From Ascidiella aspersa (lineage: Eukaryota): a DNA stretch of 64,000 nt. The stretch lies in NCBI GenBank assembly GCA_963924565.1, contig OZ004610.1:9982001-10046000 (forward strand), in the 5' to 3' direction. The translations under genes were made by a program, and so were the position numbers. Positions 1 to 64,000 of this stretch are shown here, in pieces. Position 1 is the stretch's first letter. Each line of letters opens with the position of its first letter. The notes under the pieces are model-generated. The model ran no database searches, was not told the DNA's origin, and worked only from the letters and a program-made list of their open reading frames with translations.

Positions 1-3000
1 AGATTTAGGAGACTGTGTTGCTGATTTGCTCACTCCACTTTCTGCGAAGATTTTTATAAAAGGAGAAAATACTGGAAGCAGTTCATATATGATTCCAGGT
101 TCAACAAGAAAGTCAAATGCTTGTACTGAGAAAATAATTTCACTAACACAGTTTTTTAGGTTCGTTGGTAGCGGTTCACCTTTCGCTGAATTAGGCAGGT
201 CAACACTTTCATCATCATTTAAATGTCGCTGATAATCAGTGGTTAAGGCTTTGGTGTAGGTTACTTCTAAAAACTTTCTGTGCTTAGGTGTTTCACTCTG
301 CTCTTTTGAAGCATTAGATTCTTTGATGGGATAGTTGTGGACAAACATGGGATATTTCGAATACATTTGAGTAAGGGAGACCCCTAAAGCATGGGCATCT
401 TGCCACTCACCAGATACCTTGTGGAAATGCAAAATTTCAGAATTGGAGCAACATGACATAAGTTTAAGATAAATATTTGTGTAATCCAAAGACAAACTTA
501 CGTCCTCCACAGTTAAAGTAGTTTTGCCCTTGTTCACATTGTAAATTGAAAATGAAAAACGAGACAAAGTGCACTGCAGCCAAACAGTGCACTTTACTTG
601 AGTGGGGTTGTTCTTTACAACTAAAGCACTCAAGTTAGACTTGGAGTCATCTTTCAATTGGGTATTTCCTTGGGTGTCAGATTGATTTGAAACATCAACT
701 TCAGGGTTGACCTGGTTTTGAAAAATGAAAGGCAACATGCAGTTGGACTGAATGGATACTAGAGTTTGAAAAACCTTGTGGGCAATTTCAACTAAAAGTT
801 CAATTTGAGGCTTTGAAATCTTGATTTCTATTGGTTCTACATCAAGATGAATTGCAATACTTGAGCTGGCATGTTCTGTTTTGGGTGGTGAAACTACAAG
901 CCTGCAAGTAGCAGAATATGCATTAGCGATATGATGAAGTGTTTCACCATGCTTTCTTTGAAGTACCGTAAACAACTCTGCCTTTTCCATTGCTACATTA
1001 AAAGTACCAAATTCTGTGTATGTGTTAACAGCCATGCCATTGGTTATTAGTTCGGGTGTGATTCGCACTCTCTTCTGTCCAGATGTAAACAAAGTTGTTT
1101 TTGGTAAACAGATGTGAAGGCCATGCTGTGAAGTTTGCACTAGTTTGACTGTGCTTTGTATGCAAGGTATATGGACTTTAATTCCTTCGCAATGAAGCTG
1201 AACCACATATCTAAACTTACTACTGCTTGTCAACAAGGAAGTTTCAGCATTGACATTTACATCAGTCAAGTATGGGGACATAAAAACAGGCAGAAGTTGC
1301 TTTGGAGAAAGTGATGGCAAGTCGGCCAGAATATCCCAAACTAAATTGTCAAGAGTAACAATTAGACAATGTGAGTGGATAAGAATACAGCCATTTTGTT
1401 GGCTACTTTCAGGAATTTGAAGATACACAGTGAACCAGTTTGATACTTCGTGACATTTGTCTTCCGCTTCGTCAATAGATCCTAATTGTCCTATAGCTGG
1501 ACTTGTGCCTTTAACAAGTGCAACTTTTGAAGAACCGTGAATTTGCCAGAAAACATGCACAGATTTTAGAGAACTTAAAACAGACGTGCTAGCAAAGCTC
1601 TGGTTACATTCAACAATAACATGGCCAAACTGTGCAGACAATATGTTGTTTTCTGTAGCAGTAAAAATGTTATCCAAACAACAGACATCCATAACTTCAT
1701 TCCCTTCTTTATTGGATTGTATAAGTTGACTCCAGGAGTCGGTAATGTGTAAAATGATTTGTAACTGCCCTGGAGTGGCATTGATGGTCAACTTTTGCAA
1801 TTTAAATTTGGTCTGTTTGTTCAGCATGGACAGTCTTTCTTTCCAATATTCATTTCCTTGTAAAACATAAGATTCTACTACAACCTGGGAGGTTTTGCAA
1901 ATGGTGCTGGAAAGAGAGTTAAAATTCACTTCCTCCAATGGCTGAGCAACAATGGAACCCAAACAAATCTCAAGTGCATTAATTTCGATAGCATAGCATG
2001 TATTACAAGTTTGCATAAGTTTTGGTGGTGGGGAATGGAAGAGAGACAGATAAGCTGCAAGATGTCGGGCATACATTGGTTGTTTCATGGTAAAATTGGC
2101 ATTATTAAATTTTACTATAAGACAAGGTAGTTTTGCATTTGTTGCCTCATTGTGCAAGTGTGATTGAGTGGCAGTTCCGGTGGCCCAGTAGTCAATTCTG
2201 TTATAAGTTTTCGGCTTCATAGTGGTCTGCAGATGTAAAGCCGGAAATATTAGGGTGACATTCATAACACTGACTACTGCATGTCGAGTTGGAATAAAAT
2301 GTAATATTTTTATTTCATTTAGTGTGTCAGGTCGGTTGATGTGGCACTTCTGCACCAATGGGTAACTTTTAAAAGTGTGATTCGTTGCCCAGTGCTTCAA
2401 GATATCAAGGGAAGAAACGAAATGGCTTCCAATAAGCAGCTTGGACTGCTCACCACCTATAATAAACTTCTTCCATGAACGCTCCCTTACTGCATTCCAT
2501 TCGCTAATGTCAGTTAGCGATACCTGATGCAGAATATCATTGAATTCTTGTTCTTCTGCCAAATCAGCATTTCTGCCATCTGATGCAATGTAAAGATATA
2601 GGGCAACAAAGGACTTCTCTTCAGCTGATATTGAAGGTCTACTGAAATAGGAATCCTTTGTTAACACATATTCAAAATGTGAATCATTGTTTTCGGGAGA
2701 GCGAAAGTCAAATAGAGAGTTGGCTGCAAATCCAATCATAGAGCCTTTGGAAAAGCCAAGTAAAATATTACGTTCATCATCAGATCCCATTCCAGGTGTA
2801 AGTGGTAGCACAGGGCTGCACACTGCTGACCCACTGCAAATAACAGTGTCACAAGAAAAAAACTCCAAACCTTTTGCAACAAGTTCCAGACTGAACCCTT
2901 GAACATTAATCTGAAATAAAGTGGGGTTTTCCAGGTGCACTTGCCTTCGCATGTTACCCGAAATTGTAGACTTTGCAGGTTTAAATTTGATGATTACATT

Positions 3001-3984
3001 TTTTATGTAAAGCCCAAATGCAATTATTGGATTTTTGACAATGGGGTTGTCCAAGTCATCTTGTGCAGCGATTGAAGGTACATACGACCATGCCCATGAC
3101 GCCCATCCTTGTCCAGATTCATTATTACTCTCATCTTCAACCTCTGTTGAACCTTCTGTTCGAGTGATTAGTATTGTTCCATAGTAAATATGGAGACATA
3201 ACTGGAGTAGGCGAACAAAAGAAGGCAACTGTTTTTCACCAATTGTGAGTTCGTACCGCTCCATCATTATATTGTACTTGGTTGCAAAAGGTGTTCTTGA
3301 TGTGGGCAAAGGATAGCTTGCATGTTTTCTGAGCACAATGTGGGTGCGGAACACTAAGGGATCCTCATAGGATTCAATCCGGCCACTAGTTCCTCTTTTG
3401 TCCAAACACACGGTGAGATCTTTCAGGTTGAACACATGACGTAAAACACTGCTCTTTTCATTCATGTCTATAAACGCAGAACTCCAATTTTCGTCAGCAC
3501 CATGGTAGTCTGCGGTTTGCACATTAACAGACAATACTATATCATCTTCAATATATTTCAAAATGAGATTGTTGACAACAATGTTGACATTATTCTTAAT
3601 TTTGTTCATTAAGTTGTCAACATAGGAAGGTTGAGGTTGTGTTTCAGCTTTGGGTTCTTCTTTTTTCTGTTTCTTGTGTGGCTTGCTGCATTCCAGCTTC
3701 AGCACACATTCGACCGTGTTTAAGGTGATTACCACTGGCTCAGAAGCTAGTTTACTCCATGGCACATGGAGCCGCAGCTCTTGTGCTTGGCAGCTGACAA
3801 AACTGAAGGGAGCACCAAACAGTTCATTGTCTAGCGCGTTGAGCTTAAATCTGACATTGTGAAGAATTGCATCACCACCCCAGAGAGACAGATTGAAGTT
3901 CTGTGGCTCAATGTCTTTGATGTATTTTGACAAATAGCTGACCAAAAATGGGGAAAGATAGGACTCCAGCCTTAGCATGTTCAT
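1..3984 (-). CDS. VPS13B: VPS13B (Cohen syndrome protein / chorein-family lipid-transfer protein), N-terminal >=1328 aa, continues beyond window start
   Basis: Minus-strand ATG at 3984 (second ATG at 3978) gives MNMLRLESYLSPFLVSYLSKYIKDIEPQNFNLSLWGGDAILHNVRFKLNALDNELFGAPFSFVSCQAQELRLHVPWSKLASEPVVITLNTVECVLK. This closely matches the recalled VPS13B chorein N-terminus (LESYVTPIL..LSLWGGD..LRIHVPWTKLGSEPVVITINT). The same frame is open in the first ~300 nt read by hand, and the ORF track lists no stop-terminated ORF from this ATG, implying it runs off the edge. Upstream acceptor TTTTTATCACAG at ~4015. Confidence 0.93.
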   Translation of the reverse strand, partial: MNMLRLESYLSPFLVSYLSKYIKDIEPQNFNLSLWGGDAILHNVRFKLNALDNELFGAPFSFVSCQAQELRLHVPWSKLASEPVVITLNTVECVLKLECSKPHKKQKKEEPKAETQPQPSYVDNLMNKIKNNVNIVVNNLILKYIEDDIVLSVNVQTADYHGADENWSSAFIDMNEKSSVLRHVFNLKDLTVCLDKRGTSGRIESYEDPLVFRTHIVLRKHASYPLPTSRTPFATKYNIMMERYELTIGEKQLPSFVRLLQLCLHIYYGTILITRTEGSTEVEDESNNESGQGWASWAWSYVPSIAAQDDLDNPIVKNPIIAFGLYIKNVIIKFKPAKSTISGNMRRQVHLENPTLFQINVQGFSLELVAKGLEFFSCDTVICSGSAVCSPVLPLTPGMGSDDERNILLGFSKGSMIGFAANSLFDFRSPENNDSHFEYVLTKDSYFSRPSISAEEKSFVALYLYIASDGRNADLAEEQEFNDILHQVSLTDISEWNAVRERSWKKFIIGGEQSKLLIGSHFVSSLDILKHWATNHTFKSYPLVQKCHINRPDTLNEIKILHFIPTRHAVVSVMNVTLIFPALHLQTTMKPKTYNRIDYWATGTATQSHLHNEATNAKLPCLIVKFNNANFTMKQPMYARHLAAYLSLFHSPPPKLMQTCNTCYAIEINALEICLGSIVAQPLEEVNFNSLSSTICKTSQVVVESYVLQGNEYWKERLSMLNKQTKFKLQKLTINATPGQLQIILHITDSWSQLIQSNKEGNEVMDVCCLDNIFTATENNILSAQFGHVIVECNQSFASTSVLSSLKSVHVFWQIHGSSKVALVKGTSPAIGQLGSIDEAEDKCHEVSNWFTVYLQIPESSQQNGCILIHSHCLIVTLDNLVWDILADLPSLSPKQLLPVFMSPYLTDVNVNAETSLLTSSSKFRYVVQLHCEGIKVHIPCIQSTVKLVQTSQHGLHICLPKTTLFTSGQKRVRITPELITNGMAVNTYTEFGTFNVAMEKAELFTVLQRKHGETLHHIANAYSATCRLVVSPPKTEHASSSIAIHLDVEPIEIKISKPQIELLVEIAHKVFQTLVSIQSNCMLPFIFQNQVNPEVDVSNQSDTQGNTQLKDDSKSNLSALVVKNNPTQVKCTVWLQCTLSRFSFSIYNVNKGKTTLTVEDVSLSLDYTNIYLKLMSCCSNSEILHFHKVSGEWQDAHALGVSLTQMYSKYPMFVHNYPIKESNASKEQSETPKHRKFLEVTYTKALTTDYQRHLNDDESVDLPNSAKGEPLPTNLKNCVSEIIFSVQAFDFLVEPGIIYELLPVFSPFIKIFAESGVSKSATQSPKS

Positions 3985-4805
3985 GTTGAATGATGTGTCT
4001 CAGTGGGTCTTGTCCTGTGATAAAAACAATTATAAATAAAAGCTACATGATTTTATACTCTATCAACATTTAAATATATATCAATTGAATATATATTTAA
4101 TTTCAATTTGTGGAAATGTTCTCTGGACTAGTTGAAATATATTTTTTAACCTACTGCTATGTTTTCATATTGTTGGCATAGAAAAATGTCAATTTTAACG
4201 ACTATTTAAAAAAAAATTAAAAAAAAGCGTGCTGTTGTTGAACTATTTTGCAATTTAAGTTAAGCAGGGTTGGGATTATGCATTCGCCCGCTTGCCAATG
4301 CATGTGCAAATCGCTTCGCGAGTGCTGATTGACAAAATTGTAAAAAAACGATTATACATATTAGTTCAAAAAAGTGATATCGGTCGATCTCTAATAAAGA
4401 TGAAACTTACAAAAAGGTGTAGTATCTTGATCATCCGAGGAATAAAGCAACAAGAATCTAAAAAAACAAAGAGATAAAACATATAATATAAGTCCAAGAT
4501 ACAACCAGTGAGAATAATTACAATTTGGTATATATAAATTATTCTATTTTTATTTCCACAATTGAACGTATTAAACTATGAATTCTTACAAAGGATTTAA
4601 TAGATGTTTCAAGTTTCATCGCAGAAATGCAGTGATCCATTGATACCCTGTTCAACAGAAAGTTTGTTTTCAAAATTAGAAAAGTGAAGTTTTTGGTAAT
4701 ATGCAAACACTTATAAATATTTTTTATCATGTTACCTATAGTTTATTCAAATTTTACAAATATGCATCTAAAGTTATGCATGTTCAAACAATTTTTTTAT
4801 ATAAT

Positions 4806-5327
4806 AGGGAGACCAAAGCAGGAAGTCCAACCAGAAGCGGAACTTTCTGAACCGTTTTTGGGCCAATTTTTCCAAACCGTAAACAAACCTAAACCGTTTA
4901 TTGTAAGATTTTAAGAATCTGAAGCGGAACTGAGCCGAATATTTTAAAAGAACCTGAACTTTAACCGAACCCTAACCTGTAAAAAAAGCGGTTTACTCCA
5001 ACGTGACATCACAACGTGTACCGAGTTAAGGTATGCCAAGTTAGAAATTTAATGAAAAAATATAAATACTGATTAAATAAAATGTTGAATATGTCACATA
5101 ACTTAGATTAAATGACTTATTGACCCCCATTTTTAGATTCAATGCAACTTATATTGTATTCGAACCGGAACTTTATGAACCGGTTTTGGAATAACAATGG
5201 TCGAACCGGAGCTGAACCAGAACTTTCATAATGCTTGAAACCGAAACCGAAACTAAATCGTATTCCGAAAAACTCCTTGAACCCGAATCGAACCTGAATC
5301 GGAAAAGTCAAACTGTTTGACTCCCTG
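4806..5327. repeat. Degenerate AACCG/GAACC-rich MITE-like repeat
   Basis: Many GAACCG/AAACCG units; ends AGGGAGACCAAA / TTTGACTCCCTG resemble short TIRs. Confidence 0.5.
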
Positions 5328-6356
5328 AACAAAGTCATTGTATTTTTCTCCAATGAAATAACCGATGGTTCTCCATAGACAATGAAAAATGTGCTGTCCT
5401 CTTTTTGACAATTTTTATATTTAAAGAGAATTATAATTTTATGCGATATTTCGGCATAAGTATTGTATAGCGTCACTCATAATTCAACCCACCTCAACAG
5501 TATTAAGTTAATTTGATTGTAAGGAGCTCTAATTAATTTTTTTATCAATGAATCCTATTTAAAATTGAACCAAAAGACAAAATATTTATCTGAAAAATAA
5601 ATGTGCTATGTTTTTTTTGTTGAATTCTTTAAAGTAAAACTTTATTTGCATTCTACTCTAAAAAATATATATAAGTGTAAACTTACCTTTTTTAAGAAAA
5701 TTGATGTTTTCCATATATACAATTTTTATTCATCATAATAATCTTTTAGACCAATCAAACATATTTAATGAAAAAGTAAGAGTGTTTAATATCCTAAAAA
5801 ATGAACATTTTATTAATTTTTACAGGAGAGTGAGGCAAGACTTCTGTTTAGTTTACAAAGCTAAAATTTCATTTCTCCGCGAACACCTAGTAGGAATACA
5901 ATTAATTTGATGTAGTAATAAAATTGTAAAAATTTTGCGAAACCTTAAAATATGAACAATCTTTCACGTGCTGGTTTATTATACACACCATCGCAGTTCA
6001 CAACAACATCATCGATTCGGTTTAGTGCGTTTTACGCAAGAACTGTTTTCTGAGGTATAAAATTTTTGGACAACACTTAAATTTATTAGTTTTTTCTTTA
6101 ACTAAAACAAACGAAAAGTCAAAACAAGCCCCGACACCTAATTTGCTTACGCAAATTTTATTTTATTATCCCCTATACACCCCATAAAAAAGTATAACCA
6201 CCTAAAAAATAGTGTGATTTCTATGAAAACTGCTGACAAGATTATTTCTTAATAGAACACGTCAAACAAGTTTATCACGGTTATCGTTTTTAACTGTTTA
6301 TTAAGAAATTTAGTGATGCTGTACCCTTATTGTATCGTTAGTTTTTTATTTCATTT

Positions 6357-6559
6357 GGCGCTCGTCTAGAATCCTACCACAACGAACATTATTTGGGTTA
6401 GGGTGCCGGTTAGCGTTTGGGTTTGGGTGAGTCCAGTAATAGTGTTAAACAATATTACTTGACCTACCCACACCCAAACACTAAACGACACCCTAACCCA
6501 CATATTATGCATTGCTTAATAATCATTTCAACGTTGTGGTAGGATTCTAGACCAGCGCC
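6357..6559. mobile_element. Palindromic MITE in the VPS13B/TM9SF4 divergent spacer
   Basis: Ends GGCGCTCGTCTAGAATCCTACCACAACG / CGTTGTGGTAGGATTCTAGACCAGCGCC; inner GGGTTAGGGT / ACCCTAACCC; related end at ~40187-40210. Confidence 0.8.
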
Positions 6560-6966
6560 TTTCATTTTTATGGTCGATAATTTGCTTAATTAAGTTTAGC
6601 CTTCTATTTAATACGGCTTAAACTACTGTTATTGCTATGGATAAAGCTGGTAGCAAACTTTAAAATGGTCACCACACACATGCGAGTAAAATACCTGCTT
6701 TTACCTGTAAACATGTGACAATTGTTTGTTTTCTTCTAAACAATTCAGTAAACCCCAATAAAATATAAAATCAGTGTATACAAAGCTATACTTTTTGCAG
6801 ACTGACCCATGTTTATATGTTTTAAGTTTGTAAGATTTGCATAATGAATTAACTTCTATTTAATTCATCTTGTTTCAGTCCCTAAACATATTCAAAAAAT
6901 ATTTGTTTATCCTTTTGATGTGGTGTTGATCGTAATTGCTCGAAACAACGTGTTTGATTTGTGAAG

Positions 6967-9900
6967 ATGATCGCATCATGCAATTTAGCTGCATTTTGTT
7001 TGTTTCTGTGCCTTCATCTGGTGGCACCATTTTATGTACCTGGAGTGGCACCAGTTGAGTTCAAGGACAAGGAACCTGTTGAAATCAAGGTACGGCCGTC
7101 TTAAAGTAACTTCTTGCTTTGGTGCTTGGTCTTAGAGGATATTTGTTGCTAATGTTTTGTTATCCTAGTGAGTTTCAATTTGTAGTTTTATAATTTAACA
7201 AGTATTTGTTTTTAAATTCAGGCTGTGAAAATGACTAGTTCAAAAACCCAACTTCCGTATGAATACTACTCAATACCCTTTTGTGCACCAAGTGTTGTTG
7301 AATACAAAACTGAAAACCTAGGTAAGAAATAGTTATATAAAGCTCGGGTAAGGTTATTAGGAATATTTATATTTCTTAAAAAAAACTTTTTAAATTTTGC
7401 AGGAGAGATTCTCAGGGGAGATCGAATTGTTAACACTGCATATACTGTGAAAATGAATGAAGACCAAAACTGTGCCTTTGTTTGCGAAAAAGATATTGAT
7501 GCAAAAATGGCAAAAAATATTATTCAAAAGATTAAGGAGGAATACTCTGTCCATTTGTAAGTGTAATTAAAAGAACATAAGGGTAATTTGATATCTTGCA
7601 TTTCTGAGTTAGTGATTCTAACCACTTCGATAAGAGTTTGTTTATTTTTTCACCTGACCTTTGATAATGTAATTTTTTCTACTTACTTTCTTTAATTTTT
7701 CTACCTACTTTACTGCTGTCAAATTCCTTCATGATTATAACTCAATTGCAGAGAACTTAATTTGTAGAGCAATGCTATGGCAATATTAAGCAATTAATAC
7801 AAGTATCACCTTGCAATTATTGATTTTCAAATAAAACAAAACCTTTTAGACTTGCTGACAACCTGCCAGCTGCAACCAAGTGGATTCTAGATTCACATGA
7901 AGAACAAATTGAGCATGGATTTAAACTAGGAATGGTATCTGAAAATGGAGTATACCTTAATAACCACCTTACTATTACTTTACTGTAAGTATAAAGTACT
8001 GTAAATATAAGTATATTATGTTCTAATTAATTTGCATTCAGCAAGTGTGGTGCTTTTAGGTATTGAGATGTCTAGTTAAGCAACTAAGCTAATATAGGTT
8101 TTTATATGCATCTAAACACTCTTGTACTCAGGGCTGGCTAACATGCGGCTCTTACGTTCATGTTGCACTTATGATTTGGTTTCGATTTCCTTTGGTTAAG
8201 TTAAGGTTTATTGTCAGTTTCGACTTAGACTGTTTGTATTTTTAGTAACACTTTTGAAACAAGATAAGCACAAAAATATGCCCAAATATTATTGATATAC
8301 GACATTATATATATCAATAAGTTTGTATTTTTTCAATCAATGCATTGCGTTTTCTTCTAAATTAAAATGTTATCTTGGGTACACTATGCACGGATCTGTG
8401 ATGTAGCTTGATAATAATGATGATACAAGCTCGTATCGAAACGTCTTAATCAAGATAATGTCTATCTACTTGACCTTTTTGGCTTTGCAATTTGATATCA
8501 AGCTAAATGTTATCTATTTAAGAAATAAAGGCACTTTTTTCGCGCTTCGTGCAATCGCTTTGTAAAGTGAGTAAGAAATGTAGTGATAGGCCCATTCATT
8601 TCATTCCATGTGTGTAGTGTAAGGTGTGGCTCTTAGCGGTTAACCAAGTAACAACTGCTGTTGTTATCTGATGGTTGGCCACCATCACTCTAGGTCAGGG
8701 GTGTGCAACCTTTCATACTGCCAGGCCAAATATGTGTATTCGGATTAGACCACGGGCCACTTGCATATCTCGTCGCCAAAATGTTGTTGAGTAGTCGGAA
8801 AACTTTTTGTTGCGGCCTAAAGTAGTCTTTTCAGAGCTACTTAAAGGCCCACTACGTAAAACCACTACAAAAAACAGTGGCGGATTTAGGGGGATAGTTG
8901 ATTTTAAGGTGAAATATTATATGTGAAAATGTATTTCTATGCTTAATGACCAAAACACTGCCATGCTATATAAAACGGAATATACGCGCGAAATTTGCGT
9001 TTACCTAGAGTTAAAGTTGGCAAAAAGTATAGTTTTACAGGCTTACCAGACCACATTTGGTACGTGCTGGGTCTTTCCAATCTGAGCCAATTTAAAACAT
9101 TATAATGTCCCACCAATTAATAAAATAAAGTGCAATGAATGTACGGCTATCACGCAGCCAACAACTACAGTACATGATAACACCAAGCTATTCAAAAATA
9201 ACTCACAGCCCACAGTTGGCCTACCACTGTGCTAGTGACTACCACAAAAAAATTGCTTACACACGTACGTTGAACCGAACAATGCCACCTTAAAAGCGAC
9301 AAATTTTCTCAGCTGTGGAAAATAATTTAGATCGAGATGTTCGTGGTAAAAACTACTTTTTAGCTGCGCTGAGAAAAATTTGTTTCTTTTTTTTACAACT
9401 CACATGATCATTGATATTGAATATAAAACAATTACATTTCAAATGAGCGAAAAAGATCAAACGGACATTATGCTTTCTTTACATGGCCACACGTAGCTAT
9501 TCGAAAGCATTTCAAGAACAAAAAATTGCGGCGCTCAGTTCACTTTAACACAAAGTTGTGCACTTTCCGCAACAACATCCAAAACACATTTTGTAGTTTT
9601 ATTTTGTTAGCAAGTCACATTCTAATTCTAATAAACTAAAAAATTACATGCTATATAAGGCGACCTAGACTAAGGAACAGTCAGGAAGTTTCAATATTTT
9701 AACAGTTACCTGAATGTTTAGTGTTGCGGGCCAAAAACCTAAGCACACCGTGGACCACATATTTTGGATCCGCGGGCCGCAGGTTGCACGCCCCTGCTCT
9801 TGGTCATACAGTATGAAAGCTTGTATTTGAATCAAAGGTTGATATAAAAGAAATAAAAATATGTTTTCTTTTTTAGTTACAACCATGATGCGACTGAAGA

Positions 9901-12900
9901 AACATACCGAGTTGTCGGATTTGAAGTGTTTCCCAAAAGTGTTGATCAGTCTGCTGTTAAAGATGGTGAAACTTGTAGCGTTGATGATAAAACTGCAAAG
10001 CAACTTGTGACTGAAGATACAAAAAAGATCAAGTATTCATATGAAGTCCGCTGGAAGGTATGGCTATTACTAATGATTTGAATACATGACCAACAATGTT
10101 GTTAACAAATAATTTAGTTATGTCAGTGGTTTTCAACGCCTGGGATACCACTGTACTGTGAATTCTATTCACTGCATCACCCAAATTTTGTAATTTTAAA
10201 ATGAGCAGTTTTTCGAAAGAACAGGCTTGTAGAGAAGCTTGTAGTGTTATACAATTTTTTTGATTTGTGAATAGAGTTGAAAAACAAAGAGCATGATAGG
10301 CGTCGCAGTAATCTTAATTAATTTCTCCCAGACATAAAAATGAGTTTCTTTTGCAGTATTGCGCTCCCTTGAGACAGGATTTCGCAAGATTTCGCCCTCG
10401 CGTCTTACCTGTTTATAATAAAATAAATTCAAGCTCCTTTATTTGACACAACATGCAACATTGCTCTTTTTGGGTATTTTTTTAATTTTGCATTGTACAC
10501 TGTTTTACCAAAACAACAAGCCTAAAAGTTTTATCTTCGGACAGTCCTAACCTTTTATGTGTTAAAAAAACAGCAAAAAAATTATTTTTTGCAAATAAAA
10601 GCATATCGCAGATAATTGCAATGATTTTGTTTAAAAAAGTTTAAAGCTATTTTAACACGAGTTTTTTTCATATAAAGCAAGTACTTTCCCATAACACAAA
10701 ACATACAGTGCTAAACACAGATACCTTGAGCTAAAATCTATCTTCAAATTAGGACAAAAGAAAGTTGTAAAAAAAGTTGTATTCAGTCCTTGTTCTGACA
10801 AACCAAGCCCAATCCACCGTAAAAGATGCAAATATGAGTTAAATAGGCCTATAGAGACCGAGAACTAATCCAAATATTAGCTCAAAACTTGCTAATCACA
10901 AAATCACGAACCAAATTTCGCAGTTACTAAGCTACCACCCGACCCGTCGTAAATTAATGCAGTTCTAAGCACAAATATCTACCACAATTAGAGCATAGAA
11001 AAGATGGAAAATTCTGATGTTTAGACTTTGAGATCTTGGACAATGCACTAATTTGACTTATCATATCTGCTTAAGAAGATTAAAGTTAATAATACTTGCC
11101 CACCCGAATCCAAATGCTAACCAGCACCCTAACCAAAAATTGTGAAAAGCTTTCGGCCCTAATATATCACTGTAACAATTCTATATAACCTGGATGGGAA
11201 TTATCTTATGCCCACCTGATTTTGGGCTTTTTCCCAGTGTTCAAATAATTATCAAATCAACGCTCCTTATTTGAGTTAGGGTGCTGGTTAGCGCTTGGGC
11301 TCTGGTTCGGGTGGGTCATGTATAATTATTTATTTTTGCATTTTTTTTTCTTTTGTGAATTTTCAGCAACTATTTTTAATTTGTCTACGGGGAAAAATTG
11401 TACCTTTTTACCTAAAGGTACAATTAGTGCATTGCCACTACCTCAAGGTCTAAATGTCAGACTCTCCTGCCCGTGGATACCCTAATTGTCATAGAACTTT
11501 TTGCTTAGAACTGCACTAATTTCTGATGGATCGGGTGAACTACACATGCGTGTAATTTCAAAGTAACCCACAAGACACTGAATATAGGCAGAAACCACAC
11601 CAGGCGTAACATAAAAATTACTGCACAAAATATCAAATATTTATAGAAGTACTTGCAACCAATCTGCCGGCGCTCTATTTAGGGGGTAGCACCTCACCTA
11701 GGGGTCATTCCATTGCTACTGGTACAGTGGTGGCACCATATGTTATAGATTTTTTTTAAATTTTATATGTAGAATCTCTGTGCAATTCTATGAAAAGTGA
11801 TGCCAATTTTACCGAAATTGGTCAAGTACTTTTTGAGATATCAGCAACTAAAAATTGGACCTTTTTAGGCTTTTTCGTGATCGCTCATGCGTAAAATTTA
11901 ACTGCAAATTTTGTTTGACCTATTATGAAGGTGTTTTAAATGGTAACTTAAAAATTCCAATGCATATCAGTTCTTCGAAGTAAGCAGATTCTAAAAAGAT
12001 ATATTGTTGTTTGTTTTTGTATCACTACAGGCCACCAAGTGGCTAGTTTCACACATGACTTTTTGTAATCAGTCATGCATGACGAAACTTTGATCAGTTA
12101 TAGCGAAAAATACTCTACTTCGATTTTTCTGCAACTTAGCTTAAATGAAAGGTAATTTTCTTGGCTTTCTAGCTTCCAAATATGAAATGAGATATTTGAG
12201 TAGAAATGACAAAATTTGATTGCTTTGTAATAGATTGCGAAAAGGCTTTATGACGCACTATTATAATGTATAATTATGAAATGTGATTGTCTGGTGCTTC
12301 CAGGAAGTCAAAAAAACTTTTAGAAATCTGCTGGTACAGCAATGCATACTAGAAGCCAATACATAGATCAATAATTTTAATCAATGTATGGCAAAATTGC
12401 TATTAATTGTTTTGCGACTGAAAACTTTATGCACAGTCAGCGAACAATACTACTTATAACACAGAGGAGGATTCTATTCGATGACAAAGAGCAAGATACT
12501 ATACAATGTTAAGTACAAGTATATATGTATATTGGAAGACACCTCATATTCAAGTAACAGACTACCAAGAGCTTAAATCTTTAGCAATGTTATTGCAAAG
12601 CACTGCCCCTCATTCAGTTACACCAGGTGCAGGAACCTTTTTGGCCTCAAAGCAAGACCAATATGTTTTCCATTGGACCATGTTTTGTGACAGATTGTCA
12701 TGTTGTGTTAACATCAAGAGGACAATACCAAATCTCCAAGTCTGATGGAAGCCTGATTTTGGAAAAGTGGTGTGACTGGTCTCACACATCTTTATAAGTT
12801 TTTGTAACTTGAAGCAGTGTGAATTGCAGCTAGTTTCAGTCATGATTTATGATCAAACCCAAGTTTATTTCCATCAAATTTTCAACCTTAATAAGTGATA

Positions 12901-15900
12901 GATCTTTAGATGTATTATTAGTTATTACTTAGTAATAAGGGTTACTTGGAACATACGGTGCAGTTATTATTGTTCAACTGAAGGAAGGGCAGTGCTTTGC
13001 AATAACATTGCGAAAGATTTAAGCTCTTGGTAGTCTGTTACTTGAATATGAGGTGTCTTCCAATATACATATATACTTGTACTTAACATTGTATAGTATC
13101 TTGCTCTTCGTCATCGTATAGAATCCTCCTCTGTGTTAGTATAAGTAGTATTGTGCGCTGATTGTGCATAAAGTGTTTCAACCGCAAAACATTAAAATTA
13201 TTGGCAATTTTCGCCATACATCGATTGAAATTATTGATCTATGTATTGGCTTCTAGTGTGCATTGCTGTACCAGCAGATTTCTAAAAGTTTTTTTTACTT
13301 CCTGGAAGCACCAGACAATCACATTTCATAATTATACATTATAATAGTGCGTCATAAAGCTTTTTCGCAATCTATTACAAAGCAAACAAATTTTGTCATT
13401 TCTACTCAAATATCCCACTTCATATTTGGATGCTAGAAAGCCAAGAAAATTACGTTTCATTTAAGCTAAGTTGCAGAAAAAACGAAGTAGAGTTTTTTTC
13501 GCTATAACCGATCAAAGTTTCGTCATGCATGATTGATCACAAATAGTCATGTGTGAAACTAGCCACTTGGTGGCCTGTAGTGATACAAAAACAAACAACA
13601 ATATATCTTTTTAGAATCTGCTTACTTCGAAGAACTGATATGCATTGGAATTTTTAACTTACCATTTAAAACACCTTTATAATAGGTCAAACAAAATTTG
13701 CAGTTAAATTTTACGCATGAGCGATCACGAAAAAGCCTAAAAAGGTCCAATTTTTAGTTGCTGATATCTCAAAAAGTACTTGACCAATTTCGGTAAAATT
13801 GGCATCACTTTTCATAGAATTGCACAGAGATTCTAAATATAAAATTTAAAAAAAATCTATGACATATGGTGCCACCTATGACATATGGTGCCACTTTTTG
13901 TCCATACGTAGCTCGGATAAAACTAATTTGGGCACATTTTGTTCTGTACATAGCTCGGATAAAATCAACTCGGGTATTTTTTTAAACCTTCTTGAAGTAA
14001 AAATGTGGTACCTATGGTATTATATGTAATAATATTTGCAAAATAGTGATAAACTGGGTTTCGGGAGACGACTGGAGGTCAAATTTTAGTAAAAATTACT
14101 TTTAATTTTTTTGCTTGCTAGCGAACTTCCGTGAAAAAAGTGTGCAAGTGCCCACAATTTGGCGCAGAAAAAATGCGCTTAGCGGGAAGACTGGTTGTCA
14201 CTTGTCAGCAAGTCGTACTATGGATTATTACTCAGAAGCTAGAATAAGTAATCCATCAGAATGACTGGTGGTTGTGTCTTGTTTAAGTAGTTCAGGCCCT
14301 GTCTACTTGGTCATATCATTCTCCGGGGCCACTTGTAATAACAAAACTAAACATCAGTTTTAGCTACTAACTACTTGGTATTTTATTTCACCGTCATCAA
14401 TTTTTTTAAATGTCAGAAATAACTATATATTAAGGCATTTCATGCCATGCTTTGTTGGCATAATATTAAATAAAGAGTGTTTATGCTTGTTTTGATTGAT
14501 GAATAAATGTTATTTATTTAGGAAAGTGAAATTCGCTGGGCCTCCAGGTGGGACACTTACCTGAGTATGGGGGACGTTCAGATCCATTGGTTCTCGATTG
14601 TCAACTCTATTGTTGTGGTTCTCTTTTTAGCAGGCAAGTACCCATGCCTCCTTTTACTTTTGAAATTACAGACAAAGTATTTTTATCTGATATATTTTTA
14701 AATAAGCTGCAGGCTAGCTTAGTATCTCCACTCTTTCGTTGTTATGCTAAAATTTATCATCATAGCAGAAATTCTTTATTTTTCACCATACTCGATTTTA
14801 TCCACAACTACATTCTACCAATTGTCCGCAGCTGTCTTGCTATTCAACAAGTTTAGTTTTGTATTTTTTAGTTTGCTTCTAATGTGGCAAAAACGGTTTG
14901 TGAAGTTGAACGAGTTCCAGTTAAAAGTAACAAATGACCTTACATACACTGAAAATATTCATACAGAAGATTTCATCTCAACAACAAACAACATTCCTAT
15001 TTGTTCCAACTAGTGGTTCTTAACCTTTTGACATTGCCCTGCTGCTAAATAAAAACAAATTCTTTTACGGACCACAAACACTAGAATTTATTTTGCTGAA
15101 TTATACAAAACTTGCACTCAGTCATGCAAACATTAGGAAACATCGTAAAAATACCTTACACAACAAGTTGTATTTTTTCTGTGCTATGAATCAGAAATAT
15201 TATGTGGTTTCTCAGGATGAAAAATCAACACTAAATTCATGTAAATGAGTTAAATTATTATTTATTAAACTGTGTGCATCGAGAAATTAATAAGTGCCCC
15301 GCAAAACTTTAATAGTTTTAAAATAACCTATTTGTGTTATAAATACTGTGCTAGTCACATTTTTGTATTACAAATAGGCAATTCGCAAACATAGCCCAGC
15401 ATTCGCATTATTAGATAACTGAAAATTACTATTCTATTAACTGTATAAAAATGTTTAAAATTGGTATTTAATAGGTGTTCTAGCGATGATTATTGTGAGA
15501 ACTTTACGTCGTGACATTGCACAATACAATAGAGAAGATGACGACCTTGAAGATGCACTTGAAGAAACAGGCTGGAAGTTGGTTCATGGCGATGTTTTCA
15601 GACCACCAAAGCGGGTACAGATACAGTTAAATATAATTTAAAAAACAGCTCCTAGAGTTATTTGTAAATATTGAATTCCAAGGTCTGACACGGCGTTCTA
15701 TCAATAATAAGAAATATTTGATTTTCGTTATAGAATTAACCGCGTTTTTTTGAGTAGAGTATTTACATGCTTTTGAGCCAGAAACTTATACCATCATATT
15801 CATGCGATACTGTAGACCATCGATGGCCGACAGGCGGCTTGCGAGTTTTATGTGGCTCTTGGTTTGCGTAACACTTTTTAAACAAGGCAAACGCAGAAAG

Positions 15901-18900
15901 TATTTCTTTTTTTACTTTGCGGAAACATTTATTGTGTTTCTGTGCAGCCATAACGCTGTGGGTTAATTAGCTCCCACAAGTTTATTGCCCAAATAATTGT
16001 ATGGATAAATGTGCATTTTTTTATCCAATGCGTCTCCTTCTAAATTTAAATTTAAATTTTTTTGCAGATCATGCTGCTGGTTTCATTCATTGGTGCTGGA
16101 GTGCAGTTGTTTGGAATGACGCTAGTAACAATTATTGTTGCAATGCTGGGGATGTTGTCACCATCCAGTCGTGGCTCACTTCTCACTGCTTCGTTTGTCC
16201 TTTTCATTTTAATGGGGTAAGCAATTTAGCTGTTTTTTTATTCGTTCAATGAGTCTGTTCATTAGCTTCTTTTGTTGATTTGCTTGTTGTTAAAAGTGCT
16301 TCATGTGTAAGTTGGTAAGTTTTTAACCAAAACAAGTGAAAATAAATGCCCCCTTGTTATTATGCACTTAATATAACTTTAATGTCCAGAGTGTTCGGTG
16401 GTTTCTATGCTGGGCGACTGTACAAGAGTCTGAAAGGTCAGTTGTGGAAGAGGGCTGCGCTACAAACTGGTCTACTTTATCCCGGGATTTGCGCATCTGT
16501 GTCATTCATTCTGAACTTCTTTATTTGGGGAAAGCACTCTTCAGGAGCAGTAAGTTTAGTGAAACCAATAAATAGTAAACATATTGTGTTTCAAAATCAA
16601 AAAATTGCCATTTACTTTCCATATTTAATACAATGCATCCGTCCGCCATGTTTAATGATTGCAAGACATTTTCAATGGGTTGTTATATTAATTAACGCTC
16701 TGCTTTAGGTGCCCTTCACTACAATGCTTGCAATCTTGGCCATGTGGTGCGGCATTTCTCTTCCCCTGCTTCTATTTGGCTTCTATTTCGGATATCGCAA
16801 GCAGCCTTATGAAAATCCAGTTCGCACCAATCAAATTCCCCGCCAGGTCCCAGAGCAGCAGTGGTATATGAATTCCTTTGTCAGGTATACTAAATTTTTC
16901 TTTGTTCAGCCAATTTTATTCGCATTTGTTGTTTTTTTTAGATACGATATCTTAAATTTAGCTTACTGTTTTAAATAAACTATTTTAAGATACCAACATT
17001 ATGCATTTATTACAGTTTTTATTATTTACAGTGTTTTGATGGCCGGAATTCTTCCTTTTGGAGCTGTTTTTATTGAGCTCTTCTTTATTTTCACGGTAAT
17101 AATTTTTGTGTGATACTTTTTGTAAAATATAAATATGTTTCTACTGATGCACATATAGCAGGGGTTGCCAACCTATCAGACACCAAGAGCCACATTTGTT
17201 GCTTGGTTAACCGAAAAGAGCAACACCTTACACCAGGGGTTCCCAACCTGTGGTACGTGAAGGTTTTTCAGGTGGTACGCGAGTATAGCTTTCGTTTTTT
17301 AAAAAAACCCGGACTGTCAACAAGAAGCACAGTTGCTTTAAATAGCCGTACAACGCCGTGGAACAGCAGTGGGCGTTAATTATGCCAAATTACTGCTCTT
17401 GATAGATATCATCAATTGTTTTATAGCATAATCTACAAATAGCGTTGAATAATTCAAGTTGGAGGCTAAAAAAAATAAAATTTGATTCGATGAAAATAGT
17501 TGTTCTGCAAGAAGTGGTACGCGTGGTAGTACAGAGTGTCCGATTGGTACGTTATACATATTTTTTTGCGTTGTTCTTGTTTCAAAAGTATTGCTAAAAA
17601 TAAATTGGCCTTAAGGCAAACAATCTGTGTCGGAACCGGTAATATTCCATACCAAACGAAATCGAAAATTCTAAAAAATCATTTGTGCAACATGAACGTA
17701 AGAGCCGCATATAACTGGGTAAAGAGCCGCATGCGACTCGCGAGCCGCGTGTTGGACACCCCTGACATATAGTGTTATCCAAATTTTCTTACCTTCAATT
17801 GAAATATGTATGTTTCCACAAATCTTTTTTTTGCAAATAACATCTGTTGGGGGTTTTGCTGTTAAACACCTTCAAGCAGTCGGTGCTATTGGTTAATGTT
17901 CGTACTGGATATGTGACATTTTCAATACTGGGAAAGAAACGAGTAACAATCATTCATTATATATTATGTTGCATTGCTTCCGACATACAACGCGCTCGCA
18001 TAAGACTATGCACTATTCATTTCATTTCCTATATACCTACCAGGCGTGATAAAGTAGCTGGCGACCCATATTCACCAAGCTTATCGTCCTTGGGTTTTCA
18101 CCAAACATCCAAACATGTTTTCAACAAACATTTTGTCCTTTTTTACCGCTTTTGCAAAACCTTACTGTCGACCAACACAACTTAACACACGAAATAGGTT
18201 CTTTACAGCATCGATTCTAAAACTTTTTCGGTGACTTTATGGTATTTGTGCGTTGTACCAGATCTACTTTTCTTAACTATTGCGATTAAAAAACCTTTAG
18301 TGTGTCAACAGTTGAGAGCAGGGGTCGGCAACCTTTTTCTAGTCGCGGGCCAAAACCAAACTCAGAAATGTCTCTGCGGGCCGCACAAAATGTTAACTAA
18401 GAGTTGTGTTCTTGAAACAACAAACTGTGAATAAAGCGGATAATTTTTTGCACTTAAAGACGGTTTAATTACATTTTAGGAGGCAGTAAAGTGTTGTCCG
18501 CGACGCACCTGACAGCCTTTCACGCCACAACGGCAAAGAAGCGCTGCACTTTTTTAAGGACAGCATCAAACCGTAAACGAACCGAATGTATAAGATCATT
18601 CGCGCAAAGCGCCAAAATTTTTCGCACATAATAGTTAAAATAGTCAAAAAGTGTATGTAAAATGGTCTCGTGTATAGTTTGTCAAATACTCGGCGGGCCG
18701 GATAAATTCATTGGCGGGCCGTAGGTTGCCGACCCCTGGTTAAGAGGGTACATTTATTTACAAAACTAACAAACGAAATCATCCTATCCATTTTATTAAA
18801 TGATAACGTTTAATAGAAACGCAGGAGTATAGAAAAAAAATAGAATTAAAAATAAATCATTTACTTATCATTCACCACTATTTATTCGCCAGTTTAAACG

Positions 18901-21148
18901 ACACCTCTTAACAGCATTCTGTTATTCCGCCCCTTTTTACCGCAGGCCATCTGGGAGAATCAGTTCTACTACCTCTTCGGCTTTCTTTTCCTCGTCTTTG
19001 TCATTCTGGTGATCGCCTGCAGCCAAATAGCGATCGTCATGGTTTACTTTCAACTTTGCTCAGAGGTGAGAATCCCTCTCTTCAAGGACTTTAAATGTGG
19101 CTACGCATTTCAACCAATCTCCCTTTTTTAAGATTAAAAAAAGCAATACTTAAACAAGGCAATGGTTCTCTTTAAAAAAAATTCTTGCGATGTCTTAGGA
19201 CAAGTTTGTCGGACTTGACAATTTCACTAATTTTGACTAATATCTCGCACCAAAACTAATTATTTTTTGTTTGCTCTGAAAATAATAATCAATTGCTGCA
19301 GGTTTTTTGGCAACATTAAGTTCAAATACTAAACACATGTCGGGGAATAATAATATGTGTAAACACTTTAATATTGAAGCAATTGAGTTTAGATCATAGT
19401 GCGCCCCCTTTGAAACAACCTGCCAGGGCGCCGCGGCACACAGTTTAAGAACCTTTGTATTATGGTATGTAGCTAAACCACACGTCGCTAATGGGTTTTA
19501 TATTGTCCAGGATTATCACTGGTGGTGGAGGTCCTTTATTGTGTCCGGAGGTGCGGCAGTATACGTTCTACTTTATTCCGTCTTTTACTTTCACACACAG
19601 GTAAGCTTGGTGTATCTTATTTGCTAATACAACTGCTGAACAACTAAACTGGGTATTGGGTAATGTTAATTTTTTTTTTTTTTGAGATTATTTTACAATA
19701 TTGCACTCAATCGCTTTTTGTTTGTTGAAAAAAATTGAAGGGAATAGATTTATTTATTTTAATAATCTCTGCTACATAACAGTATTTTTAATTTACCGCA
19801 ATTTGCTACCACACCTACACTAGTACTGTAACTTGTTAACACAGAAAAATAAAGTACCCCCAATTACATCTTGTGCATCAATAGTCGTTTATCTGTTCCT
19901 AGTTGTTTAACAACCACGATTTAACCGCAGATTTCACTATAACGGTGCGAACTTCTTGACTGTTCTATAACTATTTCGTAGTGAAGTGTGTATTGTGTAT
20001 TTAATTAAAATTCATTAGCTAACACTATATCAGCGCTTGAAACGACAAAGTAATTAGGGTAATTTGTTCCATTATTTCATCGCTAACGAAGAGTCGAGAG
20101 TGTTAAGCAGTGTTCCCTCTAAGAAAATTATCTACTGCGCAAGAATATTTTTGTAGTGCGCAAGATTATTTTTCTAGTGCGCAAGATTATTTTAAGGCTG
20201 CGTTGGCAGGTGTCCGCGGTAGATCGATGTTTTTGTATTGGGGCAAGGCGTGAAAATTTTAAAGATGACGTTACAAGTTAAATATGTGCAAGGATATGGC
20301 AACAAAGCGGTCACGCGAATTTTTTTTTGTTGAATATTTGGGTTAAATTGACAAAAGTCTACTTTTTTTAAATAGGATGCCTTTAGGGCACAATCAAGAT
20401 TCACGAACTATTCGCTCATTTGCCGTTGGTCCATTGAACACACAGCTGTATATGCACAGAAATCGTGTAGAAACTACAATTGTGTTAAAAATTTACTTCC
20501 TAAAAAATGCATTTCGCTTGTATGATCACGAATTATTGTCAAACACTCCACTGCTGTGTTCGGCACTCTTTGAAACTCATTTTTTCTTTAATCTTGGTTT
20601 TCCTGAGTAGACATTTAATTGTACGTGAGATAAAAAAAAAACGTACACAGTATGGATGATGAAGACCAATTGGACAAAGTAATTTATTACGTCACAATTG
20701 TCAATGCGGATTTGATTTGGTTACTTGCTTTTAGCTACAAACTTCAACGAAACATGGCTAATGCGAAAAGCTCAAACTGTTGTGGCAAAAAAACTGAAGA
20801 TATTTTAGTTCTAATTTGAGAATGATGTAAGTGCGCAAAAGCAAATTTTACTGCGCAATTTGTCTGGTGTTGCTGCGCAATTGCGCAGTTGCGCACCTTA
20901 GAGGGAACACTGGTGTTAAGTGAGGGACCGCAAAACAGCAAGGTATATCGACGTGCATTCAAACCTGTTTCGAAACTTGATTTGTTTTGTTTGTGTAGTT
21001 GAGCATTACCGCTTTCGTCCCAACCATCCTCTACTTCGGCTACACCTTCATAATCGTCTTTACGTTCTGGGTGCTGACTGGAACTATCGGCTTCTTCGCT
21101 TCCTACAGCTTTATCCGTAAGATCTACGCCCAAGTCAAGATCGACTGA
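6967..21148 (+). CDS. TM9SF4: Transmembrane 9 superfamily member 4 (nonaspanin), complete, 14 coding exons
   Basis: Exons 6967-7089, 7222-7321, 7403-7556, 7850-7984, 9877-10057, 14522-14633, 15475-15614, 16068-16216, 16390-16549, 16709-16884, 17032-17095, 18946-19065, 19511-19600, 20999-21148 splice in phase. Motifs [89 protein letters not shown] and C-terminal KIYAQVKID* match TM9SF4. Confidence 0.97.
8696..9796. mobile_element. Non-autonomous hAT-type element
   Basis: TIR CAGGGGTGTGCAACCT / AGGTTGCACGCCCCTG; 8-bp TSD CTCTAGGT / CTCTTGGT. Confidence 0.85.
10936..11537. mobile_element. Imperfect ~600-bp palindromic MITE
   Basis: AAATTAATGCAGTTCTAAGCA / TGCTTAGAACTGCACTAATTT, CAATGCACTAATT / AATTAGTGCATTG and GCTAACCAGCACCCTAAC / GTTAGGGTGCTGGTTAGC are arranged as nested inverted pairs. 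Confidence 0.75.
11729..13876. mobile_element. Foldback-type element: ~880-bp near-identical inverted arms (11729-12608, 12987-13876) around a ~378-bp spacer, in TM9SF4 intron 5
   Basis: The arms are reverse complements with only scattered mismatches; termini GGTGGCACCATATGT / ACATATGGTGCCACC. Confidence 0.9.
17159..17764. mobile_element. Non-autonomous hAT-type element with a second TIR-like start inside (~17234)
   Basis: TIR CAGGGGTTGCCAAC / GTTGGACACCCCTG; perfect TSD ACATATAG. Confidence 0.85.
18319..18738. mobile_element. hAT-type MITE
   Basis: TIR CAGGGGTCGGCAACCT / AGGTTGCCGACCCCTG; TSD GTTGAGAG / GTTAAGAG. Confidence 0.88.
20108..20912. mobile_element. hAT-type non-autonomous element with TGCGCAA subterminal repeats
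   Basis: TIR CAGTGTTCCCTCTAAG / CTTAGAGGGAACACTG; perfect TSD GTGTTAAG; partial related copy from ~36306. Confidence 0.9.
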
Positions 21149-21831
21149 GTACCACACTTTCACGCTGCGCCACTGAGCGGTTGTCATGTTTGTGAAGACT
21201 TGCCGCTTGGTGTCCCCGTGTGTCAATAGAAAGAATACACACACACAACCTAGTTGTCTTTTATGCACTTTGGCCTTACCTGGCGCAATTCTATAGACAC
21301 TGCTTCCGTTACAAATACCATCCAGCAATGGCCTTTTCGCTATGTTATTTTTCATACAGTAGTGTTTAGATAAATCGACTAGAAAACATATTAATAAGGT
21401 AGTTATTTAGGCTTGTTTTTTTGTTAATACAACCGCACGCTTTATTTTATTCGGACAACAAACCTTTCATCTTATTTTGATGAACATTTATTAAAAAAGC
21501 AAACAATAGAACGAGTAATTTTAACCGCTTTCAAGCTTTTAGTGTGTATTTCTTGCACAACATACTTTTGCTTTTTTTGCTGTGAAAATAACGTAATTAA
21601 TTTTTTTTTTTTTTTGGAGAGTTAACTTTAGCTTGTGTAACACTTTACCATTATTAGGCGGATGTGCAGCGAAAAACGTTGTAATGTAATCTGAAGAGAT
21701 TTATTTCGTAAATTCTTGAATCTAACAACCAATAATATACTCAAAAATGATTTTGTTTATTGTCGTATTTAAAATGCGATCGTTATCCTTCCTGCTAAAC
21801 CGTTAGTGGTTTATTATATGCGATTTATTAG

Positions 21832-21837
21832 AATAAA
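21832..21837 (+). terminator. Candidate polyadenylation signal of TM9SF4
   Basis: AATAAA ~680 nt after the stop codon, followed by a GT-rich tract. Confidence 0.45.
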
Positions 21838-23648
21838 TATGTGTGTGTGTACTGTGTATATTACTCCCAGACTTGCTGTACCGTTTTATTTATTTAAACA
21901 GACACAATCTAACAGGTAAAACGTAAAATGGTCAATTTCCTAGATATTTTAATAGCAATATCAAGTGGCATGGAAGCCCGGTTTCTATAATACTGTATTA
22001 AAAATGGTCGTACTGATACACGAAATCATACTTGGTATGTTGCTGTGTCAGTAGCTTCCGTTACTTTTCGATCGGGCATCAAAATAGAGTTAGCAATGTC
22101 TAAAATTATTTTGACTGCAATGCAGAAATTTGCCACATAATTTTTGACCAACAATGTAATGGAGATAATAAATACTAAACCTTTTATTTTGGCCCATTGG
22201 CGCATTTCTTTGTTTTTTATATAAAATTGTTTATTTCCACTGCATTGCAAATTGAGAAGTCCGTTGAACCGTACAGCAAGACTTCCAATTTTCTGTGGCA
22301 GTATTGTATCACGGCCACGGGCAAAGTAATGCGCAGTGTAAAATTTTTACTCGGCGGCTCTTTTGTTATTTTGTGTCGTACACACTGCGTTACACGTCTA
22401 ACATGTGAATTGGTGTACTGCAGTTAGGGCGTTAAAACCAACTAAAATATCATTTTAAACATGCCTTGCTTATTCTATTGTATTTTAAGCGGTTCATCGT
22501 TTTTTTTTTCACTGGTTCCAACATTTGTTTTGTTAAGTCTGAAGTTGTCAAAATTCCGTTTATTTGTGTTGCTTTGTCACGTTGTGTATATACCTTACGC
22601 TATACCAACCCTTCTGGACTAGAAATTCGGTTTTATGTACTCCCTAAACATCACTGCTTTGCAAAATTAATGCTATTGTATGGCAGTGTTCAAGCGAGAT
22701 GCATACGGAGAATATACCTTTGTGAAATAGTTTAACTTTTATTCTGTTTGTAGTAATTAGCAAGTCCTGTGTGTTTAAATGATAGGCCAGTAGGCCTACT
22801 GCTAAGTGTAGAAGGTCTCTTGAGTTTAACTGCCGGTTGTCACAGATTTAAATTCACGTCGTCTTGCTTGAATTGAGTTGAATGGTCACTAATTTTATGT
22901 TGGCTCGCAACTATTAGATAATCTATAAGCATAAATGCTTTTTCTTTAGTAAGCAAACTGTTAGCGGTCGCAGGCACCAGCAACCCAAAACCATCCTACC
23001 GATTAATGCTAAGTTGAACGCTTGTATTTCTAGATTGATTTCATTAGTCCGGCTTAATTATTCTAATGAGCTGGTTGGCCTAGACGACTTCTGCACAATA
23101 AGTCTGTCACTAAGTACGGGGGTTTCTCCTGTCATAACTACAGGCGTTTCCCACGGATGTAGATAAAAATCGTGAAAAAGAAATGCCTTGATGAATTACG
23201 CAATAGAGTTGAGTTGCGAGGAACTATATATATGACGAAGCTCAGAAATAAAACTTCATCCAACTGGAGTTGACTCATCTTGCAGTTATAGGGCCTACTG
23301 CTTGCTGTCGGAGTGGTTATTTACTTGCTGATTAAATTCTAGGATCATGTAGATGGACCTATACACATAATAAGTTTGTTCTACAGTTTTCAAGCTCAAC
23401 TTTTTGTTTTGGTAATTTCAGAATAGTCAATTAACCGTGAATAGCAATAGAGTGATCTCTTACAAGACATCAGGATTCCCATAGTTTTTAACTAGTTTAA
23501 AATGATAATTGATTAGTTAATATCCTGCTATAAGATAAGGGAATAATTGAACAAAACGCTTTGGTGGTTTGATATTTAAACATGTTTTAACTATGTATGG
23601 TATGTAGATTTTAGTTTTTTTGTACCTGTATCCCCTGTCTCCGTAGAC

Positions 23649-26600
23649 ATGCTGGAAAAAATTATTTTCCTAACGCTGTTATGCTTGTTACAAGTTTGTG
23701 CCCAAGAGGATTCTTCCGAAGGTAGGTGAAAACGTTCTCAGATTCCAGTCAAAGAAGATATTTATTATGATTGTGTGTTCTGTTTTGCAGGGAGTCTCTT
23801 TACTATAGAGATTTCCCCAGACTACCAGGCTCTATTGCAAGAAATTCTGGCAAACTTATCTGCGACACAGAATCTGACGATTTCTTTTTCGGGTAGGTTC
23901 AATCGCGCCATTTATTCGGGTTAATTATTTGACTATAGCCTAAATCACTTTTTTTAGACGGAAAGAGATGTTTTTGTTAAGAAACAATAGTCCAAATGAA
24001 GGACTGGCCTGGTTGGTAAATCATATGTAAAATCTTTCTAAATTTCTATATGGCCAACTCATAGGCTACCAGGTAGCCTAAACTAAATCTAACTGGCAAA
24101 GCAGATTTTGAAAGGTGACATCATTTTTACGTAATTTTATGACATTTTACCAAAACAGAGTAGGGGAAGTGCGGAACCCATGGAACAGTTTGTTTTTTCG
24201 GTAATATCTTTCGATATACAACTCAAAAACACTCGCGGTTATTTTCTTTGGAAAGATTACAACTACGGGCATACCTGCATAAAAAAATAATTTAAATCTG
24301 ACATATCGTTCTAAGCTTTTTTTAAATATAAAAAACGTAACTTTTTGTACCATCGGTCCCACCCCACAGGACCTATGGAACTAGAAATAGTGGCACAAGA
24401 AAATTTATTTTAAGAAATAAAATAAAAACACATGGAAACAAGCCCAAAATGCTAAAATGATATTTTTTTTTATTTCTAGTAGAATTTCCAACCCGGGTTT
24501 ATTATATCAATTGTTTTTCTTTTTTAGGAGAACATATCTGCATATATAATAATAGTCAAATGTGCGATTTCGTCGAGTCCCGAGTCTGACTCTGACTTTA
24601 CAGCCTATCCACCAATTTACGTAACTAAATACGGTGGCTATTCCGCTATTACAAACTGCAATTGACGGCAATATCAGCTTTTGGTAGGCTACTGCGCATG
24701 CGCACGTCGGACTCGGGACGGGTAGTTTTACGTGGTCTTACTCGATTCCCGAGTCCGACTCCTTCGACTCCCGAGTCCGACTCCGCAGACCTGGTCCTCA
24801 GTGAACAACCCCTTATTAGATGTTCTTGTCTTTAAAGTTGGTATACTACTATCCTTTAAATGTAAGAATAAGATCACAAAATTTTCGAGAGACCAATGGA
24901 ACAGACTGCTTCAAAGGTCCTCTAATCGCCATTTTTAATAAAAACAATCCTGGCTAGTCAGTACTCTGAATGCAATTAATCAAACTTACTTTCAACATGT
25001 ACCTATAGATATCCCCTCTATCAACAAAAAAATATTCACTGCTTTACAATTACCTAAAGACTCTCAAAACACCTTACGAATATCAAGCTAAAAAGTACAT
25101 TTTTCACCTAGAAAAGTGAAAAATTGGAATAAATCAACCATTTTCAAAAGCACAGTAAAACTGTAGAACTTTTTGGACAAAGCTCTGTACACAAAATCTC
25201 ATTCCCACAACCAAAATTATATTTAGTTCTGCCAACAGGGGGCGCAAAATGCCAGTGTTCCACTGGTCCCCATGTTCCATGGGTCCCGCACTTCCCCTAT
25301 GGTGTTAACGATTCCTTAACTTACTTTTGATGTAAACTGGAGATCTTGTACCCCTTGGTCTTGCCATGTTACTTTGTAGTTTTTTACCCACTTCGAAGCT
25401 TTTATTTAGCCATATAGTAAACAACCTTAAATTTGTACTGTCGGTTGTAGATTTTAACGAATGTGAACAATCGATCTCGCCATGCCATGAGAGTGCATAT
25501 TGCACCAACACCAATGGAAGCCATAACTGCACTTGCCACACTGGTTACGAAGGGGATGGCACTGTTTCGTGCATGGGTAAGAAGTAAAAAATACTAAAAC
25601 ACGTTTCTAATTAGGCTTATTCACGGCCTACTTTACAAAAAAAAATTCTAGATAAAGGTTATTCAAACGTGCGCTTTTAATCTTAAAGAAAGGGGACCTT
25701 TGCTAGCTAAAATATTATTGTTTGTAAACAACAAGATTTCGTTTGGTTTAGATACGAACGAATGTGACCTGTCAGCCTGCGACACAGCGATCAGTAATTG
25801 TAGCAACTCCGTTGGATCGTACACCTGTCAATGTCTTGACGGTTATGTAAGCGGTGATGCAGACAATACAACCTGCGTCGGTAAGTCTATTGGCATATTG
25901 TGCTGTACAAAAAATCAACTGTTCAACAATCACTTATATATGCAATGGAAACATGTTATATATGCAATGGAAACAATACACGACGAAGGGTGAGGTACTG
26001 CAAAATAACATCTCAAGTAGTGAAGTCTTTTAGAGAAAAGCACGAAAATCGATTAGAAGACAAATGTTTACAGCTTAAAGAAAACTATTTATAAACACTA
26101 CTGAAAAAGGTAACACCTCGCGTGTCATTTAGAGGCATTCTATGTAGGCCTCCAGGAGTCGGCAACCTTTCGTGTGCAGTATGCGAGTTTATCAATAGTG
26201 TAAATATACTCGCGTGCCAAACATCTTGCTATGTTTGGTTTTGCACTGGCAACCAGGGCTAAAAAATTGAACTCGAGTCCGACTTCAGCCAAATATGCGT
26301 TTTGGTCGAGTCCGGCTCCAATTCTACTGAGAAAATTTTTCCAGGGCCTAAGGCTGCAGCCTTAGTAGCCTAATGGTTAATCCCGCCCTTCCTGCACCGT
26401 AACCCAAATAATGGGCGTTTCTTTAATAATTGTCCTAGACCAGCGCCCCCAGAAGTATTAGCTATCAGTTTCGCTTCGAGCTTGTTTTTTGAGTAGCACA
26501 AAAAAACACACGTATTTACCTCGTAACTTTTAAAGTAATGCCCTGCCGTAACGCAGCTCACATCACGCCCTCCTTTTGAGCATTGTGACGTAATACGAAC

Positions 26601-29600
26601 GTTTAGTCGTTTAACGCCCACAGAAAATAATGGTAATTAACAAATTACAACAGTTAACGAGTTAAGACACTAATTTGTGACACGAACTGCAAATGTGTGC
26701 AACCGTTTAGTTAGCGCTAGTGTAGTGATGTAATAATAATGTTATTTATGTCGTAGTGATAAACTAGTTGCGCTTTCCTAAGGTGATATATAACGCGCGC
26801 GTTAAATTGTTTGGCGTTCCCTGAAAATCATCTCGCGTGCCCGGGGTTGCCGACCCCTGACCTATGTCCTATCTAAAATATTCTCTTATATGGGCCGAAT
26901 AAAATACTGTTACATTATAGTTTATGGACGTAAAAAAAAGTTTCTACATTTGTGTTTCCAGCTTTTCACCTCTATTTTAAGCAATATTTGTCGTTTTTTG
27001 CAGGCGATTTTAAGTATTTTGCAAACTGCAGTTTATAGAAACTACGCACCATATTGTAGTGGCAAGCTTGTATTCGGTCAGCGTGTTCTGATGAATGTAA
27101 GTAGTTGCCACGTGCGCGACACGCAAACACAAAACACACGAAAAAGGCAAATGCGAACACGTACATAAAAAGGCATAAGACACGCTTCGCTTAACATGCT
27201 GCAGGGGCTACATTACTCCCCCCCAGAAGCGGGTTAAAATTTTTACGTGGCCGACCTCGTCTTCTGGGAACGTGCAGTTGCACTGGTTGCGTTGGGTCTA
27301 CATAAGCAGGTTTAAGGCGATCAACAGAGATAGTTTGTCGCTGTCCCGCAATGTCTACAACAAAATACTTAGCGTGGCGTTCGAAAACTTTATAAGGGCC
27401 CTCATAAGGAGGATTTAAAGGGGGGCGGTAACCATCTTTGCGAACAAAAACATATGCACAACTTAACAAGACACGCGGAACATCAATGATAACATTACGA
27501 TGCTTTGACATTGGCGTGGGGAGAAAGTTACCAATTGAGTTTCGAAGCGTTTGAAGAAACTCTGTCGGCTCACCCAAGTTAGTTGCGTGAGGGATAAAAT
27601 CCCCAGGCAGGGAAATAGTTGTTCCATAGACCAACTCCGCGCTTGATGCTTTTAAATCTTCTTTTGGCGTAGCCCGAATTCCTAATAGAACCCAGGGCAA
27701 TTCGTCTATCCAGTTTGCTGCCTGCATTCGTGCCATTAAAACGCTTTTCAAATGCCGATGAAAGCGTTCGACGAGACCGTTGGCTTGGGGATGGTAAGCT
27801 GTAGTGCATCTATGCTTAATTCCAATAAGTTGAGTGACTTTAGCCCACAGCTGCGACGTAAATTGTGGCCCTCTATCGGAGGACATTTCCGAAGGAACGC
27901 CAAAGCGGGCAATCCAATGAAATGCAAATGCACGTGCACACGTTTCTGTTGTAGCGTCAGGCATTGGGACTGCTTCCGGCCACCTGGAAAATCGATCTAC
28001 AATTGTTAGCAAATACCTGTTGCCTTTCGATGTGGGTAGAGGTCCAACGATATCCACGTTGATATGTTGAAATCGAGCTGTTGGAATGGGATAGGTCTCC
28101 AATGGTGAATGAACATGGCGTTGAACTTTTGCTGTTTGACACTTGATGCATTGTCGGCTCCATTCCTGTATTTCTTTGTTTAAGCCATGCCAAACAAACT
28201 TAGATGCTATGAGCTTTTGAGTTGCACGAATAGACGGATGGGCTAGACCGTGAACTGCGTCAAAAACTTTTTTTCGCCAAGTTTTTGGTATAATAGGCCG
28301 TGGACTACCTGTTGAAATGTCACACAAAATAGTTACACTGGACGATCCAATACAAATATCTTCGAGTTTTAATTTTGAAATAGCGGTACGGTAGGCTTGC
28401 ACTTCCGGATCCTGCTGTGCTGCTGCTAACTGAAAGTAATCAATGTCAATTAGGTCCTGCTGAACCGAATTAAGAAATACACGAGAAAGTGCATCTGCGA
28501 CCACATTTTGCTTACCTTCTACATGTCTGACGTCTGTAGTATATTCGGAGATCGCAGTAAGGTGGCGTTGTTGTCTCGCAGACCAAGGATCAGCAACTTT
28601 TTTGAAAGCAAAGGTGAGAGGCTTATGATCGGTGTACGCTGTAAATGCTCTTCCTTCGAGAAAGTAGCGAAAATGTCTGACGGACAGGTGCAACGCAAGG
28701 AGTTCACGATCGAACGCACTGAATCGAGTTTCGGCTGGTCGTAAATGCCTGCTAAAAAATGCAAGTGGCATCCACGTATTGTGAATGTATTGTTCGAGAA
28801 CTGCCCCGACAGCTGTTTCGGATGCGTCGACTGTCAAGGCGGTTGGAGCCTGGTGCTGCGGATGAACCAGCGTAGTGGCATGCTCCAGTGCTGCTTTTGC
28901 TTTGTTGAAAGCACTCTGTAGTTCATCAGTCCAAACTAGTGTCTTGCTTTTTGTAGACAATGCTTTGTATATCGGGGACATTATTCGTGCGGCAGCTGGA
29001 ATAAATCTGTGGTAAAAATTGACCATACCTGCAAATTCTTGTAGTGCTTTAAGTGTTGTTGGTTTTGGAAAGCGACGGATTGTTAAAACTTTGTCTGGAA
29101 GTGGTCTTGCTCCATTGCAGTCGACGCGATGACCAAGGAAATCAATTGTAGACTTTCCAAACGAGCACTTGTTTAGGTTAATAACAAGTCCGTTATCTGC
29201 AAGTCTTTGAAAAATTTGTTTGAGGTGTACGAGGTGCTGCTTTATTGACTTACTGGCAACTAGAATGTCGTCTAGATAAACGAATGCAAAATCAAGCGTT
29301 TGACAAACTGTATCCATAAGGCGTTGGAACGCTTGTGCGGCGTTTTTTAACCCAAACGGCATACGTAGAAATTCAAACAAACCAAAAGGTGTGATCACCG
29401 CAGTTTTTGCTATATCTGCTTTGGCAACCGGTACTTGATGATAACCTCTTACCAAATCAATTTTAGAAAATACTTTTGCTCCCGCTAAACGTGCGGAGAA
29501 ATCCTGAATATGCGGTATAGCATACCTGTCAGGTTGGGTAGCTGCATTCAATCGCCTGTAATCGCCGCAAGGTCTCCAGTCGCCAGATGACTTTGGAACC

Positions 29601-32600
29601 ATATGAAGTGGTGACGACCATGGACTAGATGATCTCCTGATTATTCCTAATTCCATCATTTTCCGAAATTCGTCCTTTGCTATTTGCAACTTTTCCGGAG
29701 ATAACCGTCTTGCTCTTGCGTGCACTGGCGGGCCTGTTGTTGGAATGAAGTGTTCCACTTGGTGCTTTGGAGCCACGCTGAATAGTGTTGGCGTTGTGAT
29801 GTTTGGAAACTTTTCCAAAAGCTTTCTGTACACGTTGTTGCCCGAAACCAGCGTGTTTAACTGCGGCGCGCTTTGCTTTGCGTTGCTGATTGGAATGCTG
29901 GCAAATGATTTAGCATTCAGCAGGCAATTGTGCCGGAGGTCTACTAAGAGAGAATGCGCTCTCAAGAAATCTGCGCCTAAAAGAGGCTTTGCTACAGCGG
30001 CTACAGTAAAGCGCCAGCAAAATTTACCAGATGCCAGATCTAAACATATGTTTCTCGTTCCATATGTATTTATGTTACTTCCGTTGGCTGCGATAAGTTT
30101 GGGGCCGCTGGATTGCTTCCGTTTTTGAAGAGATGAGGCAGGGTAAACGCTGATTTCCGCTCCTGTGTCGATCAAAAAGTTTCTTGCGGATATTTTGTCC
30201 CATACGTAAAACAAATTCCCTCTTTTGCCGACCGCTGAAGCATTTAGTAGCGGCCGGCTGTGTCGTTTCCCTGAAACGAACAAGGTTGCTGACATTTCCT
30301 CGCTTTGTCTTTAAACCTTTCGTGGAAGAAACACAAACCAACGGATTCGTTCCTTTGTATTTTTGTCTTCTTCTTGATTTTTGCGATAGTAAACTGCTGA
30401 TCATCATTTCGCGCTTGCCACAACATGTCAGCACGTTGAGCCAGAAAGCGAGGATCTTCGAAACTTTCTTTTACCAAAACAACACGAATGTCTTCTGGCA
30501 TAGTTTGCAGAAAGAGGTATCGGAAAAGAAAGCATGGCACATGTCCAGCCATAAGCGAGAGCATTTCGTCCATCAGCTGCGACGGCTTGCGATCTCCAAG
30601 CTCAGTTATGTGCAAAAGCTTTGCTGCTCGTTCATACTCGGAGAGGCTGAATGTGCTCAGTAATCGCTCCTTTATTGCGTTGTACTTGTTCCTTTCTGGT
30701 GGATCTTCCAATAAATCGATCAGTCTACTTGCGGTATGCTGGTCCAAGGCAGATATGACGTGGAAGTACTTAGTTTCATCGCACGTAATTTTTCTTAAGT
30801 GAAATTGCGCTTCAGACTGTTGAAACCATACTCGAGGTTGCTCGACCCAAAACGTCGGAAGCTTCAGAGAAACGGCGCTTTGCATGCTTGAATCTTGATT
30901 TTCAACCATTAAACTCGTCTATAGCCAAGAAATTTCGTTTCTTGGACCGGGGTCACCAAATGTAGTGGCAAGCTTGTATTCGGTCAGCGTGTTCTGATGA
31001 ATGTAAGTAGTTGCCACGTGCGCGACACGCAAACACAAAACACACGAAAAAGGCAAATGCGAACACGTACATAAAAAGGCATAAGACACGCTTCGCTTAA
31101 CATGCTGCAGGGGCTACAATATATTTTTTTAAATATTTTTGCGAGTTTTCTTGCTTGTCAATTTTCACGTCCTGTGTTTGCGATTTGCAGACTTAAATGA
31201 GTGCATAGAAATGGACTCCTGTCCTACTAACTTTGAGTGCGTAAACAACGAAGGAAGTTATGTTTGCCAGTGCTTCGAAGGATTTGAACTGAATGTAGTT
31301 ACAGACGAATGTGAAGGTAGCATTTCTTTTTATTTTTGTCTTTAAATGGTTTACTAACAATATATTATTTCTAAATGAAGTGCAAATGTTTTGGCATTGT
31401 GAATCGTAAAATAACGTCTCAACAGCTGTTGCATATATAGTTTACTGTTAATATCAGCGATATATAGTGTTACAATACTTTGAACTTAACCATACTATAG
31501 CCAGCCGACGAAAAAATATATGTCGTTAAGAAAAGCAAATATAAATACATTTTACATAATTTTAAAATACTTTTGATTTATAACCTATTTTTTCCCTTTT
31601 TAGCAACGGATTACTGCGCGATTTTGGGATTGATGCAAAACACGCTTACGCCGTTGTTTCAAAACCTGAATAATGGCCTGGTTTCCGAGGACGTTTTGAC
31701 GGTAAGCTATTTCAAATTGGTAAAATGATGATCAACATATGAACAAACAATAAGTTGGCAGCATCTAAAAAATGAGATACATTTTTTATAATGACTATTT
31801 TGATGGTTAGAGCGAAGTTTTCACATGTGACATTGCACCAAGTATTATTTTGAAATAATTTCACCAAAAAAAAAAAAATTGGTCAGTTGTATGGCCTTTT
31901 TCGCGACCTTTGGATGTTTTGTCGATTTGCGCAACTCGTAGGCGGAGACCTTGACATTACGTCATGGATGGTCGGACAAATCGAACCTGTGAAAATCATT
32001 TTTGCGCAGGCGAAGATTGACGAGTTTAAAACTTGGGTTACACCGATGAACGTGGTCTCCGACTCCAGCAACTCGCTGTTGTCGCTTTACCCTTCGGTCA
32101 ACTCGACTATCATCACTGATTTGGTGGACTACCTTGCTTGCGATTTCTCGGCGACATGCGTAGATAGCCTTTGCACTTGCAAGTCAGGCTTCGACGGAGA
32201 TGGCTACGATTGCTACGGTGAGGTTTTCCGCAGACAGATTACGATTTTGTGACCCAGTAGTGCAGTGGTTCTTTCACCTTTTTATGGCTTACCCTCAGAT
32301 ATATGAAATAAAAGATTTTTCTGTAGGTAAATCACTAGAATGTCACTATAAACGGAACTGGAACAACACACATCAACTCTTCATCACGTAGGAAGTTATA
32401 AATGGATTTATTCCACTCTAATCTTACACTAAAAGAGTTAAGCAAAAATCAGATTCTTAAAGATTCTCAAATATGGTCTTATGGCGAATGCAATTTTAAT
32501 AAAACTAAACCAGTGTAGGTTATTTTTAAGAAAATGCCTTTAAAAGTGTGATGAACAATGAAGGTTGCCCGCATATCATGCAGCATTGCCTTGATGAAAC

Positions 32601-35600
32601 ACAACCTGCCATTAACGAGTATAAATTAATACAGCATTTTTTTATTTTGCTTATTCCACGCCATAAAGATGTTGACGAGTGCAGTTTGGGGACGCATAGT
32701 TGCGCCGACAACGCGAACTGTTTGAACAATATTGGGTCATTTCACTGCTATTGTAAAAAGGGCTACTTCGGGACCGGACAAGTGGGATATTGCAACGGTA
32801 AGTGCATTTGTTTTCCATCATTTCAACCCTTGCCTGCCAGATTCAAGTTGAAAATACTTGCCCGTTTAGGCACGCATTTCAGGAGTTGCTTATAACAAAA
32901 AGTTAATAGAATTGCTTGATTTTCTATTGAATCAGGTGCGGTTACAGGATTTTTTTTGGATGTGGCCACTTCATAATTCTGGTTAAAGTTTAAGGTTCCA
33001 AAGGTGATTTTTTTATACAAAAGCTACATTTTCAAGCAATGAGAAAAAATTCTTTTAATCGCTTCACGAGTCAAATTTTGAATTTTGGAGGGTGCGAGAG
33101 GTCGCAGGACGCCTTTGGGCTAAAACTATAACAAAAAAACAAAAAAGGTTATATATACATATTAGAAACACAATTCACACTAGCGGGGATCGCAAATTTT
33201 TGTTCTACTTATGTATACGGTAGTTAAAATGGGCAAAATAATCCAGTTTTTTATTTTTTATTATTTTTAAAGGGATGGGGAGAATGGCCACGTATCCCCT
33301 GGACCGGCCCTTGATAGCTATATAGTCTGGGCAGTATTTATATTTATGTACCGCATATCATATGCTAGAATAATGGCGGGCGGGGTATAGGCCTATTTAT
33401 TTCATATCACAAAAAATACTGACTCTGATTACTTGCCAAAACAGTTAAATTTTTTTTTTATTTGTTTCTATTAAAAGTTCACAAGCGTCCTTTTTTTGCA
33501 ATATATATATATTTGTATTATAAAAAAGCAATTGAACAGCTTCTCAAATAACCACAACCTGTTAATCATGTCATTTTAATTGGCTTTATGTTTGCCAGAT
33601 GTGGACGAGATGTTCGTCGTTAAGTTTGCGCAGGCTAATGTTATATTCAATGCCCAGCTGCCCTACTTCATCAATCTTGCAATCAACGACTCCCGACCTG
33701 CAGGTAAAAAGTTCAAAACTTCACCTTTTTAACCAAACATATTGGTCAAACAAAAATGAACAGTATTTGTTGATAGCCGCTGTCTAAACCTGGAAAGCAG
33801 GCGGTACTTTTTAACGATAAATTGTATAGCAAAGTTGATAATTTTCCTAAATTTTAGCTTCACTTTGTTTCTGTGGTGACTACCAATAAACTTTAGAACG
33901 CAATACACGGGCTTTCTCAGTCCTTTTTGTCATTTTAATATTGACAAATTTTCGCACAACCAAAAGGTAATACAATTAGTCTGTGAAAAGTGCAATCTTA
34001 TTTCCAGTTTTAAAATTACTGTAGTCCAATCTCCTGCAGGTCGACAAAGATTTATACTTGTTTGAAATCAAATGCTTTGCACTAATACCCAACGGCGTGA
34101 TGATATAAATTTTATAATCCTAAACCAGTGGCTCTTGAACTTTTTTTACCGCGGACCCCTAATTTTTTTTCGCATGGCGTGGACCAGGAAAGGCAAGAAA
34201 TCTTTAGAGGTGACGTCATGCATTGACGTCACAATACAAAAAGACTTCATAAGTCTTCTGTTTTCGGTCCAAAGAACGTGAAAGTAAAATGGGCTTGAAA
34301 TGCACAAAAGTTTTATTTGCATTTAAACTCATTTCGTTGAAAAATTGATTGCTTTTTAAACTTACACCTATATTTAAATTCGGCCCTCATGGACCCCCTA
34401 AAACTAGCTTTGTACCCCAAGGGGTCCAATCCAAATTTAAGAAGCCTCGATCTAAACGTCAGCAATTTTTCCTCGTATATTATGCTCTATAGGATGCCCG
34501 ACTGAACTAAAGAGCTTTTTGTTGGCATAGTGATACAAAAGCGGCTGGTTGCTTTGTGTGTTAACTTATTTAAAAACAGTTGTATGTAATTTATAATAAA
34601 ACAGAAAACTAAGTAAAAAAATCAACTTTTTGGGCGTTCATTGACGAACTATTAGGCTACTTTTCCGTCAGCAATGTTGCCACACGTCCGTCCATGTTAT
34701 TCGTTATATTACAGTTAGCTGAAAGAGCCACTAAGAATAATAAAATTAATGACTTTCTATGCAAGTGGACAGTTAAAGCTCAGTACAAGTAACCCCGAAT
34801 CCCCAGCTGTACTTTAATTCTCCCGGCTAAATCGTCGCTTTCTGAAATGTGTTTTATCTCGCCTCTTTGGTTCTTTATCATGAAAAAAAAATCATGAAAA
34901 GTTAACTTGTCTGAATGTCTGGCCTTTGTGCGCACAGGCGTTTGCGCCGGCGGTCTCCAAGCTAGCGACTGCGGCAGCTCGTGTCCGGCCACGTGCGACA
35001 ATCCCTCCCCGATGTGCATGGCCGTGTGCGTGCCAGATTCCTGCGACTGTCCTTCAGGCACCGTTAAAACCCACGCCTATTCGACGATATGCGTCGCTCA
35101 GGTTGGTTAGATGAAAGCGGTCTGGTCCATTCGCCGGTTGACCGCCGTGAAATGCCTGCTACGATAGGATGTCCGATATTATTAGATCGGAGCCGATACC
35201 CGATGCCAGGTGTTAGCATCGCCACTTGTCCGATACCGGTACTAAGGTGGTGTCAGTGGCTATCTGATACCAAATCATTATAGTAATTTCAGTATGATTT
35301 GCGATCCATAGTCGCGTTTTAGAAAAGTTGGGTAACTTATCAAAAAATAGTAGGTTTACCACAACTGTAGGTAATTGAACTTCGTTACACTAAAGCATAT
35401 TTGGGCTTTATAATCTGGACAAAATTTATTTGAAACGTTACTCGTTTGCCATAATTATGGCGTCATTTAGTATCGGGTCGAATCGCGATACTGGTTGTTG
35501 AAAATATCTGGCATCTCTATCGGAAAGAAAAGTTAAGTATCGGATATCCCTATATATAGTATTTCTAATTAAGGTAATAGATTAGGAGTTGACATTGCAA

Positions 35601-38600
35601 TGTGAACGTCATTTCAAAATCACATATACCTATAGTCCTATACTGACCCAAATATTTATTAACAAAACATGCAAAATAGACAATGAGGCATTTTTTCATT
35701 TCAATTTTGTTTTTTATAACTTACTGATTGTGATGTATAAATACGGAAAATTTCAGGAATTATGTGCTGACGTCGACAATTCGGTCGTCAATCCAACTGC
35801 GGATTTGCAATTCAATGGTAAATTAAATCAGTTTGAATTATAGGCCTACTTGGTTAATTAACATAAATATAAAACTGTTTTTTTTTTCAAATATGTATAT
35901 CTTTATTTTTAACATTGTTTACAATCTGTACCTAGCGTCAAGTGTAATCTGTAGCTAACTTAGAAACTCAAACAATAGGTTGCATTAAAACTTTAAAATG
36001 TTAGCCATTATACGATAGTATATACTTGTATCAATAGGCGAACCATTTTTATTTTTAGATGTTTCGCTAAAATCTTGGTTAAACTGTATTGTTTCGGATT
36101 TACCATTACGGGACGAATGGAATTATACTTTCATGTATCCGGATTTCGTGGCTGAATTATTTGTGTGAGTATTCATTTTGTTTCCACTCACTTAATGTTT
36201 TTTTTTTCCAAAACCAATTAGTGAAAAAAGTGTTGCAAAATAGGTAAGGGTTGTAGGCCTTGGTGGGAATATAACCTTCCGTGACACAGGCGCAAGACCA
36301 CTGACCGGTGTTCCCTCTAAGGTGCGCAACTGCACAATTGCAACTAAAATATCTTCACTTAATACATGTTTCGTATTTTTTTGTCTATCTAATCGTTTTT
36401 CACCATCCATGTTGTGTTTTTTTTTTATCTTACGTAGAATGAAATGTCTACCCAGGAAAAACAAGCTAACAGGGAAAAAAGGATTTTAGAAGAGCGCTGA
36501 ACACAGCAGTGGAGTGTTTAACTCTAATTCGGGATCATGAAACCGGAATGCGTTTGCATGTATAGCTGCGGGGACAATGGCTCTTACAAAATTATATTTA
36601 TATAAATATATATGTATATAGCTGCGGACCCCCGGTTGAGAACTATGATTATAAACATTATGTAGTTAATTACAGTAGAACATAGTCTCAAACTCAAAGC
36701 TCTCTGAGGGACAATTGGAAACATGTGGATTGGCCCATTGGCCGCAATCACTCGATCAGGGCGGTGCAATATTGTCATAACCTTGAGCTATTTCGGTATA
36801 TCTTTCGCGGTAAAAGGCCAGTAAACAGGACTTTGGAGCAGGCGTAAACGTTATAAAGCCACGGCTCCAGCTCCGGAGCTCTTTTTTATCATAGGTTAGC
36901 TCCAGCTCCTGAGCTTATTGATTCATCTGCTCCGGCTCTATTACGTCAAAACTAAGGTTTTAAGATAACCGCTTAATTTGCAATATCTAGCGTTTTAAAA
37001 TAATCACAAACAAAACACCACAATAAAAAAAACGAAGAAAACACCACAATGGTTAGTTAGAAAAGGTGGCGCCGAAGAAGCAACAATTGTGAAGGGTTGC
37101 TGTTAAATTACGTGAATTCAGCCATTAGTAGTAGCACAACATCTTATAAAATTTATGGGAGCCGGAGTTATTTTTAAACAACTGCTCCAGCTCCAATTGA
37201 ATTTCACTCCGGCTCTACAACGAAATAGAACAATATATAATAGATTTATAGGTCAATAAACGAGAAAACACAGTAAATAAAACACCTCGATAAGACGTTC
37301 AAATTAAACACAGATGCATTCTCATTGTTCTATAGGAAAACTGAAAAAGGTGGCACTAAGAATTGCCGCTTATTTGAAACCCCTGTACTACAAATAATGG
37401 TAAATGCCTGAGGCCCTTTAAATGCTCTGTTAATTGTTTACTGTGGTAGGGTCATAAGTATTTTGAGCCACCAAGCGAATTAAATTTAGAACACGACTGA
37501 ATATTATTTCCGACAGGCCGTGAAATACGATATGTTGACATTTTCGATAATTTTGGCAAAAAAAAATTCTATTTATAACTTTAAAATGTGATGTTTTTCT
37601 GCAAACCAAGATAAACCGTAATTTTAATTTGTCGTAAAATTTGACCTATTTTTCAGGGCACAAGCATATGAATGCATTGAATTTCCCAATCCGGTGGACA
37701 ACACCGTTAGATTTCATTTCGTCACTTTAAAATCGATCATTGACGCTTTCGTCCAAACAATTGAAAACGGCGATTACACCACTGAAGATTTGGATACTGA
37801 GGTAAATCAGTGTTTTTGCCTTTTCGTATTGTCTACGTGTTTGTTATATAATCAGGAGAAAATATATCTATAGCATGTTTGATGTAAAAAGCTTAATCTG
37901 TATCTGTAGATGTAGATGTGCATCTATAGGTATGTGTATGTTGTAAATGTGTATTTCGGGCCACATGGATTCGTTCGCTAATTTACCGAATCAAATATTT
38001 TTCTTAGCTTACTTCTGTCGTAACACCTGCATGCGTCGATGATGAGTTCGGAGGTAGGTGATTTCTTAAACTTTAAATTGTTTAAACCAAATAGAAAGGG
38101 ACAATATAAAATGTTTCACTTACAGATTAATTTCCCCCTTTTTTATATTAAAATAGTTGCCCCTGTGATAGTATTAAACCTTTTTTTTTGGAAGACTTCT
38201 TCTGTCCTGATACATCATCAAGCATCGCACAAGTTCTTGACGAATTTTTGCCTTGTGTTTCGTACCGCCTAAAAAACTCTCCATTAACGGTAAGTGAAAG
38301 AGTATTTTTTTTACATTCTATTTAGATAAGTGTTGCCCACCATTTTAATAGATTTTTATAACATGAGATATTAAATATGTCATACTAAAAATGTTAATGG
38401 ATTTAATACAACGTTGTGTATACCTTCTCAATTGACTAATACACTCTGTATTAGAATTACCAAACACTTCACTATATAAAGCAAACAAAGCATATAGGCC
38501 TACAACAGGTTCACCTTTTTATGCTTATGAGAGACTCTTTTTAAGCTCCCACTATACTAATTGTTAAGTGCTAATCTGTTCTGCAGATTCTAACAACAAA

Positions 38601-41600
38601 TTATAACGCAAACAAGTTAAATAATCTAAAACAGCAATCGTTCGCATAACAAACAATTTGTGATTACAGGTTACCGACAATTTTGCAGGAATTTTTATTT
38701 TAGCTAAGATGTCGAAACATTAATGACGATCACGTATGTGAAAAATGAGTCTGATTCATATTTCGGAAAATACGTATAATACTATTAATTAAATATTTGG
38801 AAGACTTTTCATAAAGTATTAGAAGAAAAATAAATTATTTTCGAAACAGAAAACCTAACTTGTGTTTATTGAATCGTGATGAATTAAGGAATTTCGTGAT
38901 GAATTAAGGAATTCATTTTTTGGCACTGGTCTATAGCAGTGGTCGGCAACCGCCGGTCCGCGAGGAGTTTGTTACCGGTCCGTAGCAGGGTTACCAGACT
39001 AAAATTTTCTTTAAACACGAACTGTACGTAAAAACCTGGTAAAAACTCAAAAGCAATTGAGTGTATTTTTATATTTAAAACACATTCACTTTCGTTTTAA
39101 TATAATCCATGGTTGATTGATGTGATAAAAAATTATAATTAGTATCAAGCTCTTGTGAGGTTCAAAAAAACTATAGTGTGCTGTAGCAAAATGAGTTATA
39201 TAGCACGTTCACGACATCCAAAGATGCATATTTTTATTACAAAATCGAACTTCTAGTACTTACAATATATCGAAAAATGGGCTAAAATATCATGTTTTTT
39301 ATGTTTAAGTGTGCTCACCTTGAAGTGCAATGGAATATCATGCAAACAATGTTTATAACCTATGTCCCATAATGAAATAATTTATTATTTTGATATTTAA
39401 GCAGGGAAGGTTTCGAAAAAAAACAATAAATATTAATTAGTTTTATTAATGTGTCAAACAAAAGCAATCTGGCCATCTTGTACGTATGTCTATCCTATAC
39501 TTTTAAGGTTTCGGTCTGTGGCTCGTTCTTTTTATTATTGCCTTAATTTTTCTTTCGTTTTCATATTACGTAGACTAACTATTAAAAGTGTCATGTAGGG
39601 CCTGGTCTAAAATGGGATCTGAAATACATCATTATAGGTTATACAAAGTGTGACTTCTTTTGAAAGAATGCTTTAAATGTCCTTATTTTGACAAGCTGGT
39701 AGGAGTATAGGAATAGGTAATAATGGTATACAAGTGTAATTTAAGTAAAAAAAGGCCTAAACGTTTTATTGAAATGAGCCGCTGGCTGGGTTAAATTGTA
39801 TGGTGGGCCAGATATAGCCCAAGGGTTTTAATACAGTGTTTCAATAGTTCCTAGATAGGAGCATCTCTTTGCGGCAAAACAAGAAAAAGTTGTAATAAAT
39901 TTACTTTACTGAACATTATGTTGTTTTTTAAGGCCGGTCCGTGACAAAACTTCAGTTTTAAACCGGTCCGCAGTGCAAAAAACGTTGCCGACCCCTGGTC
40001 TATAGTAGACTAAGGCTACTACCAAATTTTAGTCCGGGCGTTTATCTTGCTAACAATATTTTCATGTTAGTGTTTGGGTGGGTCAATTATTATTATTATT
40101 ATAATGTATTATTATATTTACTCTCCTATATCTATTTATTTATTGCAATTTCAATTTGACAACTTGTTTCGTTACTGTAAAATAAAGTGGTAGGATTCTA
40201 TACCAGCGCCCATTTTTGTAATTTTAAAACAACCAACAACTATAATATACCTAATTTTTCAGCTTTTTACCGACTTGGAAAGTGTTGTTGGGTTTCTCAG
40301 CCAAGACGTTTTCGTTGCATGCATTAAAGAAGCGGGTCTGCAAAACCACATGTCTTACATGTTCCTTTCGGTTTTGCAAGTGTTTGAAAGCGCCATTGTA
40401 AATATGACAATGCCGGTAGTAGAGCAGTTTCCAGGTCAGTGCCATACAAAACAAAGCTACAAAATATTTTCAATTTAACCAATTAAATCTAAGTTTTATT
40501 GCATAAACAGCATAAGTTAAAGTCAGGGCTTCGGAGTTGGTTAAAAAAAACGAGCCCGACTACGGCCAAAAAATGAACCCGATGCCGACTCCTGAGTCAT
40601 GCTTCAGCTTTAAAGCCTGTATTGCACCCTTTACGTACAGCTCAATTTAGGTGGATATTTAGAAACTCATATAGGGTGTTATATAATACATTTACCCACA
40701 ATACATGGCTAGGTTTCTACAATATGCTATTTCACCTTACAATTTACAGTTGGCAGCCTTATGAGTTCAGAAATTTGGTAGTAAACATACACACGTCGGA
40801 CTCGGGACTAGTGTACATTCTTACTCCAGCCCCGAGTTTAACTTTCAGCAAAAAACGACTCCATCGAGACCCGATTTCCGACTCCGCACAACATTGGAAT
40901 TTTTTTGAGGCAATCACGCTGCCCACTTTTAATATTATGACTTCATTCTGAAAGATTGTAGGGTTTATAGGTACCGGTACCGAGGCCGAAATTAAGTGAC
41001 TGAGGCAAACTGGCAACATTCTAAATAACACAAACACAATACTAACGTAACAACGATGTAATAGTAAGCAACAAGTTAAATCAGTTGTATATTTCTTGTT
41101 TTTAAGAGTTCGAGTCGTTGGTCTACCCTCCTCCATTATCCCTCACGCTGCTCACACGCATAACACCACAAAGTAAGCAACTTTTGGCCAGAACCTATTT
41201 CATTTTCTGTTCTTTGTCTTCTTTTTCAGCTTTTTTTAAACCCAGGATATTGAACACTTTGTTGGCTCACAGGTGCTGCTCACTTCGGTGATTTCATAGA
41301 CTACGACGCCATTCATTATGCGATACAAGATTACAACTATTACAATCCCATCTCGCGTAAGTCTGTGTTGATAAACAATGTTATTTGTACAATCAACGTA
41401 CCGGTAACACATTTTTAACTTGTCCAGAGATTTACCAAAGCGACGTTGAAGTTGTCGATGATTTGATGGCGATTCTGGAAGATATGACGTTGTTCGGTGA
41501 TTATATATCATTATTAATAAAAAAGTATTTGGGCGACAATAGCTTCTCTTGTGACAAAGCGAGATTGTTAGATCGCCATATTTCGAGGCAGAGTTACCGA

Positions 41601-44600
41601 AAGAAAACGATCGACAAAAGAGTACACCTTTGTTTATTAGTGAACCTCTTGATCCCGTCGGGCTATTAGTTTCATAACCGTTGCAATTTATCTATTGGCA
41701 TGTTTAGATTGATGGCCGCTCTATATTTCAGTGCTGAAAGCGACAGAAAGCGCTACCGTCAATATATTCTCGTTGAAGGCAACCAACCAAGCCCCATAGA
41801 TCGGTGTAAACGGCTTCTTTAACACTAAATTGCAAAGTTGTAATAATTTAAAAAAGTAACTCATCCATAAGTTGGGTAAAAAAGTAACAGCCACATTGCA
41901 TAGAAATATGCTTACACTTTTTAAACCAAACTATATCCTTTAAGTTAAAGGGTTACTTACTTTTGAAGTAGAAATGCATTTTAGTCTCCGAACTGCCATT
42001 TAACTTTCGTTAAATGAATAGGAAGTAAGTATACGTAAGATGTTTTTTTTGCATCGCGTTCCTGTTGCAGTTGCATCTGTTTGCTAAACACGAAAGAATT
42101 TGAATTTAAATCACTGCACGTTTCATGCAGACATAATCAAAGGCGATCCATACAACGCCACCTCGCCGTTCAGCGAGATTGCACCCTACCTTCATTCTAA
42201 AACCTACTTTGTTTCTTTCTTCGCTTGCCATCCTCTTGCCACCGGCGAGAACCACTTTGGTGGTTACGAATGCGTTTGCCAGGAAGGATACCACGGCGAC
42301 GGACGAGGCAACGACGGTTGCACTGGTACAATTGCTAAAAAGCATTGTTTTTTATACTTTGTTGAGGTATTTTGATGTAAGGTTTTTTTCGTTTGCAAAT
42401 TACATCCGTATGGAAACCGAAAATTTGGCAAATTTCCTAAGTTGGTATTTTTATTATTCATCAATAGCAATTTGTGTAATCGCCGTAGTTTATAATGTCA
42501 ATTGTTATAAAGAACGACACTACCGGTGTAATATCAAAACTACGACAAAACTCCAAAAGTATCATTGCATACTTATCTTATACTTACCGTTTATAACCAT
42601 TTACCAGACGACGATGAGTGCTACGATTACCCTTGCGTCGCCGCCAATTCGGAGTGCGTTAACACTGAAGGAAGCTACACTTGCGTATGTAGTGCGGGCT
42701 ACTCCGGTGATGGTGAAACCTGCGTAGGTTCGTAACATTATTTCAATCTACAAACTATATAAAAGCGCAATACGTGAAAAGACTCCAATTCAACTTTGAC
42801 CAAAAGCCTAAAAATATTTGTTTTTAATTTGCAAAAAGTCGAAGATCGATTGTGATGGCGAATTAATGTTTTTCAGATGTGGATGAATGTTTAAATGCAG
42901 CCGACAACAAATGCGACGTCAATGCCACTTGCTCTAACACTGACGGGTGGTACTCATGCACGTGTCCCTTCGAAATGGAAGGGAACGGCTTCTATTGTTT
43001 CAGTACGAAATCGCAGCATACTTTTTTTACCTTTCACACACTTTAGTTGTTTTGTCCAAGTTGTCAAACTGTGGGCACTTTCGAGCAAACAACATTGTAA
43101 CACCAAAACACATAAACGCTTTGTTTAAAAAATAAGTTGTTTTTGGTTATTGTTTCAGTACGAATTCGCAGCATACTTTTTTTACCTTTCACACACTTTA
43201 GTTGTTTTGTCCAATTTGACAAACTGTGGGCACTTTCGAGCAACATTGTAACACCAAAACACATAAACGCTTTGTTTAAAAAATAAATTGTTTTTGGTTA
43301 AAATAAGTGTAGCAAGTAGCAACCTTGTTGCCTTTCAATGGTCAAAAGGTAATGCTGATTTTAATTCAAATTTAAATATACTTTTTTAGGGTGCACGCAA
43401 TACCTTTCTCAAACGAGTATTGATTGCAACCTGTTTTACAATAACTATACCAAATAAACACCCAGTTTACAGTTTATTTGTGAAATGTTCATGATGATGT
43501 GTATCTCACCAGTGGCGCCATACGGCTGTGCTGTTGAATTCGAAAGCTATGAAGGGGATACCTACAGCATTGACCCTTGTACCATTGACGATGCTTCCCT
43601 ATCTTGTCTACTGCAAACAAACTTCAGTTTCACACTGGAGCATGTTTTTAATGTCTATAGGTGAGTTTCACTCAGTTAGATACAAAATAAGTCCGCAAAG
43701 CGCTAGCGTGAAATTTTATGTATTTAGTAGGAGTCCGCTTTGCGCAGGACGCTATTTCTTTAGATCAGGGGTCGGGAACCTTTTTTGTACTGCGAACCGG
43801 TTTAAAACTAAAATTTTGTCGCGGATCGGCTTTAAAAAACAACAAATGTTCAGAAAAGGAAAATAATTACAACTTTCAATACGAACTTTGTGCTTGTTTT
43901 GCCGCAAAGAGATTCTCCCATCTAGGAATTATAGAACCGGTAACCAACTCCTCGCGGACCGGTCCGCGGACCGGCGTTTGCCAACCACTGCTTTAGATAA
44001 TATCATAAAACCACAAAAATGAATATTTGACTCGCCTAAAGGTGCCTGGATTTGTAAAGATTAACGAACTACAAAAAAAGTTGTTTTGAGATTTTAATGT
44101 TTATTTTATTTGTATTGTTTATCATTTTGTTAATGAACTACTTTAGCGATAGGTATAGTTTTGTAAAACGATTTTATCGAAGAAGTATGAAGTTAAATGT
44201 ATCGGATTGTGCTGCACATTAAAATGCGTAACTATTTCTGGAGATGTTCGCAATGTTTCAATTTTTATCGTGTTACAAGAAAATATAAGCGTTTTTTTAC
44301 AAACTTTATATTCTTCTTTGTAAATATAACGCCTTGTTCGTTCCTGCTGTATTCATTATAAAGTTCGTTGCTATTTCTCGTTGATAGGCATAGACGCAAT
44401 GCTGTTAACATTTCGAACGTGCAGGTATTTTTTCGAACCCCCGGTCGAGCTCCAGGACCCGTACTGCGATCCCTTTACAGTTACGTCGTCATTCCAATCA
44501 ACGGAACCCCAGTCGGATGAATTGGCGTTAGACCCTTTTGCCGAAGTCATAGACGCGCCGCCAATCGACGTCCAGGATATTTTGGCGGACGAACTTAATA

Positions 44601-45893
44601 ATCCGTCGACCACGCTCACTTTGGCTCAACTGCTGGCCTCGAAACGCAAAAGGAGAGATGTGTCGTTTGGAGGTGCGCTTATAGTGCATTTCATGTAGAT
44701 ACACACTTATAGCTGCGTATAACAGTACTCTTCAACCAGTGTGCACGGTGCGCCCTAGAAAGCACCAAAATATGCATGGGCTGCACCAGTACAAAACTGT
44801 ATACAAGGGTGCATCACTTTTACTGAACCATTAATATTTGGCATTCGCAATATTAGAAAAAGATGTAGGTTTCAACTGATGTATAAATGAACCTCTGTAT
44901 TTTTTTAAATGTTGATGCTGCAGTTTCGCTTGGTTTAATGAAAATGCTGATATTGATATGCAGAATGATTTTATTCATTGCTTTTTAGCTCAGTTTACCT
45001 TTCAAGTAAACAGGGTGCATGAGTGCGTCACAACAACTTTAAGGGTTTACCAAACCAAAAAAGGTTGAAGAGCACTGGCGTATAATATAAAAATTTAAAC
45101 GCTATTGCAATGTTGGCCTTAAAGTATAAAAAGTTTTAAAAGAGAAAAATCAGCGTTGGATTTCAACACATTTCTGAAATGCACAGATTAGTTCGGTATC
45201 GTATCGGTACCGTTATCCTAGAGTCGGGCAAATACATGGACATTGGCTATATCGGTTCCGATCGATATTATCTGACATCCCTACTTGACTTCTTTATTTG
45301 AAGCGCAATGTTCGTTTTGGTTCAGGACCAGAGCCACTTTGTATGACGAACGATTTCAGCGAATGGCGTTCTCACGGATTTCTGGACGACGAAGGAACAG
45401 AGCAAGTTGAACTTTTCCACGCCGATGGAAGAATGCAATGGTTTTCTGGCTCTACGTGCAGTGCGACTGAATGCCTGGGTTCTCGTATAAGGTACGCGTC
45501 GGCCATTTTATCCATCAAACAAGGAACAAGTTCGTGGCTATAAAATTTACAAAACATTGTTCTTTCGCTGCTTAGTCACTGGAATTTTTAGACAATTTAT
45601 AATTTCATAGTAAAAAGTGCATGTATCTTGCAGTGATACAACCAAATACCGGCATATGCAATTGCATTAAGCTTCACACAAATCACTATATAATCTATAA
45701 TGCATTATATGTCAAATACACTGTCTTTGAAGGAGCTGTTTAAAAAAAACCTTGTTGTTTGTCTTACAGCTGTGTGCAGCAGTACACTCCCCACAAGGCA
45801 ATCGCGATCCGCGAAGTGGACGGAAAACCAGATGTCTTCTTCACTGATGTTTACATCGAGGATGGATGCATGGCGGTTTTCAATTCGCCATGA
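23649..45893 (+). CDS. Secreted multi-EGF protein (~1095 aa): signal peptide, cbEGF x3, split EGF, cbEGF, split EGF enclosing TIL and unrecognised segments, cbEGF x2, acidic pro-segment, KRKRR furin site, neurotrophin/Spaetzle-like cystine-knot domain
   Basis: 25 GT-AG exons in consistent phase, total 3288 nt: 23649-23721, 23791-23892, 25451-25576, 25752-25880, 31191-31316, 31604-31701, 31887-32217, 32669-32797, 33599-33703, 34938-35101, 35757-35817, 36059-36164, 37657-37801, 38008-38053, 38195-38289, 40263-40434, 41273-41356, 41428-41496, 42131-42325, 42608-42727, 42877-43002, 43513-43660, 44425-44672, 45326-45491, 45770-45893. Signal peptide [19 protein letters not shown]; cbEGF consensus D-x-D/N-E-C in phase-1 exons; [33 protein letters not shown]. 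The non-EGF exons were chosen by phase and splice signals only. Confidence 0.8.
24161..25299. mobile_element. TIR element (TA-flanked) containing a GAGTCCG/GACTC-repeat insert (~24574-24792)
   Basis: TAGGGGAAGTGCGGAACCCATGGAACA / TGTTCCATGGGTCCCGCACTTCCCCTA. Confidence 0.8.
26153..26859. mobile_element. Degenerate hAT-type MITE
   Basis: CAGGAGTCGGCAACC / GGTTGCCGACCCCTG ends; no clear TSD. Confidence 0.6.
27055..27212 (-). repeat. 3' LTR
   Basis: 158 bp, identical by eye to 30961-31118; preceded on the minus strand by a polypurine tract. Confidence 0.97.
27191..30295 (-). CDS. pol: Pol polyprotein (protease-RT-RNase H-integrase), probably expressed by -1 frameshift from gag
   Basis: Protease [10 protein letters not shown]; [13 protein letters not shown]...YLDDILV; RNase [23 protein letters not shown]; integrase [26 protein letters not shown] and GPY/F motif; no internal stops. 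Confidence 0.97.
30244..30909 (-). CDS. gag: Gag (221 aa) with CHCC-type zinc motif
   Basis: [19 protein letters not shown]-terminal motif and C-terminal [18 protein letters not shown], typical of CsRn1-clade Gag. Confidence 0.92.
30948..30958 (-). promoter_or_regulatory. Primer-binding site, tRNA-Trp type
   Basis: TGGTGACCCCG 2 nt downstream of the 5' LTR, complementary to the tRNA-Trp 3' end (...CGGGGUCACCA). Confidence 0.85.
30961..31118 (-). repeat. 5' LTR
   Basis: 158 bp, identical by eye to 27055-27212. Confidence 0.97.
38937..39997. mobile_element. hAT-type non-autonomous element inserted into a palindromic MITE
   Basis: TIR CAGTGGTCGGCAAC / GTTGCCGACCCCTG; perfect TSD GTCTATAG. Confidence 0.88.
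41621..41815. repeat. Dispersed ~195-bp repeat, copy 1
   Basis: Clear similarity to 46483-46683 (CACCTTTGTTTATTAGT..AACCTCTTGATCCCGTCGGGC...ATAGATCGGTG.AAACGGCTT). Confidence 0.85.
42993..43298 (+). repeat. Tandem duplication, two ~155-bp copies, starting in an exon end and donor site
   Basis: TATTGTTTCAGTACGAA(A/T)TCGCAGCATAC...TTGTTTTTGGT occurs twice, nearly identical. Confidence 0.92.
43766..43990. mobile_element. hAT-type MITE
   Basis: CAGGGGTCGGGAAC / GTTTGCCAACCACTG; perfect TSD CTTTAGAT. Confidence 0.85.
44723..45077. mobile_element. hAT-type MITE
   Basis: CAGTACTCTTCAACC / GGTTGAAGAGCACTG; perfect TSD GCGTATAA. Confidence 0.88.
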
Positions 45894-46098
45894 TAGCATA
45901 TTTGTCTGGATACTATAACGTTTAGGTAGCGATTGTAACCATATTGTGTCGTGTAACCGCTTGCGGCAGTTAAACTGATAAAAGTAGATTATAGCCTAAC
46001 TTGTAAGTAACTTATCTGTCATATAATGTATAACGTACTTTTCTGTTAACCCCATAACCAACACACTGGGATTAATTGTACAACTGTTTTCTGTTCCT

Positions 46099-46104
46099 AA
46101 TAAA
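46099..46104 (+). terminator. Candidate polyadenylation signal of the multi-EGF gene
   Basis: AATAAA ~200 nt after TGA at 45893. Confidence 0.4.
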
Positions 46105-46482
46105 AGCTGTAACGTTATAACCAGTTTTCATGAAGTACAATGTAGAGGCAGAGTGTTTAATTTTTAGTGTTAGAATAAATTTTAACTGTTTTACCTGCCC
46201 CGACATAAAAGCTAGTAACTAAGTTGCAAAGTAATTAAAAGTAATAGAATTTAGTCAAAGTTTAGAGTTGATATGTTACTATGCATATAAGTAAATCGAT
46301 CTTCATACATACCCGACAGTCATAAGTAAGTCTATTTTGTATTGCAAAACTTTGCATTAAATGGACAATAAAATATAAATTGGGACAAAGTCAAATAGCG
46401 CAAACATTTACGAGTAGGCAACACCAAACACTAGAGTGGTTTGACCAAAACAAGCACTTCCCACCTTGGCTGATATCCAGCT

Positions 46483-46683
46483 AGTGCACCTTTGTTTATT
46501 AGTAAACCTCTTGATCCCGTCGGGCGATTTGTGTAACATCCGTTGACAATTTATCTATTGGCATGTTTAGATTGATAGCGCTCTATATTTCAGCGCTGGA
46601 AGCGGCAGAAAAGCGCGTCCGTCTATATATATATTGTCGTTAAAGGCAACCAAACCTGCCCTATAGATCGGTGGAAACGGCTT
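46483..46683. repeat. Dispersed ~200-bp repeat, copy 2
   Basis: Same orientation as 41621-41815; no TIRs recognised. Confidence 0.85.
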
Positions 46684-46969
46684 ATGTTTAATATCCACTT
46701 CCTTTACTCACCAACGGAATTATCTTGGGCTATTTATTGCCGTCCACTTGATGAACTGTTTGGGGGCTGACCTACCGTTAAAGAGAAATGGCAAAGTATT
46801 AGTTTACCGTAATCGAGTTTTTGGTTTTTGAAGTAACTTTCCATGTATTTCTCCCAAACCTTCTTTGTAAAGGTACCTAAACGTATTCTGCTTTATGTTG
46901 GAAAGTGCGACTTTTGGCGAAGTAATTTGAACAAATTAAGAAGAGGGTATAGATCTGGGCTAATCAGAA

Positions 46970-49900
46970 ATGGTGGGAAATACGCTTCTGTTTATAAACT
47001 TGTTGACTTTGGCGAGTTTATGCACTCAAAGTTACTCGATCAAAAGTAAGTTTCTATTTTTTATCACTGTAAAACAAACAAAGTAAGAACTAAAGTTAGC
47101 TACGGTAAAGGTTTGGTGTACAATACTGAGAATTCTTTGTTTCCTTTAGTTATGTGTAAAACGACGTTTTTACACTTAAATGACGACACCTTGTTCGTGG
47201 TGTGTCCCAAAAACTGCCTGCGAACTGAAGGAAAAGTTTGTGGGACTGTTTATTATACCGAAGATAGTTTGGTTTGCAAATCTGCTATTCACGGCGGGCA
47301 TTTGATAGGTAAGCGGTTAAAATACTAAACTACCTAACTGCGTTGTTAGAGCAAAATGGCGACATGACGTTCTCTGCTTTAAACATTTATTTTTTAGGCA
47401 GGTATATTCTTGAACAACGTTTATTTTTACTATTTAACAGTGAAATGAAAGGTAAACTCACCTTTGAAAGATGCTTTTACCGAAAGCCGCAGTTAAATTG
47501 AAATATATGGGCTTATATCCTTGATAAATGACGTCTTCATAATTAGATAACGTTGGAGGTGCAGTTGGCATTCGAAGAGGTGGCCCCCCAAAAAAGTATA
47601 CGAATGCAACGCATCACGGTGTACAGACTTCTTCGTGTTCGTCAAACGCAAATCACTCCTTCTCATTTGCAGGTAAGTTGATTTCTGTATATTTGTTAAT
47701 TATTTCCCGTTTATGTATCGCAATCGTCAAACATGAATAAAAAAACAAGGTCAGTACAAAATGAGGTTTTATAATTATAATTTTTCATGTTGAAATTAAA
47801 TCGCACCACGTATGACTGCTTTTCATTCCTATTTTAGGAGATGTCTGATATAGGAATTTGCATTAGTTAACCTACTAGAAAAATTCTACTAATTAAATTT
47901 GCTTAATAACTTGCTTGGAATTAGCACGTGTAGGCTATAACACACTGCAACACAAAAACAATACAAAATATTTTAGACAGCACGTCTTCTGTTGCTTTCT
48001 ACGTGAGACCTAATGTTCGACCAGGTAGTACTACGACGTGTTACGGCAAAGGACCAACGATAGCAGGCAGTAAGTGCAGCAGACATGAATTGCGACACAT
48101 AATTTCAAACTCGTTGACAAAAATCCGGTAAACTTTTTTGTTTGGTAGACTCGTGACACCATGTGTTGCATAGTTATGCAGCCAAATACTAACGTTTAAA
48201 GAATTATCTTCAGGGGCCGTAAATTTTTGTCCGAGTTCTTACTGTAAAAATGGAGGCACTTGCAGCAGAGGACTAAATCACTTCAAATGTCTTTGTCTTC
48301 CTGGATTTACCGGAGGAAATTGCAACCACGGTACAAAAGAGTTTGGCTTAAAAGTTCTTTAACTGCGTAATATATATTACAATGATATTTATGCCCAAAC
48401 AATCTTTTTTAAAGCAAAAACAGAACAGCATAAGATCTTGGTTTAATTTTTAGTCATGTCAATTATATAAACAGTTATAGAACATTGTACCTCAACGCCG
48501 TGCAAACATGACGGAACTTGCATAAATAAAAGAGATGGCTACACTTGTAATTGTGCAATTGGATTTAACGGAAATAACTGCGACCAAGGTAAATGTATGT
48601 ATGTCTTACTACCCTTTCCCCAGCCTAATGGGCTTCAAGGCTAATTGTTTCTTGTGCTACTTTTTAGAAAAGGAACGTGTTATCGCACACCAAACAGCAA
48701 TTGGAGTCTCCGCGATTGTTATTTTTCTTGCCATCTTCGCAGTGTCATATTACGTAAAAAAACGTACGTGTAGTTTGCAATAGTAAATTTTGATGTGCTA
48801 TAGGTGTTTAGACTTTAGACGAACTTGATAAACAGAAAGATTTTGAAATCCATTAAAACGACTCTCTTAACAAATACAGTATCCCATCGAATAGGCTGTT
48901 CAAAGAGTTACCTGTCACAAAATACAAGTAGTTATCTTGACTTACTCTCGAAGCTATACCGTTTCTCAGTCTGTATAGCGATAGAGTTGGAGTGGTCAAT
49001 TTTATGAATTATGTACACAGGCTAGCTTAGTTAATGACGAACTTAATTTATTGCATGAAAACAAATCCGACAGTTTTCGTTTCCTAACGAGGTAACCGCT
49101 GTTAGCTTTGTACATCAATTTTTTTTACATTAGGTCAGGGGTTCTTAAACTGGGGTTTATGGACCCCTTGGGGGTCCGTGAACTAGTTTTAGGGGGTCCA
49201 TGAAGGCCTAATTGAAATATTCGTGTATATTTAAGAAGTTTCCATTTTTTCAAAGAAAACAGTTTAATTAATATTAAAACAGATTTGCACTGTATGTATT
49301 TAGACTCCATTTCACCTTCACATTTTTGGACCGAAATCAGCAGATTTATTAAGTTTATTTGTATTGTGACGTCAATTTATAACGTCATTTTTGATTTTTT
49401 TCCTTACCGTGGTCCACGCAAGGCCCAAACAAAATTTTAGGGGTCCGCGGTAAAAAAAGTTTAAGAACCCCTGCATTAGGTAGAGACGTTTAATTTTTAG
49501 CTTTTTATTTTAGTTTTTTTAAATTTTCTACTTCTACTATAGAAAAACATCACAAACAGCATACACATCATCACCATGTGCATCGTCGACTGAGTTCAAT
49601 TAGATACTCATTATCTCCGAAAAAAATTATGCTGTTCCTTACAAAGAGCTTGGGAACAGGTCATTTCGCCATTGACAGGCTAACTTCGCAAAATGATACT
49701 TGGTTCGGTAAGTAAAAGTAATGTTTTAAACAACTGCGACAGGTTAAATATTTTTCACAAATTTTTTTATCTGTTTATGGTAAAATAGTTTAAATGATTT
49801 TGCGGCTTTTATGGCGACAAAAATTTTACTTAAATAGTGGCGAGGTTAACTGTCAATTAATTCTCTTTTTATGTGTTTTTGTCTGCGTTTGCGAATATGG

Positions 49901-51904
49901 CGTTGTATACTCTAAGATTAATAAATGTATTAATCTTTAGGTAAACCTTCCTCCGAATGTCTTCAAGAAACTACCAAAATTTTAAAGATAAACGGGGATG
50001 AAAACTTTATACCAAGCATCGTTAAAAGCGATTCAGCATTTGGAAACGCGAATGGAGGGTCGATTAACACGATTGGTAATAAGTTGGGAAATTGTTCTGT
50101 CAATGTCGGCAAAGTGGTAACAAAAAAGAAGCTTCTGTTTGAAGCACAACATGGTGAGCCCATCTACCTGGCATGCAGAAATAAGCCCGGCATGTTTGAA
50201 TTATTGTAAATTCCTAACGTTAAATTGTAAAGCGTATATTCCGAAGTGTATAACAGAATACTGCAAGGCTAAACTGAATCAGTTTGAAGACTGATGCTGG
50301 TTTCTGCTATGATTTGATTCCGACTTCATTTCTTAAAGGTTTAAGTTGAACGTTGCATGTTTCAACAGCTTAGCCACAGCAAGGTATTAAACGTATCTGA
50401 GTTTATTGAACAACATCAGAACGGCAATCAACTTACAGGAATAGCTGGACTAACAGGATCAACTTACAGGAATAAGGTCCAACAGTCCAGCATAATAATT
50501 TCTGTTCGTTACATTATTTTGGTTGAGTGAGTTGAGCCATTGTCCAGTTGCGTTCAGTTCAGTTATACGTTCAGTTGGTTAATTAAGATGCGTTTCGTGA
50601 AGTCTCGTTTGGCTTTTGTACACATCGCTTAGCCATATAATTGTTTAGCAGAGACGTGTTAACTCAACGGCATGGAAATAATCATCCTCGTGTTAATTAC
50701 CCCGGCCAATGTATTATGGTGACAGGACTGCATTTGCGTCACGTCATAAAGTTGGTTGTAAAACTTATTTCGAATAATAACAACAAATAATACGACCACC
50801 CCTACAATACACTCAGGATAGAAAATTTGTTGTTTGTAGAAGGTTTTAACATTTTCATATTTTAGGGTTGGAACGAATGTTACTTATTTACATTACACTA
50901 AAAATATACTTGTTTTAAGGTCAACTATCTTCTAAAGCTCATAAAGGTATTACGAGAATTCCAGGCATCAATAAACAAAGCTTTCACCCTGGTCAAATGA
51001 TCAGTAGCTTGGGTGAATCGAGCGGTACATCAGGACAAGAAAATTTGTTTAATTGCCGACCTACGATGAAAAAACAAGCGTTAAAAACAGCAAAGAAAAT
51101 AATATGCAAAGCGGAGAATGTGCCTGGTATGGCCTCATTGACCAGTAAGTGAAAAACGTTTCATAAAACCAGTAGTTTAATAATAGCAAACCGCAAAAAA
51201 CTAAACTGAGATACATTGCTGGAATTTAAATAAAAAGCTAAATATTACATATTATACTTAAATGAGCAAAGCAAATAATTAAACGTTTAAATGGAACTTT
51301 GTTAAAAAACATTTTTGTTTCAGGTCACTTATCTTCTTCTGCATCTAATGCGATACCGGGTTTTTCATCCATCTCTGCAAACTTAAACGTGAAACCTTTG
51401 CACAACCCTATTGTTAAACAAATCAACACAAAAAACAATTTCATGAGAAATTATCGCCCCAAATCTCCAAAAAAGTTTATTTTAAAAACTGGCATCACAA
51501 AACAATTGGTAACAACCACGATGAAACGTGAGTTAGTGATTTTGCGACAATTACATAAATGTCATTACAATAAAAATTGATAATTGCTTGAGAAATACCG
51601 TATTTTGCTTGAGAAGCTTTTCATAAATGTGATTAAGTAAAGCGATTCAAAAGAAAATCATTACATATCGTAAGTTACCACAATGTGTTTACAAGAATTT
51701 TTCGCAGAACAAGGATCTTCACGACTGACGCGTGAAAGTCCAAACATTTCAACAGTCGCTGACACTCTCTCCAAAATTCGTCTGAATCCGAAAGATATAG
51801 GTGTATGTCGTGGTATTGGCGTAATGAGGAAGACACAGGAAAACCCCACTACGTTGTCAAAACAATTATCACAAAATATTAATGTGAATATTGAAAATAT
51901 GTAG
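46970..51904 (+). CDS. Type I membrane protein: signal peptide, LCCL, linker, EGF x2, transmembrane helix, long cytoplasmic tail
   Basis: Exons 46970-47045, 47150-47308, 47547-47672, 47977-48069, 48214-48330, 48475-48588, 48668-48763 (TM AIGVSAIVIFLAIFAVSYYV), 49543-49707, 49941-50153, 50920-51144, ~51324-51527, ~51708-51904. LCCL motif VVCPKNC..GKVCGTVYYTEDSLVCKSAIHGG. The tail exons are less certain. Confidence 0.78.
49136..49473. mobile_element. hAT-type MITE; older inverted copy at ~34126-34449
   Basis: CAGGGGTTCTTAAACT / AGTTTAAGAACCCCTG; perfect TSD CATTAGGT. Confidence 0.9.
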
Positions 51905-53726
51905 CTCGTTTAAAGCACGCCATAAACGTTTTTCCAAACCAAAACGTAAAAAAGCACGTGAAGTGGATGTTTGTCAAGATTATAAACCCTTTTCAAATGC
52001 GATTTGCACGAAGGAAATAGCAAATAAAGACAATTAACTCAACAAATTTACTGTAACTTCAAATTAGTGAGCTTTCAATAATGTATTTTCTCGAAATTAC
52101 CTCTGATCTGAGTGTTTTGCCAAATAAGTGCACTAACTTGTGTATACGTATACGGGATTTGATAGTTGTTAATGCCCACACAAAATGCAAAAAAATTCTG
52201 TGGTCCAATAGTTTTATGAATGAAAATACTGTAAATTAGGTTTAGAACAAAACCTATTTCAAAACAGATTATTCATTCAACTGTGCATTAGTGAGATATT
52301 TGCGACTGAACAATAAATTTACATTCCTTTTTAATTCCTCCCCAAGCCATTATTCCTGTAAAATTAAATATAGTGACACAAATGAATTAAATCCAGCTTT
52401 TTTAAATTGGTCTGTGGCCCACCTCAAATGTTCTTATGGCCCACCACCACCACCAGTGAGCCATGGCCCACTGGTTGAAAACCGCTGGTTTATGGGGTGT
52501 GTGGGTGAAGACCAAACTCTCTTGAAATAAAATGAGGAATACTGATAACTCTCATTATAACAGGTTAATGATTAAATGCCGAGTTTATTTGCGTGTAACC
52601 TGGTGCATTTAAGATAGCTTGTATATATTCGTTCAAATTGCTAGAATCTGTTAAATCTCTGTATAGTCGCTCCAATTTGCTTTGAGAATAACAGTGAACT
52701 GCGTCAGCGCAATATTTTGACGGATTGGGAGTTAGTGTGAATGCAAATATACAGCACGCGTACAGTTGTATTTTTGTCAGATAGCGGTAAATTTAAAAAA
52801 AAATTGAGAAATTTTTAAGGAAACAATCATCTACAGTTTTGGCTAATCAGTGGGTTCAAAATTTGCACAGGTTTACGTTACGTACACAATTAGCCAAAGG
52901 TAGAAACTAGGATTTCTTACCGCGTTAAAGCATTTTGAAATTAAAGCACAACGAGCACAAAATATGTCTTAGCTTTGTAGGCGAACAAAATATATTATAT
53001 ATTGAAATATATTAGATATGTTTGTTTATGTATTCCTTTACTATAACCAGTTTGTTATCTCGATAGCAATATATTCTGATAAATTGTTGCAGCCTGAGGG
53101 TCGCATTTGTCATGTAGTACATTTATCAGGTTAGTACGTATTTCCGAACACACTGTCAATGCGGTAGTTTATACAGGATACCCCGCCATTCCCTGGCGAC
53201 TGTTCCTGTTGTGTATGTAAAAGATAGACTTTTCTGATTGTGGAAATCCCAGACAATTAACCGGTCGACAGGGAAACATTACAGCTAACGCCCTATACTG
53301 TTTGTTATTAGTGCAAAACCTTTTACAATGCAGCTGAACGAAGAAGTTAACTTTTCAGTAAGCAGCCAATTTTTGCATTCTAAGATGCGATAATATTTTA
53401 GTAACTAAAATCTTTTTGTCAGTACAGCATATATTCATGTAACGCAAAACAATTATGTAGCAGGTTTCTGTCTGTCGAATATTGACAGCTTGTGTGATTA
53501 TTGTATTTCGAAGTATTCCAAGTAAAACAGAATTAGACGTTTGTCTAAAAGCTCATATATAAGTCACAGTTTTTAACATAGAAATATTAGGGTGCAACTA
53601 TAAACTATACTGTTGTGAATTGTTTTCGAAAACTGGAAAACATCATGGTAAATTATTGCATCTTTTTTTAAACACGCTGTTTAGACTATTTGTTGTTTGA
53701 AGCATAGGAAAAATAAATCAGGTCAA

Positions 53727-56700
53727 ATGTTTCGCTTTGCAACGGTTGCGATTCTGCTTGTATTAGTCTCACAATGCTATTCGACTCGAGGTAAAAAAAT
53801 GTTTAAGACAAGTTGATTTAAACAAATTGTGCATTTTTCTCTCTCACCTATTAAACCTTTTTGTTTCAGTTGACTGTAAGACAAAGTTTTCGGATTTGGT
53901 TGGCGCCGCCATGCACGTCGTGTGCCCGAAAAAATGCCTCAAAAAGCCGGGAAAGGTTTGTGGAACTGGTCATTACTCCCCAGACAGCCTTGTATGCAAG
54001 TCTGCCTTACATGCTGGGAATTTAATAGGTATATACTTAGACCTACAGTAGTTTTAGTTCACCAGGTAAGTTTGACTTATTTTTGCACAAATATCACGTT
54101 ATAAAATATGATTTGACCATACAGTTGATCCAATTGTAGGCCTACAACTGAGGGTTGCGGAGTCGGTTTGTTTTGCTGGACGCGGACTCCCGAGTCCCAA
54201 TCACGTGCGCATGTGCACTGTGCAGTACCAAATCTCGAAACTAATAAAACCGAAATCTGTAAATTGTAAAGGTGGAATAGCATATAATGAAATATTTTCC
54301 ACCCATGTTTTTTAGTTTACGTAAATAGGTAAGCAACAAACTGTATAATCGAAGCCTGATTTGGGACTCAACACAATTCTACATTCAGACTCGGGTTATT
54401 TTTAACCGACACCACATCCCTGGTACAAATAAATTGGATTAAACCCTATCTTCTTTATGTTTAGTAAGTGGGTAGCGCCAGACACTAAAGTAGTGTGATA
54501 TTTTTGCAAAATTTGGTCTGTTGAGTACGATATCTCATTGGCTTGACATGGACATAAACTAGAGTACTTGTTTTCAGTATGTAGGGTTTCGATGTTCTTT
54601 CGTTTAAAATAGGACTTTTAAGGCATTTTTAAACAGCTTGTTTACTTAACTATATTTGTACTTTTGTGTTTGCTTTAGACAAGATTGGAGGAAGCCTTGG
54701 TATCTTGAAAGGTCTGCCCCAAACAACATATGCGAAGTCGACACAACACGGCGTGCACAGCGCCAACTGTTCCTCAACTGGGCCTTCATTTTCGTTTGCT
54801 CGTAAGTTGCTGTTTTACGTGTTTTTTTGCGTCTCAACATTATTTTGATACTTTGCACACACTTTCTTTTTTTTTACTTGACGCATTTTCTGTAAAAGTA
54901 CTTGATTTGTTTAAAGATTTTCATACAATTGACTTAATTTGAACTTCAATTTGGCAAACTACGTAGGCTACATTAACATAAAGTCTTATCAATTTTCTTT
55001 TTTTTTAAATTGTCTTTGGGGTTAATTTTTCGCTTGCTATTAGCCTATTTGTTTTTTTGTGGTGGCTAAGAGATAATGGTTGGAAGAGAGTAAGTTTATT
55101 ACTTTTCTAGCCTAAAATAATAAAATTTGATTGATGCCAATAACTTGACTTGGATTTGACTTACCAGGGCTTGGACTTGAAACTTGTTTTTGTTGAGTAT
55201 AACTTTACTTTACTAAATATGTAAGTTTGCAAATAAATTTTACAACAATCCATAGACAACAATCATATCATCTGGCAGCGTTGTTAAATATGAAAATTTG
55301 CAGATAAGGTGTGTTCCGTAGCTTACTACAGACGTCCTGATGTTCCAGCCGGAACAGCAGTTGATTGCTCCAATATCAACAGTTTTCCGGGAAGTAAGTA
55401 CACTTCGAATTATTGCCTTTTTACCAAAAGCATTAATTAGTTCAATGTGATCAGAAAGCAGCTTGTTTCTTTATTTTCCAGAAGCAAATAATTGTGAAGC
55501 GGGTGACTGCAAAAACGGGGCTACATGTACCTCCGGAAAGCATCACTTTACTTGCACATGCGCACCAGGTTTTACAGGAGGCGACTGCAGCCATGGTATG
55601 CATCAAGCAAAAAGTCCACGGCATATTTCGTGCTAGCCAAAAGCTAAGGCTCAAGTACATTGGTGGACCAGTTTTGTCATTAATTTAATTCTAAAATGCG
55701 TGCCATTTTCTCTTCCCTTGTATCTTTATAACTGTTTCGGTGAACCGCCTTTAAACAAATCCTTAGAAATATTTAAAAAAAATGACTTGAGTTAAGTAGA
55801 CATCGCATGGTAGTCTGTGCTTTCATAATGGTAGTTTTACGCAATTTGTTCTCCGCGTCTAACTATATACGTACTATATTCATGTTCTATAAATATAATA
55901 TTATGTGCGCACCAAATATAGCCTCAAAAAGTAAAACTAAAACAAATTGGTTTACAAATATTGTTTGTAAAAGCTTTACTCTAACAAGAATCTCTCTAAT
56001 AGACCTTTTGGAAAGAAATGTTTAGTAAATTGATCGACAACCACCAGGATACTGATTTTACGCCGTCCTTTACAGAAACTGGTGGCGAATGACAATATTG
56101 TCTTACAATATTATAATAGTATTATGCGAATCAAAAAAAAATAATGTTTGATTGGAAGGCGCTCTGCAAGTTTAAATTGCAAAAACTATATTTCCATTTC
56201 TGTTTAAGTAATGGACTCTTGTGACCCTTCGCCCTGCATTAACGGAGGAACCTGCGTAAATGGCCACAACGACTTCACATGTTCCTGTACTGAACAATAC
56301 GCCGGAAAAACTTGTCAAAAACGTAAAAGAGAATTCAATATTACAAATATTTTCGACATACGGCAATATTAATGTATTTGCACAAAAAAAAAACTTCAAA
56401 AGTATGTTTAATTAACACAACATATTTATACTAGCAATCGCCGAATGCTACGCTGGTGTGAGCAACAGCTCCATAATAAAGAATTCACAAATGACTGCGT
56501 CAACATTTTACAATCCATCATTGGAGCCCTTCTTCGCTCGTCTGGACAACAACGGCAATAATAACAATGCCAAACCGCAAGGTTGTTGGGCTCCAAAAGG
56601 TCAGTTAATGCTGTGTGCTAGTAAAACATAAACTATAGGACCGCTCTAATTTGCAATTTACGTGCAACAGTCAAAGCTGCTGGTCAATGGCTGAACGTCG

Positions 56701-57196
56701 ATTTTCTGGTTGAAAAGGAAATATATGGAGTCATTACTCAGGGTCGACAGAAGAACTACATACAATATTTCACGGCGTTTAAAATGGCATACAGCAATGA
56801 CGGTGTCACCTACACATTGATTAAGGACGCTTCAAATAAAGACAAGGTATGTTGTTACAAACCTTTTTGTAAGAATTAAAGACCAAGTAAAACAACGTTT
56901 AAGTCACCACGTGGTAACCAGGGAGTTATTTTCACCTTTATGATGCGTTGTCGACACCTAAACCTTGGTTTCGCGCCATCTTTTCAAAAGTTGTCATGCT
57001 TGAGTTTTTTGAAATATCTTAGCTATATTGCAACAATCTTATTTGGCTTGTTATGTAGATTTTCGAGGGAAATATAGATCGTAACGGGCACAAGATCAAT
57101 TACTTTCCAAGTCCTGTGAGAGCACGATACATGAGAATCGTGACGCACACCTGGCACATCTATCCAAGTCTTCGCTTGGAGTACCTTGTGTGCTAA
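53727..57196 (+). CDS. Secreted LCCL-EGF-EGF-F5/8 type C (discoidin) protein, lactadherin-like C-terminal half
   Basis: Exons 53727-53790, 53870-54028, 54679-54801, 55304-55393, 55482-55595, 56209-56322, 56435-56599, 56671-56846, 57059-57196. LCCL VVCPKKC..VCGTGHYSPDSLVCKSALHAG; discoidin motifs QMTAS, ARLD, WAP, QWLNVDF, GVITQGR, YSNDG, FEGNID, ARYMRI, SLRLEYLVC*. Confidence 0.9.
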
Positions 57197-57395
57197 GTTT
57201 TACCCAATCTACAGACCCCTACTGGACGAAATTATCTAATTGAATTTCTCTTTCTTTTTATTATATTGCGTTTCTATATCTAAGTTTTACTTTTGTTATT
57301 ACACTTAATATTGCATTCAAAAACTTTTCTGAAAGTTGTACATTATAGGACATAGGTCCCTAATTAAGAAACACAATGTCCAGCTCAGGTATGAC

Positions 57396-60300
57396 CAGGG
57401 CCGGATTAACCAATAGGCTAATACTATAGCCTTAGGCCCTGGGAAAATTCGGTCCTAAATTTTTTAAGGTTAAATTTTTGTAACTGATAGTGATACAGAT
57501 CCAGTATCATTACAGTACAGTTTTTGCTTAAAAACTAGTAACTGAGTCGAGTCAATATGTGCCTTGTGTCTGAGTAGGTAAATAAATCGTTTTATTCATG
57601 CTACAAATGAGAACTATTTACGTTCTGTGCTATCACTTTTAAAAGGAACACACAACAAAACCTAAAAAGCAACAATACCTAAAGCAGAAAAAATTATAAA
57701 CCCATAGAATAAAGACCAATGACATAAAGCTCAAATACGCAGATTACTGCCCAATACAGAATGAGATCAAAATCGTCTGAATAAGACCTAATCTGTCAAA
57801 ATACGTCCTAAATTCATCGTAATATTGCCTTCAATGAGCAAAATAACACCTGAAACTGTGTTAGGTCTGGCATGGGTCGCTTTGGTGTCGACATTTGGAC
57901 ACCCTAGTTTGACCTGCGCCATTAGGGCGCCGCTGTTTTTGCATTGGATTTTTGGCCCTGTTTGGGGTTATTGGTGGGTAATGTGTGGGGTTAGAAAATG
58001 GATAGGGGTTAAAATTATTAGGGGAGTTAGTGATGTACTTAGGGGTGAGGTTTGAGGATAGGTAAAGTTCTGTTTAGGACTTATTCTGGCTATTTAGGTC
58101 TTATTCTGACGGGTTTTGGACTTCTATTTCGGTCTTATGGCTGGAGTCCCTTTTAAGCATAGATAGTGATTTTCTTAGAGGTTTGAGGGTAACCGCACAA
58201 CGCCAGCGTTTTGCGACAGACGCTACCGCTAGAAGCAAAACGCATTTAGTGTGAACCAACCGATACGTATGCTAGATGTAAGGCAAGGAAAATGTAATTT
58301 TCCATATAAGCTTCATTTTAATAGGGGAGATGTGGAACCAGTGACTCGAGAGCTGTTTTCCTCTTTCCATTTAAAATAGTTTTTGAGGATTTGAGACAGT
58401 TAAATGATTTTTGAGGCAAAAAAGTAAAATTATGTCCTCTAATAGAATTTGTATTTTGTTCTAGAATCTAGAACAAGCTTTTTCAATCGTGGCCCTCGGT
58501 CCCCTTGGGGGGCTGTTACGCCCCCGCCACGACCTGCGCACTGGGGTCTGACCCCAGACCCCATACAGTTGCCCGGCGGGACGCAACCGCGTGAGTTCTT
58601 GTTGTTTGCAAAGGCTTCTGGTCAGATAAGCTACCTGTCATAACCACAACTAAAATTCCAATCAAAAGTATATTGTTACAACGAATTAAAACGTTATCAA
58701 ATAGCATTAGTGAACGTTATTTTCAAGTTAATGTGAGACAGACAGCCACCGCCTATTGCAGCGACTGTCGGCTAAAACTTCGCAAAAAACTTCTCTAGAG
58801 AAAAGCCGAAAGCCGCTAAGAAACGACATGCGTAGGAAGAAAAAGAACACGAAAGTTGCGTCATATTTGGCCAATAAGACTGGCCGGCACTCTAAAAACA
58901 TGGCTAGGCATTACAGCGGCCATTCTAAGGCCAATTTGCAGCGGGAGTCAGACGCCAGCGAAACAAGTGGCTTGTTTTGCAGATAGTGAGAAAACCGCCC
59001 GCAAGACTGACAGTTATAGATTACGAGGTTAAAGGTTACATGTCAAGTTTGAAACGAGGCGAACTGAAGCAGGAAAACTCAGAAATTTTACACACAACAA
59101 TACGGAAAACTTTGCATCATCAAATATGATATTATGTAACTGAAGAACATATTTGGCAAACGAAAGCTGAAACGCGTAATCCAAAGCCCTATTTATCACA
59201 TCGTAAAATCACTTAATGAACTCTAAGATTTGGCTTATGGCAATTAATTAATTTGGGTGTTTAACGTGTTGATAAACACGTAACAGGGGCCACGGGCATA
59301 ACTCTCTATAGCTAGGTTGTAGTTTGCAAAACCCAACTACACAAGTGTCTTTATTTATAAAATTTGTCGTTAGCTTAAATTTGTGATTTTAGTCATGACC
59401 TTTCTTGTAACGTATTGTTACTCATTTTTCTAACACGTTCTTTGATTTAGGCCTACTTGCATGTAGGGATGTTCAAAGTAGAATGTTGTATCCTTTTATT
59501 ACGTTTTTTCGCGAAGTTTTACGCCTAATCGTACGTTTGCGAGTGGCAAGATTGGGGATAGAGGTCTGTCCATTACTGTGTTGCTTTATATGTAGCCATG
59601 TGTCAGCGTTTTTTCGGGCAGCCAATTACTTGACGATAACCTTCGCCTAATCTTTAAGTTTCCGTCAAATGGTGTTGGGCAAGCAACTAACTTGTAATGC
59701 CTGGTGCAGAGATTTCCCAATTTCCTTAAAGAGTTTGCAAAAGAACATTCCATCGTGAAACGCGCAAGGTATGCTACGGGGTTACTCAATGTCAACTTTT
59801 AAGCCAATATTCAGCTAGGTCATGGATCGGCAGCCTCAGGGCTGGGGAGCCGGAGCTGGAGCCCGGAGATAAGCATTTTCTCTGGAGCCAGAGCCGGAGC
59901 CGGAGCCATTGTTATTATTCTTGTGGAGCTGGAGCCGGAGCTGGAGCCATTTTTATTATTTTTGTGGAGCTGGAGCCGGAGCCGTTTATATTATTTTTGT
60001 GAAGCCGGAGCCGGAGCCCTTTTTTATTATTTTTTGTGGAGCTGGAGCCATTTTTCAATTTGTGGTGAGAAAGCTAAGAAAATATATTTTTATCCATCTC
60101 CAACGTTAGTTAGCCAAAAGCAATTTTTAAAACTTGCCATTGAATAAGTGAGTGTTGGCACCGGAGCTGGAGCCGGAGTCATTGGGTGTGTGTTTGATGG
60201 CTCCGGAGCTGGAGCCGGAGCCAAAGGATATGAGTTTTACTACTCCGGAGCTGGAGCCGGAGCCAAAGGATTGAGTTTTACGACTCCGGAGCTGGAGCCG

Positions 60301-61398
60301 GAGCCATTTAATAATTGCCTGATGGCTTCGGAGCTAATACTATTTTACGGTGGCTCCCCAGCCCTGGGCAACCTACGGCCCGCCAATGTAATTCATCCGA
60401 CCCGCCGCCTCATCGACAAACTAGACACGAGTCCATTTCAAATAGGCCTATTTTTTTACTTTTTGACTATACGTAAGTGCGAAAAATGTTCGCGCTTCGC
60501 GCGAATGTTCTTTCTGCATCCGGTTTGTTTACGTTTTGATGCTGGCCTTTCAAGTAGATCTGCGCTTAAAAAAGGTTAGCAAACGCTGAATAGTTCAACT
60601 CTTAAGGTTATTGCCTTTCCTGAAAGTAATTTTTTTATTAAGTCGTATGGATAACGAGGTTTCGACACGAATTTTAATTTGCGCCAACATTTTACTTCCT
60701 CCGTAAACGTAATTAAACACATCTTTAGGTGCAAAAAAGATCCGAGACCCGCCTGATTTACAGTTGTTCTAACATTTTAATAACACAATTCTTAGTTAAC
60801 ATTTTGTGCGGCCCGCGGAGGACTTTCTGAGTTTGGTTTTGGCTCACGACTAGAAATAGGTTGCCGACCCCTGAGCTAGCTTATGCACAGCGTATTTGCC
60901 AAACAATAGTAACACATTAAAATAAAAATATAGGAATCATCTCGGCGAATGTAGTGACAAAACATTAGTCGAACACAAAAAAAACTCGTCGGAGTCCAAA
61001 AACAAGCCTGGCAATGACTACCTAAGTTAGTTTAATTTAAAACGATTGATTTGTTAAATAATTAGAAAGTAGGTGTTCTCTTCTTACATTTTGAGTTAAA
61101 TGCTGCTTCACATTACGACCTCAAAATCCTATTTTACGAGGTAAATAAAAAACCTGCAGATACGAAAAAGTTAAAAGTGACCCACTGGTCCCACAGCTCG
61201 TCCCTACAATGAGTCTATGACCCTTAATTACATTTATTACATGTTTTTTTTATATTATGTTTGGGTTATTTTGCAGAATCCTAAATAATTACAATTTTTC
61301 ATGTATGTATTTTTACTACTTTTTGTAGCCTCGTTTGCAAAATTAGGCCCTTTCCTGGTAAATAGCCTTAGGCCCATAATACCCTTAATCCGGCCCTG
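57396..61398. mobile_element. 4.0-kb composite hAT-type element containing nested MITEs
   Basis: TIR CAGGGCCGGATTAA / TTAATCCGGCCCTG; perfect TSD GGTATGAC; no transposase ORF inside. Confidence 0.88.
59837..60366. mobile_element. GGAGCC/GGAGCT-repeat hAT-type MITE nested in the end of another MITE (59821-60873)
   Basis: TIR CAGGGCTGGGGAGCC / GGCTCCCCAGCCCTG; TSD GGCAGCCT / GGCAACCT; related degenerate copy ~36827-37220. Confidence 0.85.
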
Positions 61399-62936
61399 GG
61401 TATGACAGTGGAACTTTTAATTATCGGTGGGATCTGATCAATTCAGCGGTTAAATTCATGCTTTTCGTAGATTATTTCAGACATACCGCAACATTACAGA
61501 CTATAGTCCAGCGCATTATAATCGGTGCGCCATTGTTAAGTTGCCAGGTTTACCACGGGCAAAATAAGTAATATTTAAATAAATAAAACATAATTTTGAT
61601 TACTTTCTTTTCCGGTTAGCTCATTGATGCCACAGTAATATGCAGTCTATGTGCTGAAAGCTTGCAAGCAATTGAAGAGAAATACCGGTATCCCAAAATA
61701 ATTCGCGATCACTTCGCTCGCCAGGTGCGCCACCACTGTATAAAGTGTGCACCCTGAAGTAAAACAAGGTTAAGCAGCACTGGATTAGACAATAACAATA
61801 AGAACCTAAATACATTTCTCAATCATTTACGACATCTAGCGGTAACCGTAATTAACACTTTAATTTTTTACATCGAGCCTTTGCACTTACAAGCTGGATT
61901 ACACTTACAAGCACAATTACTTTTCAAGCACTTATTCTCTCTAAAATTAAAAGCGTTTTTAAAAAAATGAAAACTTTTATTTATACATGATTGCCGCGAT
62001 TGATTTATATTGTGAATAAACAATGGCATAGGATTTTTGGGGGGCTTGTGTGCCATTTTTATAAGGTCGCGTGCCACATTTGGGTATCCCGTGTTGGACA
62101 CCCCTGCTCTAAACTGTATGCAATTTTCGACTATAGAAAATAAACAAAGCAGTATTGTACTTTCGGCCCAACCTTTGTGGTAGCCTAGATATAAAAAACA
62201 GCTATTTGAATAGTGCAGTGTTGACATCCATTAAAATGAATAAGGGCATGCTTTGACGCACACCCCGCTTTTCAACAATTAAACAATATAAATAGCAGAA
62301 AATGTATAGGTGTCATTGGCAGATATTTTAAAGAATTGCAAAGATTGTTTAAAAACGAAAATCAATTTCATGTTTGGTTTTTGCCTTTTTCGTGTCTGTT
62401 GTGCTTGTTCCTGACCGCATACCCTTCTCTAAACCGATTTTTCTTATTTATGGCTTTTCTTTTTTTATTCTTTTTATTTTTTTTTATTTAAGATAAATTT
62501 AGGCGAGCTAGGCTTAAAAAAGATGTCGTCTACTATGGCCAACATACACAACGAAAGAGCCAAGGCAAGTCTTTCTCAAACTTTTTCTGTATAAAAATCT
62601 ATCAAACAGCAAGCTCTCCACCTATAAACCAGTAATTCTTCAACTTTTTTCTCGCAGCACAGTAAAAGAAAACAAATTTATGGCAGAATTAAAAAAATTA
62701 ACAATAACATAAGTTTTGACATATATCCTAACTATTTCAGTTTTCCAATAGGGAGTGTGCATTTAAAATTCGCATGCTATTCTGCATGCATATTTGTATT
62801 GTAAATAAGGTATTTAAAATATTACAAAGTTTCGCGACACACTTGAAAATATCTCGAGGGACACTATGGTCTGCCGCGACACACAGTTTCAGAACCACTT
62901 TTATAACTATAGTCAGTGCGTGATTATGCGTTATTC

Positions 62937-63301
62937 CAGTGGTCTCCAACCTGGTCGCCTAAAACTTTTGTGGGCCGCCATCACTGACAAATTCCTGCAG
63001 TTTTAGTGATTTCATTTCAGTCGTGGTTTAAACTAGCGCAATGGTTATATTAAACTGTTTAAACAAATTAAAAAAATGTGTTTCATTGTCGACTTTATAT
63101 CCAAGTGTTAATAAAAACTTCTCATTTTGATACACATGTCTAGCAACAGTTGTCTATAGAGTTTGTGTATGATTTAAGCATATTCAATCGCTTGTATTAT
63201 TTAGTTCAAGCATTACATCTGAAATCCGACCGGCCGCATGTAAATGTTGATTTCAGTTTATTTGAATTGGGGTCGGCTAATAAAAAGGTTGTAGACCACT
63301 G
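62937..63301. mobile_element. hAT-type MITE
   Basis: CAGTGGTCTCCAACCT / AGGTTGTAGACCACTG; degenerate TSD CGTTATTC / CGTTAAAC. Confidence 0.7.
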
Positions 63302-64000
63302 CGTTAAACTCTAAATCGAAGCCTAGTGGTCACTGTAATTGAATTTCACTCTTTAGCAAGTGTCTGGATGAAATTGTCGTACTACGGCTAGCGAGTAGCT
63401 TATTTGGAAAGATGCGCTTGCGACAGTTATTTATACAAACGCTAGGAGCTTGCGCATTTGGAATTAGAAAAACAAAACTGAAATTTAGTAAGAATATGAC
63501 AGCGTGAGTTGCATAACGAATAGTGTTTGCCAGCATAGCCTATATTCGTTTTCGATGTATTCGACAGGGTACATATCCTTTGTCCTCCCACAAAATGGTG
63601 TCAAATTACCGATTAGGTTTGCAAATCCTTGAAAAGAAATATAATTTATGGGATTTTTTTAAGTGTTTTGTTTGTTTGTATTATTGATTAATATTTGCTT
63701 CGTGCACCAATTTTAATTACAAAATGTTATTGTTTGGCAAACAACTGCTAAATCCGTATTCTATGTTGAAATTTTTAACATGCATTCTGTTCATCACCGA
63801 TAAACGATTAAAGAGATTGCATCAGCAGCATATATGTTAGATGAAACGGTATCCCGATCAGTTCTATTACCCATAAACAACAATGCACATTTACCACCTA
63901 TTTAGGCCATTTTTTATGATGGCATACCGGTAAACTCAGGCTGGTGTGTTTGTAGAACACATTGTCAATGCGGCCGTTCATACAGGATAACCTCTATACC

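What the first reader, a model, noticed from the sequence alone, without database searches (positions are those of the whole stretch)
33599..42325. A calcium-binding EGF module split by a ~375-aa insertion, with paired loss of the C1-C3 disulfide
Seen: exon 33599 starts like a cbEGF (phase 1, DVDE) but has Met where C1 belongs. About 375 aa follow (a TIL domain plus unrecognised segments) before the EGF resumes as [35 protein letters not shown], where the usual ATC (C3) is ATG. Knowledge: EGF disulfides are C1-C3, C2-C4 and C5-C6. Inference: exactly the two partners of one bond were lost together, which suggests a folded, discontinuous EGF domain acting as a stalk for a large inserted module rather than random decay.
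Basis: partly seen in the sequence, partly recalled or inferred. Interest (0 to 1): 0.75.

Follow-up and report, generated by a model that had tools for sequence, protein, structure and literature searches.

The report
Calcium-binding EGF module interrupted by insert
In a sea-squirt-type matrix-protein gene, one small calcium-binding EGF module appears to have been cut in two by about 375-400 residues of other protein, but whether the two leftovers still fold together could not be tested here.

Summary
The sequence observation holds. A + strand gene has 11-12 phase-compatible exons at 33599-42325. The first follows a normal cbEGF exon and reads C-N-D-V-D-E-M. The last ends in an EGF remnant with C2, C4, C5 and C6, the calcium-ligand Asn and the aromatic, and Gly in the C3 column. 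It joins the next cbEGF as C-T-D-D-D-E-C. Between them lie a TIL domain (Pfam 5.7e-8) and about 290 unassigned residues with six cysteines. The insert is 396 residues, or 374 without one doubtful 66-nt exon.

Codon usage favours the assigned frame in 10 of 12 exons. No orthologue or paralogue was found, and the joined model was neither searched nor folded.

A cbEGF interrupted between its DVDE motif and C2 is well supported as history. Paired loss of C1 and C3 does not discriminate, because any secreted protein that lost C1 would be expected to purge C3.

I lean slightly towards a relic stub plus an autonomous two-disulfide remnant (0.40) over a re-docked split domain (0.35). Laminin L4/LF insertions into LE arrays are the nearest precedent.

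The parts
32669..32797 (+). E0, a canonical cbEGF exon (129 nt, phase 1-1) just upstream. Its last base G completes the Asp codon of DVDE.
   Evidence: Six Cys, VDEC start; aligned.
33599..33703 (+). E1 (105 nt, phase 1-1): (D)VDE, then Met at the C1 position, then a 30-residue hydrophobic tail with no Cys.
   Evidence: Codon score 8.7 bits; 0 of 1000 intron pieces reach it. The tail shows no EGF likeness. Single copy in the genome.
34938..35101 (+). E2: TIL domain, 9 of its 10 Cys.
   Evidence: Pfam PF01826, E 5.7e-8, profile positions 1-51 of 55. Codon score 13.5.
35757..35817 (+). E3: the end of TIL (a Cys at the spacing expected for the tenth) and the start of the unassigned part. E2 plus E3 make 225 nt, a phase 1-1 unit.
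   Evidence: That the Cys belongs to TIL is read from the sequence and from the recalled TIL pattern.
36059..36164 (+). E4 (106 nt), needed to keep the frame; 1 Cys and an N-Y-T sequon.
   Evidence: Its coding signal is weak: the assigned frame is not the best of three, and 16.9% of intron pieces score as high.
37657..37801 (+). E5 (145 nt), unassigned part, 1 Cys.
   Evidence: 10.4 bits. Single copy. No Pfam hit; PDB matches only at E 0.91 or worse.
38008..38053 (+). E6 (46 nt), 1 Cys.
   Evidence: 8.3 bits. Too short for a Pfam scan.
38195..38289 (+). E7 (95 nt), 2 Cys.
   Evidence: assigned frame best of three, but the score is weak. No Pfam hit.
40263..40434 (+). E8 (172 nt), the longest unassigned exon; 1 Cys and an N-M-T sequon.
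   Evidence: 6.8 bits. Single copy. No real hit among 1.84 billion representative proteins. Atlas hits all below 0.9. PDB matches only at E 0.085 or worse.
41107..41172 (+). E9 (66 nt, phase 1-1), a doubtful exon. Skipping it keeps the frame.
   Evidence: Good splice sites, but its codon score is -5.2 bits, the assigned frame is not the best of three, and 44.9% of intron pieces score as high.
41273..41356 (+). E10 (84 nt, phase 1-1).
   Evidence: 2.4 bits, assigned frame best of three.
41428..41496 (+). E11 (69 nt, phase 1-1).
   Evidence: 9.8 bits.
42131..42325 (+). E12 (195 nt, phase 1-1): 31 non-EGF residues with an N-A-T sequon, then the EGF remnant with C2, Gly at C3, N40, Y45, C4, C5 and C6.
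   Evidence: In the AlphaFold model the 10-residue blocks from residue 31 have mean pLDDT 82-88, and those for residues 1-30 have 45-49. The top Foldseek hits are EGF domains.
42608..42727 (+). E13, the next canonical cbEGF exon. With the last G of E12 the junction reads C-T-D-D-D-E-C.

Best explanation
One cbEGF of a tandem array in a secreted tunicate-type EGF-repeat protein was interrupted between its calcium motif (DVDE) and its second cysteine. The interrupting module is a TIL domain plus an unassigned segment of about 290 residues with six cysteines.

The rearrangement probably removed C1 itself, since the Met codon differs from Cys codons at all three positions. C3 was then purged as a free thiol.

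What is left works as follows (all inferred). The C2-C6 remnant folds on its own as a two-disulfide EGF-like unit (C2-C4, C5-C6) and carries on the canonical calcium-linked array into the next two cbEGFs. The TIL-plus-unknown module sits in line between the upstream array (ending in E0 and the DVDE stub) and this remnant. The DVDE stub is a relic that no longer forms one stable domain with the remnant.

Shown: the exon anatomy, the motifs, the TIL assignment and the cysteine pattern. Inferred: splicing, disulfide pairing, and the independence of the remnant.
For: Anatomy:
- Exon chain and phases.
- Complementary leftovers. Pfam matches E12 only from C2 on. The E1 tail has no EGF likeness: 883 of 1000 shuffles score at least as high against a Cys-masked HMM of the gene's own cbEGFs.
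- Canonical C6-x-D-x-D-E spacing at both outer junctions.
- An even cysteine count, 10 + 6 + 4.

Independence of the remnant:
- E12 alone is modelled as an EGF hairpin with block-mean pLDDT 82-88 from residue 31.
- The nearest solved folds are EGF domains of uromodulin, NELL, nidogen and Notch, with rmsd about 1.2 A over 26-33 columns, probability up to 0.99 and E of 0.16 or worse.
- The tethering C1-C3 bond is absent.
- Partial EGF-like domains are annotated in other proteins (PMC2998001, passages).
- Recalled, not checked here: human EGF has a stable folding intermediate that has the C2-C4 and C5-C6 bonds but lacks C1-C3.
Against: - DVDE is fully intact, and the calcium-ligand Asn and the aromatic of the remnant are kept. 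Yet no donor paralogue of E1, E5 or E8 exists in the 308.6-Mb genome at E <= 10. If the event is old, a relic motif should have decayed.
- The model of E12 used only 7 aligned rows, and its first 30 residues are of low confidence, so it cannot show autonomy.
Confidence: 0.4

Rival explanations
1. The two leftovers still make one discontinuous cbEGF. The DVDE strand, held one residue after E0's last cysteine, docks back on the C2-C6 half through a shared calcium ion. The cbEGF rod E0-split-E13-E14 then stays continuous, and the TIL-plus-unknown module hangs off its side from the C1-C2 loop.
For: - The halves are exactly complementary.
- Canonical linker spacing is kept on both sides.
- All recalled calcium-ligand positions are kept (D, D, E, N40, Y45).
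- No donor paralogue exists, which hints that the event is old and DVDE is therefore under selection.
- The E1 tail has 14 of 31 strongly hydrophobic residues, and the E12 head is also hydrophobic. Neither looks like a linker, so they could be neighbouring elements of one inserted fold (my own count from the translations; the rest is inference).
- Precedent from PMC6744579 (passages): laminin L4b is inserted into LE14 with the disulfide pattern kept. The beta2 LF domain is inserted where LE5 lacks its 7-8 bond, and the LE rod stays continuous.
Against: - The C1-C3 bond that would tie the strand to the hairpin is missing.
- The N-terminal 'half' is only 4-5 residues.
- The insert holds at least two domains, and nothing shows that its ends meet.
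- No test of packing was possible.
- Paired Cys loss is equally expected without docking.
Confidence: 0.35
2. There were two separate cbEGF exons, not one split exon. E1 is a whole cbEGF exon that lost all six cysteines and kept only DVDE. E12 is another cbEGF exon that lost its DxDEC start and gained about 66 nt through an upstream shift of its acceptor. On this view the complementarity is coincidence.
For: - E1 (105 nt) and E12 (195 nt) are both phase 1-1 exons, like every cbEGF exon here (120-129 nt). Simple exon shuffling into phase-1 introns therefore fits.
- By eye, hydrophobic residues in E1 fall at the C1-C5 spacings, with an Asn and an aromatic in register (my own reading).
Against: - The E1 tail scores no better than shuffles against the gene's cbEGF profile: 883 of 1000 shuffles reach the observed score with the Cys-masked HMM, and 763 of 1000 for the tail alone.
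- Pfam finds nothing in E1 at E <= 10.
- About 45% of the tail is hydrophobic, so 5 of 5 hydrophobic positions under flexible spacing is not significant.
- Two independent decays ending exactly at the C1/C2 boundary would be a coincidence.
Confidence: 0.12
3. The gene model is wrong where it matters. Either E1 is not joined to E2, or the region belongs to two transcripts, or exons are missing, so no protein carries both leftovers.
For: Three of the 12 exons have weak or no coding signal: E4, E7 and E9.
Against: - 12 of 12 junctions are phase-compatible with AG/GT borders.
- The assigned frame is best in 10 of 12 exons.
- The TIL exon starts in phase 1 without a start codon or signal peptide, so it needs an upstream phase-1 exon such as E1.
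- The cysteine count is even.
- Only 2 short intron segments look coding.
- An earlier agent's note says RNA reads confirm the 3' end of this gene. This is a lead that I did not check.
Confidence: 0.1

Closest known systems
Laminin L4 and LF domains inserted into the array of laminin-type EGF (LE) domains
   Same: A globular module is placed within or between small disulfide-rich EGF-type modules of a rod. In the beta2 chain the neighbouring LE5 lacks one disulfide (7-8) at the insertion, and the rod stays continuous with the module on its side (PMC6744579, passages; PMC5338690, listing and start of abstract only).
   Different: LE domains have eight cysteines and bind no calcium. L4b sits in LE14 with the full disulfide pattern kept. 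L4 and LF are single beta-sandwich domains. Here the host is a cbEGF, the C1-C3 bond is absent, the insert is TIL plus an unassigned part, and no structure exists.
Modified first cbEGF of the short fibulins (fibulin-3, -4, -5)
   Same: It is a calcium-binding EGF that carries an insertion inside the domain (PMC2778585, passages).
   Different: The fibulin insertion is described as a proline-rich sequence, not a set of folded domains. I recall it as tens of residues long. I did not check its position in the domain or whether the cysteines are kept.
Partial EGF-like domains in mosaic proteins (for example the tick Bm86/ATAQ family)
   Same: These are EGF-like units with fewer than six cysteines, encoded by single exons and annotated as partial (PMC2998001, passages).
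   Different: No complementary N-terminal stub hundreds of residues upstream is described in the passages I read.
Nested domain insertions such as integrin beta PSI/hybrid/beta-I and split PH domains (recalled; no call)
   Same: Both leftovers of a small domain flank a large insert and fold together.
   Different: As I recall it, the integrin case keeps a long-range disulfide across the insert. Here the matching bond is lost, and one leftover is only 4-5 residues.

Membership tests
Calcium-binding EGF (Pfam EGF_CA PF07645 / EGF_3 PF12947) | Score at or above Pfam's gathering cut-off | tested here: not met
   For E12, EGF_3 scores 27.4 bits against 28.5 and EGF_CA scores 20.7 against 27. Matches run only from profile position 8 or 12 onward. 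E1 has no hit at E <= 10.
Calcium-binding EGF (Pfam EGF_CA PF07645 / EGF_3 PF12947) | Six cysteines paired C1-C3, C2-C4 and C5-C6 (PMC7545174, passages) | tested here: not met
   Four of six are present. Met is at the C1 position in E1 and Gly is in the C3 column of E12. C2, C4, C5 and C6 are invariant with the six other cbEGF exons. The pairing itself was not tested.
Calcium-binding EGF (Pfam EGF_CA PF07645 / EGF_3 PF12947) | N-terminal D/N-x-D/N-E/Q motif plus an Asn and an aromatic in the C3-C4 hairpin (consensus recalled) | tested here: met
   DVDE is at the start of E1; N40 and Y45 are in E12. They lie 396 residues apart, or 374 without E9. Calcium binding was not tested.
Calcium-binding EGF (Pfam EGF_CA PF07645 / EGF_3 PF12947) | EGF fold | tested here: inconclusive
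   In the AlphaFold model of E12 alone, the 10-residue blocks from residue 31 have mean pLDDT 82-88, with strands at 36-41 and 44-49. The top Foldseek PDB hits are EGF domains, with probability up to 0.99 but E of 0.16 or worse. The alignment had 7 rows.
TIL, trypsin-inhibitor-like cysteine-rich domain (PF01826) | Pfam gathering score and the ten-cysteine pattern | tested here: met
   E2 scores 33.2 bits against 24.5, E 5.7e-8, profile positions 1-51 of 55. Nine Cys are in E2 and a tenth is at the expected spacing in E3 (the ten-Cys pattern is recalled).
Discontinuous (nested) EGF-type domain, as with laminin L4 in LE14 | Both parts of the host domain flank the insert in one polypeptide | tested here: inconclusive
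   This holds at the genome level with compatible phases.
Discontinuous (nested) EGF-type domain, as with laminin L4 in LE14 | The host's disulfide pattern is kept across the insert (PMC6744579) | tested here: not met
   The only bond that would span the insert, C1-C3, has neither cysteine. The laminin LF case also lacks a bond, so this feature is not universal.
Discontinuous (nested) EGF-type domain, as with laminin L4 in LE14 | The two parts pack into one fold | not testable with these tools
This needs a model of the spliced segment.

The most novel reading that the evidence does not exclude
A calcium-binding EGF domain is rebuilt from two pieces 374-396 residues apart without any covalent tie. 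A four-residue DVDE strap, held next to the preceding cbEGF, and a two-disulfide C2-C6 half share one calcium ion. A rigid cbEGF rod would then carry a TIL-plus-novel-fold module on its side, and the attachment could open and close with calcium.
Probability: 0.3. Interest if true: 0.6.

Novelty: new variant of a known kind. Interest (0 to 1): 0.35.

Why it matters
Suppose the two leftovers still fold together. This would then be the first cbEGF that I know of to host folded domains inside its C1-C2 loop. That statement rests on my searches, of which one search was swamped by unrelated 'split EGFP' papers, so it is weak. It would extend the laminin principle of a continuous rod with a side module to calcium-stiffened cbEGF arrays, such as those of fibrillin and Notch. 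It would also suggest an attachment held only by calcium.

Suppose instead that they do not fold together. The locus is then a clean example of how mosaic matrix proteins are remodelled by a breakpoint inside a module exon, followed by purging of the orphaned cysteine. It would also show that a two-disulfide EGF remnant can stay in service.

Either way, the roughly 290-residue six-cysteine segment matches nothing in any library searched, exon by exon.

Tried and rejected
RNA support. The look-up of sequencing runs gave one RNA run of the same species label (X3) and two runs whose kind the tool lists as '?' (not on record as RNA), kept as contigs. I therefore have no junction reads.

Homologues, searched exon by exon:
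- E8 against 1.84 billion representative proteins gave 1 hit at E 9.6e-4. It is an internally repetitive 285-aa protein matched in 5 stretches, which I judge spurious.
- E12 with the search for homologous proteins found no candidate. This search only sees proteins of 35-112 aa.
- E8 in metagenome contigs gave 0 relatives among 242 pattern matches.
- E12 in metagenome contigs gave 1 locus (L002), which matches only EGF residues 37-58. I did not use it.
- The Atlas search with E8 gave a best score of 0.89, below the 0.9 lead level.
- PDB sequence searches with E8 and E5 gave best E-values of 0.085 and 0.91.
- Pfam on 10 of the 12 exons gave only TIL and the EGF families. E3 (20 aa) and E6 (15 aa) were not scanned.
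- The own genome holds E1, E5 and E8 once each.

My own lead that E1 is a wholly decayed cbEGF was rejected as unsupported.

My lead that the neighbouring 'second split EGF' (31604-31701 plus 31887-32217) is a paralogous unit, which would have given a C1/C3 covariation test, was also rejected:
- Exon A against E1 gave no BLASTP alignment, and 194 of 2000 shuffles reach the observed score.
- The parts upstream of C2 are not similar: 1417 of 2000 shuffles reach the score.
- Only the EGF halves align: E 8e-5, and 2 of 2000 shuffles reach the score.

Literature:
- One search was swamped by 'split EGFP' papers.
- (PMC8667168) gave nothing usable.
- Supplements were not consulted.

Orthologue comparison was not possible, because no collection of eukaryotic genomes other than the window's own is on hand.

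Two scripts stopped with errors caused by an hmmsearch option clash. One search diagnosed it and one search is the corrected run.

Full report
WHAT IS THERE

The window is AT-rich animal DNA (GC 0.29-0.44). Earlier notes of this scan call the genome tunicate-type (unchecked). On the + strand a large gene for an EGF-repeat protein runs from about 23.6 kb to about 45.9 kb.

The gene has six ordinary calcium-binding EGF exons of 120-129 nt, all in phase 1-1 (I corrected the end of E14 by eye to 43002). Between the fourth (E0, 32669-32797) and the fifth (E13, 42608-42727) lie the exons of the finding.

THE OBSERVATION

I located 12 exons with AG/GT borders whose phases fit one after another:
- E1 33599-33703
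- E2 34938-35101
- E3 35757-35817
- E4 36059-36164
- E5 37657-37801
- E6 38008-38053
- E7 38195-38289
- E8 40263-40434
- E9 41107-41172
- E10 41273-41356
- E11 41428-41496
- E12 42131-42325

Together they are 1308 nt, or 436 codons.

With the last G of E0, E1 reads C-N-D-V-D-E-M. That is the canonical spacing of one residue between the last cysteine of one cbEGF and the D-x-D-E of the next, but with Met in the place of C1.

E2 is a TIL domain (PF01826, E 5.7e-8, above Pfam's cut-off). Its tenth cysteine falls at the start of E3.

Aligned with the six cbEGF exons of the gene, C2, N40, G43, C4, C5 and C6 are invariant. The C3 column is Cys in 6 of 6 other exons and Gly in E12. Pfam's EGF models match E12 only from the position of C2 onward and stay just under their cut-offs. 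With the last G of E12, the junction to E13 reads C-T-D-D-D-E-C, again canonical.

Two corrections apply:
- The insert between DVDEM and FAC is 396 residues in my model, or 374 without E9.
- The Met codon differs from both Cys codons at all three positions. Met is therefore 'where C1 belongs' only by position.

IS THE GENE MODEL REAL?

I could not get RNA evidence. I left that place out of everything afterwards.

As a substitute I made a codon-usage test. Coding codon frequencies came from 10 Pfam-delimited pieces of the neighbouring TM9SF gene (EMP70 matched in 10 of 10 pieces) and from the six cbEGF exons outside the finding. Background frequencies came from the finding's own introns. Stop codons were ignored. 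Results:
- The assigned frame scores best of the three in 10 of 12 exons, against 4 expected by chance.
- For 7 of 12 exons, at most 1 in 1000 intron pieces of the same length scores as high.
- E4 and E7 are weak.
- E9 looks non-coding (score -5.2 bits; 44.9% of intron pieces score as high).

A scan of the introns found only two short stop-free segments of 6 bits or more. The cysteine count of the whole segment is even: 10 for TIL, 6 for the unassigned part and 4 for the EGF remnant. An earlier agent's note says that RNA reads confirm the 3' end of the same gene. I did not check that.

WHAT THE INSERT IS

Apart from TIL, nothing was recognised.
- Pfam on 10 of 12 exons gave no other family at E <= 10.
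- The longest unassigned exon, E8, found one spurious repeat protein among 1.84 billion representatives, nothing in metagenome contigs, Atlas scores below 0.9 and PDB matches at E 0.085 or worse.
- E5 did no better.
- E1, E5 and E8 each occur once in the 308.6-Mb genome at E <= 10, so there is no paralogue and no visible donor gene.

These are single-exon searches of 34-64 residues and are blind to relatives below roughly 35-40% identity.

ONE SPLIT MODULE OR TWO DECAYED ONES?

I tested whether E1 might be a whole cbEGF exon that lost all its cysteines. Against a profile of the gene's own cbEGF exons with the Cys columns masked, the real E1 scores no better than shuffles of its tail: 883 of 1000 shuffles reach its score, and 763 of 1000 for the tail alone. 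EGF likeness in E1 therefore stops after DVDE, and in E12 it starts at C2. The two leftovers are complementary, and the outer junctions on both sides are canonical. That pattern is what a breakpoint inside one cbEGF would leave. I hold that history to be the best-supported part, at about 0.75 when the two versions below are taken together.

DO THE LEFTOVERS STILL FOLD TOGETHER?

If C1 went with the rearrangement, or the strand no longer belongs to the domain, an orphaned C3 would be purged in any secreted protein.

For re-docking:
- DVDE, N40 and Y45, the recalled calcium-ligand positions, are all kept.
- There is no donor paralogue, which hints at an old event over which a neutral four-residue motif would decay.
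- The E1 tail (14 of 31 strongly hydrophobic residues, my own count) and the E12 head do not look like linkers and could be neighbouring elements of one inserted fold.
- In laminin, L4b is inserted into LE14, and LF sits where LE5 lacks a disulfide. In both cases the LE rod stays continuous (PMC6744579, passages).

Against re-docking:
- The one bond that would tie the strand to the hairpin is gone.
- The N-terminal piece is 4-5 residues.
- The insert holds at least two domains.

An AlphaFold model of E12 alone, with the six cbEGF exons as its alignment, gives block-mean pLDDT 82-88 from residue 31 and 45-49 for residues 1-30. Its nearest solved folds are EGF domains, at E 0.16 or worse. This shows only that the remnant is modelled as an EGF hairpin, not how its N-terminal face is covered.

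My estimates are 0.40 for relic stub plus autonomous two-disulfide remnant, 0.35 for a re-docked discontinuous cbEGF, 0.12 for two independently decayed exons and 0.10 for a faulty gene model.

THE NEIGHBOURING 'SECOND SPLIT EGF'

My model is exon A at 31604-31701 and exon B at 31887-32217. It has a Cys after D-Y, 112 residues containing one further Cys, and then five cysteines in a tenascin-like spacing. That makes seven in all.

Had it been a paralogue of the present unit, it would have served as a covariation test, because there a Cys in the first exon and the Cys at C3 are both kept. But only the EGF halves are similar: E 8e-5, and 2 of 2000 shuffles reach the score. The first exons are not similar (no BLASTP alignment; 194 of 2000 shuffles). 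Nor are the parts upstream of C2 (1417 of 2000). It is an analogy within one protein, not evidence.

COMPARISON WITH WHAT IS KNOWN

- cbEGF domains have three bonds, C1-C3, C2-C4 and C5-C6. Calcium stiffens tandem arrays into rods (PMC7545174, passages).
- Laminin L4 and LF are modules inserted into EGF-type modules.
- The first cbEGF of fibulins 3-5 carries a proline-rich insertion (PMC2778585, passages).
- Partial EGF-like domains are annotated in tick Bm86/ATAQ proteins (PMC2998001, passages).
- I found no paper describing a cbEGF that hosts folded domains. One search was swamped by 'split EGFP' papers, so this is a weak negative.
- Recalled, from no call: the nested integrin beta PSI/hybrid/beta-I domains, split PH domains, the two-disulfide folding intermediate of human EGF, the cbEGF calcium consensus and the ten-cysteine TIL pattern.

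VERDICT

The interrupted-cbEGF history is well supported. The discontinuous-fold reading is plausible but untested. This is a new variant of a known kind (module insertion in EGF-type arrays) in a lineage-restricted matrix protein, with an unassigned six-cysteine segment. Interest is 0.35, rising to about 0.6 if the calcium-held split domain is shown.

Noticed in passing
window 41107-41172: A 66-nt phase 1-1 candidate exon (E9) has good splice sites but non-coding codon usage. It may be a cassette exon or not an exon at all. Including or skipping it changes the insert from 396 to 374 residues.
   Followed up: partly
window 31604-31701 and 31887-32217: This is the neighbouring 'second split EGF'. 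In the only phase-compatible model I found, the two exons hold seven cysteines: one after D-Y, one in the 112-residue insert, and five in a C-x5-C-x4-C-x-C-x10-C run. That is an odd number. The two might form an inter-domain bond.
   Followed up: partly
window 42993-43145 and 43148-43296: A direct duplication of about 150 nt (145 of 149 aligned bases identical) begins in the last 10 bases of cbEGF exon E14. It therefore copies the donor site, giving two candidate donors. Tandem Repeats Finder reported nothing here.
   Followed up: partly
window 38931-38950 and 39984-40005: A 20-nt inverted pair (19 of 20 complementary) brackets about 1.07 kb in the E7-E8 intron. It may be the ends of a small DNA transposon. 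The repeat finder did not list it.
   Followed up: partly
window about 7400-19600, + strand: Upstream neighbour gene of the TM9SF/EMP70 family. All 10 open-frame pieces tested match PF02990, in order along the profile from position 25 to 514 of 517.
   Followed up: partly
window 36546-36587: A 14-codon stop-free segment in the E4-E5 intron reads like a scrap of EGF (four Cys, one of them in a C-x-C; 9.1 bits). It lies next to a locally repeated motif. It may be noise from my Cys-rich training set or a decayed fragment.
   Followed up: no
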